A DNA stretch of 64,000 bases from a virus: IMG/VR virus record IMGVR_UViG_3300043436_001870, positions 49,165 to 113,164 of that record, one strand, 5' to 3'. The notes under the pieces are model-generated. The model did not search any database. It worked only from the letters and a program-made list of their open reading frames with translations, and had not been told where the DNA came from. The position numbers were made by a program, and so were the translations under genes. Numbering within the stretch: position 1 is the first letter of the stretch; every line of letters starts with the position of its first letter. Of this stretch, positions 1 to 64,000 are shown piece after piece.

Positions 1-1
1 A

Positions 2-166
2 AAACACGGTCTTCAAGATAAAATTGAGGACGTATTCAAAGAAATTCATCGGTCCAATATGAGTAAACTGGGTGCAGATGGTAGACCCATCTACAGAGAG
101 GATGGTAAAATACTCAAGGGTCCCGGTTATACAAGACCAGACATTGCTTCAATAATCAATAAATAA
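2..166 (+). CDS. MazG-like / PRA-PH-like nucleoside triphosphate pyrophosphohydrolase, C-terminal fragment (5' truncated by window)
   Basis: Frame 2 reads KHGLQDKIEDVFKEIHRSNMSKLGADGRPIYREDGKILKGPGYTRPDIASIINK*. The HxSNMSK...REDGK(I/V)LKGP signature is typical of this family. Not in the supplied ORF track. Confidence 0.85.
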   Translation, partial: KHGLQDKIEDVFKEIHRSNMSKLGADGRPIYREDGKILKGPGYTRPDIASIINK

Positions 167-173
167 ATAAAAC

Positions 174-416
174 ATGGAAGCTTCAAGACCAATGACATTT
201 GGTGAAATGTTGGTGGGCATTACATTTAACCCATCACAGGATGATAAAGTAGCAAAAGCAAAACAGCTCTGTGCTGAATTAGCTGATCTACTTAATGATC
301 ATAATGAAAGCAGAGGAGAGAAGTCTCAAGATTCTCAAAGACTGTTCTCCCATGCAGTAGGAGAAATCCTTAATGCTCAAATGAATGTAGTTAAGGTTCT
401 TACTTACAAGTACTAA
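174..416 (+). CDS. Small helical-hairpin protein, possible Acb2/Tad1-like nucleotide-signal sponge
   Basis: 80 aa with GE..VGITFNPS.DDKV.K.K...A.L.D and a C-terminal helix (EILNAQMNVVKVLT). Resembles, from memory, small phage proteins grouped with Acb2/Tad1. A-rich start context. Confidence 0.5.
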   Translation: MEASRPMTFGEMLVGITFNPSQDDKVAKAKQLCAELADLLNDHNESRGEKSQDSQRLFSHAVGEILNAQMNVVKVLTYKY

Positions 417-463
417 GTAGTCGGTCTCCCACACTCTGTAAGACTCTTAGATAAATTAAGGGG

Positions 464-500
464 AAAGAGAACCCCGGTGTAATTGCCGGGGTTTTTCTTT
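464..500. terminator. Bidirectional intrinsic terminator between convergent modules
   Basis: aaagagaaCCCCGGtg-taat-tgCCGGGGtttttcttt: GC stem flanked by A-rich and T-rich tracts, at the point where the plus and minus gene sets converge. Confidence 0.85.
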
Positions 501-640
501 TATCCTTGTCCTCTGTTCAGTTTCTTGTAAAGCTTACTAGACTTCAGCTTACTGAACTTGGTTTTTGCCTGCACTCCAGGACGTTTTTTTTTACTTCCTT
601 TTGGTGCATAGTTGTTTTTTGATGTTACTGTCTTTGCCAT
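500..640 (-). CDS. Small very basic protein (46 aa, RGQG C-terminus)
   Basis: MAKTVTSKNNYAPKGSKKKRPGVQAKTKFSKLKSSKLYKKLNRGQG*. ATG 4 nt after the stop of the 1906-aa gene and stop at the terminator. Below the ORF-track cutoff. Confidence 0.8.
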   Translation of the reverse strand: MAKTVTSKNNYAPKGSKKKRPGVQAKTKFSKLKSSKLYKKLNRGQG

Positions 641-644
641 TCTA

Positions 645-3600
645 TTATCTCCAATTTTGTGCTTTTACAAAGTTAGTTACTGCCATTGCAGGATCCAAAG
701 ATTTACCTGTTGCTCCAAATGATCTAGCTAAATATGTTAAGGGTTTATACCCTTCAATCGGATTATCAGTGCCTCCTTCCTGCATCCATACATATGGTCC
801 TTCACGTTGATCAAAGTAGGCCTTTGAATCATCAGTACCAAAAAGACTATGCATAGCACTTGTAGTTAAGCCTCCTATGATTTTCCCATAGTTGTCAAAT
901 GTATTGTGCATTGCAACTGAGTCAAACTTTAACATCTCTAGATAGTTACCACCAGTTAACCATTGTTGTTGTTCATTTTTTAAACCCATAGCCATCATCA
1001 ATGCATGGTTAGATAACCAACCCATAAACTTAAAATCTGTTTCAGTTTCTGATGTGCCTATGAATGGTAATGGTCCAGACTTCTTACGGAGTTTTTCAAA
1101 CTTATCTGGATCATCATAATCAAATCCAAATATCATTGATATTGATAATACAAGTAATGCTAAGCTTCCTACATCAACTAGTGATTTAATCACAGCAATT
1201 TTTTCAGAATCTGTTCTAGATCTATAGTAGTCACTACCTTGTCTGATACTTCTTACAAGAAGTCTTAATGACTCAACGTGGTAACCCATTACTGTATCTC
1301 CTACTGCTGCATCAAATCTATATTGAGGATCTCTCCATGAACCTCTAAACTGGAATCGATTTAAGAACATTCTTACAAACCATCTCTTGAATGCAATGAT
1401 CCATTTGAATAGTAAGTATCTATCAGCATCAGCATAGTCAAACTTAGCAAATGAACCGGCCAGGTTATTTGTTACACCCTGTACCTTATTCTTAAATGCT
1501 TTGAATTTTTCTCCACCAACTCCCCATTCAGGATCTACTCCTTCTTTAATTCTTATCTGACCATCTACAGTTTCCCATGCATCCATGTAGGGAATTCTTT
1601 CTGTTCTACCATTTACAGTTCTTTCTACGGTTTGATGATACATCATGGCACCAAAGATTGAAACTGTTGAGTTTAATTCTGTCCATTTTCTAAAGCTAGT
1701 CATCCAACTCAAACCACCAAGGGCATCCTGTGCAAAGGATCTTGACATCTGCTCACCAAACTTTTCCTCAAATCTTCCCTGATATGCATCAAAGACCATG
1801 ATCAATTGTTCATTATGAGTCTTTGGTTTACCTGTATATAAGTTCATGCTGAGATCCATTGCTGCATTTGTTGCCCACAATTGACCTTTACCATAGTTAG
1901 CAGTATTAAAGTATCTACCTCCTGCTGCTTCAATCATAGATTGAATTCTTAATGAGAAGTCATTCTTTAATGCTGATGGAATGTCTAATGCAAAATAACC
2001 AAAAGCAGAATACTTCATGATCTGCTGTGCTGTTTTTGTTACCCATCTTGCATCATTATCATTACCAAGAGCACCCTTTGCCATCACACCTTCAAATTCT
2101 CTTTCAATAAAGTTGTCTATAGCTCTTTGTCTTACTGATTTATCCTTCTGTTCCTGTTGCCAAAGAGCCTTCTGTTTAATATTATTAGCAATGTTTCTTG
2201 CTTTTATTTGGCTATTAGATATACCTTTCTGAATGTTTACATAGTTAGATGGATCATGTAGTACAGACTGTAAAGCTCGGGCCATTGGATTCATCTCAAT
2301 CAGAGCTCTTTGTTTTTCAGCTGACAACATATATCTAAGCATACCTCCTACAACATCCAATGATACATCACTTACACCTAAGTCGGACAAACCATGAATA
2401 GGAATACCTGCATACTGATCATCATATAAATCTCCATCCATAATCATTGATTGCTCTTCATAATTGAAGCCACGATCAAAGTCATCTGATGAACCTTTAA
2501 ATAAATTTCTGACATTCCTCCACCATCCAGATATAGGATTTTCTGGTTTCTTATCTGCATTTAGGAAGTTCAGATTTCTTTCATAGTTACTAGTCATGAA
2601 TCTTGGAATGTCCAAGAATAATTTAGATTGACTAGGACTTCCCTCTTGAAATCTTAAATGATATTTAGAGAGAGCAAGAATAGCATCATAAAGAGGCTTA
2701 TCATTCTTCTTAATATCAAAGAACTGTTGATTGATGAATCTATTATCAGGAGCATCAAGACGTGGTAAGTGTCTACCATAATTATCTACAGTAGCCAATG
2801 TAGGATCACCTTGTTCTAATGCCTCAAGCATTGTTACTTCCTTTACAATATACTCATCCTTTACAATACGTTTGGTATACTGCTGTGAAGGAACACCAAG
2901 AACTGTTTCAGTTTCACCCTTAGAATTAGTAAATGTAAATGTCTCATAGTGTTTAGCATTGCTAGGTCTTGTGACATTCCATGCTCTTACTCTTGAGATC
3001 TTTGTTGTAGGTGCCCCTGTTTTATCTCGGGTCTGCTTCATTGTATGGTTTTCATCAAACCATGCCTTTACTTCAGGATATTTTGAGATAACTGTGTTAT
3101 AGAATGTTGGATCAAGAATTTTATCTGCATTATCTGGAGTAATATCCTTAGAACCAATTGTATCTATAAGAGTTTTAATAGGAATAAGACTAAATATTGA
3201 ATTGGCTGTATCAAGATAATAAACTGTAGGAACAGACTGTCTCAATTCTGAGAGCTCGTTGTATAGTTCCATGATTCTTTGCTTGTCTGCCTTTGACAAA
3301 CCATACAAGGATCTCTTATCCATAAGACTACTAAATCTTGAAGACTCAAATTGATCTAGTCCTCTTGTAGATTTGATTTCAAATAAATCATTTAATTCCT
3401 GCTGCTCTAATTTAGTGAGACCGGTGATACCTATAAGAGCATCCTTAGCCTTTTCAATCTTCTCCTCAACAGCTTTAATTGCAGCAATGTTGTTTACACT
3501 CATTGCTGTACCATCTGGCTGCATATCCTCATCTCTATAAGGATTAAGGAGCTGTCTCATTTCTTCATACAACTCATCAATCTTAATAGTAGCAGCAACA

Positions 3601-6365
3601 GTTGCAGGGAGTTTAGCTTTGATAGCATTGATCTCATCCACTATTCTCTGCTGTTCTTGGTAGTAACTTTCCTTCAGTTGAATTCTTGTATTCTTTGCTA
3701 TCCACTGAAGTCTGAGTTTATCCTTTACTTGTTGAGGATAGTTCTTTCTGCTAAGCTCATCCTCATATCTTGTAAGGGCATCTGTAAACAAGGTAGGCAT
3801 GACCTCTGATGTATAGAAGTCCTTTGAGGCTTCTCTAAACTCTCTCAGTCTCTGTGCTATTGCAATTTCCTCAGGGCTCTTTAGTTGACCGGCTGCATTA
3901 AAATTTGAATGCATTAGTCTATACTCCTTCCATAATACATCAAGACCTTCAGTTACGGCCTTGTTTTCTTCCTCACTGTTTCTATCTACAGTAGTACTAA
4001 GGTTTTGAATTCTAGCAAGCAAATCTTTTCTTCTTGCCTCAGCTATAGGACCAACTGTATCATTATCATCCTTCTTAAATATTTTATATCTTTCATAATA
4101 CTCTTTTACAAAAGGAGTATGAAAGTATGTTCTCATGAAAATATCCTTCTCTAACTTGAGACGGATTGCTTCTGAGTCATCACCTGTTTGCTGAGCTTTT
4201 AATACGGCATCTTCAATGTCTTTGTCCATCTTAGCTGTTGCAGCTCTATAATCCTTGTAAGGATTGATGATGGTTCTCACTTCTTTGTCACTTGTAGTGC
4301 CACTTGCATCTCTTGCTGGTCTGCGATCAACAAATGTAATCTTTGCACCAAATGCTGCTGGATTGCTTTGATTGTATCCTGCTCTATCAAGTATTGGTTT
4401 TACATCACTAATAAAAGCATTACCTCTACTCTGTGCAGTAGTCATGACATCAGTTACTCTGTTCTTTACCCACATTGCAAATCCAAATACAATTGGATCC
4501 TGGTTATAAATGTAACCTTCCAAGAATGAATTTAAAGCACTGGCATCACCAATGTTACCCTGCATCAAATAATCAATTTTCTCTTCAGAGAGATATGCTC
4601 CTTTCTTAAAGGAGATTCTCTTAAGCTTCTCATAGTTCTCAGCAGCTACACCAGTAAGCTTTTCTCCTTTTTCAATTCTTTCTTTAAATGACAAGAATGC
4701 TTTTAGCTGATCTGGTTCAAGACCCCAGTAATCTTTCATACGGAGAAGTCTAGTTTGTTCAGATAAACCAAGTTTGTCTATATCTTGCATCAACTTCTTG
4801 TACTTATCATCAATGTACTGCTGCATTGGTTTCAACTGAGTTTTAATTAACTCACTTGTACCATTGAAATATACCTTTCTTGTAGAGATCTTAGCTGTAT
4901 CTATCTGACCCTTGATATTCTCTACCAATTCAAAAATAGGATTCTCTGCCTCAATGTATCCATCTTGTTGAGCCTGTGCAAGAGTTTCCTTGAAATTATC
5001 AATGAAATTTTCCCATCCATTAAGAACATCATTGAAGTAGAATACAGTAGCAATATTATCCTTAGAATTTGGATCCTTTACAAGCCCAGTAATAGCACGG
5101 TTCATTTTAGTAGCCATACTTAATAGTCTGTCCAAACTCTGAACAAATGCTGTAGTGTGACTTTGTGCAGTACGTATCTCCTGCATTATTTTGTCAATCT
5201 CCTGGGTTATAAAAGTAGTTGCATCCTGAAATGGTGTAAGGTTTCTTTTAATTTCCTCAAGGTCATTTCTATTATACTTATCTTTGATAATCTCAGCAGC
5301 AGCTGCATAGTCCTTGTTCTTTTGAATAAGACCTAAGTACTTATTCATTACAACATACATCTCATTAGTAGACTCAATGAGTGCATTCTTTGGTAAGTTA
5401 TCTAACCCCTGTATTACTTCTTGTAGGTCAGTATAGTATTTGACTACATCTTCTTCAGACACAGCATCTAGATCAAGAATAAACTTGTCTAGAACAAGCA
5501 TGTCTGCTAGTTGATCTAATGTGGTGTCTACACTTAACTTCTCAATGGTAATCTTTTCCTCCTTGCCAAAAATCTTTCTTAAGATTTGGCGGATTGCATA
5601 TAGAATATCAGAGATGAACTTATTAAAGGCACTGTCTTTCTTCTCTACTGCAGCTTCAGTAAGAGCCATTACTAATAGCTCTTCCATAATAACAGGATCG
5701 TCCTCTGCTAATTCAGGGTAAGCTTGTTTAGCTGCCTCAAGAAGTTTTGGACCCATTGATGTCTGAAGTACCTGGCTAACCAGTTTATCAAACAATGGTT
5801 TATTAGATAACTGAATTGCTCTAATTACAGGGTGAGCAAACTCGTGGAATGCAGTCTTCTCTGTAATCAAATTAGGAATTACATATACTCTCCCCTGAAA
5901 GAAGAATGCTGGCTGACCTTTCCATGGATTGGCAGAACCTGCTGTAATTTCTGCAGCTGTCTCTGCTGTAATAACATCATAAGGAATACTTGTACTCTGA
6001 CTTAAAGCAAAAAGAAACTGAGTCATTCTTGCTGTTACCTTAAGACTACCCTGTGACTTTGCATCAAGAGTAATAGGATTAACAATTGTACTGTATGCTG
6101 GATCTGTATTTATTGATGTTTGAAATCCATTATACATAGCACCAAGTGGTACATTCTTTAATCCCGGAGCATGAATTGCTAATGTCTCAAGCATGTCATT
6201 AAACTGCTCAATTGTAGGAATCTCTATATCCTCACCAGCTTGTTTGTTCTGGTTAATTGTAAGATATGCACGTTTTACTTCCTGCTCTGCTATTTCAGCA
6301 AGACCAATTGATTTAGCATATTCAATAAGGGGATCAAGCACCCCAGGCATAGGACAAGCTACCAT
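645..6365 (-). CDS. Large virion cargo/ejection protein (1906 aa) with N-terminal zincin-like domain
   Basis: HEFAH at 5832-5846 followed by MEELL. Mostly helical, with a hydrophobic stretch (VGSLALLVLSISMIFGF) near the C-terminus. Adjacent to the virion RNAP gene. Confidence 0.8.
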   Translation of the reverse strand: MVACPMPGVLDPLIEYAKSIGLAEIAEQEVKRAYLTINQNKQAGEDIEIPTIEQFNDMLETLAIHAPGLKNVPLGAMYNGFQTSINTDPAYSTIVNPITLDAKSQGSLKVTARMTQFLFALSQSTSIPYDVITAETAAEITAGSANPWKGQPAFFFQGRVYVIPNLITEKTAFHEFAHPVIRAIQLSNKPLFDKLVSQVLQTSMGPKLLEAAKQAYPELAEDDPVIMEELLVMALTEAAVEKKDSAFNKFISDILYAIRQILRKIFGKEEKITIEKLSVDTTLDQLADMLVLDKFILDLDAVSEEDVVKYYTDLQEVIQGLDNLPKNALIESTNEMYVVMNKYLGLIQKNKDYAAAAEIIKDKYNRNDLEEIKRNLTPFQDATTFITQEIDKIMQEIRTAQSHTTAFVQSLDRLLSMATKMNRAITGLVKDPNSKDNIATVFYFNDVLNGWENFIDNFKETLAQAQQDGYIEAENPIFELVENIKGQIDTAKISTRKVYFNGTSELIKTQLKPMQQYIDDKYKKLMQDIDKLGLSEQTRLLRMKDYWGLEPDQLKAFLSFKERIEKGEKLTGVAAENYEKLKRISFKKGAYLSEEKIDYLMQGNIGDASALNSFLEGYIYNQDPIVFGFAMWVKNRVTDVMTTAQSRGNAFISDVKPILDRAGYNQSNPAAFGAKITFVDRRPARDASGTTSDKEVRTIINPYKDYRAATAKMDKDIEDAVLKAQQTGDDSEAIRLKLEKDIFMRTYFHTPFVKEYYERYKIFKKDDNDTVGPIAEARRKDLLARIQNLSTTVDRNSEEENKAVTEGLDVLWKEYRLMHSNFNAAGQLKSPEEIAIAQRLREFREASKDFYTSEVMPTLFTDALTRYEDELSRKNYPQQVKDKLRLQWIAKNTRIQLKESYYQEQQRIVDEINAIKAKLPATVAATIKIDELYEEMRQLLNPYRDEDMQPDGTAMSVNNIAAIKAVEEKIEKAKDALIGITGLTKLEQQELNDLFEIKSTRGLDQFESSRFSSLMDKRSLYGLSKADKQRIMELYNELSELRQSVPTVYYLDTANSIFSLIPIKTLIDTIGSKDITPDNADKILDPTFYNTVISKYPEVKAWFDENHTMKQTRDKTGAPTTKISRVRAWNVTRPSNAKHYETFTFTNSKGETETVLGVPSQQYTKRIVKDEYIVKEVTMLEALEQGDPTLATVDNYGRHLPRLDAPDNRFINQQFFDIKKNDKPLYDAILALSKYHLRFQEGSPSQSKLFLDIPRFMTSNYERNLNFLNADKKPENPISGWWRNVRNLFKGSSDDFDRGFNYEEQSMIMDGDLYDDQYAGIPIHGLSDLGVSDVSLDVVGGMLRYMLSAEKQRALIEMNPMARALQSVLHDPSNYVNIQKGISNSQIKARNIANNIKQKALWQQEQKDKSVRQRAIDNFIEREFEGVMAKGALGNDNDARWVTKTAQQIMKYSAFGYFALDIPSALKNDFSLRIQSMIEAAGGRYFNTANYGKGQLWATNAAMDLSMNLYTGKPKTHNEQLIMVFDAYQGRFEEKFGEQMSRSFAQDALGGLSWMTSFRKWTELNSTVSIFGAMMYHQTVERTVNGRTERIPYMDAWETVDGQIRIKEGVDPEWGVGGEKFKAFKNKVQGVTNNLAGSFAKFDYADADRYLLFKWIIAFKRWFVRMFLNRFQFRGSWRDPQYRFDAAVGDTVMGYHVESLRLLVRSIRQGSDYYRSRTDSEKIAVIKSLVDVGSLALLVLSISMIFGFDYDDPDKFEKLRKKSGPLPFIGTSETETDFKFMGWLSNHALMMAMGLKNEQQQWLTGGNYLEMLKFDSVAMHNTFDNYGKIIGGLTTSAMHSLFGTDDSKAYFDQREGPYVWMQEGGTDNPIEGYKPLTYLARSFGATGKSLDPAMAVTNFVKAQNWR

Positions 6366-9300
6366 TTACTTAAAGCATTTATTATTAAACTCAGCAATTT
6401 CTTCATCTGTTACAGGAGCACCATATTGTACAACAATACGTCCTTCACCAAAAGTCAAGTAGTGAGGATTGATATATCCAAACTTCTCAAATAATTGTTG
6501 TGAAAGATACAAAAAGGTTTGGACACCTATGGTTGTTTTATCAGCATACTGTGCATCAGCAGCTGCCGGGAAGTATTCATTGTAACCAATGAGGTACTGA
6601 CCATATCCATTAGAATCAAATGCAAGGTTGACACCAGATTCTTTCTTCTCCATAAGAGCAGCAATGTCTTCATCAATCATTGCTTTGTTCTCTTTAAGAG
6701 TAGCATCTGTCCATGCAGCCTTAGCATTGAAGTCCTTGATCTTACCTTCCTTAGCTTGAGAGACACGTGGTAATGATTTAGTTCTTATACCCAAAGAATT
6801 GTCACCCATAGCTCTGTAAACAACATTAGTACCAGCTGTATCTCTACTTTGTGTTGATGCTTCATTCCTCACAAATATTGTATTAGGATAGTCAACACTT
6901 AGCTGTATAGCATTCTGATCTGTTAGTTTATCAAACTGATTAACTACCTTTTTGGTTTTTTCATCTGTGCTTGTAAGGAGGTTGAATGTAAGTACACCTG
7001 TAGATGTATCCTGCAGCAATTCAAACAAAGTTAAAGTCTGAATATCACCAACTCTTTTCTTATTTGTAGACTTACTGATTTTACCAGCAACTACTTTTTT
7101 AGAACCAAAGTCACCGTTCCATTCAATGTTTTGACCCCCCGATTGACCATTTCTATTTAGAGCATAAGCAATGTTTGTCGCTCTAGATAAAGCTACATAC
7201 TTTAATTGGTTTTTTTCTTCTAGGGAAACAGGTGCCTCAATAATTGACTCTGTATCTACAAACACATTTGTATATGTTGATCCTTGTGACTTATGAATAG
7301 TATGAGCATAGCCATAGTCTATTGACTTTTTAAGAACTACTCTACCTTTTTTATCCGTAACGTCAAATGGAGTCATTATAGAATCTTTCAATCCACTGTA
7401 TATTGCAAATGCTTGATTTGCTCTTAGCTCTCCTGATTCAACCTGAGCATCTAAAGATTTTTGATATTCAACCAGTTTCTGAGCAAGAAGATTAATAATT
7501 TCTTGAGAGGTGCTTCTACTTAATACAAACTTCTCATATATATCACCATCACCATCTATTTCTTGTAGTTGTATTGTATATCCAGTTAGTTCAAGACCTC
7601 CTAGACCATTAAATGTCATTTTATTTTCTGCTTGAACGGATAGTACTTCATAATCAACAGAGTTATTTATTTGAAATGTTCCACCTTTTTTATAGCCTAC
7701 ATTTTCATATGCCATAATAATGTCACCTATAACATATTCTAGAATCTTAGACGTATCTACTTCTTTATCAAACCAGATTTTGTTTCTTACAACCTGGTTA
7801 AAATCCTCTACCCTTTCATTAGAATGTGACAATATTCTTACAAAGTTTCTATTGTTCTTAAAGTTTTCAGACTTAAAAGCAGCAATAGCTTGTCTTGTGA
7901 AATCAACTCCAGTCTTTGTTGTAACAATGCCTTGATTACCAGAAAGTTCTGTTTTAGCATCTATAGCTGATGTATCCTTTTTCTGATTATTACGAATGTC
8001 TTCAAGTATAGGACCTAATGGATTTGATCCAGCTTGTCTTTCTACTTTAGTCAGTTCATACTTATAGGGATGATCAAATGCTTTAGATCTCTTAGAGGTA
8101 GTCTTATCTTCCTCTACAGGATTAAGCTGTGCAGGATCTCCAATGAATAAGATCTTTGTTTTACCTTCTCCAGCATAATCAGACAGAGCATCAAATAACT
8201 CATCACCTACAAGTGAAGCCTCATCTACAATTACTACATCAGGTTTATAAAGAGATTCTTTTTGTACAGTTAACTTAATTTTACGAAGGTCTGTCTTAGT
8301 AAGCTTAGATGAGCTACCAAGACCTAGAAGCTTCTGTAATGTCACAGCTCCTGTCTTTGCTAGTTTGGCAATTACCTTCTTAGCTTTATGAGTAGGTGCT
8401 GTTACATTAATAGAGAGACCTCTTTGTCTCATGTACTCAAGGGCAATCTTTGTGATACTTGATTTACCTGTACCAGCATAACCCATCAGAGTAAATACAT
8501 CCTGGTTAGGATTATCAATGAAGTCAGCAATCTGCTGCAATGCTTCAAGCTGTTGATCATTAGGTGTAAATGGTATATCAAGCTTATCAAGATTTAGATT
8601 AATACCATTTATTGTAACAATACGACCAGGAGTCTCTTCCTCTGTTTCAAGTGGTGTTTCTAATTCAGATACAGTGTCATCTGTAATTCTAACAATATCT
8701 GAAGGTATTCCCTCAGGATTAAATGCGTAGTTCTTAAGCTTGTTACTTACATTCTTATTGTCAATTCTATACTGATTATTAAACAATGATGTATACTCAT
8801 CAAGAACAGTATTAGGTCTAGCCTTTAGATCAGTAAGAAACTTATCATAGGATGACTTAAGAAGACCATAGAACATATCATTAGGAACAGCTCTGATTAA
8901 GCTGAACGCAGATGTAGTATCAATACCTGTCTGAAGTAATGCATATAAACCAAATCTTGCAAATACCTTTGAGATTCTTTCATTCTCAATTGGATCTTCT
9001 ACCTTAATTACATTAGGGTCAGCTAGTTCTTCAATCTGCTGAGTATATAGATCAAGTTCTTCAGGTGTAGGTCTGTCACCAGTAAACTTAAGGTTGTTAA
9101 TAGTAACCTCTTGTTTCTTACCATCATTGGTTACAAATGATGATCCTCCTGTACTAATCTCAAGTCTATCAAGAACCTCATACTTGTCTAAAAGTGATGG
9201 GTTCTCCTTACCAATTTCAAGTACTTGCTTAGCATAAGATCTACCACCAAAGAACATGTGTCCATGGTAGTTGAGATTATCCAAAGCCATATCTCTTAGA

Positions 9301-12300
9301 GTAGCCTCATAAGCTTTAAATGCTGGCTTTGAATCATTCTTGAATGTATTTAGATGCGTCTTATAGATAGATGAGTTCTTTAAGTTTTCTGGACTATTCT
9401 TCTCAAAAGATCTTAGGACTTCTCTTTCATATACAAACTTAGTATAGAGAGCCTCAGCTGTCTTAGCATCATACAATGCAAATACAGATGACTCCACAGG
9501 TGCTACCTCGTTCTCCCACATAGAATCTTTAGAATACAATTCCTGTTGGAAAGTTGTAAGGATATCAGACTTACTTGCATACAAGATACCATTTTTTACT
9601 CTTGCTCCGGCACGAAGATATGTGACACCTTCAATAGGAACTTGTACTTCAAATCCTCTGTATACACCTTGTGTCTGATTGAATCTATAGTAATTAGATT
9701 GGAATACATAGTTAATCAAATCACTTCTGAATCTTTCAATGTACTCATCAGCATCAAGACCAGTCATCTTCTTATATGCAGATATAGGAGGCATACCCGA
9801 GATATCCTTATCAGTAAGGGATGCTATTTTTCTATTTACCTCCTTGCTATCTCTTAATGGGAATAGGTCACTGAATAAATCAAGGATGAAGTCTTGAATC
9901 TTGTAGGCAGACACCGGTGAATTTTCAATGATGTTCTGAATAGACTCGGGCTCAATACCATTAGCAAGGTCATCAATCTTAGCTAGTCTTAATCTAGCAT
10001 CAAGAAGTGTCTCTGTCTTAGTACGGTCAAAGTTCAAGTTCTGAGTAAGCTGAGTAATCTGTGAAGACATCTCACTTATTTCAAGGAAGTGAAGGAATAC
10101 AGAACGGTCATAATTATCAAAATCATTTGACTTATTAAGACGGCCTGCTAGGTCTGCTTTCTTAAACTCACCTATACCTTCTACAAGTCTATCAATTTCT
10201 TCAAAAACAAGTCTCTTACTAGGCTTCTTGTTCTTATACTTGGAGGTAGAATCCTTATCAGACTTCTCTTGGAAATCTGCTACAAGCCAGTTAAAGCCAT
10301 ACTTATTATCACCCTTATCAGCAAATAGTATACGGTCTCTTGCCTCATTTCTAAAGAAGTTACCTACATCACCATAGCCAATAGCTCTAGAGTACTGACT
10401 CTTAAACTTACGTTGCTCCTTAACAAAGTCACGTATGATTGGTTGAGACAAGAAGTATACGGCATCCTCAACAGGTACACCTGCCATGGTCATAAAGAGA
10501 AGACTGTTAATCAGCTCCTTGTTACCCTGAACATCAAAGATCCATGCTTTCTTAGCCACGTCAACAGAACCGTTGATCAATTGGCTGATAATGTCTGAGA
10601 TCTTGTTTAACTGTTCGGCATCATAATTTGCTGATAATGTTATACTATCACCTATCTTGTTGTGTGCAAACTTCAGTCTTTGTGGGTGCTCTACCGAACC
10701 TCTTTGAGTCTGAGTAATAATACGATTCTTTGTAAGAACCAAACCTGATCTACCAAAGATTGATTGAAATGTATTTACAACTGCAATGATACCTAGTACA
10801 TCCTTCCCTACGTTGTTTGACTGATGCTTATATAGGTTTCTTCCTACCTCAAATATTTCAGAAAGTCCTTTAGCCTTCTGTGTGCCTGCTCCTTTAGTTT
10901 CTTTAGCAATAGTCTCACCCAACGGTTCCATAGTGTCCGTTGTATTAGGTGTAATAAGACTGCTGAAGTTAAATGGATCAAGAAGAATATCCTTGATTAC
11001 ACCTAGAAGTTGGTTTTCAAGACCGGCCTTATCATCACCAAAGTTCATTACTGCAGAGGTCTTGTCTTCATAGTAAGTATCAATAGCTCTAAGTATATCT
11101 TTCTCCTCTTCTGTAAGAGTAGAGATGTCTAGATCTTCACCTAGTTGAACTAATTCTTTTATTTCATTGACTATAGCAGCATCAATTCCAAAACCAAGAA
11201 TATCAGATATTAAAGCATAGTCTTCCTCATTAACCTCTCTCTTTGTTTTGATGGTTGGGAAGAAGGTAAACATCTTATCAATGTCAAAGTCACCACCAGA
11301 CTTAGCAACAATCTCTGCAGGAAGAATAACAATGTTACCTGACTCCTCTGGAAGGAATTCAAACACCTCCATGACCTCCATAGAGTTTAGACCTTGAACT
11401 GGGATACGTACAGCAGCAGTTGTTACCATTGCTCTGTTGTCCCCTTGGTTCAACCACCACTCCTGCTTTATAAGATGATTTAATGCATCCAGTCTAGTTA
11501 CTCCATTCTCATTAGAGTATTTTACTACATCAGCATGATTTAGTAAGTTCTTAAATGGACCTTGTAAGGATATCTTGATCTTCATTGCTGATACAGATAT
11601 CACATTACCTTTCTTATCTAATTTAGGATTATAGAATGGTAGACCATTTGTACCACCATATCTTCCTATTTCTTCTTCTGTAGCTGTTCTTAATCTACCT
11701 TGTTCAAATCCTACTCCAGATACTTGTACTAATGATTCACCAGTTAATTTCTGATTAAGTATTCTCTTCTGAGCAATGTTTACAAGAGCTCTTTCAATTA
11801 CATCTGCTGATGGAGATAAGTCTAGATCTCTTAACAGAGTATCTGTAGCTTCATCTACACCTAAGAAGTCTACCTCATGCTCAGACAGTTTCTTACCTGG
11901 GCCAGACAATTCACTCTTAATGAATTCAATCAGACTTTTCTTAGTAGAACCTACCTGATCTCTGATTTTCTGTTTCTCAATCTCTACAAGACTGTCTAGA
12001 ATCTTTTCAAATCTAGATGCATATCTAGCAAACTTTGTAGAAAGCTTATCATTCTCAGCATTCCAGAGTCTGTATCTTTCATTCTTGTCTGCTATATTTG
12101 GTTTGTAATCTACAGGAACCTTATTTTCAAATAGACCCTGCTCAATTAATTTACGTAGCTGAGAAGAGAATGTAACTTTCTTTTTGTAATACTCAGCTAC
12201 TTCTAACTGATCCTTGAAGTAATCAAGGAAAACAGTATTCTTTGTAAACTGATAAGTTGGTGCATCAAATGCATAACCCTCAGTTGTTCTTTGATTATCA

Positions 12301-15300
12301 TTGTAGAACTTATCTGCCTTACCATCTTTAGTAATAGTGCTAACCTTAGACCCTGACTGCATCAATGCATAGTCAATATCCTGGTCAACCATTTTGTTAT
12401 GAAGGTTTTCTAATGGAGTATTCTTGATAACACTTGGAATCAACGGCATCAATGAGTATTTGTGGAATGCTGTTGCAGGTAATCCTGTACCCATAAGTGG
12501 GCCCCAATACTGCATCTTTTTAACTGGGAAGAAGTTTAGCACATCATCCATGGCTACTTCTTCACCCTTCACAATCTTGTTATATAGAAACTCCTGATTA
12601 GGTGTCCATTTATTCAATGACATCAATAATGCTCTATAAGCATCAAAGCTGATCCAACCCTGACCATCTGCTTCAGTCATCTCAGTATACTTAGAGAATA
12701 CTTTTTTAATAGATGCCTCGGCTTTAGCAACAGTTTCTGGACTTGCATTTACTTTCTTTAGACGGTCCTTCTCAATCTTGAGAGCTGCTTCTAAATACGT
12801 ATCATAGTAAATTGATTTACTTACAACATCCTGCATTACTGCAGAGTTCATAGTATTACCAAATGATGCTCTTGTCTTACCTCTTGTAGCAGCATAACTG
12901 ACCTGAGCAAACTTGCTGTCAATATATGCCGTCATTGCTGGACCTGTTCTAGCAAAGTCACCGGTTGCTGCAATACCAGCATTACGTTTAAAGAAGTCAT
13001 CTACATTCTTGTAGAGAGCTGGGTCACCATAGAACATTACACTAAACTCATACTTATGGATCCAGTCATTAGCTGTATATCCATCAATAAGAGCCGTAAT
13101 CATTTTTTCTCTTCGTTCAGCAGTAAGTCCGTTGATAACATCCTTAGGTGATCTTTCTGAATCACCTGTCTCAAGCTTTTCCAAAAGACTGTTTATCACA
13201 CCAGTATTACTCAGGATGCCACTTTCCTGAAGCATTTTAGCATTCTTCTGTCTTTGCTCAGTAAGATAATCTGTAATGTCTGTTTGTAATAAATTCTTGA
13301 GATCAAGATTACCATCAACAAACTTTAGAAACTGTTCTGATGTTTGCACCTCAGGACTTGTAGCTAACTGTTCCTTAAGGTTAGTAATTGTCTCGGGCTT
13401 AAGTATACCATTAAATATTACAAAGTCTTGAGCAACTTCACCATAGGTTTTATCACCAACAGTTACTGTTGCCGATGGATCTCCATTCTTAAGTTTTTGT
13501 ATACGTTCAAACTCTGAAGACAGGTACCCAATTAGTGTATCTGCAAATTCAGTTTTACCACCAGCAGTCTTAAAGTTTTTTAGATCAATGTAATGTAACT
13601 TACCATTAAGTAACTTGTACAATAATGTAGTAGCCTTGTCTGCATGTCGGGTTGCCTCAGTAGCACCGTACAGAGTAAGCATCAAGAAATCTCCTACAAG
13701 CTTTGTTGTTTCATCAGCAGAGGATGCATCAATACCACTACGTTCCATTATGTTACGTGTGTTGGTATATTGATTCATGAACCCAGCCATGTTATTAAGC
13801 TGAATAGAAACAGGAACTTGCTGACCACTACTAGAATCTTTATAAGTTCTTCTTACACCATTTTCATCAAAGGTTGATTTATATATGATGGTTGATTTTA
13901 CAAATGGATTTCTAGAAGGACTAAGATGACTCATGCTTAAATCATTGGCATTAGGCACACCTTCCTGAGTAAGCTCTGTAATAGATTTAGCTCTATTCCA
14001 TTTACCAATCTGATTAGATATAGTACTTCTTAATGATCTTTCTTGCTGGCTTTGATTGTTTGCATTGTTTACTGTAGTATCTGCAAAATCATCAGACCAT
14101 TTTAATTGGAACTTCTGTAATCCGTTGTATATACCAGAACCACCACCAAGAACTTGTCTTACAGAAACTTGTTCAATCTTTTTAGGAAGCTTATATGCTG
14201 AATCTGATTTATAGTTCTTATATATATCTGATGGTGCCTGAATTTTTATAGGATTTAATAGACCATCCTTTGATTTGTTATAGGCATAAATTGCCTGTAG
14301 GTAGTCCATGGTACGTTTACCATAGTTAGCAAGGCCTGACTTATAAGCATCAGCCTTAGCTGATTTACCATCTTCTAATACAATACCTATGCTATCAAAA
14401 AACTTATAGATATCATCTATATTGTCTTTTGTAAATTTAGTATTTCGGAATTGTCTATAAACAGCATTAACATTTAGAATATTATTACCATAGATGTCTT
14501 TAGTAATATATTCTCCTTCATCTGCAATAGCAAAGTTATCATTCCATCTTCTTCCTACTTTTCTGAACTCACCAGTTGCCTCAACAGGACTTACAATATA
14601 GGATGTTTCTTTACGTCCAAATCCTCCTTGAACATCCTGAATAAATCTATCAGTCTGCTTAAGTTCAAGCATTCTCAGATTAATTCTAGGCATTGTCAGA
14701 ATCTTTGTAAAGTCAGTCCAAAGATTCACTGATGCTTCATCTAAGTTCTGTGGAGAACCTATCTTGCTCATTAATTCCTTAATAATAGGATAGTCTTCAG
14801 CAGCAAGCTTTAACTTCTCATAAACTTCATTATCTGTATTAGCTCCTTCTGTAATATTCAGAATACGATTCCAGCTTTTCTTAAAATCATTTAAGTCCGG
14901 AAGACCTAGTATGTTCAGTTTAACTGAGCCATCTTTCTCATAGGCTTTTAGGGATCTGATTGTGAATAGTACATCTGGTTTAGCCAGGTTAGCTAATGGA
15001 ACTTCATTACCAGCTCTTTTTTCAAATACATTTCTATCCGTGATAGATGCCTCCTCCTCAATAGCCTGTATAGTACTCTTCATAAGAGTACTATTTTCCA
15101 TATGGAATTTTACAAGACCTACGGGATTATCTAAGTTATATGGATCACCAAAGTTTGCAAGTCCTGCAGCAATGGTATCAATGGCAAAATCAGTATCAGA
15201 TGTATCTTCAATATTAGAATCCATCTTGGATCTCTCTTCTAAAAGATACTCAAGCTGAGCTGTCATCTGTTCTCTTACATAATCATAACCAACAGAAAGT

Positions 15301-18008
15301 GACTGCTTATCTTTAATAAGAGTGGTTGTTGCTGCTGCTGTGTTGTATGCTTCATTTACCTTGTCAACATACTCAGAGAAAAGAGCATCGGTGCTATCTC
15401 CTAAAAGCTTGCTGATCATACTATTCATTACATAAGGAGAATCAGCAGCAGTTGACTCAATTGTCTTAGTCTTATTTAGTACATCAAAGTTAGCATTGGC
15501 TTGATCAAAAGTATAACCAGTTAGATTACCTACACGTAGTTTTTCATACAGCTCTCCAATGACTTTGTTGTCCCTAGGTGAAAGCTGTACTTCATCAACA
15601 GTTGTTCCTCCAAACAAGTTCTTAAGTAAATCAAGTAACCATTGGAAGAACTTATTACGTACAGGCTTGCCTTCTACAGGCTTACCTTTACCCAACATAA
15701 ATTCACGGAAATCCTCTGCAAGATACTCCTCTAGCTCTAGTAGAGTAGCATCAGCAAATGATACTGTTCTACCCATATATGACATGAATGTGCCGGTGCT
15801 CTTACGTGCCTCAGCATACATCTCATTTCTTTGGGCCTCAGTCATGAATGTCTGAGTAAACCCATGCCATGCTTCATGGTATAAATCAGTAAAGTCAGAA
15901 CCTTGGAAGAGAGTAATACCAGATAATGTCCAAGTTGCAACAGAACCTCTTGTATTAGAGTTTACTGCATTGAACATTACTTCATAAGGAATAACCTTAG
16001 CTAAAGGACTTCTCTCATACCATGCTTTAGCAGCATAGATCTGAGCAACAGTTGCTTTAACTGATTGTTGCTTATCAAGTTTGTTGAGACCTTTGGCCTT
16101 ACGGATAGTCTCTTCAAGCTTACCATTCTTTATGGCATTACCAATTACATTAGAATCAGCAGAACTTCTACCTCTTGGTTGTCTAGCCTTTGCCTTTGTA
16201 ACTGCTTCTTGTGCTGCAGCTTCATTGACTGGATTAGAAACAACTGGTGCAGTGCTTACAGGAGCTTGTGGTTGTTGTACTGTTACTGGATTCTTTAATA
16301 CTGTTTTACCAACCTCAGCTTTTACTGGACTGATTGTAAAGTATCCATTGTACTCACGTAGTTTACCATTAGAGTCAAAGAATCCTCTGATCTCTTTTGA
16401 AACTCTATCTAAATATTCTATTTGGTTCTCAGTAAAGTAATCTAAAACAATGGTACCATCCTGCTCAGACAAATTGAAGTTTGTGAAACTATTTTCATTA
16501 AAGTTCTTAGTAAGTATACTGTATTCTCTTGGAAATTTTTTTTTATCTGAAGAAATAGCATTTCTTAATTCTTGAAAAGAAAGAGCATCTGTTAATTTTT
16601 GAACAGCAGAGGAATCATTTAAGTCTATGTCTTTTCCATTATGAGTAATGTATAACTCAGACAACTTATAGTCAAAGTCTATCTTAAGACCTTTTCTTTC
16701 TTGTCCACCAAAGAATGAATTAATTAACTCATACTTTTCTTTTAGGGAAACTTTTACTCTTTTACCTTCAACATTTTTATATACGTCAGTGGTAAGAAGT
16801 TTAACAAGTTTATCTATATCAGTTTTGTCAGCAGGTTTTGTAAACACTTGTACTGACATATTACTTGCTCCAACCTTAAGTTGAATTGATTGTTTCTTAT
16901 CTTTTGTAACAAAATCTAATTTTAAAGGAACATTACCAAAATTGGCCTGTGAAACTTTGATACTAACTCCTTTTGCATCAGTATAAATACCAAGACGTGC
17001 ATCTGTAATAGAATAAACAATTGTATTACCTGGATTCTGATTCAAATATGCATAGCTTTTACTCAATGCATCAAATTGTGCAGTAAGTAATGCTTCAGCC
17101 TGCTCAATAGATATCTCACCTTCAGAATTATCTGATATTTCTTTTGGTGACTGTGTATACTCATTCTTTTGCCAGTTGTACTTACCATTGTCAAGTTTTC
17201 CTGGAATAGGTCTTGAACCATAATAAATTATACGTCCTTTATCTGATACATTAAACTGTTCATTAAAGTATAAAGGTGTACCATTGACATCTGTAATTAC
17301 AAATGCATACGGATTTTTATTTGCAGGCTGAGGGTATATCTGACCTTCAGGGATTCTCTTAATAGGTACAAGACTAATATGAATACCGCCAGTTACTCCA
17401 GGATACTCTATACCAGTTTCTCCTGGTTTAGGAGTAAGACCTTTTGCAGCCAAGAACTTAATAAAGTCTGTGTAATAAGCTAATGCTGCATCCTCTCCTA
17501 GACTGGCATTGCCTGGATCAGACAATGTATTAATTGTTGTAGCAAACGGATTAATAGGTCTAGGTCTTGTAAAGGGTACTCCTGCCTTGCTAATCTGAGC
17601 ACTTACTAAAGTTCTTTGTTCCTCAAAATTGATTTCAGAAATGATTTCTCCAAGATCTTTAGGAGGCTCATTGAGTCCTAGATAAGCTACTGTATTGTCA
17701 AGTCCTTTTTCTGGATTTGATAATTCATCTCTCAAGTCAAAAACCTCATCAAGACTTAATCCTTTTTTACGAATTTCCTTGCTTTTTGGTTGAGCAATCA
17801 TCTCTGGAAGAACAGCAGCTGTTAACATAGCATACTCAACAGCCAAGTTTTTATTTCCTGATTTAGCTAACACTCTGTCATAAATACTTTTTAGGTAGTT
17901 ATTCAGATTAAAAGTTTTTGCAGGATCATTAATAATCACTAATAAATCCTTTGCAATTTTTTTACGAAGGACCTGTATCTGCTCTGGGGTTCTTGTACAA
18001 TTGATCAT
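6366..18008 (-). CDS. Virion-packaged two-barrel RNA polymerase polyprotein (3880 aa): zincin-like domain, RNAP, SF1 helicase, C-terminal domain
   Basis: HEAWH (15864-15878) and LEEYLAEDF; ADGQGW (about 12655-12672); RIPVQG (about 11400); KSGGDFDIDK with DFDID at 11277-11291, as in the phi14:2 gp66-type crAss virion RNAP. Helicase motifs GYAGTGKS, DEAS, GDPAQL, HKSQGSTY, YVALSRA at about 7150-8570. Confidence 0.9.
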   Translation of the reverse strand: MINCTRTPEQIQVLRKKIAKDLLVIINDPAKTFNLNNYLKSIYDRVLAKSGNKNLAVEYAMLTAAVLPEMIAQPKSKEIRKKGLSLDEVFDLRDELSNPEKGLDNTVAYLGLNEPPKDLGEIISEINFEEQRTLVSAQISKAGVPFTRPRPINPFATTINTLSDPGNASLGEDAALAYYTDFIKFLAAKGLTPKPGETGIEYPGVTGGIHISLVPIKRIPEGQIYPQPANKNPYAFVITDVNGTPLYFNEQFNVSDKGRIIYYGSRPIPGKLDNGKYNWQKNEYTQSPKEISDNSEGEISIEQAEALLTAQFDALSKSYAYLNQNPGNTIVYSITDARLGIYTDAKGVSIKVSQANFGNVPLKLDFVTKDKKQSIQLKVGASNMSVQVFTKPADKTDIDKLVKLLTTDVYKNVEGKRVKVSLKEKYELINSFFGGQERKGLKIDFDYKLSELYITHNGKDIDLNDSSAVQKLTDALSFQELRNAISSDKKKFPREYSILTKNFNENSFTNFNLSEQDGTIVLDYFTENQIEYLDRVSKEIRGFFDSNGKLREYNGYFTISPVKAEVGKTVLKNPVTVQQPQAPVSTAPVVSNPVNEAAAQEAVTKAKARQPRGRSSADSNVIGNAIKNGKLEETIRKAKGLNKLDKQQSVKATVAQIYAAKAWYERSPLAKVIPYEVMFNAVNSNTRGSVATWTLSGITLFQGSDFTDLYHEAWHGFTQTFMTEAQRNEMYAEARKSTGTFMSYMGRTVSFADATLLELEEYLAEDFREFMLGKGKPVEGKPVRNKFFQWLLDLLKNLFGGTTVDEVQLSPRDNKVIGELYEKLRVGNLTGYTFDQANANFDVLNKTKTIESTAADSPYVMNSMISKLLGDSTDALFSEYVDKVNEAYNTAAATTTLIKDKQSLSVGYDYVREQMTAQLEYLLEERSKMDSNIEDTSDTDFAIDTIAAGLANFGDPYNLDNPVGLVKFHMENSTLMKSTIQAIEEEASITDRNVFEKRAGNEVPLANLAKPDVLFTIRSLKAYEKDGSVKLNILGLPDLNDFKKSWNRILNITEGANTDNEVYEKLKLAAEDYPIIKELMSKIGSPQNLDEASVNLWTDFTKILTMPRINLRMLELKQTDRFIQDVQGGFGRKETSYIVSPVEATGEFRKVGRRWNDNFAIADEGEYITKDIYGNNILNVNAVYRQFRNTKFTKDNIDDIYKFFDSIGIVLEDGKSAKADAYKSGLANYGKRTMDYLQAIYAYNKSKDGLLNPIKIQAPSDIYKNYKSDSAYKLPKKIEQVSVRQVLGGGSGIYNGLQKFQLKWSDDFADTTVNNANNQSQQERSLRSTISNQIGKWNRAKSITELTQEGVPNANDLSMSHLSPSRNPFVKSTIIYKSTFDENGVRRTYKDSSSGQQVPVSIQLNNMAGFMNQYTNTRNIMERSGIDASSADETTKLVGDFLMLTLYGATEATRHADKATTLLYKLLNGKLHYIDLKNFKTAGGKTEFADTLIGYLSSEFERIQKLKNGDPSATVTVGDKTYGEVAQDFVIFNGILKPETITNLKEQLATSPEVQTSEQFLKFVDGNLDLKNLLQTDITDYLTEQRQKNAKMLQESGILSNTGVINSLLEKLETGDSERSPKDVINGLTAERREKMITALIDGYTANDWIHKYEFSVMFYGDPALYKNVDDFFKRNAGIAATGDFARTGPAMTAYIDSKFAQVSYAATRGKTRASFGNTMNSAVMQDVVSKSIYYDTYLEAALKIEKDRLKKVNASPETVAKAEASIKKVFSKYTEMTEADGQGWISFDAYRALLMSLNKWTPNQEFLYNKIVKGEEVAMDDVLNFFPVKKMQYWGPLMGTGLPATAFHKYSLMPLIPSVIKNTPLENLHNKMVDQDIDYALMQSGSKVSTITKDGKADKFYNDNQRTTEGYAFDAPTYQFTKNTVFLDYFKDQLEVAEYYKKKVTFSSQLRKLIEQGLFENKVPVDYKPNIADKNERYRLWNAENDKLSTKFARYASRFEKILDSLVEIEKQKIRDQVGSTKKSLIEFIKSELSGPGKKLSEHEVDFLGVDEATDTLLRDLDLSPSADVIERALVNIAQKRILNQKLTGESLVQVSGVGFEQGRLRTATEEEIGRYGGTNGLPFYNPKLDKKGNVISVSAMKIKISLQGPFKNLLNHADVVKYSNENGVTRLDALNHLIKQEWWLNQGDNRAMVTTAAVRIPVQGLNSMEVMEVFEFLPEESGNIVILPAEIVAKSGGDFDIDKMFTFFPTIKTKREVNEEDYALISDILGFGIDAAIVNEIKELVQLGEDLDISTLTEEEKDILRAIDTYYEDKTSAVMNFGDDKAGLENQLLGVIKDILLDPFNFSSLITPNTTDTMEPLGETIAKETKGAGTQKAKGLSEIFEVGRNLYKHQSNNVGKDVLGIIAVVNTFQSIFGRSGLVLTKNRIITQTQRGSVEHPQRLKFAHNKIGDSITLSANYDAEQLNKISDIISQLINGSVDVAKKAWIFDVQGNKELINSLLFMTMAGVPVEDAVYFLSQPIIRDFVKEQRKFKSQYSRAIGYGDVGNFFRNEARDRILFADKGDNKYGFNWLVADFQEKSDKDSTSKYKNKKPSKRLVFEEIDRLVEGIGEFKKADLAGRLNKSNDFDNYDRSVFLHFLEISEMSSQITQLTQNLNFDRTKTETLLDARLRLAKIDDLANGIEPESIQNIIENSPVSAYKIQDFILDLFSDLFPLRDSKEVNRKIASLTDKDISGMPPISAYKKMTGLDADEYIERFRSDLINYVFQSNYYRFNQTQGVYRGFEVQVPIEGVTYLRAGARVKNGILYASKSDILTTFQQELYSKDSMWENEVAPVESSVFALYDAKTAEALYTKFVYEREVLRSFEKNSPENLKNSSIYKTHLNTFKNDSKPAFKAYEATLRDMALDNLNYHGHMFFGGRSYAKQVLEIGKENPSLLDKYEVLDRLEISTGGSSFVTNDGKKQEVTINNLKFTGDRPTPEELDLYTQQIEELADPNVIKVEDPIENERISKVFARFGLYALLQTGIDTTSAFSLIRAVPNDMFYGLLKSSYDKFLTDLKARPNTVLDEYTSLFNNQYRIDNKNVSNKLKNYAFNPEGIPSDIVRITDDTVSELETPLETEEETPGRIVTINGINLNLDKLDIPFTPNDQQLEALQQIADFIDNPNQDVFTLMGYAGTGKSSITKIALEYMRQRGLSINVTAPTHKAKKVIAKLAKTGAVTLQKLLGLGSSSKLTKTDLRKIKLTVQKESLYKPDVVIVDEASLVGDELFDALSDYAGEGKTKILFIGDPAQLNPVEEDKTTSKRSKAFDHPYKYELTKVERQAGSNPLGPILEDIRNNQKKDTSAIDAKTELSGNQGIVTTKTGVDFTRQAIAAFKSENFKNNRNFVRILSHSNERVEDFNQVVRNKIWFDKEVDTSKILEYVIGDIIMAYENVGYKKGGTFQINNSVDYEVLSVQAENKMTFNGLGGLELTGYTIQLQEIDGDGDIYEKFVLSRSTSQEIINLLAQKLVEYQKSLDAQVESGELRANQAFAIYSGLKDSIMTPFDVTDKKGRVVLKKSIDYGYAHTIHKSQGSTYTNVFVDTESIIEAPVSLEEKNQLKYVALSRATNIAYALNRNGQSGGQNIEWNGDFGSKKVVAGKISKSTNKKRVGDIQTLTLFELLQDTSTGVLTFNLLTSTDEKTKKVVNQFDKLTDQNAIQLSVDYPNTIFVRNEASTQSRDTAGTNVVYRAMGDNSLGIRTKSLPRVSQAKEGKIKDFNAKAAWTDATLKENKAMIDEDIAALMEKKESGVNLAFDSNGYGQYLIGYNEYFPAAADAQYADKTTIGVQTFLYLSQQLFEKFGYINPHYLTFGEGRIVVQYGAPVTDEEIAEFNNKCFK

Positions 18009-21000
18009 TACTTACAATCTAATGAGTTATCAAATTCATCATTTACTTCGTCTTCTGAGATGTTTTCTACATCATCAAAAGCCTGACTACTTAGTTTACT
18101 TGCCTCTTCTGAATCAGTTGCTGTTTCAGCAGACTGATTTGCAAGATCTTTTTCTTCTGTAGTAAACTCAACAGGACTCTCAACTTTATCAATCTCACCA
18201 GTTTTTACATCTTTAATCTTAATGTACTCAACTTGTTCCCTTAGTTGTTGTTCTGTTAATATGACATCCTCTCCAGCAAGATTAAGATTTCTTACAACTA
18301 CTGTTTTATTATTGTCATTCTTAGCTACAATAATGGCATTACCATCAGCACTATATATTGATTTGTCTTTCATAACAAGTATTGTCATAACATTAACTGA
18401 GTCAAAGGTAATACCTGATGGCTCCAATTGATTACGTCTATTTGCAAGAAGTTTCTCATAAGTTTCATAATCCAAGTTCTCAGCTTGCAGAACTTGATTA
18501 TTTACTTTTGCCACAATATCATCTAGCTGTTCTTGAGTAGCTTCTGCAATTTGTTCTCTGATAGTTTTTATATCAGTTGGAGTTGCTTCCTCCTCTGCTG
18601 CAAGTTCTTCAGCAGTTGGTATGCTGATTGGACCTGGTGTTGGTTGACCTGCTGGTACTGGAGCTGGTGCTGCAGGACCTGGTTCTGTAAAGTTATTGCT
18701 AGTATTATACTCATCAACAATGTTATCAATTATAGGATCTGTTGAAGTAGCAAACCATGTAGCAAATTCTTTATTAGCAACACCTGGTTTATTAGTTGCA
18801 ATAGAATACTGACCAAGCAATGTAGCCATTAAATCTGGATAGTCCTTCTTAAGAGAATCAAGACTTGTACCTCTTGTTACAGCTGGTTTAGACACAATAC
18901 CTATTCCACTAGCTGGTGCTGTTCCTGCTGCAGTTGTGGTTCCTGCCGGAGCAGTTACACCCTTTCCTGCAAGTTTGTTAGATACAATACCTAGTACCTC
19001 AGTAAGAGCTGTCTCATCTATTGATATAGCCTGACCAAATTGTTTTTTAAAGAAACTAACCAATGCCTTTACAAACTCCTGCCATAGATTACGGTTAGTA
19101 TTCTTGTAGGGAATTATTGCAAGGACTTCTTGGCCGGCCTGACTAGCAAAGGCTTCAGCAACAAATGCTTCTTGACTAGTAAGCATGCGAGTAACATAGT
19201 TACCATACTTCTGTCTCATATCAGGATTATCTTCATAGTACTTCTTAAATGCATCCATGACATTCTGAATAGCAGCCTTAAACCCTGGATCAGATTGATT
19301 ATCAGAAACAATCATCTGGGTTAATGGATGTATCATTAGATATGTCAAAGTAGATGTATAGAACTTACCATCAACTTGGGCTGAATAATCCTTAGTAGCA
19401 AATCTAGGATCAATAGTAATACCTGTTTCTTTAGTGTAACTAAATCCAGAAGGACTTGTCAATGATATTACCATTTTCTTCTCAGGATCAACTGCCGTCA
19501 TAAGATTTTGAATCATCTTTCTAGACGGAACAGATCCTATTCTTTTCTTGAGAATATATTTAAGAACATCAACAATAGAAATAGTATATGTATCTTGACC
19601 AGGTTGTAAACCTAATCCAGTCAATATATCATTTAATGAAGGAGCCTTATCAGCTTCAATCATATCATCAATTAAATATCCTCCCTTAGCCATAGCTTCA
19701 GCAATAACTTTACCCTTTAGAGTAAAGCCTTGTTCTGATTCAAACTCAGACAAGAAATTTAGAATTTCTTTGTAAAGATTACTTGTAGGTTCTACTTCTT
19801 CAAACTCATTAGTCTTTGGGTTTTGTTTGTAGAATGCTGAAGGAACTCTATCTCCTTTCATCAATGCTTCAATCTCATCCGGAGAAAAGAATACATTGAA
19901 CTTTAAAAACAGTTTTTGAATAAGTTCATTTACTCCTATACGAGTCTTGAACTCATCCAATGACTTCTGCATCTTGGTTTTAGCAATTTCTCTAGCATCC
20001 TTTGCAGCTTGTGTAAACTGCTTAGCTGCCATTGAATAATTGTATGGATCATTCAAGAATGTCACAGCATTCATTGCATCACTCAAATTCTCTGAAAGCT
20101 CAGCATAGTCAATAACTTGTAATACCAGTTTATCTAGTTCTGGACTCTTGGCATCAATACCAGAAATAGCAGAAAGGTAGTCTCTTACTCTAGTTTCAAG
20201 CTCTTGTCTTCTTTGTTCTAAACCGGCCTCAATTTCATTACCCTCAAAGTCTAATGGTAATTGACCCTGAGGACCACCAGTAACCTTTAGTTTTTTAGCT
20301 TTGATGCTGACTGATTTAGAAACTTTCTTACCAGATGCATCTGTGTATTCTATGGTAACTTTATTGGATGTCTTCTTTGTTACAGTACCTGTAACCTTAG
20401 CACCGTTCTTAAAAGTATACTCCACAGTGCTGCCCTGCTGTACAGTAAATTGTGTCTTGGTATCTTCCTTTACTTCATCTCTTAGTGCAGCATTTGCTAC
20501 AGATTTCTTGGCTTGACTATATTCTTTTCTGTAATTAGCAAAGTCTTCCTTAAAGTTTCTAAGAAGAGCTGCTTGTTTCTTTCTTTCCTCACCTAGTTTC
20601 TTCTGTGCTTCATCACCCTGTAAATATCCAGTAGCCTCCCTTTCTAGAAGATTAATCTGAGTATCAATCATATCCTCACCAAATGCACTTTTGCTGTCAC
20701 TTAGAAATAAAGATGTAAGTTGCATAGACTGAGCTGCTCCTAACTTTGTTCCAGCTGCATCATTAAATATGCTACTTAATCTTTTAGCTGCTTGCTGATA
20801 TGTATAGTCATTATAAATTGCTAGGGTACGAGCTTCTTCAAATCCATACCAGTCTTCATATTCATCTGGGTTACCTGACTTAGGATTAAATGGATTTCTA
20901 ATAGTACTATACTTCTCATGATTAGCCTTGATCTGATTTACTTTATTCAAAACAGAATCAAGTCTACCTCTCATATCATTATTAAACTCATCAGCTTTAC

Positions 21001-23116
21001 CAGAATTTTGGTCATAACCAAAAGCCTGAAGTAACTCATCATCACTCATTTGTTGGAATGATTCAATCTGATCAGTAAACATGTCAATGTAACCCTGATT
21101 CAGAAGAGTCTTAACATGTTTGAATATTGCATCATTTACTAAATCTTTTTCTTCTCTAACATCTCCAGCAGCTTCTGCTAAACTCATAAGATTAGCAAAG
21201 TCCTTTTGGTTTTGAGTATTTTCATAGATAGCATTAAAAAACTTTTTAGGATCAGCTTGGATTTCATTAGCTGTTTTTATTACTCTATCCTGAGTAGCTT
21301 TTCTTTGTGCAATCTTATCATCATAGGCTTTTTTGTCTTTGACTTTTTCATATACATCTTTACCAGCCTGTACTCCATATTGAAAAACTAGACTCTGAGG
21401 TACTTGAACCATACCTCCCATCAAGAAACCAGATAAGAATGTTTCAGCACCTTGAGCAGTAAATTGATCACCAATACCGGCTCCAAGCTTATCTAAGAAT
21501 AATGCTGTACCTGCTCTTTCAGGAGATGCAAATGTCTCAAGATAATAGTCAGTCATTGTCTTTGCAATAGACTCTTGATATGATTCTTGTAAACCTTCAG
21601 CAAGGTTAGCAGACATATATCTTATACCATTCTTAGCAAAATTCTGTGGTCTAAACTGGTTTATAATTCTTTTACCATTTTTCTTTGTAAACCAGTCTCT
21701 AGGATTTGCAGGATCAACAAACCCCTCATATTTTTTCTTGGTTTTCTTGCCGTAGTTTATAACAAGCTTACCTAATGAGGAATCACCATTTTCTCTAAAA
21801 GCCCTGAAACCTTTTAATGCCTTATCAAATACTAGCTTATTAGATACAAGGATCATTGGAAAGTTAGCCTGAGTAGTTGATACCCCAGCAAGTTTAGCTT
21901 GCTGCATAATCTTGTTAGCATCCTCACCTTCAGGTGCTCTACCATTTTCCTCTAGGTATTTATCATAGAGTTCCATAAAGACATCATTCTGAACCATACC
22001 ACCTTCAAGCCTTGATTCAGCAAGAGAAGTATTCATCATCTGAAGATCTCTAAAAAAAGAACCAAATGTCTTAGAGTGTCTTGCCCAGTCACTCATTGCA
22101 TCAAAGCCATTAGCTCCTGTTCTGATATTCTTAACTGTTTCTGCTGTTTGAGTAAATGGATTAACAAAATCTCCAAGACCTTTCCAAAATTTTCTAGCAT
22201 TATTTACATCTGACAAGCTGTTGGCTGCAGTTGCTGTAGAAGCAAGATCAGGTGCCTGTTGAGCAACTGTCTTACCTGCCTGAATCACATCCTCTACATT
22301 TTCAAGTGTCTTACCAGCTTTCATGAATTTTGCAAGATTAGAACCTGTTTTTGCAGCAGCAAGTCCACCTAATGCACCACCTGTTAAAGCCGTAGCTCCC
22401 CATAGAGCTACTTCTTCAAGAATTATATTACTCATTACACCAAAGGTGTAAGCAGAGTTTCCATATAGATTTACAGCAAATCCACCTACACCACCTCTAG
22501 AAGAGTTAGCAATGGACATCATTCTATTCATATCTCTTGCATACTTTGTGTCACCACTTGCATTGAAAGAGAATAGATCATCCCAGTTATTAAATGTCTG
22601 AGATAAACCAAGACCTGCTAATGACATCCATTGTGTACTTGCTCTAGACCAATCATCTGTCCAAGTACTATTAGCATTGTAGATAGCTTCATTATCTACA
22701 TAAGGGTTCCATCCTAGTTTTTTATACTGAGGATGGTTATAATATCTATCAAAGTTATTTTTATTAGGACCAGCACCAAAACCAATCTGTCTTACTCTAT
22801 CTGCTGCAGTACCGCTTGTAGGGATCCCACCAGGGCTCATAACAGTAGAGAGCATGTCTTTTACATAACTCTGGGTACCGTCAATCTGAGGATTAGTTTT
22901 CTCTGGAGTAAATGTAGCAAGACCTTTATTATTACCGGCTGCTATCTCAGCATTTTGTCTTAATGGAGTTGCACGGTTCATGAACACATTAGATGGACCA
23001 GTACCAAGTATCTTATTTACACTTTGCTCCATACCAGGAAGTATCTGATCAAACTGTTTCTTAGTTTGATCAAGTAAAGCCAAGTATTGATCAACAGGAT
23101 TTATTGCTTCTGCCAT
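18008..23116 (-). CDS. Large virion cargo/ejection protein (1702 aa) with Gly-rich hydrophobic segments and a degenerate zincin-like domain
   Basis: Hydrophobic Gly/Ala stretches (VALWGATALTGGALGGLAAA; FLSGFLMGGMV), the EGLQESYQE motif, coiled coils, and a YLMIHPLT...EAFVAEAFAS zincin-like remnant. TAATG overlap with the RNAP gene. Confidence 0.75.
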   Translation of the reverse strand: MAEAINPVDQYLALLDQTKKQFDQILPGMEQSVNKILGTGPSNVFMNRATPLRQNAEIAAGNNKGLATFTPEKTNPQIDGTQSYVKDMLSTVMSPGGIPTSGTAADRVRQIGFGAGPNKNNFDRYYNHPQYKKLGWNPYVDNEAIYNANSTWTDDWSRASTQWMSLAGLGLSQTFNNWDDLFSFNASGDTKYARDMNRMMSIANSSRGGVGGFAVNLYGNSAYTFGVMSNIILEEVALWGATALTGGALGGLAAAKTGSNLAKFMKAGKTLENVEDVIQAGKTVAQQAPDLASTATAANSLSDVNNARKFWKGLGDFVNPFTQTAETVKNIRTGANGFDAMSDWARHSKTFGSFFRDLQMMNTSLAESRLEGGMVQNDVFMELYDKYLEENGRAPEGEDANKIMQQAKLAGVSTTQANFPMILVSNKLVFDKALKGFRAFRENGDSSLGKLVINYGKKTKKKYEGFVDPANPRDWFTKKNGKRIINQFRPQNFAKNGIRYMSANLAEGLQESYQESIAKTMTDYYLETFASPERAGTALFLDKLGAGIGDQFTAQGAETFLSGFLMGGMVQVPQSLVFQYGVQAGKDVYEKVKDKKAYDDKIAQRKATQDRVIKTANEIQADPKKFFNAIYENTQNQKDFANLMSLAEAAGDVREEKDLVNDAIFKHVKTLLNQGYIDMFTDQIESFQQMSDDELLQAFGYDQNSGKADEFNNDMRGRLDSVLNKVNQIKANHEKYSTIRNPFNPKSGNPDEYEDWYGFEEARTLAIYNDYTYQQAAKRLSSIFNDAAGTKLGAAQSMQLTSLFLSDSKSAFGEDMIDTQINLLEREATGYLQGDEAQKKLGEERKKQAALLRNFKEDFANYRKEYSQAKKSVANAALRDEVKEDTKTQFTVQQGSTVEYTFKNGAKVTGTVTKKTSNKVTIEYTDASGKKVSKSVSIKAKKLKVTGGPQGQLPLDFEGNEIEAGLEQRRQELETRVRDYLSAISGIDAKSPELDKLVLQVIDYAELSENLSDAMNAVTFLNDPYNYSMAAKQFTQAAKDAREIAKTKMQKSLDEFKTRIGVNELIQKLFLKFNVFFSPDEIEALMKGDRVPSAFYKQNPKTNEFEEVEPTSNLYKEILNFLSEFESEQGFTLKGKVIAEAMAKGGYLIDDMIEADKAPSLNDILTGLGLQPGQDTYTISIVDVLKYILKKRIGSVPSRKMIQNLMTAVDPEKKMVISLTSPSGFSYTKETGITIDPRFATKDYSAQVDGKFYTSTLTYLMIHPLTQMIVSDNQSDPGFKAAIQNVMDAFKKYYEDNPDMRQKYGNYVTRMLTSQEAFVAEAFASQAGQEVLAIIPYKNTNRNLWQEFVKALVSFFKKQFGQAISIDETALTEVLGIVSNKLAGKGVTAPAGTTTAAGTAPASGIGIVSKPAVTRGTSLDSLKKDYPDLMATLLGQYSIATNKPGVANKEFATWFATSTDPIIDNIVDEYNTSNNFTEPGPAAPAPVPAGQPTPGPISIPTAEELAAEEEATPTDIKTIREQIAEATQEQLDDIVAKVNNQVLQAENLDYETYEKLLANRRNQLEPSGITFDSVNVMTILVMKDKSIYSADGNAIIVAKNDNNKTVVVRNLNLAGEDVILTEQQLREQVEYIKIKDVKTGEIDKVESPVEFTTEEKDLANQSAETATDSEEASKLSSQAFDDVENISEDEVNDEFDNSLDCK

Positions 23117-23120
23117 ACTA

Positions 23121-26100
23121 TTACTGAGTTAACTGAGCTGGATCGTATATCTTGTTTTGACTAGATTCTTTTAGAGAAGCCATGTATTCCATATTACCTC
23201 TATTAAAATCTGCAAACATGTTATTAAAGAAATTTACTGAAGAGTTAAGATCTGTTGTTGTTGTTCCATATATAGGATTATTAAGAACTTTACCTGCAGC
23301 ATCTACTGATCTAGCTTGACCAGTATAAGTGTATCCCCCAAGAGCATTAGGAACAAGTTCTACATGACCTCCAAGATCACTAAATGAGTCAAGAACAATC
23401 TTACCCTTCATATTCATAGTCCATTCATTCTTAGTCATTTGCATTCCTAAAAATGGAGACGATGATGCTTTATCAGCATCCATCATAAATGTAATTGTAG
23501 GACGTTGTCCTTCATTCATCTTCTGTTGAAGATCCCAAGCAATACCTTTTTCCTTTTCATTACCTGCATGTTTATTTACCCATCCTGGATCAAGTTCCCA
23601 AGTCATTGCCACCTTAGTTGCATCATTTCCAGCAACAGCATGAAGAAAGTAATTACCAGTGGGTCTCATTTGATTCTCACCAGTTTTACCTCCTGTATTC
23701 ATCATTGCTGAACCTAAGAATGCTTTTAGGGTATTCAAAGCTGAAGTTTGTGAAGCATCATTTACTATGTCTTCATTTTCCAAATCATCTGCTGTAAGGT
23801 CAAACCCTGATATTCCAGATACTACCTTAATACCATAGTCATCCATAAAACTTTGAGAAGCTGTCTTAGGTATAAGATCTTTTACATAAAAGTCTTTGGC
23901 CATGTCAAATGACAAACTATTAAATACAGCAGAGTCAAATGTATATCCAGCAGCAGTACCATAATATCTATTTATACCACCATCACCTGGTAGTTTGGAA
24001 TCAATTGTTTCAAGTCCTAATTCAGAATTAGGATCTTTCTTAAGAGTTTCATACGCATCTACAAGTTCCTCATAAGCATCTTGAGCATATTCAATAAGTA
24101 AATCTTGTGTAGCATCAACCATTACCATACCAGAAGGATCTAGTGTTTGTTTACCTTTATTGGCTGCTAGATATGCTTGAATATATTCATTCTCAGATCT
24201 TATACCTGATTTGTTTTGTTTAAAAAATATAGAAGCATCTAGACTATTAACACCAGCCTCTAATGCTAATTTTGAAGCAACCTTAGTATTATTTCTAATC
24301 ATGATATCATTGATACCAGCCTTTAGATCTTCATTCTCTTGAACAATTGCATTAGCCTTTAAAACTTTTTGTTGAACAGCTATTGCAGCAGGATCTTTAG
24401 TTATTTTAACTTGCTCATTCATATAGTTAGTTATCTTCTTCTGAACAGTAGCATAATAAGAACCAGTTCCTTCAATAGTAAATTCTGGTGTTTGTTTATC
24501 TACATTAACTAAAGAGTAAGTGCCATTTGAATTTCTCACAGCAAGACCTGATGTTTTCTTAATTTGTTCAGGAATCTTTTCTGTAGTTGTACCTGCAAAA
24601 CCAGAGCTAATATCTTTAGAGCCTTGGTAAATTCCTGTAAGTCCTGCAGAAATACCTGCAGCAGCAAAAGGTGTTGCTGTACCTAATGAAAAAACTTCAC
24701 CAATACCAGAAATAGCAGTTAATACACCACCACCAACAAGTTCTGCTACACCAATTAATCCTGTTGTCCAATCTGTTGGGGTATCTACTTCTTTAACCAT
24801 TTCAGGAGTTTTTTCCTGAACTTGATATTCACCAAGTACATCTTTTACAGCTTTGGTAGCAAGAGCTTTCTGTTCTGGTGTACCATTAGTAATATAATAA
24901 TTCTGCATGGAAAGAAACTCATTTATGCTTTGTTTAGTAGCAACTTCTGATTCTTTACCTAAGCTTTGACTTACATTTCTATTTCTTTCAAAAGTATCTA
25001 TGTCTTCATTTGTTATATTTCCTGGACCAGGAACAGTAACTTCATAACCACTATTAAAGCCTTCACCAAAAGATGTACCTGCTGCAGCAGAACCATTTTC
25101 TTCTATCATTTTACCTACAACATCCATTATTTTCAGTGCCTTATCTTTCTGAAATTTTGCTTCAAGTTCAGCCATAGCATATGCATGCTTTACTTTAAGA
25201 ACTGTATATGGATCTTCCTTAATGTCAATATCAGCATGTGACATTGCATAATTAGTAGCAGTACTGTTTGCAAGATCATCAAGTAAGAAATAAGACATGG
25301 CACCATCTACTCTCTGTCTCATACCTTCAAGATCAGCTGGATCATAACTCATAAAATCAGTCTGAGTTAGTGCTTCCTTGTTCTTTTCTAGAACAGTTGA
25401 TTGAACTGATTCATCTTGTAGGGTGTTCTGATAGATTGCAATCAGATCCTGATCTAAGTCTGGATCAACACCTTTTTCTCTGATGGTTGCTTCAATTACT
25501 TTCTTCTTAGACTTAGCATATTCCATTCTCTCAGTATCATCCATGTTAGCTACACGGTAATACTCATTAATCTCTTTTACTTTAGACTGTAGGTATTCTG
25601 TCTCAGCTCCTACAGCATCACCATTAAATTTCTCAAGGTTACCTTGAATATAGTTCTTACGGTCAAGATATGCCTGAGTTCTAAACATGTCCTTAATTCT
25701 CGGATCTCCTGCAAGAAGAGAACTGAACACATTCTTAATAGTAGGAATAGCAGGCTGACCATTAGTGTATTTAAAAATAAATCCACCTCTAATATCAGGA
25801 GTTACAATGTTGATATCATTATCCTTTGCAAACTTGAATAGATTCTCAGCGGCATTAATAAATGGAACGTATCTTGGATTCTGAAATCTAAGTGAGTCAT
25901 CATCAGAACTATTAGCAAAATCTTCTGCCTGATAGTTTAATGCAGACATTCCCTCTTCCCAGTATTTCTCATCACTCTTGGGATTTGGGTTATTACGAAG
26001 ATTCATTGCCTTTGCTTGCTGTCCTTCAAACTGTTTAGTAAAGACAAGGTCTTTTCTAAAATACTGATTATCAATCAGTGGCTGAAATAACTTACCAGCT

Positions 26101-26372
26101 TGTTCTACATTCTCAGCAAGAGAAAGATCAACACCAGATAACCGGTCTATCTCTGAATCAACCTGAGTAAAGAATGCATCTCTGCGTTCTTTGTTACTCT
26201 CTCTCAGTAAGTTAGAGTTTAAGAGTTGACCATAAACTGAATTGATTTTGTTATATCCTGCATCATATTGAGCCTGCTTAGCAGTTAAAGCAGACTGAAA
26301 GAAATTAAAGTCCGGCTTGAAAGGCTGGATCTGTGGGATATAATCTTGTATGCCGTTGATGTAAATTGCCAT
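23121..26372 (-). CDS. Virion cargo protein (1083 aa) with a glycine-zipper membrane-insertion segment
   Basis: N-terminal QPFKPDFNF...KQAQYD, typical of crAss-like cargo proteins. Segment GLIGVAELVGGGVLTAISGIGEVFSLGTATPFAAAGISAGLTG. Confidence 0.7.
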   Translation of the reverse strand: MAIYINGIQDYIPQIQPFKPDFNFFQSALTAKQAQYDAGYNKINSVYGQLLNSNLLRESNKERRDAFFTQVDSEIDRLSGVDLSLAENVEQAGKLFQPLIDNQYFRKDLVFTKQFEGQQAKAMNLRNNPNPKSDEKYWEEGMSALNYQAEDFANSSDDDSLRFQNPRYVPFINAAENLFKFAKDNDINIVTPDIRGGFIFKYTNGQPAIPTIKNVFSSLLAGDPRIKDMFRTQAYLDRKNYIQGNLEKFNGDAVGAETEYLQSKVKEINEYYRVANMDDTERMEYAKSKKKVIEATIREKGVDPDLDQDLIAIYQNTLQDESVQSTVLEKNKEALTQTDFMSYDPADLEGMRQRVDGAMSYFLLDDLANSTATNYAMSHADIDIKEDPYTVLKVKHAYAMAELEAKFQKDKALKIMDVVGKMIEENGSAAAGTSFGEGFNSGYEVTVPGPGNITNEDIDTFERNRNVSQSLGKESEVATKQSINEFLSMQNYYITNGTPEQKALATKAVKDVLGEYQVQEKTPEMVKEVDTPTDWTTGLIGVAELVGGGVLTAISGIGEVFSLGTATPFAAAGISAGLTGIYQGSKDISSGFAGTTTEKIPEQIKKTSGLAVRNSNGTYSLVNVDKQTPEFTIEGTGSYYATVQKKITNYMNEQVKITKDPAAIAVQQKVLKANAIVQENEDLKAGINDIMIRNNTKVASKLALEAGVNSLDASIFFKQNKSGIRSENEYIQAYLAANKGKQTLDPSGMVMVDATQDLLIEYAQDAYEELVDAYETLKKDPNSELGLETIDSKLPGDGGINRYYGTAAGYTFDSAVFNSLSFDMAKDFYVKDLIPKTASQSFMDDYGIKVVSGISGFDLTADDLENEDIVNDASQTSALNTLKAFLGSAMMNTGGKTGENQMRPTGNYFLHAVAGNDATKVAMTWELDPGWVNKHAGNEKEKGIAWDLQQKMNEGQRPTITFMMDADKASSSPFLGMQMTKNEWTMNMKGKIVLDSFSDLGGHVELVPNALGGYTYTGQARSVDAAGKVLNNPIYGTTTTDLNSSVNFFNNMFADFNRGNMEYMASLKESSQNKIYDPAQLTQ

Positions 26373-26403
26373 GTGTTATAGTAAAAATACAAAAAAAATC
26401 TGT

Positions 26404-26429
26404 AAAGTTTAATAAACTTTTAAAGTTTA
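26404..26429. promoter_or_regulatory. Triple alternating 8-bp repeat (operator/promoter-like)
   Basis: AAAGTTTA-a-TAAACTTT-t-AAAGTTTA forms two overlapping perfect inverted repeats in the only sizeable gap of the cargo block. Confidence 0.5.
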
Positions 26430-29210
26430 CATATAGCCTACCTTGTAAACATAAGGTACAACTGGTCCACCTTTTCTTGATTGTGGTTGACCCATTGCAT
26501 AGTTTCCATAAGGCATTGATGCTGGAGCAATTGAACTATATGCTTGGAAGTATGCATCTTGCTCACTAGGAGCTCTAGTAGCCCCAGCACTTGCAGGTTT
26601 ACCATAGAAAATATCCGTAGCTTGTTCATGTGTAAGCTCTGGATGTTTGTCCTTCCAAGACATGTACTGATCAGCAACTGATGATGGAGCTGACTCCCGA
26701 CCTGTAAATTTCCGACCCTTATTAAAGTACATCATACCTCCAGTGGCAGGATCAATTTGATAATTAGGATACAACTGATTCAACACCTGAGCTTGTGCTC
26801 TATTAGTAACAGCATCAATATAAGATTGTCTTAAGTTACCTTTAGCAGCTCTACGAGCATTATCATAGTTCTGGTTAGTAAGATTAACCTGATCCACATA
26901 TGTCTGAGCAGCCTGTAAGTTCTGAAGCTGAGCTTGGTTCATGATATCTGCTTTCTTGTAAGCAAACTCATTAGCTACCCCTACGTTCTGAGTATTATAT
27001 CTACCCATAACATTTGCAATCTGTTCTGCAGCCGTTCCCTGTATCCCTGCAAGACGTGCACTGGTCATAGAAGTAGATGCTCCAGATCCTCTCATAACAT
27101 CACCGGCAATACCAGCAGTTTCTTGGATAGCAGCAATCTCTCTAGAAGGATCATAGTAAGTCGGCTCAGGTACATAAGGATTGTACTGATACTTAGCTGG
27201 CATGTATTTTCTAATACTAGCTAGGTCAGAAACAGCACCCATAGTTCTTACCACATCCTGAAGCCACCATGGAGTATAAGTATCACCTGATATGTAATTA
27301 GGATCTTCCTGATCTAATATCTCGGTTTCTTCAACTTCCTCTTTAATTTCCTCAGTAGGTCTTTCATATGTAAATGCATCAGCATGCTCAAGACCTAATT
27401 TTGCATCATCACCTTGTCCTGGTCTGTACTCGTCAGGAAGAAAGTAATGTTCTATAGCACTTGTCAATCCAGCCTCTGTTGCAATTACTTCACCAGTCTC
27501 TTTATCCTTAAAAACTCTGTTAGGATTAAGCTTAGCTTTTTTCTTACCACCAATAAATTCTGGTGTATATAATTTCTCAGGCTTATCAATGTTGCTTTTA
27601 ATGTACTGATCTTCTAGGTCATAACCTAATGCGGTAAACATTGTCTTCCTGTTAGCTAACTTTTCATTAGCAGGAAGTTTATCCCAATCTGCAGCAGTAC
27701 CTTCCATGTTATTAGCTTTCCAGAAACGGTACTCATAGAAGTCCGGATCTGTATAGCCATAGAAACCTGTGCCTCCAGATTCTTGTAGGGATACGTTGAA
27801 TTCTGGTGTGCCAGCTCCAATCTGATTAGAGTCCTTACCATATGAGAAGAAGTCAGTTAAGAATTCTTTCTCATCTATGTTCATAGCCTTCTTAGCTGAT
27901 GATTTAATTTCCCAGCCTGGATTTCTCTGAACATTACCTACCATGTAGGGATCAGTGTGGTATATAGCATGACCGTCCTTGGCCAATCTGTTAAGAATCT
28001 CAGCAGCCTTTTGTTTGTCTGTATCAAAGTTACCAGTATAATACTGAGAACCTGACTTAGTCATGTTTACAGGTTTAGTAGGATCATAAGGTAATACCTT
28101 ATAGTATTTACCACCTTCCTCATATATATCACCGGCTTTAGTAGCCTTTGCTTTATCTTTAATTTTAGATCGATCTACTGAAGTTACAGTTTTAGTCTTT
28201 ACTCTGTATCTTTTACCATTTCTTTCAATGATTCTCTCACCATCTGATTTAGTTGGAGTATTATTCTTACCATAGTACGCATCATCAAACTGAGTAATTC
28301 TTACACCATAACCGTCTACATAGTACGGATTGCCTTTTTCATCTGTTTTATAAAACACACCAGAAGAATAATCAGGCTTAACTTCAGGTTCCTTCTCAGT
28401 TTGAACAAGACCAGTAAGAACTTGAGCATAGAAGTTATTCATATACTCTCTTCTCATTTCTCTCTGAGTTCTACGTGTCTCACGTTTTCTCTGTCTCTCA
28501 GTTGGTAAGAATGATAACTGTCTTTGTTGTTCTTCAGTCATCTGACCACCAGGCTGGAAAGATCTTAGTGGCATACCACCATATCTTGCCATAGGCATCT
28601 CCTGCATTTCCATACCTTGACCAGGTTGACCTGGTTCAGTAGGTAGCAACATATTAGGATCAATGTTGTACTTTGCAAGGAAAGGCATTGCTACTAATGG
28701 AATACCTCCAGGAAATCCTTTCATGGACTCCTGAATCAAAGCAAGCTTACCAAGTTTTACCTGATAGTTTGCAATAACAGCCTCTGCAGTTTGAACCTGC
28801 AGTTTATCAGAATCAGGATCCTGAAGAATCTTACGGTACTTATTAATATCATACCTCTTAGATATTTCTGCAGGAGTATATCCTCTCTTTGACTTAGGCA
28901 TACCAAACTCAGCAATAAGATCAGCATCCTTAATTCTCATTGATGCTGTATCACTGAATACAAATGAATCAGGAGGAATAACCATTGGTACTCCACCCTG
29001 ATGGTGTCTTGGGCCATGAATCTTATAGTGAGCTGGTAAACCTTCCTTGTCTGGAAGAAACACAGTTTCACCTCCTTCTGTTTCTACATTGGCCAGATCT
29101 CTGTCAACTGGACCCAAAGATGTTCTAACCTCCATCGGCTTTTGTGCCAATGAGTTTGGAATATAACTGGGGGCCATCTGATATGCCCTTACAAGTTTGT
29201 TATTATACAT
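26427..29210 (-). CDS. Virion cargo protein (927 aa)
   Basis: N-terminal ETEGGE...GPRHHQGGV motif seen in crAss-like internal proteins; Q/N/A-rich helical C-terminal region; MARYGG, FQPGG and RKGG motifs. Confidence 0.7.
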   Translation of the reverse strand: MYNNKLVRAYQMAPSYIPNSLAQKPMEVRTSLGPVDRDLANVETEGGETVFLPDKEGLPAHYKIHGPRHHQGGVPMVIPPDSFVFSDTASMRIKDADLIAEFGMPKSKRGYTPAEISKRYDINKYRKILQDPDSDKLQVQTAEAVIANYQVKLGKLALIQESMKGFPGGIPLVAMPFLAKYNIDPNMLLPTEPGQPGQGMEMQEMPMARYGGMPLRSFQPGGQMTEEQQRQLSFLPTERQRKRETRRTQREMRREYMNNFYAQVLTGLVQTEKEPEVKPDYSSGVFYKTDEKGNPYYVDGYGVRITQFDDAYYGKNNTPTKSDGERIIERNGKRYRVKTKTVTSVDRSKIKDKAKATKAGDIYEEGGKYYKVLPYDPTKPVNMTKSGSQYYTGNFDTDKQKAAEILNRLAKDGHAIYHTDPYMVGNVQRNPGWEIKSSAKKAMNIDEKEFLTDFFSYGKDSNQIGAGTPEFNVSLQESGGTGFYGYTDPDFYEYRFWKANNMEGTAADWDKLPANEKLANRKTMFTALGYDLEDQYIKSNIDKPEKLYTPEFIGGKKKAKLNPNRVFKDKETGEVIATEAGLTSAIEHYFLPDEYRPGQGDDAKLGLEHADAFTYERPTEEIKEEVEETEILDQEDPNYISGDTYTPWWLQDVVRTMGAVSDLASIRKYMPAKYQYNPYVPEPTYYDPSREIAAIQETAGIAGDVMRGSGASTSMTSARLAGIQGTAAEQIANVMGRYNTQNVGVANEFAYKKADIMNQAQLQNLQAAQTYVDQVNLTNQNYDNARRAAKGNLRQSYIDAVTNRAQAQVLNQLYPNYQIDPATGGMMYFNKGRKFTGRESAPSSVADQYMSWKDKHPELTHEQATDIFYGKPASAGATRAPSEQDAYFQAYSSIAPASMPYGNYAMGQPQSRKGGPVVPYVYKVGYM

Positions 29211-29222
29211 AGTGTAAAGGTA

Positions 29223-31757
29223 TTATTTACCGAACTTATATGCTCCGGCTTTCTTAACATTTTTAATTGTAGGCATAGTCATGTAGTATGTATCAGCATA
29301 ATAAAAAGGTTGTCCACCGTACTGTGCATACATACCTCTAACATTTGCAGTTGCTTGACGAGGTCTAAAACCAAGACCAATACCTGGTTGATTCATAAAG
29401 TAAGATCCTTCACTATTACGAGCATTAGATTTACCATGAACCTGAAGAGCTGAATTAAAATCTGCATCTTCCTGATTCCAGCTACCGTACTTATTAAAGA
29501 AACCGGCAAGAGTATCCATACCAGCAATCATTTGATCAGCACTTAAATCAGCAAAAAGACCTTTTCTCTTTATCTTGTTATCTTTAATAATCTGGTCCTC
29601 TGCTCTAAAAGGATCAGCTTCTTTCTCAATCTCTCTAGCTTGTTGATCCATAAAGTCATTTACACCGGTATCCCAATACATATTTTGTGTATTGTTAGCC
29701 TCAGCATTTACAGCTACAGCTCCATCAAATGGAGGCATCTCAGCAGAAAAAATATTGCTCTTCTCACCAGAAAAATCAGTGCTCTGAAACATTGGTAATG
29801 CATATGGACCACCATGTCTCATACCTTCCATAATACCTTTTAACATAGCCTCTCTATGTTGAGGATTATTTTTATCAAAAGTTGTGGATCCTCCAGTGTT
29901 TACTTCTGTGCCTACGTAAGGACTTGGTCCAAGAACTGGTCCTTTTACATTTGATCCAATAGGATTAATTGTTACCATAGGTTCAGTTTGATTAAATGAA
30001 GAATAATCAAAATCTGTATTACCAGCAGACATCATTGATGGTTGCTTAACAGGACCCTCTGGACCAATTACAGGACCGGCTGGTGCATATGATGGTTGAT
30101 TAGGTCTATAGTTCCAATTATATGCCATTTGAACCTTTTGATCAGTAGTCATTGCAGGCATAGCACTTTGGAATGTATTAGGATCTTGAATAGCAGGAAC
30201 CTGAGTTGTTTTTGCAGACTCAGTTGGCATTGTTGTCCTATAAGGACCCTGACCAACACCTTGCTTTACAAGATCAAAACTCTTGATTCTATTACCAGGT
30301 AAAAGAGCTGCTCGTGTTTTTATATTAGTGGGTACGTAACCTCTAAGGTCAACACCTGATAAAGCATAACCAAGAAGTGCATTAGCACTCTTTCTTCTAA
30401 GTCCTCCTCCAGGTATGTAATCTAAGAAATTACCATAGTTGGCTTGTTGCTGTGGTTGTCTATAACCTTGTGGGTACTGATAATACTGTGGTCCAGATTG
30501 ATATGGTGTATCAAAGTACATACGACCAGAACTATCTACAGGTACACGTCTACCACTACCATCATTTAATTCTACCATTCGCCATCCTTCCCAACCTGTT
30601 GGTGTAGTACCAGTAGTACTAGTGGTTGTTGTAGCAGAATTAGTAGGACCAGTTGCTGCAGGTGCACTTGATGAACCACTTGTTCCTGTTGTACCAGCAG
30701 CTGTAGTACCAGATTCTTGTTTCTTCTTCTCAGCATCAACCTCAGCTTTTAATTCTTCTGCAGTTCTTGCTTTAGTAGCAGTTGCTGTAGAAACACCACC
30801 TGATGTAGTACTGTTTGACTTAGGTTGAGCAGCCGGAGCCGATGCAGCTGGTTTACTGCCAGATCCTGCTGCAGGAGCAGAAGATCCAGAAGATGGTGTA
30901 CCAAGTAGTCCTAATGCATCAACGTTGTAATCAACAACATTAGTATTGTAGTTAGGATTATTAGGATCTAACATCATAGACCCTGGTGCTAGACCTGTAA
31001 CATCATACTGTCCAGATGTATCTTTAGATTGATACTTAGGTATACCACCATATCTCATTCCAGACATTGGAGGAGCCTCATCTACAAGCTCAATAGACTT
31101 CATTAGTGCCTTCTGTCCATTGTTCTGGATCTTACCAATAAAGTTCTGCATCTTATCTGTATAGAAACTGTCTTTACCAGTTCCTGTTGGCTGGCCTCCA
31201 GCTTGTAAAGAAGGTTGGCCACCGGCCATCATTGGATATGGTGTACCATAGTAATGGTTCATATCCTCCTGAGTTCTTGAATCAATACCAGCTAATTCAG
31301 ATCCTGATTGCATTACAGGAAGCATGCCTGTAAACTGAGGCATACCAGGAGGAAAGTTACCACCAGACTGAAGCATAAAGTAATTAGTCTTACCCCATCC
31401 TTTGTTTGGAAAACTTACTGCCTGAGGAAATGCCTCTTGATATGATCCACCAACCTCATATGCATTATTACTATTAGTATAAACAGGAGCAAAGAACTGT
31501 TGCTCTGATTGAATCTGAGGATAGATATTAGGTAGACCAGTAGCACCACCATCTCTATGATAAGTAGGAGGCACGGGTACACCATAACTAAAGAACTGAT
31601 CAGCAGTTGCTATCTGAGGAAAGGCCTCAGGAGTTCCACCCATTGCTAATTTCTTGGCCTCTGGAAAGTCTCTGAAGAAGTTTTCCTCACCATATGCTTC
31701 TAATTCCTGAGGAGATTTAAAACCTCCCATCTTCATGAACTGCTTTATAAGATTCAT
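29223..31757 (-). CDS. Low-complexity virion cargo protein (844 aa) with about 10 hydrophobic-x-x-GG motifs
   Basis: MKMGG, LAMGG, HRDGG, YEVGG, LQSGG, MMAGG, LQAGG, MRYGG, MRHGG, AQYGG; S/T/A/P-rich disordered centre; repeated (F/Y)PQ peptide. Confidence 0.65.
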   Translation of the reverse strand: MNLIKQFMKMGGFKSPQELEAYGEENFFRDFPEAKKLAMGGTPEAFPQIATADQFFSYGVPVPPTYHRDGGATGLPNIYPQIQSEQQFFAPVYTNSNNAYEVGGSYQEAFPQAVSFPNKGWGKTNYFMLQSGGNFPPGMPQFTGMLPVMQSGSELAGIDSRTQEDMNHYYGTPYPMMAGGQPSLQAGGQPTGTGKDSFYTDKMQNFIGKIQNNGQKALMKSIELVDEAPPMSGMRYGGIPKYQSKDTSGQYDVTGLAPGSMMLDPNNPNYNTNVVDYNVDALGLLGTPSSGSSAPAAGSGSKPAASAPAAQPKSNSTTSGGVSTATATKARTAEELKAEVDAEKKKQESGTTAAGTTGTSGSSSAPAATGPTNSATTTTSTTGTTPTGWEGWRMVELNDGSGRRVPVDSSGRMYFDTPYQSGPQYYQYPQGYRQPQQQANYGNFLDYIPGGGLRRKSANALLGYALSGVDLRGYVPTNIKTRAALLPGNRIKSFDLVKQGVGQGPYRTTMPTESAKTTQVPAIQDPNTFQSAMPAMTTDQKVQMAYNWNYRPNQPSYAPAGPVIGPEGPVKQPSMMSAGNTDFDYSSFNQTEPMVTINPIGSNVKGPVLGPSPYVGTEVNTGGSTTFDKNNPQHREAMLKGIMEGMRHGGPYALPMFQSTDFSGEKSNIFSAEMPPFDGAVAVNAEANNTQNMYWDTGVNDFMDQQAREIEKEADPFRAEDQIIKDNKIKRKGLFADLSADQMIAGMDTLAGFFNKYGSWNQEDADFNSALQVHGKSNARNSEGSYFMNQPGIGLGFRPRQATANVRGMYAQYGGQPFYYADTYYMTMPTIKNVKKAGAYKFGK

Positions 31758-31758
31758 A

Positions 31759-34700
31759 TCACTTGTATTTATTAAGCCACGAGCTTGTATTAGACAAAGT
31801 TACACTATTAATATACTTATTTTTACTGAGAGATCCACCTTTTTCAAATTCCTGTTTTTGATTATTTTGTAAAACAGGTTGAGGAACCTGCAATGGTTGT
31901 GGTGCTCTTGGTTGTATATATGGAAAAGGTAATGCCTTTAGTTGATTATGATAATCTGCATATTGTGATTCCAATTCTGGTAATTTTCCTTGATAACTAT
32001 AATAATTCATTGTTTTTGGATTCATCCAATTTGCTAGTTCCTCTTCATCTTTAGGTATTTCAAAAGTCCAATCCTTTCCGGAACCGGAATCATAAAAAAA
32101 ACCTTTTTGTGTATCTGTAGCATTTCTTCTTATTCTAGAATCAACATTAGAAACATTGCCTGATGATACCATTGTATGCCAATACCCTGGTCTTTCAATC
32201 ATTGCTACATCACCAGCTTCTAAATTTTCATACTTTGTAGGATACCAACCTTTATCAGGAGTAAGTTCATCTTTTAGTTTTCTACCTGATGAAATTTGTT
32301 TTACAGGATATCCTGATTTTCTTAATGCTTCTGTAGCTCTTGTTGCACAATATTGTTGACCATTTGGTAAAACAGTACAAAAAGGAACATTATCCATAAA
32401 ATGAGATTCTCCACTATCTAATAGATTTTGTTTAAATCTTTGTATATCCGCATACTCAGTTTCATAATTTTTTCTTATGTTATTCATTTCACTTTGAATA
32501 TCATAATATTCTGGGTTACTTCCTCCCTTTTGATACTTGTTTATCCATCCACCATCTTTTTGTTGTGGAGTATCTTGTCCTGCTATAACAGCTGCAGCTC
32601 CTGTACCTATTGCTGCTGGTACTAATGCTTTATAGATATTAGGATTAGTCATATCAAACATTCCATTGTTGCCTATTGCTGATTTAATATTTTTTGGGTC
32701 AAAAACTATAGTTTGTCTATGGTATGGAAAAATGTTTTTATCAAGAATACCATCATAGTTATTTTTTAATAACTCATTAAGTTGTTCATTTGTTATTTGG
32801 TCGTTTCCATAAGTACCTTTTACTCTACCTGAATATGGTTTTTCCATATTAATGTATGTTTGGTATATTTCTCTTTCATTTTTAGGTGTATTTCTTGAAT
32901 AACTTTCAGCCCTTGACTTACTGGGCGTAAAATAAATACCTTGGTCTCCAGTATATGTATCTCTTTTAATATACCCTTTATCTTGGGGTGTTAAAAATTG
33001 TTCATACCCTACTTTACCTCCATGATATTGAAAAGCAAAACTACCATCTGAATTTACTAATTTAGAATTACCAAATGCCTTTTTAAAGTTTTCACTATTC
33101 TGTTGCACAAATTGTTCAGGCGTTCCTTTAAAAGGAGAACCATCAGGATTTTTCATCCAACTACCATCAGCTTTAGTTGTTTGTTCTATAGCATGATACT
33201 CATCCATTAAAGCTTTATTAGATGGTATTTCAGAATTCCATTTGCCCCAATCTATTTCTGATTTAAATTTATTAGCAGAACCTGGTAGTTGAGTAGGTGT
33301 AAAAAGTTTTTGTTGGTCTAAAGGAATTACAAACTCTCTATCAGCAGCTCTACTTAAAGATTTATCATAATTTTGAAACTCTGCTAACCTACTCTTAGGT
33401 ACTTGTAGTTGTATAATCTCTGGGTCAACAAATTCTCTATCAGCTTTGTAAAAATCAAAATCTGCTTTATCTTTTGTAAACCATTGTCCAAAATATTTTT
33501 CTCTATCTTTAAAATGTTGTATAGCTTTTTCATTTTGAAACATTGGTCCTAATTTACCTTCAGCAGCTAATTCAGACATGGGTCTAGCTCCTCTTTCTTG
33601 TATTCTCCATAAATCAACTAAATCATCAACATTACCAGAATCTGGTAATTGTTTGGTCTTGCTCCCTTTAGACCCTTTTAAAAATGGAATAGGTAATGAT
33701 CCAGCTAACTCTAAAGCTCCTTCTGCAAGATTTCCAGAAGCAATATTAGAAAGTCCATAGAATGCTCCAGCTCCTGTAGGAAAGATAATGTTATTGAATG
33801 TTTTATTAGCATCTTCTCTTCTATCCATAATTGCTTGCTGAACCTCTGCTTCACCACCTGGTAATATTCTTTCTCCAGTTTGAGGATTTTCATAAACGGT
33901 CTGCATAGAACCTAAAGCTCCGGGAACTTGTCTTGCAACAAAACCCTTAGGAGTTTTTTTGGTATATGCAGTCATTATCCTATGATTTAGAGCTGCATCT
34001 TCCTCTACAGGATTACCTTTTGGTTTAGGTGTGGCTACAGAAGTTTTATCTGCAACAGCTTGTTGATTGCCTACATATCTAATATCACTAGTATCAACAG
34101 GCTGCTTCATAAACTTGGCAAGCTCTGGATTAACTTGATTACCGTCTTGATACTTCTGTAACCAACCACCATACTTATACCCTGCTTTAATAAGATGTTT
34201 TTGCACATCTCCTTTTGTTAAGTCACTAACAAAACTAATAGTCTCCATAAGATTCTTTGCAGTATCAAAATTCATATTTTGACTAAGCATACTAAGTGTA
34301 TTATACTCAGCATTTTTATCTATCTGTCCTAGTATTCCATCTCTAATAAGTTTTTTTAATGTTTCTTCTTGCACGGTAGGATTTATATTTCCAATATTTT
34401 TAACCCAATGATTACTCATTTTAGGGGTTACTGCTGGTGATAGATCAATAAACTTAAAAGAATTAGAAGCATCATCATAAAAAACATTACTGCCAGCATT
34501 ATCAATTGCTGATCTATTTTGTGCTAACTCAAAATAGTCTTTTGCATATTGAGTCCAGGCATCTGTTGGAATATTAATTATCTTATCTGTTGGTAAAGAA
34601 TATAAAGGTTTACCCTCCATTCTACGCATTATATATGCATTTAATATGTCAGGTTTTGTTATAATCTCAGCACTTTTTGGAGAACCTGGTATGCCATTAT

Positions 34701-37700
34701 CCTTTACTGTATCAGCCAAAGCAGAGATATTCTCGTTCGGCACTTCTGGAATATATTTTTGATTATTAGATAAAATTCTTTGTTGGTTAACTACTTTACC
34801 AACATTAGGACTCTTAATATTTTTTTGCATTTGACTTAGGTCAATGTCCATAAACTCAGGAATATATTGAGAAACTTGCTCAGGACTTTCATATTTAAGC
34901 AAGTAACCTGGATAATCAGGTAATTCATATACTCCTTTGTTAAAAGCACCGTCAGTAGCAATGTTTGGACCTGTCCGAACAGCAGTTACATCAATGTTTT
35001 TTGGAGACTGGTAAACTCTTTTGTATCCAGTTAGCCAGTTTGGTTTAGCTTCATAAATTGCATTAATATCTTCAAGATCTAGCTGCTGTAAAACTTCTCC
35101 TGTTTCAGGATCAATAGGTCTAGCTGCTGCATGACGCCCTACAATTTTTTGACCTGTTACAGGATTTATTTCTCCTCGGGAATACATAGGTACATCAGAC
35201 TGCATTAAATAATGAGGTGTTGAATCAGTGCTTTTAAAAACCTCTGCTGGTTTTCCTTTTGAAAAAGATGGAAACTCTGTAGGTCTACGAAATACCGAAT
35301 TATCTCCAATAGGATTAGCCCTTACTAAAAATGTTTTGAGTGCATCATCATATCCAGCTTGATTCACATATCTATAATTCATGTTTCCTTCTAATGGTGT
35401 AAAGACACTTCCTTTAGCAGTAGGATTTATTTTATATGTATATTGTAAAGGTGTCTGAGTAGTAAGATATTTACCTGCTCTTGCTGCATTCTCAGCTATA
35501 TTAGTTCCTTCTAATAATCCTATACCAACAGCATTGAGTGGATCATACCCTGCTTCATAAAGATTACTCATTGCAGCTGCATATTCTGGTTGTCTATAAT
35601 CTGTAAACAATGGCTTAGATCTCTGACCTTGTAGGGCAGAACCAAAATCTCCAGTAATAGCACCTGTCACAAGATTAGTAGGATAAGATAACGGTGCCAA
35701 CATTCCCATAGCAGATGCATTGGCGGCTTCCTCTTGAGTATAATCTGAATTAGTCCATAATGGTTGATTAATAAGATTGTTACCTTGATACCAATCAATA
35801 GGTCCAACGGCAGCTATGTTTGCAGCATTTCTTAAATTCTTCTCAAGACCTTGGCTAAACTGACTAGTAAAATCTGGATCTAGTTTACCAGCATATTGTG
35901 ATCTTTCAATAGTAGATCTTTCTTCCGGGGTGAGAGAGTTTAACCACTCTACTCTAGTTCTGTCTCCCTGAGGTTTATTACCTAAAATCTCTAGAGCTAC
36001 TTGATCATTGGCATTCTGTGATGCTCTTTTTTGAACACGGGGATCTAATGGATTCATACCTAATGACTTAGCAAAAGGTGTCATCTCACCCTCTCTTGTC
36101 TTAGCCGCTATCTTCTGCTTCTTTTTATCTAAGTCAGTAAGATTATACTGATACTCAACAGGCTTAGTCATAACAGTCATAGGTCCAAATTCTGGATCAT
36201 ATGTCTGATATGAATCTTTAAATAAGAAGTTCCATTTGGGATCATTAGGATCTACCTCAGTTTTTCTACCATCAGCTTTTCTTACAGCTTTTTGAAGCCA
36301 TCTTTGCTTTTCTTCAGTAGTAAGAGATCTTCCTTTTTTACGTTCTTTCTCTGCAAGTAAGTCTGTCCACTGCTCTACACCTTTATTGTATTCATCCCAA
36401 CCTTTAGCATAATCAGCAGACTGTTGTGCCTGTGGATCTAGAGATGGAAGAGTAAAATTACTTGTTGGTTTAACTTGACTAGAACCTTCATTACCTTGAT
36501 ATTTATTTAACCAGCCACCATACTGCATGGTCTGTTTATCATATAGATCTACAGCCTCATGATACTGGAACTTACCATCACCCTTAGAAGCATTAGCTCG
36601 TCTGTAATTGATATAGTTATCATACCCACCTTGTTCAATTAATTGAGCAGCTACTTTACCAATAGATTGATTGTATGATATTCCTGCTAATTTAGCAAGC
36701 TGGTCTGATGTCATATCTAGACCATACTCATTGGCTACTTCTTTTAGGTAAAGGTAGTTTTTACTAAGTACATAGAATGTTGGTAAGCCTGCCTTTACAG
36801 GATCCGTAAGTTCATAATCAGACTCATATAACTTACTTCTTAATTGAGGATTGATGTTAGTCTCATCTTTTAGGGATGTGATGCCCATTGATTTTTCTCT
36901 CTCAGGCATAAGGGCATCCTGTAATCCTTTTGCTACAGCACCTGCTACTATACCTGATGGTCCTGGTAGTACATTTGATATAATAGATTTTTCATAATTC
37001 TTTCCTGCATATGTTTCTCTAGTAGGAATAATCCGAGCAACTCTCATAAGTTTTCCAAACTCATTTTCTGTAATAGGAATATCCTTAAGAATTGAATCTT
37101 TATTCTTCTCAATTACTGAAAGAAACTTATGAGTATTTTCTCCTGAAATTGATTGACCAGCCCAATCTGCTTGATTTGCTAAAGCACCTTCAGGTTTAAA
37201 TTGGCCATATTCTGTTTGGTAATAGGATATACCTCCTGCTGGTATCCTTCCATCATTGTCTACACCATCAAAATAGTTAGGTCTTGTGATACCTGCAATT
37301 AATGATACCTGACTCTTACTATTACCTGGTACCTTACCTTCAATAAAATCTTCAACTGGTTGTTTTTGAAGATCTCCATGGACATTATGCTCAACATATA
37401 ATTTACCATCCTTGTCAGCTTTTACAATACCAACGTGTGTAGTAAAGAATCTATTATTTAAAGGCTGAGTTTGATTCCATGCTTTCTTTGTAGAAGGAGA
37501 ACCTTCATAAAATATATTAACAACATCACCAGGTTTAATGTTACCTGTATTCAACATTTCTCTTAGCTGTCCTTTTACAGCATCATTATTCAATGTTGAT
37601 TTAAGATAGTTTTTTATTTCATTCTCACCAGCCTTAGGTGACAATGGAATCTGTGATCTTTCAGGTAAACCTGTAAATAAAAGTTTACCTCCTTTATTTT

Positions 37701-39180
37701 GCAAGTTTTCAGAAAGAGTCCATGCATCACCTTTAAAACCAAGTTCTTCTCTAGCCTCTTCTCCTACAACATCCTCACTACATACAGTTCCATTAATATA
37801 TTGAGCACATCCTCTTACAACTTGTCCTTTTACTTTAGCATCTTCAGTTTTATCATAGTCCTGATTAGGATCTATACTAAAGTTGTAACCTATCTTAATA
37901 TCAGATGGTTTTAAGTTAAAATCATACTTTACATTACCTGTAAAAAAACCTCTTTTCATAAGATCTTTTTCAAAGTCTTGCATTGACTGATTAGTTAAAC
38001 CAACATCTGGTTCACCAGTTTGTGGATCATATAACTCAAATGGACTTCTTACAGAAATACCTAAAGTACTCTTTGCATCAATTTTATTCTTGTATGCACG
38101 TATAGCATCTTTAGTATTATTATCAAGTTGTCCAGAGTTGTACTTCTGGTTATACATGTTATACTGACGTATAGCATTAAGAGTCTGTTTATCAATTTTA
38201 CCTGATAAATTACCATCTATGTTTTCACCAGTAACACCAAGAACTTCAAGTAATCCTTCATTAGCCAAATATTTCTGAAGCTCAATTACTTGTTCAGGAG
38301 TTTGATAGTCTTCAACTTTAATTATTTTCTTTGTTTCTGGATAATAACCTTTTCCATCTAAATAAGACTGAACCTTTATGATATCATCTGGTGTATAGTC
38401 AGAGGCATTCTTATGTCTTAGATTAAAATCTGCTGTTTGCTTATATGCATTTACAGCTTCATCTTCATCCTTGTAGGGTGCAACAAAAAACTCAGGTGAT
38501 GCAGCATACTTGTTAACCTCTCTTCTCTTTTCAATCTCCTTAGTTTTAGGTATATCAACACCTGACACAAGTGAGTATAACTCTGGAGCAATCTCAGCCA
38601 TTGCAGGATTCTCTACAAGATTAGTAGGTTCTTCAGCAGGATTCTTAGCAACAGGTTTTGAAGCAGCTGGTTTAGGAGCAGCCGGCTTTTTAGTTTCGGA
38701 TACACCTAATGATGACAACCATTTGTCAACATAATCTTGTGGCTCATTTGCCTTAGGAGCAAACTTTGCCATAAGGTTCTTAAGTACTTGTGACTTGTTT
38801 GAATCAAGCTCTTTCCATTCTTCAGTACCCTTCTCACGGATTCTCATTCCATCAGGTTCATCAATATACTCAAGTCGGCTACCAAAAGTTTTGACACCAC
38901 CCTCTTGATATTTACTCAACCATCCTTTATCAGAGAGATCTGGTATTGATATGTCACCTCCTGATTGAGCCATAGGTATCTCATACACCATTTTACCAGG
39001 AAATTGATACTTGCCTCCAGGCTGCATCATAATAGGTGGTTGGCCAGGTACAAATCCCATTACAGGGTATGGTACACCCTCCATGGTTATTCTACCATCT
39101 TTAGTTGGTACTGCTGTAAGTTTTCCTGGATGAGCCCATTGACCATTCTTATCTACAATAAACTTATTAAGCTTACTCAT
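31759..39180 (-). CDS. Polyvalent cargo polyprotein (2473 aa): PG-binding, CHAP/NlpC-like, lysozyme-like, ART-like, kinase-like, ART-PolyVal-like and second NlpC/P60-like domains
   Basis: CAQY...GDAW...PGDVV...THVGIV; RET..G...MGIT...DP...SYN; GAFNKGVY..LLKYE...IDNAGSNV...FIDL; YHGG...GIYFT...YDGI...IVFDPKNIKSAIGNNG; CATR...AGDV...WHT. Five W(L/I)xKY delimiters. Confidence 0.75.
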   Translation of the reverse strand: MSKLNKFIVDKNGQWAHPGKLTAVPTKDGRITMEGVPYPVMGFVPGQPPIMMQPGGKYQFPGKMVYEIPMAQSGGDISIPDLSDKGWLSKYQEGGVKTFGSRLEYIDEPDGMRIREKGTEEWKELDSNKSQVLKNLMAKFAPKANEPQDYVDKWLSSLGVSETKKPAAPKPAASKPVAKNPAEEPTNLVENPAMAEIAPELYSLVSGVDIPKTKEIEKRREVNKYAASPEFFVAPYKDEDEAVNAYKQTADFNLRHKNASDYTPDDIIKVQSYLDGKGYYPETKKIIKVEDYQTPEQVIELQKYLANEGLLEVLGVTGENIDGNLSGKIDKQTLNAIRQYNMYNQKYNSGQLDNNTKDAIRAYKNKIDAKSTLGISVRSPFELYDPQTGEPDVGLTNQSMQDFEKDLMKRGFFTGNVKYDFNLKPSDIKIGYNFSIDPNQDYDKTEDAKVKGQVVRGCAQYINGTVCSEDVVGEEAREELGFKGDAWTLSENLQNKGGKLLFTGLPERSQIPLSPKAGENEIKNYLKSTLNNDAVKGQLREMLNTGNIKPGDVVNIFYEGSPSTKKAWNQTQPLNNRFFTTHVGIVKADKDGKLYVEHNVHGDLQKQPVEDFIEGKVPGNSKSQVSLIAGITRPNYFDGVDNDGRIPAGGISYYQTEYGQFKPEGALANQADWAGQSISGENTHKFLSVIEKNKDSILKDIPITENEFGKLMRVARIIPTRETYAGKNYEKSIISNVLPGPSGIVAGAVAKGLQDALMPEREKSMGITSLKDETNINPQLRSKLYESDYELTDPVKAGLPTFYVLSKNYLYLKEVANEYGLDMTSDQLAKLAGISYNQSIGKVAAQLIEQGGYDNYINYRRANASKGDGKFQYHEAVDLYDKQTMQYGGWLNKYQGNEGSSQVKPTSNFTLPSLDPQAQQSADYAKGWDEYNKGVEQWTDLLAEKERKKGRSLTTEEKQRWLQKAVRKADGRKTEVDPNDPKWNFLFKDSYQTYDPEFGPMTVMTKPVEYQYNLTDLDKKKQKIAAKTREGEMTPFAKSLGMNPLDPRVQKRASQNANDQVALEILGNKPQGDRTRVEWLNSLTPEERSTIERSQYAGKLDPDFTSQFSQGLEKNLRNAANIAAVGPIDWYQGNNLINQPLWTNSDYTQEEAANASAMGMLAPLSYPTNLVTGAITGDFGSALQGQRSKPLFTDYRQPEYAAAMSNLYEAGYDPLNAVGIGLLEGTNIAENAARAGKYLTTQTPLQYTYKINPTAKGSVFTPLEGNMNYRYVNQAGYDDALKTFLVRANPIGDNSVFRRPTEFPSFSKGKPAEVFKSTDSTPHYLMQSDVPMYSRGEINPVTGQKIVGRHAAARPIDPETGEVLQQLDLEDINAIYEAKPNWLTGYKRVYQSPKNIDVTAVRTGPNIATDGAFNKGVYELPDYPGYLLKYESPEQVSQYIPEFMDIDLSQMQKNIKSPNVGKVVNQQRILSNNQKYIPEVPNENISALADTVKDNGIPGSPKSAEIITKPDILNAYIMRRMEGKPLYSLPTDKIINIPTDAWTQYAKDYFELAQNRSAIDNAGSNVFYDDASNSFKFIDLSPAVTPKMSNHWVKNIGNINPTVQEETLKKLIRDGILGQIDKNAEYNTLSMLSQNMNFDTAKNLMETISFVSDLTKGDVQKHLIKAGYKYGGWLQKYQDGNQVNPELAKFMKQPVDTSDIRYVGNQQAVADKTSVATPKPKGNPVEEDAALNHRIMTAYTKKTPKGFVARQVPGALGSMQTVYENPQTGERILPGGEAEVQQAIMDRREDANKTFNNIIFPTGAGAFYGLSNIASGNLAEGALELAGSLPIPFLKGSKGSKTKQLPDSGNVDDLVDLWRIQERGARPMSELAAEGKLGPMFQNEKAIQHFKDREKYFGQWFTKDKADFDFYKADREFVDPEIIQLQVPKSRLAEFQNYDKSLSRAADREFVIPLDQQKLFTPTQLPGSANKFKSEIDWGKWNSEIPSNKALMDEYHAIEQTTKADGSWMKNPDGSPFKGTPEQFVQQNSENFKKAFGNSKLVNSDGSFAFQYHGGKVGYEQFLTPQDKGYIKRDTYTGDQGIYFTPSKSRAESYSRNTPKNEREIYQTYINMEKPYSGRVKGTYGNDQITNEQLNELLKNNYDGILDKNIFPYHRQTIVFDPKNIKSAIGNNGMFDMTNPNIYKALVPAAIGTGAAAVIAGQDTPQQKDGGWINKYQKGGSNPEYYDIQSEMNNIRKNYETEYADIQRFKQNLLDSGESHFMDNVPFCTVLPNGQQYCATRATEALRKSGYPVKQISSGRKLKDELTPDKGWYPTKYENLEAGDVAMIERPGYWHTMVSSGNVSNVDSRIRRNATDTQKGFFYDSGSGKDWTFEIPKDEEELANWMNPKTMNYYSYQGKLPELESQYADYHNQLKALPFPYIQPRAPQPLQVPQPVLQNNQKQEFEKGGSLSKNKYINSVTLSNTSSWLNKYK
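33271..33651 (-). repeat. Imperfect 21-bp direct repeat (18/21) flanking an in-frame 360-bp cassette
   Basis: 33631-33651 attaccagaatctggtaattg versus 33271-33291 attagcagaacctggtagttg, encoding QLPDSGN and QLPGSAN. Confidence 0.7.
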
Positions 39181-42100
39181 TATCTTGGAGAATTGAGGAG
39201 TTTAGTATTTGTTACTTTCAACAACATTTTTACATTGTCTGATATTGTTCTTGTAAGGACAATGTGATTCAGGTAATGTCTGAACTTCTTACGTTCAAAT
39301 GGTGACTTATTATAGTTAAGGTTATTTACATTCAACACTCTAATGTAACCATTAATTTCTGTATTCCAAATAGGTTGCTGAGCCTGTACACCGCCCACAA
39401 TGAATTCACCACGGTTATTGGTTATGTCCCAGAACTGATTGAATCTGTATTTCTGTTCCTCCTTAGAGTATAGAATACTAATACTGTTTGGGTTTACCTG
39501 AGGATAGTTTACAATTACTGGAGCATTGTTCTTAGGACTAGTAATCAAATTAAGTGTACCAGAAACTTGTTCAGTATTATAAACTATAGCCTTATCAAAA
39601 TTAAAATCAAGAACATGGAATCTATCAATACCATTAGGATTGTAAACATATGCCTCCATAATGTATTCAACATTTCTGGTAGTATTAACAGCTTGTCCTG
39701 TAACAGATGCATAGTCAATCTCAAATGGATAGTCTACACCATAGAAGTTACAAAACTTACTAGTAAAGTTACCATGTCTCCAAATGCTTGAAGATCCGTT
39801 CTGAGTGTTTGTTGTAAGGAAACCTCTAATACTTGACATAGCATATTCTGGATGCCAGTCATGGAATGACAACCATATTCTTAACTTAGAGTCAAAACTT
39901 ACTGTCCATGATGCATCTTCAAAGTACAAAGGATCTCCAAGTACAAATGGAATCTTAGCACCACCTGGTGCTTTATAAGTAAAATCAAGTCCACCTAAAT
40001 ATGTAACATTGTCAATGTACTCATCCTTGACTCTGTAGTCTTTCTTGCAGAAATAAATAATACCATTGTCATTATCATAAAGTGACTGGCAACCAATTCC
40101 TACAACAGGATTATCTGCTACTTCAAAATTAGGAAACTGATCAAGTAGGAACATCTTTAAATATTTAGAGAACCACCACTTCATACCCATATCAGATATG
40201 GCAGCCATTCCCTCAGCTACTGTAAAGATCTTACCTTGTGATGCACTCATCCAAAATATACCAGCAGGAGTATTTATAATACTCAATCTATGCTGTGATG
40301 AACCATGTTGAAACTCTTGATCAGCATTGCTTAATGTCTGAAGTGGTTGACTAAATAAGCCACCATCTCCAATTGTAATTTTAGTGCCAGCTGTTGTTTG
40401 AAGTTGATCAACAGCATTAAACATCAATGGTGTTGAATGCTCAAACAAAATAATAGCACCATTCTTATTTATGGATTTGAATGCTACAACTCTGTCATCA
40501 AAGTCATTGTAGTTGTTTACAAGATAAATATGCCAGTAGTCTTTTTTATCCTCTTGATTCTGTGGAAGAGAGTATATTACTCTATTAGGAAAATATGTGT
40601 AACATTTTTCTGCTGTGGTAGGACTGTAAGATCTATCCTGCATAGCTCCCCATGATAAGAAACTATTTAGAACTTTTGTTACACCAAGAGAAATGTCATA
40701 CTTGTAGAAGTTACCGACTCTTATGATATCTGTGCTAAACAGATTATTAAGATTAGCATACCCATATGGATCATAGAATCTTTCAGCAGGAGTATCATTG
40801 TAATCTCTGTGATCTACGTTGTATTCAGTTTCAACATAAAAATCTAAGACTCCTGATTGAAACAAATACATGTAAGCATTCTTTACTCCAATTCTAAAAC
40901 TAGAAAAAAGATTTGCAAAAAATCCATCAATACCTGTATTGTCAACTCTGTCTAAGTTATATCTACCAGAAGGCAGTGGATTGGTTATAGCATCAACACC
41001 TCCTTCAAGAAGATTCTGAACGGCACCTGTTAAACCTTGAATAAAATCAGCTGTATCATATTTGCTAAAGTCTGCAAAAAATCTTGCATAGTTTACCATA
41101 TACCTTGTGGTATAATCAATCTCTGTTCCTATAGGTACATTGTATAACCAATCATAAAAATAGAAGAAGGTATTCTTCTCAGTGTATCTTCCTATGTAAA
41201 CATCTCCACCAAGTATTAATGGTGTTTTGTCTACTACAACTCTTGATCTTGGTCTTGTAGGGAATGTATAGTCTATTGCTTCTGGGCCCAGGGGCTGATC
41301 AAAAGAAAATACACAGCCTGTTGTAATCTGGCTAGGTGATTCTATCTGACCATATTGGTTTCTAAATCTTACCTTTAGTCCCGCATAAAAAGCTGAGCCT
41401 GTTGCATTAAAAGAACCTCCAGGACTATTGAACTTGATACCCTTATTAAATACATTAGGATTATTCTGAACACTACCTATAGTCTGTACAGAGTTGTCAG
41501 CTAATGATGGATCACCAATTGGATTATTAAGTTCTATTGCAACTGTCTTAGATCTAAATAAGTTATTTACTGTTTTATCAGAAAACGTAGTAATCTGATT
41601 GTCAATGTATACTGAGTTTATAATAGATCTTCTGGTATTAGCAACACCATTCAGATTCAGCTTAGCATTACCCTGAGCATACTTATTAAGATTTACATGG
41701 CTTAAGCTCCGGTAAACATAATCCCTATAAGGAGTGATAGATCTTAATAGTTCAAGCATTGCATCGGTACCCTGCATCCAGTATGATGCAAATGTTACAA
41801 TACCACCTGCTGTTCTAAATATAACAGGAGCATAACTAAAATCAGACCTTTCTACCTCATACTCCATTGATGGTCCAATACCTGCAGCACCTAATGCAGC
41901 ACCTCCAGTTACAGCTCCTATTTGTCCAAATATTATTCCTTGAATAGTGGCTAATGATGCATCAACTCCACCACCAGCCATAGTACCAATGTTAAGAGCA
42001 CTACCGGCACCAGTTGGACCATAATTATAGTTATCATTACCACCTAATGGAGTTAGTAATCCGACATTGATTGGTGTGGCTGGTACTGGAGCAGTTCCAC

Positions 42101-44363
42101 TAAATCCTGGTGTAAAAGTTTTACCTGTCTGATATTTACTAATATCTCTACCACGAATAGATTTCATGGCAGTACCAATACCTACAATTGCTGATATTAT
42201 AAAAGCTAAGTTAGTTATTAACTTCTCTTTAGGATGCCCAGGAACAGGTTCAAAACGACCCAGCATATTAAACCTAGATCCCACCTCTCCATAAAGTTTT
42301 AATTCAGTTGCAGATAAGAAAGGATCATTAAAAGTTGTGTCAGGAGAATGAAAAGTAAATAAACGTCTACTAACATTATCATTCCAGGTATTAGAGTTAT
42401 TAAGCTGTGCACTATAACCACCCTGACTATTAAAATTAGAAAGAGTATGATCCTTTCCTAAGTAATTGCAAACATAGTTTTGGTAATAGATCAATTCATC
42501 TTGACTACCATTATCTTCAACATAATAACGCATGTTGCGGATTATACCTTTAGCAACAATAGTTCTATTACCTTGTCTGTTTGATCTTAGAATTTCATAA
42601 CCAATTACACCAGGAATAATGTTACCATCATTGTCAACAGGAGCCTTAATGTTTTCAAACTCAACACCCAGAATTCTAATAGCTCTAGCTTGAGTAGCTG
42701 TAAAAGTAGTACCAGAAAATGATCCTGCCGATGTACGTACATGACCATAGTTTTGACCTGTAGCAACATCACCGTAAGTTGTATCTGTTGCATATATAGC
42801 ATCAGCTGGCATCTTATGGTGTCTTATAGGAAGTCCACATAAGTCATATGCCGGATCAGATGTTCCAGCCCATGTATGCTGAGTTGCATTCCATATCTCT
42901 GGTTTGTTTGCTGGATATTTTTCAGTAGATTCCCAGTAACCCATTTTACCACGGGCTATAACCTGACCAGCTACTACAGAAGCAGTATCAGTAGGTAAGT
43001 TGTTTTCAATTACATAAGCTGTATTAACAACTTCCCAGAGTTCAGGAATATAATTAGGATCCTGAGCATATTCAATATTATCAAGATTGGCAGAACTAAA
43101 TGAAGCTTTTTCCCATGATTGAGCAGGTCTACCAGGTATATGATATGAACTAGATCTTTCACCAGTATTATAAACCCAGCGAATATAGAAGGCATACTGC
43201 TCATCTCTCATGTAACCATTTTCATTACCACCATTCTCATAGTAGTTTGGTGGTTGCTCAATCATTACCCAGTTTGTTCTGATCTGATTGGCCAATGGCT
43301 GATAATTAAAATCAAACTTTGCAGTAGGAGCTGCTCTGATCAAGTAATTATTTACAGCATACATACCTTCAGACTTCTCATATGCTGGAGATCTAAGTGG
43401 TATATATGATAAAGGAATTGATTCTAATTCTGGATTAATGTAATCAATAGTTACAGAATTAGTCTCAGTAACATAATTACCAATCTTTCTAGCAACTGTC
43501 TGTTGATTTACTGTACCAACAATAACAAGTTCAAACTCTTGAAATCTATCAGTATCCATATTTGAAAAACTGATATCAAGTGAACCTGTGGCATTGTTAT
43601 GACTAAACAGAGGTTGAATCTGAGAAGGATTAAAATAGTCAGTGACACGTTGCTGATTAATTGTATAAGCAACAACGGCATAGTAACTACCATTTAATAA
43701 CTGCCCACCAGTAAGTCCTGTGCTAATTTTAACACAGGGTATCTTCATTAACCGAGCAATCCTTGTTTTCTCTACATCCAGAGTCAAAGGAATGTTTGGT
43801 TGACAGTCAATACAAGGACCAGGTAAAACATCTGTGCACTCATAGGGCACACCTGGCCATGGCTCATTCTGAGTAATATCAGGATAGTCTCTGAGTCTTA
43901 CATCACCAATATTTAAGGTCCTGTCTGGATTCAAAGCATCACACCAGTAGAGCTGATAAGAGCAGTCAAAATTCTGCTTAGAAGCTCCTATAATTATGTT
44001 AGTTCTTTTGAATCCCCATTGAGTATCATTACTAATTGGCTTATACTCACATAACTCATCATTGAATAATCCAATTTCAGAATTGATATCATCTGTTGTA
44101 TAAACAGCCCAGTAGTGTTCTACAATAGGAATAGCACCTATAAAGGTGTATGGTAATGTAACACACTTTAAGTTTGCAGGCTCATTTCCAATAATACCCA
44201 GGTCACCAGAGTCTGAGTTATTTACCACATTTCTAGCATCATACCATGAACCCTCAGGAGCAAACGTGGGGTCATAGTCTTTAACCATACCTTTGTTAAA
44301 GGTATTTGTCTCAGCACTGCTAGTATTCTGTGATGGAGTATTTTCTGATGATTTCTTAGCCAT
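39180..44363 (-). CDS. Tail muzzle / stabilization protein (1727 aa)
   Basis: N-terminal TFNKGMVKD.D......SWYDARN; YMRDEQYAFYIRW; C-terminal SWTVSF...WLSFHDWHP, characteristic of crAss-like muzzle (P22 gp10-like) proteins. Follows the ring genes. Confidence 0.85.
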   Translation of the reverse strand: MAKKSSENTPSQNTSSAETNTFNKGMVKDYDPTFAPEGSWYDARNVVNNSDSGDLGIIGNEPANLKCVTLPYTFIGAIPIVEHYWAVYTTDDINSEIGLFNDELCEYKPISNDTQWGFKRTNIIIGASKQNFDCSYQLYWCDALNPDRTLNIGDVRLRDYPDITQNEPWPGVPYECTDVLPGPCIDCQPNIPLTLDVEKTRIARLMKIPCVKISTGLTGGQLLNGSYYAVVAYTINQQRVTDYFNPSQIQPLFSHNNATGSLDISFSNMDTDRFQEFELVIVGTVNQQTVARKIGNYVTETNSVTIDYINPELESIPLSYIPLRSPAYEKSEGMYAVNNYLIRAAPTAKFDFNYQPLANQIRTNWVMIEQPPNYYENGGNENGYMRDEQYAFYIRWVYNTGERSSSYHIPGRPAQSWEKASFSSANLDNIEYAQDPNYIPELWEVVNTAYVIENNLPTDTASVVAGQVIARGKMGYWESTEKYPANKPEIWNATQHTWAGTSDPAYDLCGLPIRHHKMPADAIYATDTTYGDVATGQNYGHVRTSAGSFSGTTFTATQARAIRILGVEFENIKAPVDNDGNIIPGVIGYEILRSNRQGNRTIVAKGIIRNMRYYVEDNGSQDELIYYQNYVCNYLGKDHTLSNFNSQGGYSAQLNNSNTWNDNVSRRLFTFHSPDTTFNDPFLSATELKLYGEVGSRFNMLGRFEPVPGHPKEKLITNLAFIISAIVGIGTAMKSIRGRDISKYQTGKTFTPGFSGTAPVPATPINVGLLTPLGGNDNYNYGPTGAGSALNIGTMAGGGVDASLATIQGIIFGQIGAVTGGAALGAAGIGPSMEYEVERSDFSYAPVIFRTAGGIVTFASYWMQGTDAMLELLRSITPYRDYVYRSLSHVNLNKYAQGNAKLNLNGVANTRRSIINSVYIDNQITTFSDKTVNNLFRSKTVAIELNNPIGDPSLADNSVQTIGSVQNNPNVFNKGIKFNSPGGSFNATGSAFYAGLKVRFRNQYGQIESPSQITTGCVFSFDQPLGPEAIDYTFPTRPRSRVVVDKTPLILGGDVYIGRYTEKNTFFYFYDWLYNVPIGTEIDYTTRYMVNYARFFADFSKYDTADFIQGLTGAVQNLLEGGVDAITNPLPSGRYNLDRVDNTGIDGFFANLFSSFRIGVKNAYMYLFQSGVLDFYVETEYNVDHRDYNDTPAERFYDPYGYANLNNLFSTDIIRVGNFYKYDISLGVTKVLNSFLSWGAMQDRSYSPTTAEKCYTYFPNRVIYSLPQNQEDKKDYWHIYLVNNYNDFDDRVVAFKSINKNGAIILFEHSTPLMFNAVDQLQTTAGTKITIGDGGLFSQPLQTLSNADQEFQHGSSQHRLSIINTPAGIFWMSASQGKIFTVAEGMAAISDMGMKWWFSKYLKMFLLDQFPNFEVADNPVVGIGCQSLYDNDNGIIYFCKKDYRVKDEYIDNVTYLGGLDFTYKAPGGAKIPFVLGDPLYFEDASWTVSFDSKLRIWLSFHDWHPEYAMSSIRGFLTTNTQNGSSSIWRHGNFTSKFCNFYGVDYPFEIDYASVTGQAVNTTRNVEYIMEAYVYNPNGIDRFHVLDFNFDKAIVYNTEQVSGTLNLITSPKNNAPVIVNYPQVNPNSISILYSKEEQKYRFNQFWDITNNRGEFIVGGVQAQQPIWNTEINGYIRVLNVNNLNYNKSPFERKKFRHYLNHIVLTRTISDNVKMLLKVTNTKLLNSPR

Positions 44364-44365
44364 AA

Positions 44366-45271
44366 TTATACAACATTGTTTACACGAAGATTAGCCATTG
44401 GATAAGGATATGATTTAAACATATCATAGTACTTACCATACATTGCTTTTCTATTCATTGCCCACACTTTCTCCATCTCAGAGAAGTTAGGTGTATTTAC
44501 AATTGACAAGGCATAGTTTCTTGCTGCTCTATATTCCTGTAGGACAAGTTGTAGCTGTGCTGCCACATTATTGCCATCCATAATAAGATTCTCAAGAATA
44601 CGTTTCTTCATAGCATATTCATAGTACTCATTGATCATAGGATGATCTGGCACCATAAGGTTACCATCAGTATCCTCAAGAGTACCTTGATAGTTAATAT
44701 ACAGATTCCCTTCTTTTAAGGATGTATAAATCCAGCCGTCTTTAATGTATGCCTCATCCTTTGCCATGTGATGTAGGTTAGGACAGTCACAATCTACAAA
44801 CTGAGAGTTTCTAAAACGGATTGGAGCAAAGTGGTCATAGGTTCTTGTCTCTGTATTTACAACCTGAATCAGCTGATAAGAATCTCCACACTTGGTCATA
44901 CAAACTGGCTGCTGAGGTAGTGATACATCAGAGCAGTAGTTTTGTTCTACCCATGGTCTCCATTCTGGAGTTACGTCTTGAACATTGGTACCTTGTGGTA
45001 CAGCAAAAGAATACTTAGCTTGACCACAGATTAAAGCAAAATTCATTACATAAAAATCATCAGGAAGTCTAACCTTACCATCACATACCTCAAGAACTCT
45101 CTCTTTGGTCATGTATATTCTAAGACCTAGATCATAGTTTACTCTAATAGCTACCTTGTACAACTGTGATGGATCAATAGTAGTATCCGTGGCAATAGCC
45201 TTCAGGTCAATTTTAACATCTTCTAGAAGACTGTCAAACGTCCTGTATTTTAAGGTGTAGTTATAGTTCAT
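44366..45271 (-). CDS. Tail ring (tubular) protein
   Basis: 301 aa; KVRLPDDFY and IYTSLKEGNLYINYQG...DGNLMVPD motifs; position next to the muzzle gene. Confidence 0.75.
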   Translation of the reverse strand: MNYNYTLKYRTFDSLLEDVKIDLKAIATDTTIDPSQLYKVAIRVNYDLGLRIYMTKERVLEVCDGKVRLPDDFYVMNFALICGQAKYSFAVPQGTNVQDVTPEWRPWVEQNYCSDVSLPQQPVCMTKCGDSYQLIQVVNTETRTYDHFAPIRFRNSQFVDCDCPNLHHMAKDEAYIKDGWIYTSLKEGNLYINYQGTLEDTDGNLMVPDHPMINEYYEYAMKKRILENLIMDGNNVAAQLQLVLQEYRAARNYALSIVNTPNFSEMEKVWAMNRKAMYGKYYDMFKSYPYPMANLRVNNVV

Positions 45272-45933
45272 CGTGTTGCACTTTGTTTATCAGAAAGGAA
45301 TTGATCTTGTGGTATCTGTATGCTAATCATAAAGTCCTGAAGAACTTGTTTTTCAATCTCAGCAAAGAACTCAGGTGGTATACCAAGAGCTTGCTCTTGT
45401 ACAGATTTGCATGGATCATCACAACTAAAACCTGCAACACTTGAATCAAAGATTGCCTCAATTGAGATAGCATCCCATTCAGTATCAGGTAAATACAAGT
45501 AACTATCCATAAACCAGTAGTACTTATTATTATTATACTTAAATGCAGATGTCTTTGTCATGCTGGTATATAAAGCCGGAGTTGTCTTATACACCTCAGT
45601 GTATGTATCAATTGACATTACTGATCTTATAAGGGGTCCCTGAGGTCCTTCAAATATACCAGGTAGTTTGTCTTTGGTCCTTTTGATTACACACCCAGAC
45701 TTTGGTTGACAGCATGCCTCAACTCTATCAACCTCTACAAGATCAACACAGGCTAATCTTTTATACAGAGATCCAAACTTAGCACGGCCAGCAATAGGAT
45801 TCTGTCTTTTCATATACATCCGGGCATACTTAGTTATCAGGCTATAGATCATACGATCTGTTACAAATGAATCCACATTTGCAGCCTTGATAACATTTCT
45901 CACCCTTGATATTGCATCACCAATTGTATCCAT
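45268..45933 (-). CDS. Tail ring (tubular) protein
   Basis: 221 aa; CVDLVEVD..CC...CVIKRTK.KLP and YYWF..SYLY...ISIEAIF motifs as in crAss-like ring proteins. Confidence 0.75.
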   Translation of the reverse strand: MDTIGDAISRVRNVIKAANVDSFVTDRMIYSLITKYARMYMKRQNPIAGRAKFGSLYKRLACVDLVEVDRVEACCQPKSGCVIKRTKDKLPGIFEGPQGPLIRSVMSIDTYTEVYKTTPALYTSMTKTSAFKYNNNKYYWFMDSYLYLPDTEWDAISIEAIFDSSVAGFSCDDPCKSVQEQALGIPPEFFAEIEKQVLQDFMISIQIPQDQFLSDKQSATR

Positions 45934-45935
45934 GT

Positions 45936-46520
45936 TTAATCTATTTCAAAGTCATTATATTTTGCTTTGTCTATGGTATTTCTAATCTTAAAGTAATCCC
46001 TAGACTTATTCTTCTTATACATCTTAACAACATCTGTAGTATTCTCTACAACAATGTATTTCTTAAAATCCTCTTTGTACCTATCTTTTACAGTTCTCTT
46101 GAACTCTCTTGATGCTGTAAAGGCCCAAATAGATCTTTCTCTTAATTTGTACTTTGCATAGTACGCACTAAAAAATATCTTACCAACATATCCATCCGTA
46201 TCCCAGTTCTTATGTTTTACAACAACTCCATACTTAATGGACTTGCCGTAGTCAATATTATCACTGGTCACATTCCCACAAGACCCTATAAAAACAAATC
46301 CAAGACCCTGTGGTAGCTCTATACCATCTCTATGCTCAATTACTTTATCCCATAGCAGTCCATTGAATTTATGGACTATCTTCTTAAGCTCTCTCTTTCC
46401 ATAGTGGCTATACTCTGGAAACTTTAATCTAAACTGCTCTAAATAGTCCTCATCAATTATATTGGTTTTCTTGACTCTGTATCTTGGAGCATTAAGATCT
46501 GGCTTTCTGAATTGCTGCAT
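45936..46520 (-). CDS. IHF/HU-like DNA-binding protein (crAss-type)
   Basis: Basic 194-aa protein with IVHKFNGLLWDKVIE.RDGIELP.GLGFVFIG and FTASREFKR, typical of the divergent IHF gene in crAss-like structural modules. Confidence 0.7.
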   Translation of the reverse strand: MQQFRKPDLNAPRYRVKKTNIIDEDYLEQFRLKFPEYSHYGKRELKKIVHKFNGLLWDKVIEHRDGIELPQGLGFVFIGSCGNVTSDNIDYGKSIKYGVVVKHKNWDTDGYVGKIFFSAYYAKYKLRERSIWAFTASREFKRTVKDRYKEDFKKYIVVENTTDVVKMYKKNKSRDYFKIRNTIDKAKYNDFEID

Positions 46521-46579
46521 AGGTCTTATTATAATTTACAAAAAAATATTGGAACTTCATTATAGATTTCAAATATAGT

Positions 46580-46609
46580 AAAATACCCCCAGGTCTTCAC
46601 CTGAGGGTA
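46580..46609 (-). terminator. Intrinsic terminator after the fibre block
   Basis: Minus strand TACCCTCAGGT-GAAG-ACCTGGGGGTA-TTTT: 11-bp stem with one G-U pair, then a U tract. Confidence 0.85.
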
Positions 46610-46648
46610 CCTTGTTTAGTCGTGTAAAACCAACAAACAACGACTTAA
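46580..46648 (-). ncRNA. Candidate 3'-UTR small RNA (stem-loop with UUGUUGGUUUU loop plus terminator)
   Basis: Stem AGTCGT(T)GT/ACACGACT at 46618-46645. The loop is complementary to TAAAACCAACA, found just upstream of the start codons at 54443 and 60908. Confidence 0.4.
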
Positions 46649-46650
46649 TA

Positions 46651-47595
46651 TTATGAACAGTTACCTAGATTAGTAACGGTTACAATGTAATCCTTGACAA
46701 GATGAAGTGATCCAGGAACCATACAAACAGTTAAAGTAGCTAAAGGTAATATTGTAGCAGATTGTCTAACATTATTACAGTCAATGTAATCTATAGGAAG
46801 AGATCTTTCTTTTTCACCATTAGCTATGGTATAATTTTGACAGCTACAACAAGCTTCACTTGCTATCTTTTGAATTATTGTAGAGGTTGAATTAGTTACA
46901 GTTGGTAAACTCTGTGAGCACACTCTATAAGAAGAACCAGTAAATGGTGTAGCTACTTGTTCTTCAGCTTGGTTGACACAATCATCATAGCTCAAAATAG
47001 AGTTTACACCACAGTTAGTTCCGCATGGACAGAACTCAATGTATCCTGTTGCATCATCTCCAGTAGGAGAAAGTCCAAATCTTACAGCAGCTGCAGTTGT
47101 ATAGTTCTCTCCATTAGCAGTTATATTAACTGAATCAACACTATCCCCATCCAGAACAACAGTTCCTAAAAAGCCTGTACCGCCACCAGTAGGTGTTATA
47201 ATAACACTAGGTGGTGATACATATCCTGATCCTGCATAGTCAACAACAATATTAGCAATACCTGATTTAGTACAAGAAATCTCATAAACATCGCATGTAT
47301 TAGTTTCTGTTCCAAACTTAAAAGTTACTCTTGATGGAATGTCATCTTCAGCAGCACAACATGGTTGAATATAACCATCTACAGTGTAATTAGCACAGAG
47401 TACAGGTTCAACAGGAAGGCACTCATCAAATGTCTCATCAATTGTAATCACAGTTGTCTTCTGTACTCCTATTACAGAAGCAGAAGAATCAATGTAAACA
47501 CAGAATGGAGGTGTTGGTGATATTGCATCACCTCTCACAGCTATTCTATGACAACCCTCATATTGAGGAGTATATGTAATTGATAATGATGCCAT
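46651..47595 (-). CDS. Cys-rich tail fibre/accessory protein (314 aa)
   Basis: Beta-rich; IVVDYAGSGYVSPPSV and VNITANGENYTTA repeats typical of phage tail proteins; many cysteines. Confidence 0.6.
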   Translation of the reverse strand: MASLSITYTPQYEGCHRIAVRGDAISPTPPFCVYIDSSASVIGVQKTTVITIDETFDECLPVEPVLCANYTVDGYIQPCCAAEDDIPSRVTFKFGTETNTCDVYEISCTKSGIANIVVDYAGSGYVSPPSVIITPTGGGTGFLGTVVLDGDSVDSVNITANGENYTTAAAVRFGLSPTGDDATGYIEFCPCGTNCGVNSILSYDDCVNQAEEQVATPFTGSSYRVCSQSLPTVTNSTSTIIQKIASEACCSCQNYTIANGEKERSLPIDYIDCNNVRQSATILPLATLTVCMVPGSLHLVKDYIVTVTNLGNCS

Positions 47596-48149
47596 TATGC
47601 TATTGTTGCTGCTTTGATAATTACAGAATAACAGTTACCAGTATCACATACTGAGTTAATACGAATCAGATATGATGTACTAGGAGCTAAATTACTAATT
47701 ACAGCAGTCAAAGTAGTTTGAGAAGCTAACAAAGTCCAGCTACCTAATACACAAGGATTTGTTGGAACTTGTTGATATTCTAATTGATATGTATTAGCCG
47801 TAGCTGATGCTTCCCATGCAATTGTCAATGTTGTGCTTGTAGCAGATACTGGAAATACATTCCATGTTGCTTGACAAGTAGAACAAGGATCAGCACATTC
47901 TGGATCAGCTCCTGTACGTATAATCATTTGCTGAATTATACTCTGTAATGATCTTCCATCCTCAATGCCCATTTCCCAGATACCAGCTCCATTATAGTAG
48001 GTACATCTTGTATCTACATATTCAGAGCATGGATTAGGTACCGGACATTGTTGGTCTGGAGGACATGAATATGTCTTAGCTGTGGTGTAAGCTGAATCCT
48101 TACAACCACAATTAGACGTTGAAGTATTTTGACAATTAGTACAAGCCAT
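47595..48149 (-). CDS. Cys-rich fibre protein with fibronectin type III-like domain (184 aa)
   Basis: TSTTLTIAW...YQLEY...ISNLAPSTSYLIRINSVC is an FN3 pattern; Cys-rich N-terminus. Confidence 0.7.
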   Translation of the reverse strand: MACTNCQNTSTSNCGCKDSAYTTAKTYSCPPDQQCPVPNPCSEYVDTRCTYYNGAGIWEMGIEDGRSLQSIIQQMIIRTGADPECADPCSTCQATWNVFPVSATSTTLTIAWEASATANTYQLEYQQVPTNPCVLGSWTLLASQTTLTAVISNLAPSTSYLIRINSVCDTGNCYSVIIKAATIA

Positions 48150-48153
48150 TGTA

Positions 48154-49626
48154 TTATGCGCAGGTTATAGGATTAGATTGACAAGGAGTTGAATAGCCAT
48201 TTTGAGTTGATGTAACAATACCATAATAGATATCACCGGTAGTTAATCCAGAAAATATTGAAGTACGAGCACCAGCAGCAGAAAATGTATTTACAGTTTG
48301 ACCAACAAAAGCTCCAGCCTGTGTGTATAATGTAACAGTATATGTTGTAGTAGGTGTTACACTAGTCCATGTAATTGTAACCTGATTTGCAACAGATGAA
48401 GCAATACCTACATTGATAAGAGTACACCAGTTTGTATTATAGAAACTGTAGCGTCTTGATTTTGTACAACTTATAGTTCCATCTGTAACACATAGATTAA
48501 TATCTAGTTCGTACCAAATAGCTTGTTCTGTAACAGTAGGTGCCGTTGTCATATCAAGCTGCATCTGAGTACCGTTATTAATAGAGTCAATTACATCTTC
48601 ATTAAATGTAAAAGGACCACCAACAGAACTTGTTACTTCAACAGCAGTGGTACTTCCTGAACAATAGTTAAATCCAGTTGGAATAGAACCACTAAAAAAC
48701 ACATTAATAAACTTGACTCCAGTAATTCCTGTTGCAGTAAATGACCAGATAATATCATCACAAGTTAATGAGCAGCATGCTGCAAGTTGAGTTTGTAATG
48801 TTGCAACTGCAGATCTCAAATCACATACAGTAAGCCACATATTTACATATGACTCAGCAAGTGTTTGTGAGTTAATAGTCCAACCAGGTATTGCAGACAT
48901 TGTTGGTGCTGTTTGTGCTGGATCTAATGGAGCAAGTCCTGGTAAACCAACACACTCATAGCCAATTGCATCATAAAGAGCAAGAGGTGATCCTGTTCTA
49001 GCTTGTAGGGCACAGAATGCTGTTTCAAGTTGTACTGCAAAGTCAACAATGTTTAATCCAGATACTCCTGACAAACAGCTTGCAGTTCCTACTGTTATGT
49101 TTGTAGGTCCAGCATTACAGCAGTTGTTTTCTATAAAAGTAACACGAGTATCTAATGCTGCAAGTCCGTTCTGAATAGTAGCTATTGTAGAAAGAATGGT
49201 ACATATCTCATTACCAATCTTAATGACATAATCCTTAAGCTGTAAACTTACAATCAGGTTTCCAAGGAAATCAGGTTCCTGAAAACAAGGAGCAATTGTA
49301 ACTTGACAATCTGGACAACCGGCAGTAGCATTACCTCCATTCTGTTGACTAAGGTCACAAACCTTATTCAAGATAAACTGAATAAGTTCCTGAAGATTCT
49401 GTGGGTTAGGACACAAAGGATCAAAGCATGACAAGTCATAGACTGTCATATCAAGTTGATCTAAAACAGTACATAACTTCTCTGCAAGCTTTGCTACTAC
49501 ATCACTTACAGTATCTCCTTTGCATAGTTTAATGCAAGGAATGTCTGGTCCTTGCCAGATTACACAGTTAGAAGAAATGGGATTGCATCCTTCTTGTGTG
49601 TCATTTGCTTTTATTGGAGTTGCCAT
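48154..49626 (-). CDS. Cys-rich fibre protein with coiled coils and C-terminal FN3-like domain (490 aa)
   Basis: CNPISSNCVIWQGPDIPC...GDTVSDVV module; coiled-coil stretches; VTITW...YTVTLY...FSGLTTGDIY. Confidence 0.7.
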   Translation of the reverse strand: MATPIKANDTQEGCNPISSNCVIWQGPDIPCIKLCKGDTVSDVVAKLAEKLCTVLDQLDMTVYDLSCFDPLCPNPQNLQELIQFILNKVCDLSQQNGGNATAGCPDCQVTIAPCFQEPDFLGNLIVSLQLKDYVIKIGNEICTILSTIATIQNGLAALDTRVTFIENNCCNAGPTNITVGTASCLSGVSGLNIVDFAVQLETAFCALQARTGSPLALYDAIGYECVGLPGLAPLDPAQTAPTMSAIPGWTINSQTLAESYVNMWLTVCDLRSAVATLQTQLAACCSLTCDDIIWSFTATGITGVKFINVFFSGSIPTGFNYCSGSTTAVEVTSSVGGPFTFNEDVIDSINNGTQMQLDMTTAPTVTEQAIWYELDINLCVTDGTISCTKSRRYSFYNTNWCTLINVGIASSVANQVTITWTSVTPTTTYTVTLYTQAGAFVGQTVNTFSAAGARTSIFSGLTTGDIYYGIVTSTQNGYSTPCQSNPITCA

Positions 49627-49662
49627 ATATATAATCTACTTATTTTTTTGTTGATTTCCAAA

Positions 49663-50538
49663 TTAGATTAACGATCCAGTTCCAGAAACATTCTGAGGTA
49701 TTCCACAGGCCACTGTTGGTGTAACAGGACATTCAATAGCTAATTCTGGTGTTGGTGGTGGTATACATTCACCAGGAGGATTGATTCTGCTGTAATCAGA
49801 CAGTTCTTTTTCAATCCATAACTTATCAAAGTCAACTCCATCACAACAGTTACCCATACCATTTTTAATGGTATTAAATAGTTTGTAATAGTTATTAGCA
49901 AACTTTGTATTAGTTCTGATCTCACATTCTGAATCAGTAATGTGATAATATTTCTTTACAGGCTTCTGAATTGTTCTTACAAATACTTCAGGCTCATCAG
50001 GTAAACAACATGAGCAGTCTTTATGTGCATCTGTTACTGTGTAATAATTACAAGGGCATCCTGTATCTTCTGTATATGGTCCAAGAACTGTATAACAGTT
50101 ATCAGGATACTCAGCAATATTTACAACTGAACCTACATACAATGCAAGATCGGATGATGTTACAAGAGCAGTAGAAGCACTTTGTATTAAATCAGCAGGA
50201 GCATCAACTATAATACCTGTTGCTTTACAGTTCAATAGAACATAAGCTGTATTTACTGGACAAATCTCGGAACCTGTTGATGTAACATAGGTAAGATCAA
50301 TACTAACTGCATTTGAAAAACAGGTTTCACATGCTGATCCAGGAATTACTTCAAAACTAGAACATAGTGAATTTACTGTGTAGTAAATATCAGGAAAGTT
50401 CTCTGGATCAGTTACTTGAACAACATTATCTAACTCAGCTTGAAAATAAAGATCTACATCAGAGCCAGTAATGGTAGTTATATAAACAGAAGTATCTGTT
50501 TGACAACTGGTAAGTGTTATGCAGGTATATGATATCAT
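49663..50538 (-). CDS. Cys-rich structural protein (291 aa)
   Basis: Contains the Y.L.NC...DL..Y.G.VV.I..YP..C.TV module also repeated in the 1246-aa protein; C-terminal GMGNCC. Confidence 0.65.
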   Translation of the reverse strand: MISYTCITLTSCQTDTSVYITTITGSDVDLYFQAELDNVVQVTDPENFPDIYYTVNSLCSSFEVIPGSACETCFSNAVSIDLTYVTSTGSEICPVNTAYVLLNCKATGIIVDAPADLIQSASTALVTSSDLALYVGSVVNIAEYPDNCYTVLGPYTEDTGCPCNYYTVTDAHKDCSCCLPDEPEVFVRTIQKPVKKYYHITDSECEIRTNTKFANNYYKLFNTIKNGMGNCCDGVDFDKLWIEKELSDYSRINPPGECIPPPTPELAIECPVTPTVACGIPQNVSGTGSLI

Positions 50539-53500
50539 TATTTACAATTTTTAGTAATACAACATTCACAATCAGGGAATACATTATCCACAACAATATC
50601 ATAGATTAAATCACTGCAGCTTTCGGTTTTAATTAAGGATGCACAAAATGGTTGACAACTATTATATTCAATTGTTCCACTAAGACTAGTCTGTTTACCT
50701 GGTGGAAAAATGCTTGTATTTTTTGTTACTCCATTATCAGTGCTATAGTAAGCTGTAGCACTTCTACCAACCATTGCTGCTTTTTGTTGATATGAAAATA
50801 TACTTGATGTACTTGCTGTTGTTCCTGTTATTGTTGATTGAAGAGTCCAGGTTGCCCCACTATTAGTTGTTCTATATATTCCACCGACTTCTCCAGAAGA
50901 TGCCGGATAATAAACAACATCTGCAATATTTGTACTACTTAATGAATTACCGCTACCTATAACATTTTCAGTAATGGTAAGAGTTTGTGTAAATGTAGCA
51001 CCAAAATCTGCTGATTGATATATGCCGGTTCTTGTAATAGCAATAATAACATTAAGACCTAGTGTTACAATATCTTGTACAGGATTACCAGCAGATATTG
51101 GGTTATCACTATTACAAGCAGTCCAAGTAAGACCTAAGTCTATTGACTTAAATATCTTATCTTCAACACTAACATAGATAGTTGTTAGATCCCAAGAAGC
51201 AATAGCATAGGCTTCTGGAGAAGGTCCCCATGTAGGATATAATGTTGCAGGAGAATCTGGTAAATCAGAAAAAGTAGTTCCTCCATCTGTTGAAACAGCA
51301 AAAGTGTCTCCAACAGCTATAATTAAATCTGTGGGTAGAATTTCATTGTACAAAAGAATATCATTAAATTCTCCTCCTGTGGTATAAGAACCTCCTACAG
51401 CAGTCCATGAAAATCCATGATCTGTAGTATGATATATTCCTATAGTTCCAGCTGCAAAAACAGAACCTATTATCTGTCTATCAGCTTTTATAACAGATGC
51501 TGTTGATGTTGACACAGGTAATCCATCAAAATATAAATCATAGGTAGCACCAAAATCTGTAGATACATACACAGCCTGGAAACCACCTGATACTAGACTT
51601 CCATCCTGAAGAGCATATATATATATTATTTCCTGTAGCACAGGTAACCAGTAAGATGTATATGGGCAAGAACTATTAATAGGAGAATAAAACAACATAG
51701 TAGATGTTGTTACATTATAAAACTCCCATTGTGCTGGATCATTATTCCATACAATTGAATAATCATTTCCACTTGCCGTAAACAAATATTGGTATCTACC
51801 ATTTATTAAAACACTAGAGGCAGTTACATCAATTGTTTCTTCAGTACCAGCTTCAATATCAAAAATACCTGTTACACGTAAACATTTGCAGGTTGGTTCA
51901 GTAACTGTAAAGCAAAGACCAGGATAACCCTGGATACTGATAGTCTTCCCTATAAGATTTAAGAGATCTGAATCAGTAAGTATAAAACTCTGGTCATTGA
52001 AACAGTTGTTCAACTGATACAATGGAGGATTACAAATAGCACATGATTGGAACTCTGAAGCTATTGTAACTGCTTCTGGAGTAAACTCAGTTTTAGTATT
52101 TGGTCCCACCTGCCAGCATTCACCAGGATATTCTGATACCTGAACAGTCTTTGCAAGATCTGCCTCTAAGTCTTGAGTAGTATAAATAACCACATCAGTG
52201 TCCTTACAATTGTACAGAGCATATGATGGATCACATAAATAACATTCATCAAAAGATTCAGTTACAGTAATTACTGTGCTTATAGGGCATATGTCGTCAA
52301 GCTTGGTAACTGTCCAACAAACATCTGAACCTTGAATCTTAACAACCTTTCCAATATACTCTGAAAGGTCTACCTGAGTAATAATGTCCTGAGCTGAGCC
52401 TTTACAATCAGCTAATTCATAACAACATGGTACAACAGTTAATGATTCTAAACAATTACATCTTGCAATTAAACGTGTAGGATCATCTGGATCAGTAGCA
52501 TATGTTAATGTACAGCCAGGAGGACATGCTGGTGGTGCATAAGCACCTCCACATACAGAATCTGATACAGCACCGGCAATTGCTGATGCTCCTGAAAAAC
52601 TAGCTTCAAACCAAAGAGGTGTACCATTCTCAACTGTAACAACAGGTGTTGCTATATTTATGAATGTACTGTAAATACTAGACACTTCAGTAGATTCGCC
52701 CAAACCTACCATGATATGTTTTATACCATCTGTTTTTAATACATCACATAAGTTAATATAACCTGAAAGTGAACTATATGATACAGCACTATATATACAT
52801 GGACCAGAACAACCTGTTCCATCAGTTATTGTAATAATAACCTTGGCAGCAAGAGGTCTTGCAGTAGCACCAGAAAATAATTCATTCTGTGCTGCACAAA
52901 TAGCATCAACATGGTCAGTTCCTCCTCCTATGCTAGATGAACATAAACCTGAAGAAGGATTAGTTTTAGGCTGATTTATACCTGTTGTAATATCAGCAAT
53001 ATTTGTAGTAAGTTCTTGTGACACACATGCAGAAGTAGCCCACTGAACAATCCCAACCTGAATATCTCCAGAGGTAATTTGTGCTGATAAACTGTTTACT
53101 ATATCCTCAGCAAGAAGCTTCATTTGAGTCCACTCAGGATAAGCAGTACTATTTTGTACAGAAGATGAGTTATCTATTGTAATAATTAAATCTACCTCAC
53201 AAGATCCTCCTAAAAGAGATTCACAATTTCCTGTTACAGGATTATATGTAAAACCTTCACCACATAATGACAAACCTTCAATCTCTTGCTCACAGTTACC
53301 TGTTACTGGATTAAAGTCATATTTACTTCTACATTCTCCACATAGAAAATCAACACCAGTAATTGCAGTTATTTTAGCTGCAACAAAAGGATTAGTTAAT
53401 GTTACACCACCATCTGTTGATGCATATAATGTTGTATTATTACCAACAATAATGCTATTGAGGGTAAAGTCAAAAATATCTACATTATCCGTTCCAGTTG

Positions 53501-54278
53501 AGGCACCATTAACTAATGCCCATGTACTACCAGAGTTTGTAGATTTATAAATACCTAGATCACATATAAGATATACAACACCAGTACTTACAGTTGAACT
53601 ACTAAATCTAAAATCTGCAGTTGTTGAACCACCAAGTGCTCCTGGTGTTCCAAGTAGAGTAAATGTATTACCTGAGTCTGTTGACTGATAAACACCAGCT
53701 CCACATACAACAGATATTGTTCCACCTAATCCATCAGAGACAATACCTGTTATTTTGTAACCAGCAACAATAGGAACATCATTATTAAGAACTTCCCATG
53801 TATTACCAAAGTCTGTTGTTTTGTATACCTTATCTTCAATTGCAACAAAACCACTAGTTCCAGCAGGAAAGTATGCAGCTCTTGCAATAGAACCAGGTAC
53901 ACCATATAATGTAGAAGCTGTTACTGGTAATGCAATAAAGTTTTGACCACCATCAATTGATTTGAATAGTTGATCTCCAATAGCAAGAACATTAAAACTA
54001 TCAATGTAGTAAACAGAATGCCACTGATGGCCTGTAGTATTACCAGTAAGTGTATAAGACTCACCACCATCTACTGATCTGTATATACCGTGCACTTGGT
54101 TAGTAACAAGACTCTTGTAAGGATCATGAGTATCTGTAGCTATCCATACACTTGTAGCTCCTATGGTAAAGGGGCTTGTAGGAAGACCGGCAGCTGTTGC
54201 CAGACTCCAGTTTACACCAAGATCATCTGATACATAGACCTTATTAAACCCTGCTATCGCATATGTTCTTGTTGCCAT
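50538..54278 (-). CDS. Putative receptor-binding/fibre protein (1246 aa): two BNR/Asp-box beta-propellers, VWA domain, Cys-rich repeats
   Basis: Multiple S/T-x-D/N-x-G-x-T/S-W/F boxes at both ends; DLIITIDNSSSV (MIDAS DxSxS) with IITITDG; tandem NPVTGNCE; three Cys modules at about 51890-52430. Confidence 0.8.
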   Translation of the reverse strand: MATRTYAIAGFNKVYVSDDLGVNWSLATAAGLPTSPFTIGATSVWIATDTHDPYKSLVTNQVHGIYRSVDGGESYTLTGNTTGHQWHSVYYIDSFNVLAIGDQLFKSIDGGQNFIALPVTASTLYGVPGSIARAAYFPAGTSGFVAIEDKVYKTTDFGNTWEVLNNDVPIVAGYKITGIVSDGLGGTISVVCGAGVYQSTDSGNTFTLLGTPGALGGSTTADFRFSSSTVSTGVVYLICDLGIYKSTNSGSTWALVNGASTGTDNVDIFDFTLNSIIVGNNTTLYASTDGGVTLTNPFVAAKITAITGVDFLCGECRSKYDFNPVTGNCEQEIEGLSLCGEGFTYNPVTGNCESLLGGSCEVDLIITIDNSSSVQNSTAYPEWTQMKLLAEDIVNSLSAQITSGDIQVGIVQWATSACVSQELTTNIADITTGINQPKTNPSSGLCSSSIGGGTDHVDAICAAQNELFSGATARPLAAKVIITITDGTGCSGPCIYSAVSYSSLSGYINLCDVLKTDGIKHIMVGLGESTEVSSIYSTFINIATPVVTVENGTPLWFEASFSGASAIAGAVSDSVCGGAYAPPACPPGCTLTYATDPDDPTRLIARCNCLESLTVVPCCYELADCKGSAQDIITQVDLSEYIGKVVKIQGSDVCWTVTKLDDICPISTVITVTESFDECYLCDPSYALYNCKDTDVVIYTTQDLEADLAKTVQVSEYPGECWQVGPNTKTEFTPEAVTIASEFQSCAICNPPLYQLNNCFNDQSFILTDSDLLNLIGKTISIQGYPGLCFTVTEPTCKCLRVTGIFDIEAGTEETIDVTASSVLINGRYQYLFTASGNDYSIVWNNDPAQWEFYNVTTSTMLFYSPINSSCPYTSYWLPVLQEIIYIYALQDGSLVSGGFQAVYVSTDFGATYDLYFDGLPVSTSTASVIKADRQIIGSVFAAGTIGIYHTTDHGFSWTAVGGSYTTGGEFNDILLYNEILPTDLIIAVGDTFAVSTDGGTTFSDLPDSPATLYPTWGPSPEAYAIASWDLTTIYVSVEDKIFKSIDLGLTWTACNSDNPISAGNPVQDIVTLGLNVIIAITRTGIYQSADFGATFTQTLTITENVIGSGNSLSSTNIADVVYYPASSGEVGGIYRTTNSGATWTLQSTITGTTASTSSIFSYQQKAAMVGRSATAYYSTDNGVTKNTSIFPPGKQTSLSGTIEYNSCQPFCASLIKTESCSDLIYDIVVDNVFPDCECCITKNCK

Positions 54279-54281
54279 CTA

Positions 54282-54443
54282 TTACTTAGTTACATTAACT
54301 GAATTTACAGTTGGTGCTGTATCACTTTTTTTATCTGCTACAGGTTTTGTTGCACATTTTGAACAACCTTGTTTACCATTAGGTAAGATTCTTTTTTGAC
54401 ATCCGCATGTCATTGTTGCTCCACAATTTGCACATTTTGCCAT
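54282..54443 (-). CDS. Small Cys-rich protein (53 aa, CxxC-CxC-CxxC)
   Basis: MAKCANCGATMTCGCQKRILPNGKQGCSKCATKPVADKKSDTAPTVNSVNVTK*. Fills the gap between two genes; not in the ORF track. Confidence 0.8.
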   Translation of the reverse strand: MAKCANCGATMTCGCQKRILPNGKQGCSKCATKPVADKKSDTAPTVNSVNVTK

Positions 54444-54464
54444 ATTTATGTTGGTTTTAAATTA

Positions 54465-55022
54465 TTAGCAATCTCCACAACCACAACCGCATGAAAGTTT
54501 GGTTACTCTTTTATCTACATAATTGTAGATCTCCATTCCTTTTGCTGGTTTATGGCAGTACTCTACTGTAGCCTTAGCTGCTTTCAACATAGTTTGTAGC
54601 AACTGTAGTTCCCTTAGTTTTTCTTTTAAAGGAGTTTGTGGCTCACAGCCTTGTACATCAAGGCAGCAGAGTAAGTTATTTATCTTATTCAACACCTTTG
54701 TAACCCTCAAGTGGTTATACTCTACGTATACTGTGTCATTTGGACTAACACTATACCGTACAATATAAACACCATCTGCAAAGTCATTGTATGTATTACC
54801 ACAATTAGTAGTCTGAAGCCCCAGTTCACAGGCACTTATGTTCTCAAGAAACCCAGGCTGAAGATCAGTTACCTCATAAGCTGTGGTAAATCCAGGAGGA
54901 GTAATCTCAATCTTGAGACATTCTACCGGTGCTACATCACTGTAAATACTGGCATCTACCACACGGAATATACATGTAGTAAGAGTATCTGGGATGTCTA
55001 ATGCTAATTGATGTTTTTCCAT
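54465..55022 (-). CDS. Conserved structural protein (185 aa), probable tail hub/fibre adaptor
   Basis: Ig-like N-terminal part (LKIEITPPGF...DGVYIVRYSVSP) and helical Cys-bearing C-terminus; first gene of the fibre block. Confidence 0.6.
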   Translation of the reverse strand: MEKHQLALDIPDTLTTCIFRVVDASIYSDVAPVECLKIEITPPGFTTAYEVTDLQPGFLENISACELGLQTTNCGNTYNDFADGVYIVRYSVSPNDTVYVEYNHLRVTKVLNKINNLLCCLDVQGCEPQTPLKEKLRELQLLQTMLKAAKATVEYCHKPAKGMEIYNYVDKRVTKLSCGCGCGDC

Positions 55023-55034
55023 TATGTTACAAAA

Positions 55035-55077
55035 ATAAAAAAGGAGAGGAGAGTTTGAAGCTCCCTCTCCTTTTTAT
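55035..55077 (-). terminator. Intrinsic terminator after the 439-aa gene
   Basis: AAGGAGAGG...CCTCTCCTT stem flanked by A/T tracts on both sides. Confidence 0.85.
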
Positions 55078-55095
55078 TATTCAAACTTTTTTTAC

Positions 55096-56415
55096 TTAGT
55101 CATTTGATGGCTCAACTGGAGTGCACTCCTCATAGCAACCAAAGGTCTGAAGACCATTGCAAGATGAGTTTGCATTAGCCAACCAAGCTGCCATGAATGC
55201 TTCAAAAGCTGCATCTGTACCATTTGTAACAATCTGTAACAAGTACTGATCATTATCAAATGTTCCTGTTGGGTTATTCAAACGTGGTACACTGTGCTGA
55301 ATAAAGTAGTTTGTATACTGTGAGTTCTTATCAATTGCATTGAATACATCAGTACCATTGGTAATCTCACGGATACGAAGATCCATTCCAGTATAGAAAG
55401 GTTGTTGTGCATATCCTTCAGTAAGGATTAAGCTACGAAGAGCACTTTCTCCAAATCCTGTTCCTTGAACTGGAAGACATTGGTTATATACACACAAACC
55501 AGAGAATTGGCATGGATCACCATTTAAGTCTACCTCAGAAGCATAGATCTTTACTGGCTCAATGTAAGCAATGATAGAATCATTTGGATAGAATGTACAA
55601 GTTCCAAAACGAGTATCTACATATGCACCATTGATGATCAAACCAGCAAGAGTTGTTGCATCACCAGGAAGAGTTGATGGATCTAATGTGTAACCTAACA
55701 ACAAGTTAAGGTTAGTAGTAGATGATGTTCCATCACCAATATTTATCCAAGTTGTACCACCATCAGTTGAATAAGTGATTTGAACTTGAATGAATGGATT
55801 GATCAAAGGACTGTTCAACAAATTGTAAGCCCATTGAGTGTAAACAACCAAAGGATTAACTGCTGAAGGTGCCAAAGCATCTGCAGCACAGCAACCTGTA
55901 TAAGCAGCTGCATCATAGTATGTGTTACGGCTCAAAGTACGAAGTACTGGAGAACCTTTAATATCTACACGTAGGTAGTAAGTCTCATCACACAAGAACT
56001 CTTTTGTACAAGTTGGTTGATCCCAAAGGTCTACAGCAGGATCAGATCCTGGCACTTGTCCATTAGCTGCACCAACAGTAACCTGAGCTTGTTGTGGAGA
56101 ACATGGATCCACACGATAGAAATTAGTAATATACTTAGGATTGATAATCTTTGACTTTACAGTCTCAGAATATCCACCATGGAATGGACCAATTTTATCA
56201 TTTGGGTGAATTGAGCTTGATACAAGCATCAATGGGCATGCAACAATTGTTGCTGGAACCAAATCAGGAACTTCCCAAGTGTTGGGATTTACAAAGGTAA
56301 ATCTAAAGTTTGTACCAATGTCGTCATTAATACCGGCCAAGTATGGACCGGGAGTTGTATAGAAGCCAGTCGTACCAACGAAGGCCTTCTGAAAAGCATG
56401 GTTAAAATAAGCCAT
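55096..56415 (-). CDS. Abundant structural protein (439 aa), probable auxiliary capsid protein
   Basis: Codon usage resembles the MCP gene; has its own leader and terminator; beta-rich sequence. Confidence 0.55.
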   Translation of the reverse strand: MAYFNHAFQKAFVGTTGFYTTPGPYLAGINDDIGTNFRFTFVNPNTWEVPDLVPATIVACPLMLVSSSIHPNDKIGPFHGGYSETVKSKIINPKYITNFYRVDPCSPQQAQVTVGAANGQVPGSDPAVDLWDQPTCTKEFLCDETYYLRVDIKGSPVLRTLSRNTYYDAAAYTGCCAADALAPSAVNPLVVYTQWAYNLLNSPLINPFIQVQITYSTDGGTTWINIGDGTSSTTNLNLLLGYTLDPSTLPGDATTLAGLIINGAYVDTRFGTCTFYPNDSIIAYIEPVKIYASEVDLNGDPCQFSGLCVYNQCLPVQGTGFGESALRSLILTEGYAQQPFYTGMDLRIREITNGTDVFNAIDKNSQYTNYFIQHSVPRLNNPTGTFDNDQYLLQIVTNGTDAAFEAFMAAWLANANSSCNGLQTFGCYEECTPVEPSND

Positions 56416-56463
56416 TTTTGATAAAAATTAAAAAGGTTACAAATAAATATATAATCAATATAA

Positions 56464-56483
56464 GGAAAGCATTTCTACTTTCC
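56464..56483 (-). terminator. Hairpin after ferritin (terminator or stability element)
   Basis: Minus strand GGAAAGTA-GAAA-TGCTTTCC followed by TTATATT; GNRA loop. Confidence 0.6.
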
Positions 56484-56490
56484 AAATGTT

Positions 56491-57096
56491 TTACAAATAA
56501 TCTTTCATTTCATGATCAAGAAGACGCATTGCAATCTTATCAGTACCAAATGAATTTAACTGATCCACCCAGTTCTGCATCTTTGAATGCTCCTCAACTT
56601 GTTCTTTTAGGAACTTCAATGCTAGTTCATAGAGCATATGATCTGCTTTTTTCATAGCATCAGATGCTAAATCTTTGATCTGTGTTGTTATCAGAATCTC
56701 ATGGTCATATGATTCTTTAATAATTTCAGGAAGTCCTGAGAAATCCTGCTTAGGAGAATCAAGTCTTGGTGTAATAGGTTGTACACCCATAGACAACAAA
56801 TATGTACGTGACCAATCTGAGTGTGCCAACTCCTCATTACTATAGTTACGCCATAGTTTTGAAGCATTTACATATCCTTGATTATCTAACCACATTGACA
56901 TGGCTAAATATACTCTTGATGAATACTCCTCTTGTTGAATACGGTAATTTAGATATGTAACACATTCATCAGATAAGAGTATGTTCTTACCTTTTGTGCT
57001 AGGTGCTGGACCCATATCATATTTAGATTTCTCTGCTGAACCAGCTGATGTTGTTGCTGATCTAGAAAGCAAAGTTCTTGACGGTGCTTCTGCCAT
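56491..57096 (-). CDS. Ferritin (FtnA-like) with N-terminal extension
   Basis: LN.RIQQEEYSSRVYLAMSMWL, EELAH, HEILIT.QI, FLKEQVEEH: ferroxidase-centre residues of non-haem ferritin. Confidence 0.9.
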   Translation of the reverse strand: MAEAPSRTLLSRSATTSAGSAEKSKYDMGPAPSTKGKNILLSDECVTYLNYRIQQEEYSSRVYLAMSMWLDNQGYVNASKLWRNYSNEELAHSDWSRTYLLSMGVQPITPRLDSPKQDFSGLPEIIKESYDHEILITTQIKDLASDAMKKADHMLYELALKFLKEQVEEHSKMQNWVDQLNSFGTDKIAMRLLDHEMKDYL

Positions 57097-57100
57097 TATT

Positions 57101-57808
57101 TTATGTATTTACTTGAGATGAATTACTTGCAATACTGTACTGGTTCATAGACTCAATGTCTCCAGCAAGTATCTGTACTGTGTTATCAATAAGAACCTCA
57201 ACAATGTTATCCTGAAACTCACATTCAACATCAGCAACTGATGTCTGAAGAGTATAAGGGTCAACACAGTCTTCAATCTGAATCTTAATTGGCTCTCTAT
57301 AGTACATAAGAGAAGCACCTACAACATCAAACTCATTGTTGTTATAGATCCTTACCTTATCCCCTACAAGAGTGCAAAAGGTCTCTCCCCATTCAAAGCT
57401 TGGTTTCTTCAGATCATCTTGTAAGAGGATTGGAACATTCTGTTCTTCTGAGAGATATACTACGGCTATACCTGTTGGGTTCTCACAACAGTCTTTCTTA
57501 GCATTAGCATTCACACGTTTAAACTGAACATAGTCTCCTGGTAGTAATCCAGACTCCATATACAACTCTTTCTGAGTTAATGTAATTGGAATCTCTTTTA
57601 GAAGATTCTGCAGATCATCAATCTTTCTTGTAGTCTGCTCATCTCCCTGCTTTTCAGCATTCATACCAATCAACTGCCTACGGACCCATTGGATCTGTGC
57701 CTTATTAAAAGCCTCAATAATCTGCCAGCATTCTATGTTATCATAGTCATTACTAGCCAATTTATTTAGCCTCTGCTTGATCTTGAGTTGTAGGGTAGTA
57801 TTGTTCAT
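57101..57808 (-). CDS. Head-proximal ring / adaptor protein (235 aa)
   Basis: LNKLASNDYDN...FNKAQ..W, DDLQNLL, KPSFEW.ET, YYREP motifs typical of crAss-like ring protein 1. Confidence 0.7.
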   Translation of the reverse strand: MNNTTLQLKIKQRLNKLASNDYDNIECWQIIEAFNKAQIQWVRRQLIGMNAEKQGDEQTTRKIDDLQNLLKEIPITLTQKELYMESGLLPGDYVQFKRVNANAKKDCCENPTGIAVVYLSEEQNVPILLQDDLKKPSFEWGETFCTLVGDKVRIYNNNEFDVVGASLMYYREPIKIQIEDCVDPYTLQTSVADVECEFQDNIVEVLIDNTVQILAGDIESMNQYSIASNSSQVNT

Positions 57809-57999
57809 TATCCTTTACGTTTTATATTCTTCCACATTGCAGCAGCAGCAATCTTTTTACCTTTTTCTCCACCTCCTGTTTTTGCAGCAATCTTGTCAAA
57901 TATTTTTCCTTTTTTACCAATATCTTTACCAGCACTTGCTTTCTTGGCTACAGATGATTTTTGTTTTTCTGTAAGACCAGATGAGGGTTTCTTTGCCAT
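57808..57999 (-). CDS. Small basic protein (63 aa)
   Basis: K/A-rich (AGKDIGKKGK.FDKIA...IAAAAMWK); TAATG overlap with the next gene. Confidence 0.8.
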   Translation of the reverse strand: MAKKPSSGLTEKQKSSVAKKASAGKDIGKKGKIFDKIAAKTGGGEKGKKIAAAAMWKNIKRKG

Positions 58000-58016
58000 A
58001 GTATTACTAATTTATA

Positions 58017-58109
58017 TTAACACTTCCATTTTCTCAATGACTTATTAATCCTGCTATTAGGATCATTAGCAGTCTTACTAGAAGTAAGTTTCTTCTTCAT
58101 GCCAGACAT
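58017..58109 (-). pseudogene. Orphan 3' end (30 codons) of the gene at 58776-59021
   Basis: [30 protein letters not shown] is 22/30 identical to the last 30 aa of the 81-aa protein. Confidence 0.8.
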
Positions 58110-58372
58110 CATTTTTTCTTACCTCTTACAACACCACCATTTTTTTTGTATTTAGAAGCATTTTGCTCTGCTTTTTTTACAGCATCGTAGTAAACTTTAC
58201 CTGGATTATCTTTATACAACTGTTTAGCAATCTGTAACTTTTCTGCAGCATCTTTTTTGGCTTGTGCATATGGGTTGTATTTAGGCACATTTATTTTTAC
58301 TGCTGTTTTATCTGCAGCGGCAGGTTCAACCTGAATTCCTTTTTGTGCCTTTTTTAAAACTTTCTTTTTCAT
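58109..58372 (-). CDS. Small basic protein (87 aa)
   Basis: K-rich; LKKAQKG at the N-terminus and YKKNGG at the C-terminus; ATGA overlap with the endonuclease gene. Confidence 0.75.
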
Positions 58373-58868
58373 AGTAAATCTAACTTTAGATAATCTTCTG
58401 CCTCTCTTGTGTTATCAGTATAAGATAACAAATATATTCTAGCAAACTCTAAAAGTTCTGGATCATCTTTAAAATGTCCCAACCCTCTATTACAATGGTT
58501 ACAAAGCATCCCCCTGACCACATTGGTTTTATGACAATGATCAACTACCAGATTTTCCTTTGCTCCACATATTACGCACTCAGTTACAGTTTCAATAATA
58601 TCTTTTAAAAGTTCATCAGATATCATTTCTCTATATTGTCCTCTTCTGGTTTCACTTCTATAATTAGACCTACAGGATTTACACCAACTATCAAAACCAG
58701 ATTTAGTTTTATTATGCAAAGGGAAGTACTCAGCAGATAAAGGTTTATCTACTTTACATCTTGTACATTCCTTTGTTAGCACTTCCATTTTCTTAAAGCC
58801 TTATTTATTCTACTATTTGGGTCTCTTGCTGTTTCTGCAGAAGTATTTTTAGCTTTGTGACCTTTCAT
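58110..58868 (-). mobile_element. Putative free-standing homing-endonuclease cassette carrying a replacement 3' end of its target gene
   Basis: EndoVII-type nuclease plus an 87-aa gene lie between two diverged copies of the same 93-bp gene end. Confidence 0.55.
58369..58788 (-). CDS. Endonuclease VII-like (His-Me finger) nuclease
   Basis: CVICG...[27 protein letters not shown] plus N-terminal CxxC...CxxC zinc motif. Confidence 0.9.
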
Positions 58869-59021
58869 TCTAGCACAGAATGATTTTTTTCTAGGACCAC
58901 CTTCAGGTTGTGGAGGTTTAATGTCATGACCAGCTGCCTTTAGAGAAGCACGACCTTTAGCATTAAGTCCACCTGATGGTGACTTACCTTCTTTTCTTTG
59001 CCAAGCTGGAGACTTTGCCAT
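58776..59021 (-). CDS. Small basic conserved phage protein (DUF6321-like, from memory)
   Basis: PAWQRKEGK...[10 protein letters not shown]...RKKSFCARM...[15 protein letters not shown]. Confidence 0.8.
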
Positions 59022-59022
59022 A

Positions 59023-59292
59023 TTATCTATGTTTTTTGGTTTTCTCTTTTACTGACTTAGGTTGAGAAACAAATTGTTTATTCTTTCTGTTACCTTCAGC
59101 CTTAGCCTTATTAGTAGCTGCTTTTTCACCAGAACTTAGTGCATCCCAAGCAGCCTTAGGTAAGTATCTTCTCTTACCATTTGCTTTAACCTCTTTGCTT
59201 GATCCACGCTTCTTATTAGCATGGGTACCAGAAGTCATCCACTCTTGGTTAGTCCAGCTTTTAAGGGATTGTTGTGATTTAGCAAGTGGCAT
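59023..59292 (-). CDS. Small basic protein, C-terminal half of a DUF5872-like protein
   Basis: SQQSLKSWTNQEWMT...RYLPKAAWDALSSGEK. Confidence 0.75.
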   Translation of the reverse strand: MPLAKSQQSLKSWTNQEWMTSGTHANKKRGSSKEVKANGKRRYLPKAAWDALSSGEKAATNKAKAEGNRKNKQFVSQPKSVKEKTKKHR

Positions 59293-59477
59293 TATTTATA
59301 CCCTCCACCTTTAGACTTGTACTCTCTTGCAAGCATCTGAGCCTTTCTAGCAGACCATTCTCCAGGATCTCCACCCTTAGAGCCAGCTTTAATCTTGTTA
59401 AATAAAGACTTTCTCATACTAGGTTTAGTATAATTACCAGCCTCATTTACTTTGGATTTACTTTTTTTTACAGCCAC
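59292..59477 (-). CDS. Small basic protein, N-terminal half of a DUF5872-like protein
   Basis: YTKP.MRK.LF..IKAGSKGGDPGEWSARKAQMLAREYK.KGGGY; GTG start; TAATG coupling to the next gene. Confidence 0.75.
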   Translation of the reverse strand: MAVKKSKSKVNEAGNYTKPSMRKSLFNKIKAGSKGGDPGEWSARKAQMLAREYKSKGGGYK

Positions 59478-59598
59478 AGTCTTTCATTTTAGTTGGGTAA
59501 ATGGATTGAATACTCCCTCCGTTTTTAGCAGAAGGAGTACTCTTACCATATGAAATCATGTTCTTCTTTTCATCAGAAGAAAGAATTGGACGGTTCAT
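59458..59598 (-). CDS. Small basic protein (46 aa)
   Basis: MNRPILSSDEKKNMISYGKSTPSAKNGGSIQSIYPTKMKDCGCKKK*. Starts 2 nt after the previous stop and carries an AKNGG motif. Not in the ORF track. Confidence 0.65.
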   Translation of the reverse strand: MNRPILSSDEKKNMISYGKSTPSAKNGGSIQSIYPTKMKDCGCKKK

Positions 59599-59600
59599 GG

Positions 59601-59855
59601 TTATTTCTTCTTACCCATTTTCTTCATTGTACCACCTCTCTTCATCTTGCCACCATACAGTCTTGATGGTTGTCCACCAGGAACTACATTAGCACTAGGA
59701 TTCATATTAGGAGTTACTCCTTTTGTACTAGGAGTAGTTTCAACAGATACTGAAGCATTTGCATTCTTCATGCCACCAGTCATCATTTTTTTAGCACCAC
59801 CTGCCATCATTTTCTTAGTACCACTATAGCTCATTTTTTTACTAGCCTTTTTCAT
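59601..59855 (-). CDS. Small Lys/Met/Gly-rich protein (84 aa)
   Basis: Repeats KKMSYSG, KKMMAGG, KKMMTGG, RLYGG, MKRGG. Confidence 0.8.
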   Translation of the reverse strand: MKKASKKMSYSGTKKMMAGGAKKMMTGGMKNANASVSVETTPSTKGVTPNMNPSANVVPGGQPSRLYGGKMKRGGTMKKMGKKK

Positions 59856-59891
59856 CTTATTGAAATTAAAATTGTTACACTATTAATATAA

Positions 59892-60908
59892 TCATTGATT
59901 CCAATACTTCTCAACTTTTTTTATCAAGTTTACAAGTATTTCCTCATTTAGTGGATTCTTTAAGTATTCTACAACATCTGCTGGTGTTCTTCCCATCAAT
60001 GCTGAAGACTGTGAGTCATAGATAAATCCATCTGCTTTGGTCAAAATAAACTTGTAGTAAGTAGCATCTTTAACCATTGCACGGATCTTCAATGTCTCCA
60101 TATCCTTATCAGCCGTGTCAAGGAACATCTGAGCAGCACGATTTGCATTCTTCTCAGAACCCTCTCCATTAATGAAGGTATCCATGTTATCATAGAGTAC
60201 ATCATTAGGAGTTGTCTTTTTGTACTGCACACTTGCAGTATCTACAACCTTAGCAATATAGAACAACTTATTTGTGTTCTTATTGAATAATTTCTCCAAC
60301 TCAGCAAGAGCTTTGTTACGAAGTTTCTTACTTTCAGTTTTAGTTGATACAGTTTCTTCAAACTTATCAAGGTAAAACTTAGGTGCCTTTGGCTTCATTC
60401 TAGCCTCTTCATAACTTCTACATACAATTGAAAATCCTCCAGCCTCAATTGCATAGAGCTTTATCAAATCATATGGATCTTTCTGTGGCTCCAAAAAGAG
60501 TGGTTCATTACCACATCTAATTGTAATCTTGCTCCAGAACTCATCATTATCCGGTCTGAGAAGTTTAACCTTATTCCAAAACTCTTTGTCATCAGTATCA
60601 ATAACATTTGCAGCAAGTTCTCTTTCAAGTTGTGCTACTATTGTTCTAATCTCCTTGACCTTAGCTTCTCTGTCTTCTTGATCCCTAATTAGTTTTACCT
60701 CAGGGGCAAACTCATTAAGTCCGGTTACATACCGTTTAATACCATTGAGCTCAATACATGCTAGTTGTTCTTCTTGGAAGACACCATCATATAGAGCAAG
60801 GCCATATTGTTCAAGGCCCATGTTTTGCACCTTACTATTAAAGTAAGGCTTGATCATAATAGGTCCACGCTTAATACCTGGATCTGATTCAATTAATGTA
60901 AAACTCAT
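59892..60908 (-). CDS. Conserved capsid-module protein (338 aa), function unknown
   Basis: Long ORF downstream of the MCP with RYVTGL and EYLKNPLNEEI motifs; preceded by TAAAACCAACA. Confidence 0.7.
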   Translation of the reverse strand: MSFTLIESDPGIKRGPIMIKPYFNSKVQNMGLEQYGLALYDGVFQEEQLACIELNGIKRYVTGLNEFAPEVKLIRDQEDREAKVKEIRTIVAQLERELAANVIDTDDKEFWNKVKLLRPDNDEFWSKITIRCGNEPLFLEPQKDPYDLIKLYAIEAGGFSIVCRSYEEARMKPKAPKFYLDKFEETVSTKTESKKLRNKALAELEKLFNKNTNKLFYIAKVVDTASVQYKKTTPNDVLYDNMDTFINGEGSEKNANRAAQMFLDTADKDMETLKIRAMVKDATYYKFILTKADGFIYDSQSSALMGRTPADVVEYLKNPLNEEILVNLIKKVEKYWNQ

Positions 60909-60932
60909 GTTGTGTTGGTTTTAAAAACAAAT

Positions 60933-61409
60933 TTAAGAAAGTTGTGGGATTACTGTATAAAAAAATGATAGAGTATCAATATCCCCTGTAGTAGCAATAT
61001 TATTAACACGCACTCCAACTTTACCATCTATTAATGCTGATGCCGTAAGTATTTCTAAAACAGGCATACCATCATCAAATGATCCAAGTGTAAGTTGAAC
61101 AAATGCTGGAGTACTAACTCCTGTAGGCGTTGTGTAAAGAGCTTCATTGAAAACCAAATCAAAGCTTTCTCTACCACCAGGACTAATACCTAAATCATCA
61201 ATTGTTACTATACCACAAGGCTTAGATAAAAGTAAGAAATTATCAGTAGTAAAAGATACTTCATCAGTAGCAATCTCATTACCAATGTACAATGCTGCAC
61301 GGTTTAGGTGTGCCATACGTGCCAAGGCAGCTTCTCCTTCAGATGAAAATTTTTGGATCTGATCAGGAGATGTAGGAAGAACTTTTTTAAGAGGAGGAAT
61401 ATTTGCCAT
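60933..61409 (-). CDS. Probable capsid decoration / head-fibre protein (158 aa; start revised to MANIPP)
   Basis: The longer track start at 61466 runs through the MCP terminator, whereas the ATG at 61409 has an A-rich context. ALARMAHLN followed by a beta-rich domain. Confidence 0.6.
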   Translation of the reverse strand: MANIPPLKKVLPTSPDQIQKFSSEGEAALARMAHLNRAALYIGNEIATDEVSFTTDNFLLLSKPCGIVTIDDLGISPGGRESFDLVFNEALYTTPTGVSTPAFVQLTLGSFDDGMPVLEILTASALIDGKVGVRVNNIATTGDIDTLSFFYTVIPQLS

Positions 61410-61433
61410 TTTATTTTTTGATTTAAAAGTAAA

Positions 61434-61464
61434 TAAAAAAAGGGAGGAGTTGTAGCTCCTCCCC
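61434..61464 (-). terminator. Intrinsic terminator after the major capsid gene
   Basis: GGGAGGAG-CTACAA-CTCCTCCC-TTTTTTT on the minus strand. Confidence 0.9.
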
Positions 61465-61478
61465 ATTTCTATGATTCT

Positions 61479-63101
61479 TTAGAATGATCCACCTGTGATT
61501 GGGTTTCTCATTACAATTTTCAATACTTTGGTTGGGTCTTTTACCCAGATTGCAGGCATTGTCTGTGTCATGAATACTCGGTATCCATTGAACTGACCAG
61601 ATGACTGGAATCCTTGTGTACGGCCCATGTAGTCCATAGTACCGTTTTGGTACCACCACTTCAATTGATTATCCCATGACAACTTCAACAAGAAGATGTT
61701 ATCATTAGTGTTGTCAGTAATGTCAAAGATAATGAAGCTGTAAGATGACAATGGGAAACCATCAATGATTGGGTTTTCAATGTCATTTGTATGCAAGTTA
61801 TCAAATGCTGGGTTCAACACAAACTTCACGTTAGCCAAGAATGGAATAACATATGAAGTAAATGCAAATCCAAAGTTGAGATCCATGCTCTGACCAGAGA
61901 TAGCTCCAATACCTGCATCAGATGCAGCCTGGATTACAAGACCTGAAGCAACAGCCTCACGTTTGATAGCCTCATTTACCATTCTCATACCACCCATACC
62001 AGTCTGTACAATGAGTTGACGTTTAGGATCTGGACCCTTGAACTCAACCTTACCAGCATAGAAGTTGTAGATTTCAGAACGGAACAAATCAAGGTTGAAA
62101 CCAGACTTGTTGTAAACACGCTTGAATGAGTTATCAAGCTGCTTCCAAAGACCCACAGATAGACGGATATCATCTGGACCATCCTGACGTACTCTACCAC
62201 CTTGTCCCCACATGAGGTAAGTCTCAATGTCAGTTGCTACTTTAGTCAAGTGAGCAGCTTCCATTGTGGTTAAGAATGTACGGCTTAATGAACCATTTGA
62301 CATTGCACGTTTAACATAGTCCTTACCCATACGGCTAACCATTGTTTCAAGGTTTGCCACAGCAGGATCAACGTTCTTATCAAAGTTTCTCCAGATCTCA
62401 GTTACAGGTACAGTACCATCAGCATTCAAACCACCCTTGATCATAAGATCAGCACGGCTTGATACAGAATAGTGTACGTGTGCTTCAGCTCCACCTACAA
62501 AGTTGTAGAATTCACGGAAGCCAGTTGCTGTGATGATGTCAGAGAATCTCTCTCCATACTCACCACGTGCAGAACCTTTACGGAAGATCTTTGTACCAGA
62601 TACTAGGTAAGTATCAGCATCAATACCGTTACCAGTATCATTGTTTACAAGCTGTACAGTGTACAAGAAGCCATCACCCAATGGGAGAATGTCATCTGCA
62701 GTGATGTACATTTCAAAACCGTTGTACTTGTCATATGTGATGATATCTCCATGACCAAACTCACGACGAGAGAGTTTAATCTTGAAGGTTTGACCATCAA
62801 CACCTACAATGCCGGTTTCTTGTGAATCAATAATGTAAGGAAGATCTTGTACAACTGGTGTTTGCCACTTGTACTCACCTCTTGCATTATCAACACTAAT
62901 TACGTTCTTACCACCAAAGCTTGACATCTGATAAAGAGGCATTTCAACCTTCTGAGCCATAGCCCAAAGATCTACTGGACCAAGGTCCATTGGCTCTGCA
63001 TTTTTCAGCATGTTAACAAGGTGGTATGAATCTACGTGTGAACTAGCTGCGTAGTTGGTATCTCGTAGAAATATACCATTGTTTAAAACTGGAGTTGCCA
63101 T
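61479..63101 (-). CDS. Major capsid protein (crAss-like, 540 aa)
   Basis: Size, strongly biased codon usage, own terminator, position after the scaffold-like gene; motifs YLMWG, GLWKQL, TGMGGM, IWVKDPTK. Confidence 0.85.
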   Translation of the reverse strand: MATPVLNNGIFLRDTNYAASSHVDSYHLVNMLKNAEPMDLGPVDLWAMAQKVEMPLYQMSSFGGKNVISVDNARGEYKWQTPVVQDLPYIIDSQETGIVGVDGQTFKIKLSRREFGHGDIITYDKYNGFEMYITADDILPLGDGFLYTVQLVNNDTGNGIDADTYLVSGTKIFRKGSARGEYGERFSDIITATGFREFYNFVGGAEAHVHYSVSSRADLMIKGGLNADGTVPVTEIWRNFDKNVDPAVANLETMVSRMGKDYVKRAMSNGSLSRTFLTTMEAAHLTKVATDIETYLMWGQGGRVRQDGPDDIRLSVGLWKQLDNSFKRVYNKSGFNLDLFRSEIYNFYAGKVEFKGPDPKRQLIVQTGMGGMRMVNEAIKREAVASGLVIQAASDAGIGAISGQSMDLNFGFAFTSYVIPFLANVKFVLNPAFDNLHTNDIENPIIDGFPLSSYSFIIFDITDNTNDNIFLLKLSWDNQLKWWYQNGTMDYMGRTQGFQSSGQFNGYRVFMTQTMPAIWVKDPTKVLKIVMRNPITGGSF

Positions 63102-63132
63102 TTTTGTTATTTAACTTAAATTGGTTAATCTA

Positions 63133-64000
63133 TTAATTACGTTTAAAGATGTTACCACCACTTCTGGGAATACGTCTTTGAACTGTTTCTTCTTTCTCAA
63201 TAACAGGCGCACTAGATGTCATCTTAGCTTGCTCTGTTTTTAGAGTTCTAACTGTTTTCTCTACAGTTTCATTAGAACCCTTCTCTTTGATCTTTGCTTT
63301 ATATCCTTCTGGATCAGCAAGTAGCCAAAGTGCTTCTGCAATTAAATCATGTCTTGGTTCTACATATTGATATTTCTCCAATAAGTGCCCAAGCATATTT
63401 GTTTGTTTACCAGAGATAGATGGATAGTTAGGTTGAACAAGTCCGCTATAAAGCATACCTTGTGTCTTTTTATCCAACTTAACACCTCCAAGTTCACCTG
63501 CATTCAATGTTTCATAAACATTAGTCATGTAGGCCTGAGCTGCTGCATGCTGTTGTTTTCTCATTTGCTCTTGTTGAGCAAGTTTTTGAGCAACAACCTG
63601 CTCCTGCATTTTATCAAGCTTTGGCTTGAACTTTAAGGCTTTGCTTTCAAGTTCTTCTCTGTCTTTCCAAGCATAGATTTCTTCATCTATCTCTTCTTCA
63701 GTACCAAAGTTTGTAGCTCTCAAGTACTCTCTTATAATAGATTCTTGATCTTTAGGATTCTTTGGATCAAGTGTTCTCTTTTCTTCTACTTCTGAGAGTA
63801 CACGGAAAAGACCTTTTAAATCTTCTCCACCATCTGCTACATATTTTGCAGCTACTTGAAGTTCTTCTGGCAAGGCGTCAAAAAACTCAACTGGTACTTC
63901 TTGCTTTACTTTGTTTTCTCTTTCAGCAAAGTTTGCTTCAATGAGTTCCTCAAAGTCATTTAAAGAATACTCTTCAATTGGCTTATCATCATCAAATGGG
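63133..64000 (-). CDS. Acidic helical scaffold-like protein upstream of MCP (5' truncated)
   Basis: Frame is open to the window edge (PFDDDKPIEEYSLNDFEELIEANF...) beyond the TTG start of the track; acidic coiled coil. Confidence 0.7.
   Translation of the reverse strand, partial: PFDDDKPIEEYSLNDFEELIEANFAERENKVKQEVPVEFFDALPEELQVAAKYVADGGEDLKGLFRVLSEVEEKRTLDPKNPKDQESIIREYLRATNFGTEEEIDEEIYAWKDREELESKALKFKPKLDKMQEQVVAQKLAQQEQMRKQQHAAAQAYMTNVYETLNAGELGGVKLDKKTQGMLYSGLVQPNYPSISGKQTNMLGHLLEKYQYVEPRHDLIAEALWLLADPEGYKAKIKEKGSNETVEKTVRTLKTEQAKMTSSAPVIEKEETVQRRIPRSGGNIFKRN

Follow-up and report, generated by a model that had tools for sequence, protein, structure and literature searches.

What does a short peptide do when it recurs at every joint of one phage protein and again at its end? 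The DNA analysed here, a stretch of 64,000 nucleotides (the window) from a 113,164-bp viral record, contains a minus-strand open reading frame, 31759..39180, that is open over 2473 aa. A motif scan of its translation found five copies of W-[LI]-x-K-Y-[QK], with the consensus GG-W-L-x-K-Y-Q-x-GG, which mark each module joint as well as the protein end. A sequence-only reading of this DNA had described five delimiters and taken them for maturation-protease sites and/or capsid-loading tags in a cartridge of injected effectors. The protein, its tags and one adjoining segment are as follows.

31759..39180, minus strand: cargo protein P0001 (open reading frame and translation; Pfam ART-PolyVal; muzzle gene directly upstream)
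38896-38931, minus strand: tag copy 1, DKGWLSKYQEGG (W87, residues 84-95), from the motif scan
36493-36528, minus strand: tag copy 2, YGGWLNKYQG, in MQYGGWLNKYQG (W890, residues 885-896), from the motif scan
34141-34179, minus strand: tag copy 3, YGGWLQKYQDG, in YKYGGWLQKYQDG (W1673, residues 1668-1680), from the motif scan
32521-32562, minus strand: tag copy 4, DGGWINKYQKGG, also given as QKDGGWINKYQKGG (W2212, residues 2207-2220), from the motif scan
31759-31785, minus strand: tag copy 5, the terminal one, SSWLNKYK (W2468) with the stop codon next, from the motif scan
32578..32628, minus strand: hydrophobic Gly/Ala-rich segment ALVPAAIGTGAAAVIAG (residues 2185-2201), just ahead of tag copy 4, from the translation

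All five copies are present where they had been reported, against about 0.003 expected: in 20,000 shuffles of the protein, W[LI]xKY[QK] occurred 0.0026 times on average and at most once. A scan of all six frames of the window for W[LIVM]xKY picked out only the P0001 frame and one unflanked WIHKYE in a 3880-aa open reading frame. A looser scan of the whole record added only that WIHKYE and, within the muzzle gene, a WFSKY that is likewise unflanked; in the 113-kb record, flanked tags are confined to the P0001 gene. The copies in P0001 differ in synonymous codons (TTG/TTA/CTT/ATA, AAA/AAG, TAT/TAC, GGT/GGC/GGA). In keeping with a delimiter, the two copies covered by an AlphaFold model lie not inside folded domains but in low-confidence linkers between them, with a one-turn helix on WLxKY: copy 1 is within segment 61-94 (pLDDT <50), where WLS forms one helical turn, and copy 2 is within segment 883-922 (pLDDT <50), with a helix at 890-894. 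The arrangement of a hydrophobic Gly/Ala-rich segment followed by a tag is found also in distant homologues of P0001.

The genes on either side of P0001 bear on what kind of protein it is.

39180..44363, minus strand: muzzle protein gene, directly upstream of the P0001 gene (Pfam crAss_MUZ, E 1.4e-28)
29223..31757, minus strand: second cargo protein, 844 aa, G/P/Q-rich, with the degenerate tag RYGGIPKYQ and the kind of N-terminus that is conserved in proteins encoded after tag-bearing ones

Further upstream of the muzzle gene are the genes for the ring 1 and ring 2 proteins, a crassvirus capsid gene is nearby, and on its other side the P0001 gene is followed by the virion RNA polymerase (vRNAP) block. 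Since it comes directly after the muzzle gene and ahead of the virion RNA polymerase, the P0001 gene occupies the slot of cargo protein 1. We read P0001 as cargo protein 1, an ejected protein, of a crAss-like podophage from the environment that probably infects Bacteroidota; only two Bacteroidota MAG contigs carry the motif, and both look like phage DNA. From the position of its gene, with a weak N-terminal likeness to phi17:2 gp041, P0001 is predicted to be a virion protein that enters the host along with the DNA. The synteny is fixed in related loci, where the muzzle gene (or an apparent split C-terminal part of about 290 aa) is followed by the tag protein and then by the second cargo protein, which has a conserved 38-residue N-terminus containing E-F-Y-K-K-F-P. 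The 844-aa cargo protein and a 927-aa neighbour are low-complexity, G/P/Q/Y-rich and have degenerate tags, and HExxH zincin-like motifs are present in two giant neighbouring cargo proteins of 1906 aa and 3880 aa. The record is evidently incomplete, because the portal and terminase of PhicrAss001 find no match in it.

The domains that could be recognised in P0001, from its N-terminus, are these.

38956..39180, minus strand: N-terminal 'GQW' domain (residues 1-75), G-Q-W-x-H-P-G ... I-T-M-x-G-V ... E-x-P-M; 109 domain matches
38101..38295, minus strand: peptidoglycan-binding domain (residues 296-360); Pfam PG_binding_1, E 3.3e-4, just under the cut-off, and VIA
37267..37893, minus strand: NlpC/P60-like papain-fold domain (residues 430-638); VIA Z 4.5-5.3
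36523..37170, minus strand: lytic-transglycosylase or lysozyme-like domain (residues 671-886); VIA Z 6.0-6.9
34996..35883, minus strand: widespread module without an assigned function (residues 1100-1395); 71 distinct related segments
34177..34998, minus strand: kinase-like region (residues 1395-1668), a lead only; ESM Atlas features 0.93-0.94
33271..33684, minus strand: first ART-PolyVal-like domain (residues 1833-1970); hhalign 98.2%
32656..33048, minus strand: second ART-PolyVal domain (residues 2045-2175); Pfam PF18760, E 1.1e-10
31861..32508, minus strand: last module (residues 2225-2440), possibly CHAP/NlpC-like, a weak lead; ESM Atlas

The GQW domain is conserved, uncharacterised and without a family in Pfam or the PDB; among the sequences gathered (109 matches) the tag usually comes directly after it. 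A homologue of it is found in Leptolyngbya phage Lbo-JY46, in that phage's first cargo protein (E 3e-8), and the similarity of the P0001 N-terminal domain to phi17:2 gp041, annotated as a virion structural protein, is weak (E 0.005). The sequence-only reading had divided the rest of the protein into four enzyme sets. The peptidoglycan-binding, CHAP/NlpC-like and lysozyme-like folds of its first set were all seen, at middling Z in VIA. Residues 296-360 match peptidoglycan-binding domains including that of SltB3 (Z about 5, rmsd 1.9 A), residues 430-638 match many NlpC/P60 endopeptidases (LytE, CwlO, MepS, RipB) with middling Z and a consistent family, and residues 671-886 match MltE, MltF, MltC and Slt70, as well as the transglycosylase domain of T7 gp16 at Z 4.6. 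The second set, supposedly ART-like and kinase-like, kept only its kinase-like member, as a language-model lead: the ten best named ESM Atlas clusters for residues 1395-1668 are all protein-kinase-like (ABC1/RIO1, OspG, APH, WaaY), and Pfam has no match there. Its ART-like member is unsupported: hhalign gave no relation between residues 1100-1395 and ART. Both ART-like domains of the third set are present, the second as a match to the signature family PF18760 (42.9 bits, cut-off 31.2) and the first through alignment of residues 1833-1970 with a profile of residues 2040-2180 (hhalign probability 98.2%, E 3.5e-14, 72 columns); residues 1833-1970 recur as a near-identical block (86-94%) in the otherwise different homologues P0002, P0012, P0023 and P0024. 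For the second NlpC/P60-like domain expected in the last set there is a weak lead, in that CHAP/NLPC_P60 clusters are among the mixed ESM Atlas matches to residues 2225-2440 (at 0.91); Pfam has no match to these residues. Five separate P0001 segments searched in Pfam with E allowed up to 10 brought up no meaningful match, and none at all came from Foldseek with the 1200-residue model at E up to 0.001, from PHROGs or from a profile search of PDB sequences.

Peptidoglycan-binding, NlpC/P60-like, transglycosylase-like and two ART-PolyVal-like domains, with the kinase-like lead, make several unrelated domains in one chain. By this combination of effector and wall enzymes P0001 is a polyvalent protein (Iyer, Burroughs, Anand, de Souza and Aravind 2017, PMC5512222), and it shares with the described ones ART-PolyVal, hypervariable mosaicism, predicted delivery with the DNA and, in its relatives, zincin modules. 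The passages of that article on processing, cleavage and linkers describe no conserved inter-domain or terminal peptide, and the word 'linker' is absent from its main text. Here, by contrast, an 11-residue tag stands at joints and at both termini of proteins, and P0001 itself does not have the zincin domain proposed as processor.

Do relatives keep the tag, as the sequence-only reading required of a delimiter? They do: there are 108 instances in 37 of 61 P0001 homologues, with L at 90%, K at 93% and Y at 98% (W was fixed by the search pattern, so its conservation was not scored) and GG common on both sides. At least 106 tag-bearing open reading frames were found by scanning in at least 120 metagenome loci, and related portal-bearing viral contigs of the clade number more than 500. 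Variants of the tag include WLNKYK, WLDKYQ, WLDNYK, WLSKYE and LLxKYQ. Individual proteins have two to six tags, and these are by no means confined to joints. The tag forms the C-terminal end of 21 of the 61 homologues and, among the matches listed, of 68 of the 106 metagenome frames. Other proteins begin with it (MSWLNKYAEGG, MKKWLDKYQ, MANNWLDKYAMGG, MGWLDKYQNGG), in several cases with a stop codon just upstream, and several open with M-x(1-3)-WLDKY, the tag two to four residues past the Met. Stand-alone proteins (L018, L019) have it at both ends, and in one lineage (L154-L156) consecutive separate genes start with M-A-L-L-K-K-Y-Q-D-G-G and finish with K-K-G-G-L-L-Y-K-K, which are related variants. 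The strict tag is absent from the cultured distant relatives Cellulophaga phi17:2, Flavobacterium FPSV-S29 and Leptolyngbya Lbo-JY46; phi17:2 gp041 has only four [FY]-Q-x-GG. A full-text search of the literature for the motif strings found no relevant paper, and the WLxKYQ tag is apparently undescribed.

Placed as it is, not only at joints but also where proteins start and end, the tag resembles an address or a label for docking more than a mere site of cleavage. Judged from the sequences, a putative capsid-loading tag fits better than a maturation-protease site, and near-invariant W, K and Y would fit a binding epitope better than a cleavage site. We tentatively propose, with a confidence a little short of even, that the tag is a label for docking or encapsidation and, at the same time, a joint for recombination. 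P0001 is a 'polyvalent' beads-on-a-string protein with wall-degrading domains first and cytoplasm-acting enzymes (kinase-like and two ADP-ribosyltransferase-like) later, an order that fits N-to-C threading through the tail. The tag is a short linear motif in flexible, glycine-hinged linkers (seen for the two modelled copies), and it marks the ends of modules and of proteins; we picture it as an amphipathic element of one turn in which W, L, K and Y are exposed. Its putative partner, a conserved component of the virion (a portal, tail-channel or capsid-interior protein), would recognise it, and the module bearing it would thereby enter the particle and/or be kept in sequence until ejection; cleavage beside the tag after loading would be compatible with such a label and not required by it. 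A bolder form of the proposal, possible if rather doubtful, makes the tag the universal portable address label of a large environmental crAss-like clade, so that any bracketed protein or module, encoded alone or fused, would be loaded by docking at a conserved site of portal, tail or capsid, and then injected. Were that true, injected effectors would be interchangeable between phages in the manner of cartridges, and foreign proteins could be packed into phage particles by means of the label.

Could the tag be cut instead? A phage protease acting at or beside each GG-flanked tag would free the wall-degrading and cytoplasm-acting enzymes as separate proteins, and the enzyme could be a packaged zincin domain of the giant neighbouring cargo proteins or a papain-fold, NlpC/P60-like domain of P0001 itself. 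Gly-Gly-directed processing of viral polyproteins is performed by the adenovirus protease and by ASFV pS273R. As at their sites, Gly-Gly here has a hydrophobic position that is conserved as its neighbour, and it separates functional units within one long precursor; unlike them, the tag has its conserved core between two GG pairs and is also at protein termini, and cleavage here is hypothetical. The flexible inter-domain linkers around the modelled copies 1 and 2, with Gly-Gly on both sides, would suit a protease, and the related variants at natural gene boundaries in L154-L156 are as expected if separated modules function. Processing also stays plausible because zincin-type HExxH modules are frequent in the homologues (17 of 61) and present in both giant neighbours. 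Embedded zincin peptidases have been proposed to process polyvalent proteins, and P1 DdrB is processed before packaging, according to PMC5512222. What tells against cutting is the placement of the tag: sites delimiting a polyprotein should lie only between functional units, and cutting separates nothing at C-terminal copies, just after a start Met or at both ends of small split genes. As originally stated, the claim of a maturation-protease site is therefore unsupported. P0001 itself contains no HExxH, no peptidase can be recognised in the tag-bearing proteins of smallest size (264-356 aa), and the open reading frames scanned with Pfam, which cover part of the genome, include neither a clan CE protease nor a member of the prohead-protease family. 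L, K and Y beside W are, moreover, 90-98% invariant, tighter than we would expect of phage head-protease sites. On this evidence we regard cutting as the function of the tag as unlikely. The earlier remark that GG-directed processing was not known for tailed phages was nevertheless too broad, because proteolysis of packaged proteins is well known in them (T4 capsid targeting sequence and gp21, phiKZ/SPN3US head proteins, P1 DdrB) and Gly-rich autoproteolysis has been described for lactococcal Tal proteins.

The tags might bind one another, or else the conserved start of the cargo protein that follows. Cargo molecules would then be linked head-to-tail or condensed into a 'cargo zone' within the capsid, and their order of exit would be set. 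The two to six tags per protein would provide multivalency, and the consecutive cargo genes with related variants at both termini, like the stand-alone proteins tagged at both ends, look suited to chaining; the following gene, moreover, always starts with the conserved 38-residue peptide containing E-F-Y-K-K-F-P, and the 844-aa and 927-aa neighbours are of low complexity with degenerate tags. Exact conservation of W-L-x-K-Y-Q would, however, be unusual for generic stickers, and co-occurrence of the tag with the second cargo N-terminus may reflect common descent alone; we consider such self-association quite unlikely.

Modules differ from protein to protein in number and content, the delimiter being kept, as the idea of a modular cargo had implied: there are 96 architectures among 135 proteins, and in these 95 module families have the tag at their borders, which puts one short peptide on otherwise unrelated proteins whose packaging is predicted. 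Ends of internal BLAST HSPs fall within 10 residues of a tag in 20% of cases against 2.9% for random positions, an approximately 7-fold enrichment of homology breakpoints. In the docking-label proposal, the same short coding sequence at every module border would let the tag double as a recombination joint, and rampant module swapping is proposed to follow from this sharing. Might the coding sequence be kept for module exchange alone, the peptide being a mere flexible linker? The breakpoints, the hypervariable architectures and the likeness of the copies' DNA, which is enough for microhomology (e.g. TGG TTR AAY AAR TAY CAA), speak for it, but residues are fixed while synonymous positions vary, copies at extreme termini cannot be joints, and an inert hinge has no need of invariant W, K and Y, all of which makes a joint without further function very improbable. 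There is as little likelihood that after ejection the W/K/Y element anchors the chain at a membrane interface or binds a periplasmic or cytoplasmic host protein, by analogy with the short epitopes in Gly-rich disordered regions of colicin translocation domains: Trp, Tyr and Lys are typical of membrane interfaces, the linkers that hold the modelled copies 1 and 2 are disordered and Gly-rich, and a hydrophobic Gly/Ala-rich segment comes immediately before copy 4, much as one precedes GGWLGG in gp45 of PhicrAss001, but tags also border modules predicted for different compartments and a five-residue core is short for anchoring.

The docking-label reading has a partial precedent in the T4 capsid targeting sequence, a short peptide that sends unrelated internal proteins into the head, from which the packaged proteins are later ejected. 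The T4 sequence is found solely at the N-terminus, from which the prohead protease cuts it off, whereas tags of the P0001 type are mostly C-terminal or internal and repeated, with no prohead protease among the scanned frames. T7 gp16 and N4-type ejection proteins are internal virion proteins in which a transglycosylase opens the cell wall during ejection. P0001 shares the transglycosylase (residues 671-886 against the gp16 domain, Z 4.6); to our knowledge those proteins are not modular in its way and have no repeated tag. We know of little, beyond T4 and P22, on how tailed phages pick the proteins that are packed in the head and injected ahead of the DNA, and for crassvirus cargo we know only of bound fragments of one cargo protein. 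A short near-invariant peptide on the starts, ends and joints of a hypervariable, putatively injected protein, present in more than 100 metagenome loci, would offer a mutable handle on the selection of cargo for packaging, on the order of its exit and on the exchange between phages of effectors (wall hydrolases, ADP-ribosyltransferases, kinase-like and zincin modules). Should the tag suffice to load a protein, it would have a practical use too, in the delivery of proteins with phage particles.

How does P0001 compare with crassvirus cargo protein 1, represented by PhicrAss001 gp45 (Pfam crAss_CARG1 PF25725; PDB 7QOG, 8CKB)? The P0001 gene, like that of gp45, is immediately downstream of the muzzle gene, in an order repeated in related loci, and distant P0001 homologues combine ART-PolyVal with CARG1; unlike gp45, P0001 is three times longer and carries enzymes. 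PF25725 was not found in P0001, either in the whole protein (E up to 0.1) or in five segments (E up to 10), and an HMM built from five CARG1 domains found nothing significant in the record. The idea that the GQW domain is a divergent CARG1 portal-binding domain was rejected, as no relation was detectable (hhalign probability 0.2%). A search for relatives with gp45 returned near-identical sequences only. In 150 diverse representatives of the gp45 family the strict motif is at chance level (2 matches in 122,819 residues) and W stands at the CARG1 border in 2 of 23 inspected, that is, it is not conserved; the idea that the tag is a conserved N-terminal element of CARG1 is weakened, only the loose GG-x-L-x-T-x-GG being conserved there (69 of the 150, with [YF]-[AQ]-x-GG punctuation common), and the link to gp45 appears weak. 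gp45 has been detected in virions and resolved in tail and capsid (Bayfield et al. 2023, PMC10172136). Within it, the look-alike A425-F-G-G-W-L-N-T-Q-G-G435, a lead only, is the exact start of the portal-bound domain 425-552 that is ordered by cryo-EM (PMC10172136), and a second look-alike, GGWLGG, comes after a Gly-zipper segment.

P0001, a protein of 2473 residues encoded at 31759-39180 (minus strand), contains five copies of the tag GG-W-L-x-K-Y-Q-x-GG, all at the positions that the sequence-only reading had assigned to them. Shuffles of P0001 give an expectation of 0.0026 copies of W[LI]xKY[QK], against the five seen. Synonymous codons differ among the five copies, and no other gene of the 113,164-bp record has a glycine-flanked copy. 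Two homologue searches gave 108 tag instances in 37 of 61 homologues, with the consensus K-x-G-G-W-L-[NDS]-K-Y-Q-x-G-G, in which conservation reaches 90% for L, 93% for K and 98% for Y (W is invariant by construction, being fixed in the search pattern). Nucleotide collections were scanned with the back-translated motif as the pattern. IMG/VR yielded four true tag loci; among 185,579 species genomes only two had the tag, both of them Bacteroidota MAG contigs resembling phage DNA; and JGI metagenomes yielded at least 120 loci, with at least 106 tag-bearing ORFs that have one to six copies each. IMG/VR contains more than 500 relatives of the portal encoded by a related complete genome; the best 80 listed are each more than 80% identical. 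The tag-bearing phages are a large environmental clade. The tag is absent from the cultured distant relatives Cellulophaga phi17:2, Flavobacterium FPSV-S29 and Leptolyngbya Lbo-JY46, and a full-text literature search for the motif strings found no relevant mention. The original observation is thereby confirmed, with a much wider reach than a single sequence could reveal.

The window makes up the right-hand 64 kb of the record, with nearly all of its genes on the minus strand. Eight large ORFs are found downstream of the muzzle gene. The features that place P0001 are:

61479-63101, crassvirus major capsid protein (Pfam)
44366-45933, tail ring proteins 1 and 2 (Pfam)
39180-44363, crassvirus muzzle protein (Pfam, E 1.4e-28)
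38956-39180, minus strand, GQW domain of ~60 residues at the N-terminus of P0001 (aligned together with the tag in A3)
29223-31757, minus strand, second cargo protein of 844 aa, starting with a variant, MNLIKQFMKMGGFKSPQELEAY..., of the N-terminal peptide conserved in genes at this place
6366-18008, minus strand, giant protein of 3880 aa with an SF1 helicase region at residues 3150-3611 (AAA_30, PIF1, UvrD_C_2)

Because its start coincides with the end of the muzzle gene, P0001 stands where PhicrAss001 has its cargo protein 1 (gp45), which is found in virions and is partly resolved within tail and capsid alike (PMC10172136). The 3880-aa protein with the helicase region is probably the virion RNA polymerase. 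Neither portal nor large terminase was found in the whole 113,164-bp record, whereas a portal is present in related records of 111-115 kb. The genome therefore seems to be incomplete, cut off within the ORF upstream of the capsid gene. A ferritin-like protein gene (56491-57096, minus strand; Pfam Ferritin, E 9.5e-21) lies amid the structural gene block. Between the capsid and tail genes, at 57808-59855 (minus strand), is a cluster that encodes an HNH-like protein of 139 aa and five small proteins of 63-89 aa that are very basic and K/G/A-rich. The 1246-aa protein encoded at 50538-54278 (minus strand) combines BNR/Sortilin-Vps10-like repeats with a von Willebrand A domain; its role is probably in the tail or in host binding.

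The intervals between tags had been read as four enzyme-bearing modules, A to D, and these fared differently. Module A has the folds proposed for it: a PG_binding_1-like domain (Pfam; structure-alignment VIA Z ~5, rmsd 1.9 A), an NlpC/P60-like domain (430-638; Z 4.5-5.3 against many members of that family) and a lytic-transglycosylase/lysozyme-like domain (671-886; Z 6.0-6.9, and 4.6 to the T7 gp16 domain). These Z scores are middling; the matched families are consistent and whole domains are covered. In module B, residues 1395-1668 are kinase-like by language-model features only, and the ART-like domain claimed there found no hhalign support. Both ART-like domains of module C hold up, one as Pfam ART-PolyVal (2045-2175) and the other by hhalign (1833-1970; 98.2%, E 3.5e-14). 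The latter block is 86-94% identical across otherwise unrelated proteins, which indicates recent exchange. The CHAP/NlpC-like fold of module D is a weak lead. Homologues bring further modules (glucosaminidase, YkuD, SLT), including HExxH zincin-like ones in 17 of the 61. P0001 belongs to the polyvalent proteins as Iyer et al. 2017 (PMC5512222) define them. By predicted function its wall enzymes come first and those acting in the cytoplasm later, which fits N-to-C threading and from which we infer the order of ejection.

In an AlphaFold model of residues 1-1200 (mean pLDDT 60.5) copies 1 and 2, counted from the N-terminus, lie between folded domains, within segments 61-94 and 883-922 (pLDDT <50 in both), each with a one-turn helix on WLxKY. 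Structural placement covers these two copies; residues 1274-2473 were modelled at pLDDT 39.6. Family-wide, 20% of internal BLAST alignment ends lie no more than 10 residues from a tag, as against 2.9% for random positions. Splitting 135 tag-bearing proteins at their tags gave 307 modules, which fall into 95 families; the number of distinct architectures is 96. These counts are crude because clustering was by single linkage. The predicted variation of modules around a conserved delimiter is borne out.

Internal joints are not the commonest place for the tag; the extreme C-terminus is. A terminal ...WLNKYK, ...WLDKYQ or close variant ends 21 of the 61 homologues, and a terminal tag is present in 68 of 106 metagenome ORFs among the matches listed. 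Several proteins start with it (MSWLNKYAEGG, MKKWLDKYQ, MANNWLDKYAMGG, MGWLDKYQNGG), some with a stop codon just upstream, and stand-alone proteins, 264 and 702 aa long, have tags at both ends. In another phage lineage (IMG/VR contigs L154-L156) five to seven consecutive separate genes each open with M-[AS]-L-L-x-K-Y-Q-x-G-G (e.g. M-A-L-L-K-K-Y-Q-D-G-G), and several close with K-G-G-[IL]-L-Y-x-K (e.g. K-K-G-G-L-L-Y-K-K). This row looks like the same delimiter system divided into single genes. In such sequences the delimiter is retained even where separating modules needs no cleavage.

The surroundings of the tag are also constant. The tag-bearing protein is always preceded by the muzzle gene or by one of ~290 aa, apparently the C-terminal part of a split muzzle gene; downstream, in the window and 71 related loci, there is always a second cargo protein with ~38 conserved N-terminal residues (M-K-A-Q-I-L-K-I-A-G-V-K-x-E-x-E-F-Y-K-K-F-P-T-E-E-A-F-M..., then low-complexity sequence). 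Here the 844-aa and 927-aa neighbours (26427-31757, minus strand) are G/P/Q/S-rich and of low complexity, with many x-x-G-G elements and the degenerate tags RYGGIPKYQ and RYGGMPLRSFQPGG. The conserved, uncharacterised GQW domain (G-Q-W-x-H-P-G ... I-T-M-x-G-V-x-Y-P-V-x-G ... V-x-E-x-P-M), for which no Pfam or PDB family was found, gave 109 domain hits among the sequences gathered. Within first-cargo proteins its place varies (N-terminal, central or close to the C-terminus), and GG-x-L-x-K nearly always comes directly after it. It also stands at the head of Lbo-JY46's first cargo protein (E 3e-8), and phi17:2 gp041 (L007:25179-27866) begins with a weakly similar domain. This gp041, a virion structural protein of a cultured phage, has four [FY]-Q-x-G-G copies where 0.06 are expected, and could serve as an experimental stand-in.

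The proposal that P0001 is a cartridge of effectors is partly supported: P0001 resembles a cartridge, being a polyvalent cargo protein whose linkers contain a conserved delimiter. That delimiter behaves like a label for ends and joints more than like a mere protease site. Copies at C- and N-termini, separate genes tagged at both ends, the lack of HExxH in P0001 and of any recognisable peptidase in the smallest tag-bearing proteins together point to the peptide itself being recognised. We tentatively favour a docking or encapsidation label that is also a recombination joint. That the tag is a processing site is unlikely, as the same four observations weigh against it. Cleavage beside it may still occur: processing of polyvalent proteins has been proposed (PMC5512222), and both neighbouring giant cargo proteins have HExxH motifs, which makes them candidate packaged peptidases. 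The motifs in the record are:

645-6365, minus strand, FHEFAH at residue 174 of a 1906-aa cargo protein
6366-18008, minus strand, YHEAWH at residue 711 of the 3880-aa putative virion RNA polymerase
record 38979-40181, plus strand, KHELLH in a protein of 400 aa encoded outside the window

Homotypic linking or daisy-chaining of tags is rather less probable again, and a host-directed motif and a joint or hinge only are both improbable.

For the docking label that we favour, PhicrAss001 gp45 offers a weak look-alike: A425-F-G-G-W-L-N-T-Q-G-G435 stands exactly at the start of the ordered, portal-bound domain 425-552 (PMC10172136), and GGWLGG immediately follows a Gly-zipper segment. The strict tag is no commoner than chance in 150 diverse representatives of the gp45 family; what they have in common is the looser GG-x-L-x-T-x-GG (69 proteins) and the strongly over-represented [YF]-[AQ]-x-GG (184 copies in 110 proteins). 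No CARG1, the portal-binding domain of gp45 (PF25725), was detectable in this record, and hhalign showed no relation between it and the GQW domain. On these three grounds the portal is a plausible docking partner by analogy, not a result. In the gut crassvirus C1 family (gp45, L163:11988-14516, and the 150 representatives) GG-x-L-x-T-x-GG precedes the CARG1 core, and a conserved basic C-terminal tail ends in ...K-K-G-L-T-Y-G.

Follow-up and report, generated by a model that had tools for sequence, protein, structure and literature searches.

A hairpin lying between a structural gene and its transcription terminator is predicted to form a structured RNA not described before, which is carried by environmental crAss-like phages. 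The stem of this hairpin differs from one lineage to another, whereas its loop holds an invariant core, GUUGGUUU, which is antisense to a core word, AAACCAAC, that is enriched directly upstream of start codons and is retained there in orthologous genes. We give about even chances to the reading that the hairpin is a 3′-end regulatory RNA, which would pair with the start regions of these genes.

The stretch of DNA analysed, hereafter the window, comprises 64,000 nucleotides (bases 49165-113164 of a 113,164-bp phage record) with a G+C content of 36%, and its minus strand carries nearly all of its genes. The genome (G000) is that of a crAss-like phage by its layout, in which giant ORFs of 1083-3880 aa follow one another in a run and are accompanied by a capsid-like 540-aa gene (phrog_11589). 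The GenBank capsid nearest to that of the window belongs to Leptolyngbya phage Lbo-JY46, at 28.5% identity, while neither a megablast of the hairpin region nor a tblastn of the neighbouring 194-aa protein against GenBank phages gave a match. The 113-kb genome also contains 16 copies of an 11-mer, TCTTGTAGRGA, on both strands and mostly within genes, with window copies at 4878, 13007, 19102, 27781 and 41253 on the plus strand and at 11991 and 38620 on the minus strand, and nine more outside the window.

Hairpin 1 (46618-46645, minus strand) begins 6 nt past the stop codon (46651) of a 314-aa Cys-rich structural gene with weak baseplate/Hc2 PHROG matches (46651-47595, minus strand). It is formed by an 8-bp stem with one bulged U, the arms AGUCGU(U)GU and ACACGACU enclosing the 11-nt loop UUGUUGGUUUU (46626-46636, minus strand). 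After a spacer of a few nucleotides an intrinsic terminator follows (46580-46613, minus strand), consisting of a GC-rich stem of 15 pairs, 6 of them G-C, a 4-nt loop and the U-run UAUUUU; across all relatives this terminator is kept in position, not in sequence. The 83-nt unit composed of both elements folds with -29.6 kcal/mol (z = -4.8), a value reached by none of 200 shuffled sequences, and its predicted fold is exactly hairpin 1 plus the terminator. The minus-strand hairpin and terminator that the earlier note had placed after the fibre block are thus both found. Since hairpin 1 and the terminator do not overlap in this fold, the unit does not act as a switch between alternative structures. 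When region 46450-46750 was scanned against Rfam 15 by cmscan with an E-value limit of 10, four sub-threshold matches were obtained, none of them spanning the hairpin and two touching its edge or the terminator region. A literature search by sequence word and by topic gave nothing on the hairpin/word element.

Past the terminator, TATATTTG (46570-46577, minus strand) matches TAnnTTTG, the Bacteroidota -7 promoter box, and may serve as promoter for the block that follows, composed of the 194-, 221- and 301-aa genes and giant genes. The same arrangement of a box after the terminator is present in relatives, and no TAnnTTTG box is found in the window sequence directly upstream of hairpin 1. Directly before the ATG of the 194-aa gene, there is a run, TTTTTTTGTAAATTATAAT (46521-46550, minus strand), which stands nearly unchanged ahead of the homologous 188-aa gene in distant relatives (L082, L078); this run may be a promoter or leader element. 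In G014, TTTGTA and TGTAAA are also enriched ahead of start codons.

Relatives were retrieved from IMG/VR and JGI metagenomes with a profile for the 314-aa protein, built from 17 of its homologues (21 are recorded); IMG/VR scans with the single protein gave no relatives. Lake samples, those underlying Ga0315909, Ga0315907, Ga0315905 and Ga0181352, were sources of these relatives. Beyond the window the hairpin is present in ten lineages, nine of which were reached through the 314-aa protein (homologues at 34-75% identity and lower) and the tenth (L402/G016) through a variant loop. In every contig that extends past the 314-aa homologue, the stop codon is followed by the hairpin and this by a GC-rich terminator. 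The loop core is constant in the window and the ten lineages, while the stems differ and have 6-9 bp. Conservation of the loop goes past the paired core, with UUU ahead of GUUGGUUU in lineages found independently. The nearest relatives (86% and 75% identity) are known from Logan assemblies only and stand outside the lineage comparison. A covariance model finds exactly one copy of the hairpin per genome and gives 39 bits to that of the window; its second match in the window, at 21700-21734 (E = 0.7), was rejected as another copy, as it is located inside coding sequence. In crAss001 and phi14:2, the nearest cultured Crassvirales, the model gives only spurious matches within coding sequence and the element is absent. 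The closest cultured relative by capsid protein is Lbo-JY46, reported on a cyanobacterium, and no other cultured phage was found to carry a syntenic hairpin; its A-U stem has 7 bp, its loop reads UUUGUUGGUUG, and a terminator comes after it (GenBank PP438436, ~91605-91645; L295 ~16290-16340).

A strict search pattern, AAGTN{4,5}TTTGTTGGTTT, was run on IMG/VR viral contigs and on bacterial genomes. It matches at least 119 stretches of IMG/VR, of which 45 form the stem, 42 of these with a downstream T-run; the bacterial genomes contain 120 matches, with a stem in 6 and a terminator in none. In the viral contigs a stop codon precedes the hairpin by 1-13 nt, and within a few nucleotides of its end a strong terminator follows. 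The genes downstream are constant, an optional gene of ~407 aa being followed by genes of 188/194, 221 and ~300 aa, and the hairpin occupies one syntenic site, where the tail block gives way to the 188/194-, 221- and 301-aa genes together with the giant genes.

The stems of the hairpin covary. Native pairs of arms have a mean of -6.95 kcal/mol, versus -2.65 kcal/mol for chimeric pairs in which the 3′ arms were swapped between lineages, and none of 20000 random re-pairings of the arms matches the native mean, a statistic that ignores relatedness. Twelve of the 110 chimeras, made between close relatives, fold as well as a native hairpin. In the structure alignment the proportion of paired cells is 51% and does not exceed that of the controls, the stems being out of phase in an alignment made by flanks and loop. 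A constrained fold of each sequence gives nine G·U pairs and no A·C mismatch on the gene strand, and for the six hairpins with G·U pairs the fold of the reverse strand loses 3-8 kcal/mol in stability. Because the nine G·U pairs suit the gene strand only, the hairpin is a structure of the sense-strand RNA. The alternative offered in the earlier note, a plus-strand transcript that displays the motif as a decoy for an RNA-binding regulator, is disfavoured by the same data, since each of the nine G·U pairs would become an A·C mismatch in the weaker antisense fold.

The counterpart of the loop is found at start codons. The 11-mer TAAAACCAACA occurs in five exact copies in the full genome, four of which are located 2-5 nt upstream of an ATG, the fifth (46625-46635, plus strand) being the hairpin loop in antisense. 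In agreement with the earlier note, one copy (54449-54459, minus strand) is placed 5 nt upstream of the ATG of a candidate target encoding a 53-aa Cys-rich protein (MAKCANCG...; 54282-54443, minus strand) and another (60913-60923, minus strand) 4 nt upstream of the ATG of a second candidate target, the 338-aa gene (59892-60908, minus strand), where pairing can be extended over CAAC with a 2-nt bulge. The two copies outside the window belong to genes of 90 and 134 aa, whose ATGs they precede by 2 and 3 nt, and a 157-aa gene has TTAAAACCAAC 8 nt upstream of its ATG. The full-genome scan that had been recommended gave the 8-mer core in the -25..-1 region of 5 G000 genes versus 0.16 expected (P = 7e-7). 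In the six genomes G000-G005, AAACCAAC is found in the -25..-1 region of 3-7 genes per genome, versus 0.05-0.18 expected, with Poisson P values from 2e-5 to 4e-11. Outside start regions, the intergenic occurrences of AAACCAAC are the loop antisense, plus one more at 12075 in G004. The start-region word is a real signal and not a product of chance.

The word of the 338-aa gene lies 4 nt after a TAAATTTG box (60928-60935, minus strand) and, because of this short distance, probably forms the extreme 5′ terminus of the late mRNA, whose other end is the hairpin. A terminator search of the minus strand from 64000 to 44500 detected just two strong ones, that adjoining the hairpin and another at 61441-61464 (minus strand), directly 3′ of the capsid-like 540-aa gene. 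With no other strong minus-strand terminator between, the 338-aa gene and the hairpin probably delimit a single transcription unit of ~14 kb. The terminator at 61441-61464 overlaps the first ATG of a 177-aa ORF (60933-61466), whose real start is probably located more downstream.

Promoter boxes near the word bring in a further explanation, by which the AAACCAAC/GTTGGTTT duplex would be recognized as DNA, in either orientation, by a phage DNA-binding regulator, or the hairpin would act as single-stranded DNA, for instance at an origin, in packaging or as a hairpin promoter. A TAnnTTTG box is present 3-25 nt upstream in 9 of the 25 motif-bearing start regions, versus a box at up to 60 nt in about 10% of genes overall, and the single copy of the hairpin per genome would also suit a DNA element. 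However, the box is missing at most motif sites and the spacing of the word is fixed to the ATG, not to the promoter. The stem, moreover, covaries with G·U (G·T) pairs that work on the gene strand only, and the hairpin is embedded in a 3′ UTR directly ahead of a terminator. We regard an action at the DNA level as very improbable.

The distance from the word to the ATG is tightly constrained to 0-14 nt, which resembles the placement of a ribosome-binding signal, and the family of the word provides the most enriched C- or G-containing hexamers before start codons in G002, G004 and G014. Both features would be expected if AAACCAAC were a translation enhancer read by a third partner, either the host ribosome or a phage RNA-binding protein, with the loop mimicking or competing with that partner, for example as an rRNA mimic or a titrating decoy. 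The ribosomal RNAs give no sign of it: in the 16S and 23S rRNA of five Bacteroidota (Flavobacterium, Cyclobacteriaceae, Chryseobacterium, Chitinophagaceae and Salinimicrobium), a set that may not include the host of the phage, neither GUUGGUUU, nor a conserved 7-mer in either orientation, nor the complement of either word was found. In a Chitinophagaceae MAG (G009, via L189) there are 68 AAACCAAC-N(0-8)-ATG sites versus 26 for the reversed control, but among 20 sites sampled just 5 lead into an ORF of 100 codons or more, and no more than 2-3 resemble genuine starts. Accordingly, the word was rejected as a general start signal of the host. Many of the G009 sites have one-base spacers, and most of those sampled are not gene starts. 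A third partner that reads the word seems to us improbable.

The direct link between loop and word rests on their complementarity. When duplexes between the loop and start regions were computed, the five G000 targets were the top five of 130 genes, with energies of -11.5 to -13.6 kcal/mol versus a median of -5.3 kcal/mol, and cofolding of the loop with these targets gives a net gain of -7 to -11 kcal/mol. According to an accessibility computation, three of the five start regions are not unusually open. The probability that two invariant 8-mers are exact complements by chance is, by our estimate, of the order of 1e-4. The seed guaranteed across genomes amounts to only 8-9 AU-rich pairs. Departures from the exact pair were found in several genomes. 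G011 has the hairpin, one exact 8-mer in a start region and AACCAA-type words in three or four, while the start regions of G014 have the 7-nt AAACCAA only, its form of the word being AAAACCAAA, so that pairing with the loop extends over 7 nt only. In G012 and Lbo-JY46 the syntenic hairpin is present and start regions are not enriched in the 8-mer. Co-variation of the flanks of loop and word was not seen in clade B, in which an A precedes GUUGGUUU in the loops, yet the words mostly have an A after them, nor in G016, which combines the loop GGUUGGUUUA with start regions UAAACCAACA. The covariation check proposed earlier had, then, a divided result, with covarying stems and an invariant loop core on one side and flanks that do not follow each other on the other. 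As the hairpin has a wider range than the word and the flanks do not co-vary, the loop may have an older role at the transcript 3′ end, the word having been recruited later in one clade.

Such a role is the core of an alternative in which the hairpin is an element associated with the 3′ end or the terminator and has another job, either as a protein site for mRNA stability or processing or for read-through of the terminator into the cargo/virion-RNAP block in a nut/put-like manner, the complementarity with the word being secondary or a later acquisition of one clade. The constant placement of the hairpin just past a stop, before a terminator and at one syntenic boundary fits this explanation, as do its persistence in G012 and Lbo-JY46 without the 8-mer start word and the conservation of UUU outside the paired core. 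Nevertheless, the explanation does not account for the exact complementarity of two invariant 8-mers, and the separation of the hairpin from the terminator deprives it of a switch between alternative structures. We judge it unlikely, though deserving serious consideration. For the small RNA controlling translation that the earlier note had suggested, the outcome is mixed: a conserved gene-strand RNA capped by a terminator, with a loop complementary to an enriched start word kept in orthologues, agrees with that proposal, while the wider distribution of the hairpin relative to the 8-mer word (G011, G012 and Lbo-JY46) does not.

Retention of the word differs among gene families. In the 338-aa, small Cys and 123-aa families, AAACCAAC is kept in 5 of 6 genomes each; for the ~410-aa family the count is 3 of 6, with 2 variants in addition, and in the 90-, 134- and 274-aa families retention is limited to part of the genomes. 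The small Cys protein (50-75 aa), with a CxxC...C.C pattern (MxKCxNCGAxxxCGCQ), is encoded in all six genomes and always has the start-region word or a one-base variant upstream. The 338-aa protein is far more conserved than its neighbours, with 3857 homologues at ~70% identity, nearly all of 337-340 aa, as compared with the 21 homologues of the 314-aa protein. Sequence searches of the target proteins in Pfam, PHROGs and PDB gave no relatives. The structure model of the 338-aa protein shows no convincing known fold apart from its C-terminal tail, the last ~62 residues of which resemble in the model the RecA C-terminal domain (Z 9.9, rmsd 1.9).

Returning to pairing with start regions as the function of the hairpin, which would make it a regulator of a few genes of the head module and some others, we propose the following model. 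The late structural transcript would terminate, over its final ~70 nt, in a two-hairpin module, hairpin 1 and then the terminator, in which hairpin 1 would present UUUGUUGGUUUUA in an open loop. The loop would pair with (U)AAAACCAACA(A), located 2-8 nt upstream of the AUG in the 338-, 53-, 90-, 134- and 157-aa genes, hiding the ribosome landing site of these Shine-Dalgarno-less mRNAs. The most likely effect would be a lower translation of the targets while the late transcript builds up, either whole or as a stable 3′ fragment. Two of the five candidate targets are on the opposite, early/middle strand, and so the action would be at least partly in trans. Transcription and stability of the module, pairing in the cell and repression are what we infer from the sequence. 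The same duplex could have the opposite sign: loop:word pairing would then be a phage-private stand-in for Shine-Dalgarno:anti-Shine-Dalgarno pairing where host ribosomes make no use of that contact, and the hairpin RNA, free or as the mRNA 3′ end, would tether AAACCAAC-tagged start regions and thereby promote their translation or protect them, for instance through recruitment of ribosomes or through closure of the mRNA from 5′ to 3′. The ~14-kb transcript that ends in the hairpin appears to begin with the word of the 338-aa gene. Activation instead of repression seems to us a most doubtful outcome.

Among known systems, repression by pairing resembles the action of bacterial 3′UTR-derived base-pairing sRNAs of the CpxQ, SroC and DapZ type. 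As in these, the hairpin closes a coding transcript on its 3′ side and uses the intrinsic terminator of that transcript, here a GC-rich stem-loop with a U-run formed by the second hairpin only, a layout common to all relatives. The likeness extends to a conserved and accessible single-stranded seed just upstream of the terminator, represented by the invariant GUUGGUUU between varying stems, and to the complementarity of this seed to several mRNAs, that is, to five start regions in G000 and to 3-7 in G001-G005. It differs from them in being encoded by a phage, aimed at the own genes of the phage, and in having its seed in a hairpin loop. We know of no Hfq-type context in Bacteroidota. GibS of Bacteroides thetaiotaomicron pairs with the start regions of Shine-Dalgarno-less mRNAs and represses them (PMC7366714). 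By analogy, GibS may be taken as a precedent for start-region repression in Bacteroidota. Unlike the phage hairpin, it is encoded by the host in an intergenic region, has a promoter of its own and pairs through a long unstructured seed of 30-50 nt at its 5′ end, and the two share no similarity in sequence or structure.

Phage RNAs provide two further terms of comparison. The c4 antisense RNA of P1/P7 and the CI RNA of P4 are transcribed together with their targets and pair with short repeated words of phage mRNAs; they serve immunity and lysogeny in enterobacterial temperate phages, act close to the 5′ end and are excised by RNase P or E. Like the hairpin described here, they use exposed loops or segments to pair with words on phage mRNAs. 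The hairpin, in contrast, comes from a lytic crAss-like phage, where its setting is the late structural genes, and has no homology to them, as no Rfam match was found; none of the curated families of Rfam 15, which include phage C4 and Bacteroidota sRNAs, accommodates it. The lambda nut/boxB and HK022 put sites are promoter-proximal antitermination RNAs that act on RNA polymerase, and they share with our element the form of a short conserved hairpin in nascent RNA upstream of a terminator that separates blocks. Instead of being promoter-proximal, the hairpin described here ends a unit of ~14 kb, beyond its final stop codon, and one has to go upstream to about 60930 for the nearest promoter-like box and to 61441 for the nearest strong terminator. 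Antitermination, moreover, leaves unexplained the mirroring of the loop in start regions.

If the pairing is functional, the hairpin would found an RNA family of environmental crAss-like phages that is absent from Rfam and from the literature searched. This hairpin family is possibly common, given the at least 42 stem-forming viral contigs with a downstream T-run recovered by the strict pattern and the 3857 homologues of the most conserved target protein. The word AAACCAAC is in itself an aid to annotation, as it marks the true start codons of head-module genes. A functional pairing would also mean that these phages possess a post-transcriptional regulon composed of one hairpin and a fixed 8-nt word, operating in hosts that do not use Shine-Dalgarno sequences, and the hairpin/word pair would offer a compact handle on start-site choice and regulation in Bacteroidota-type systems.
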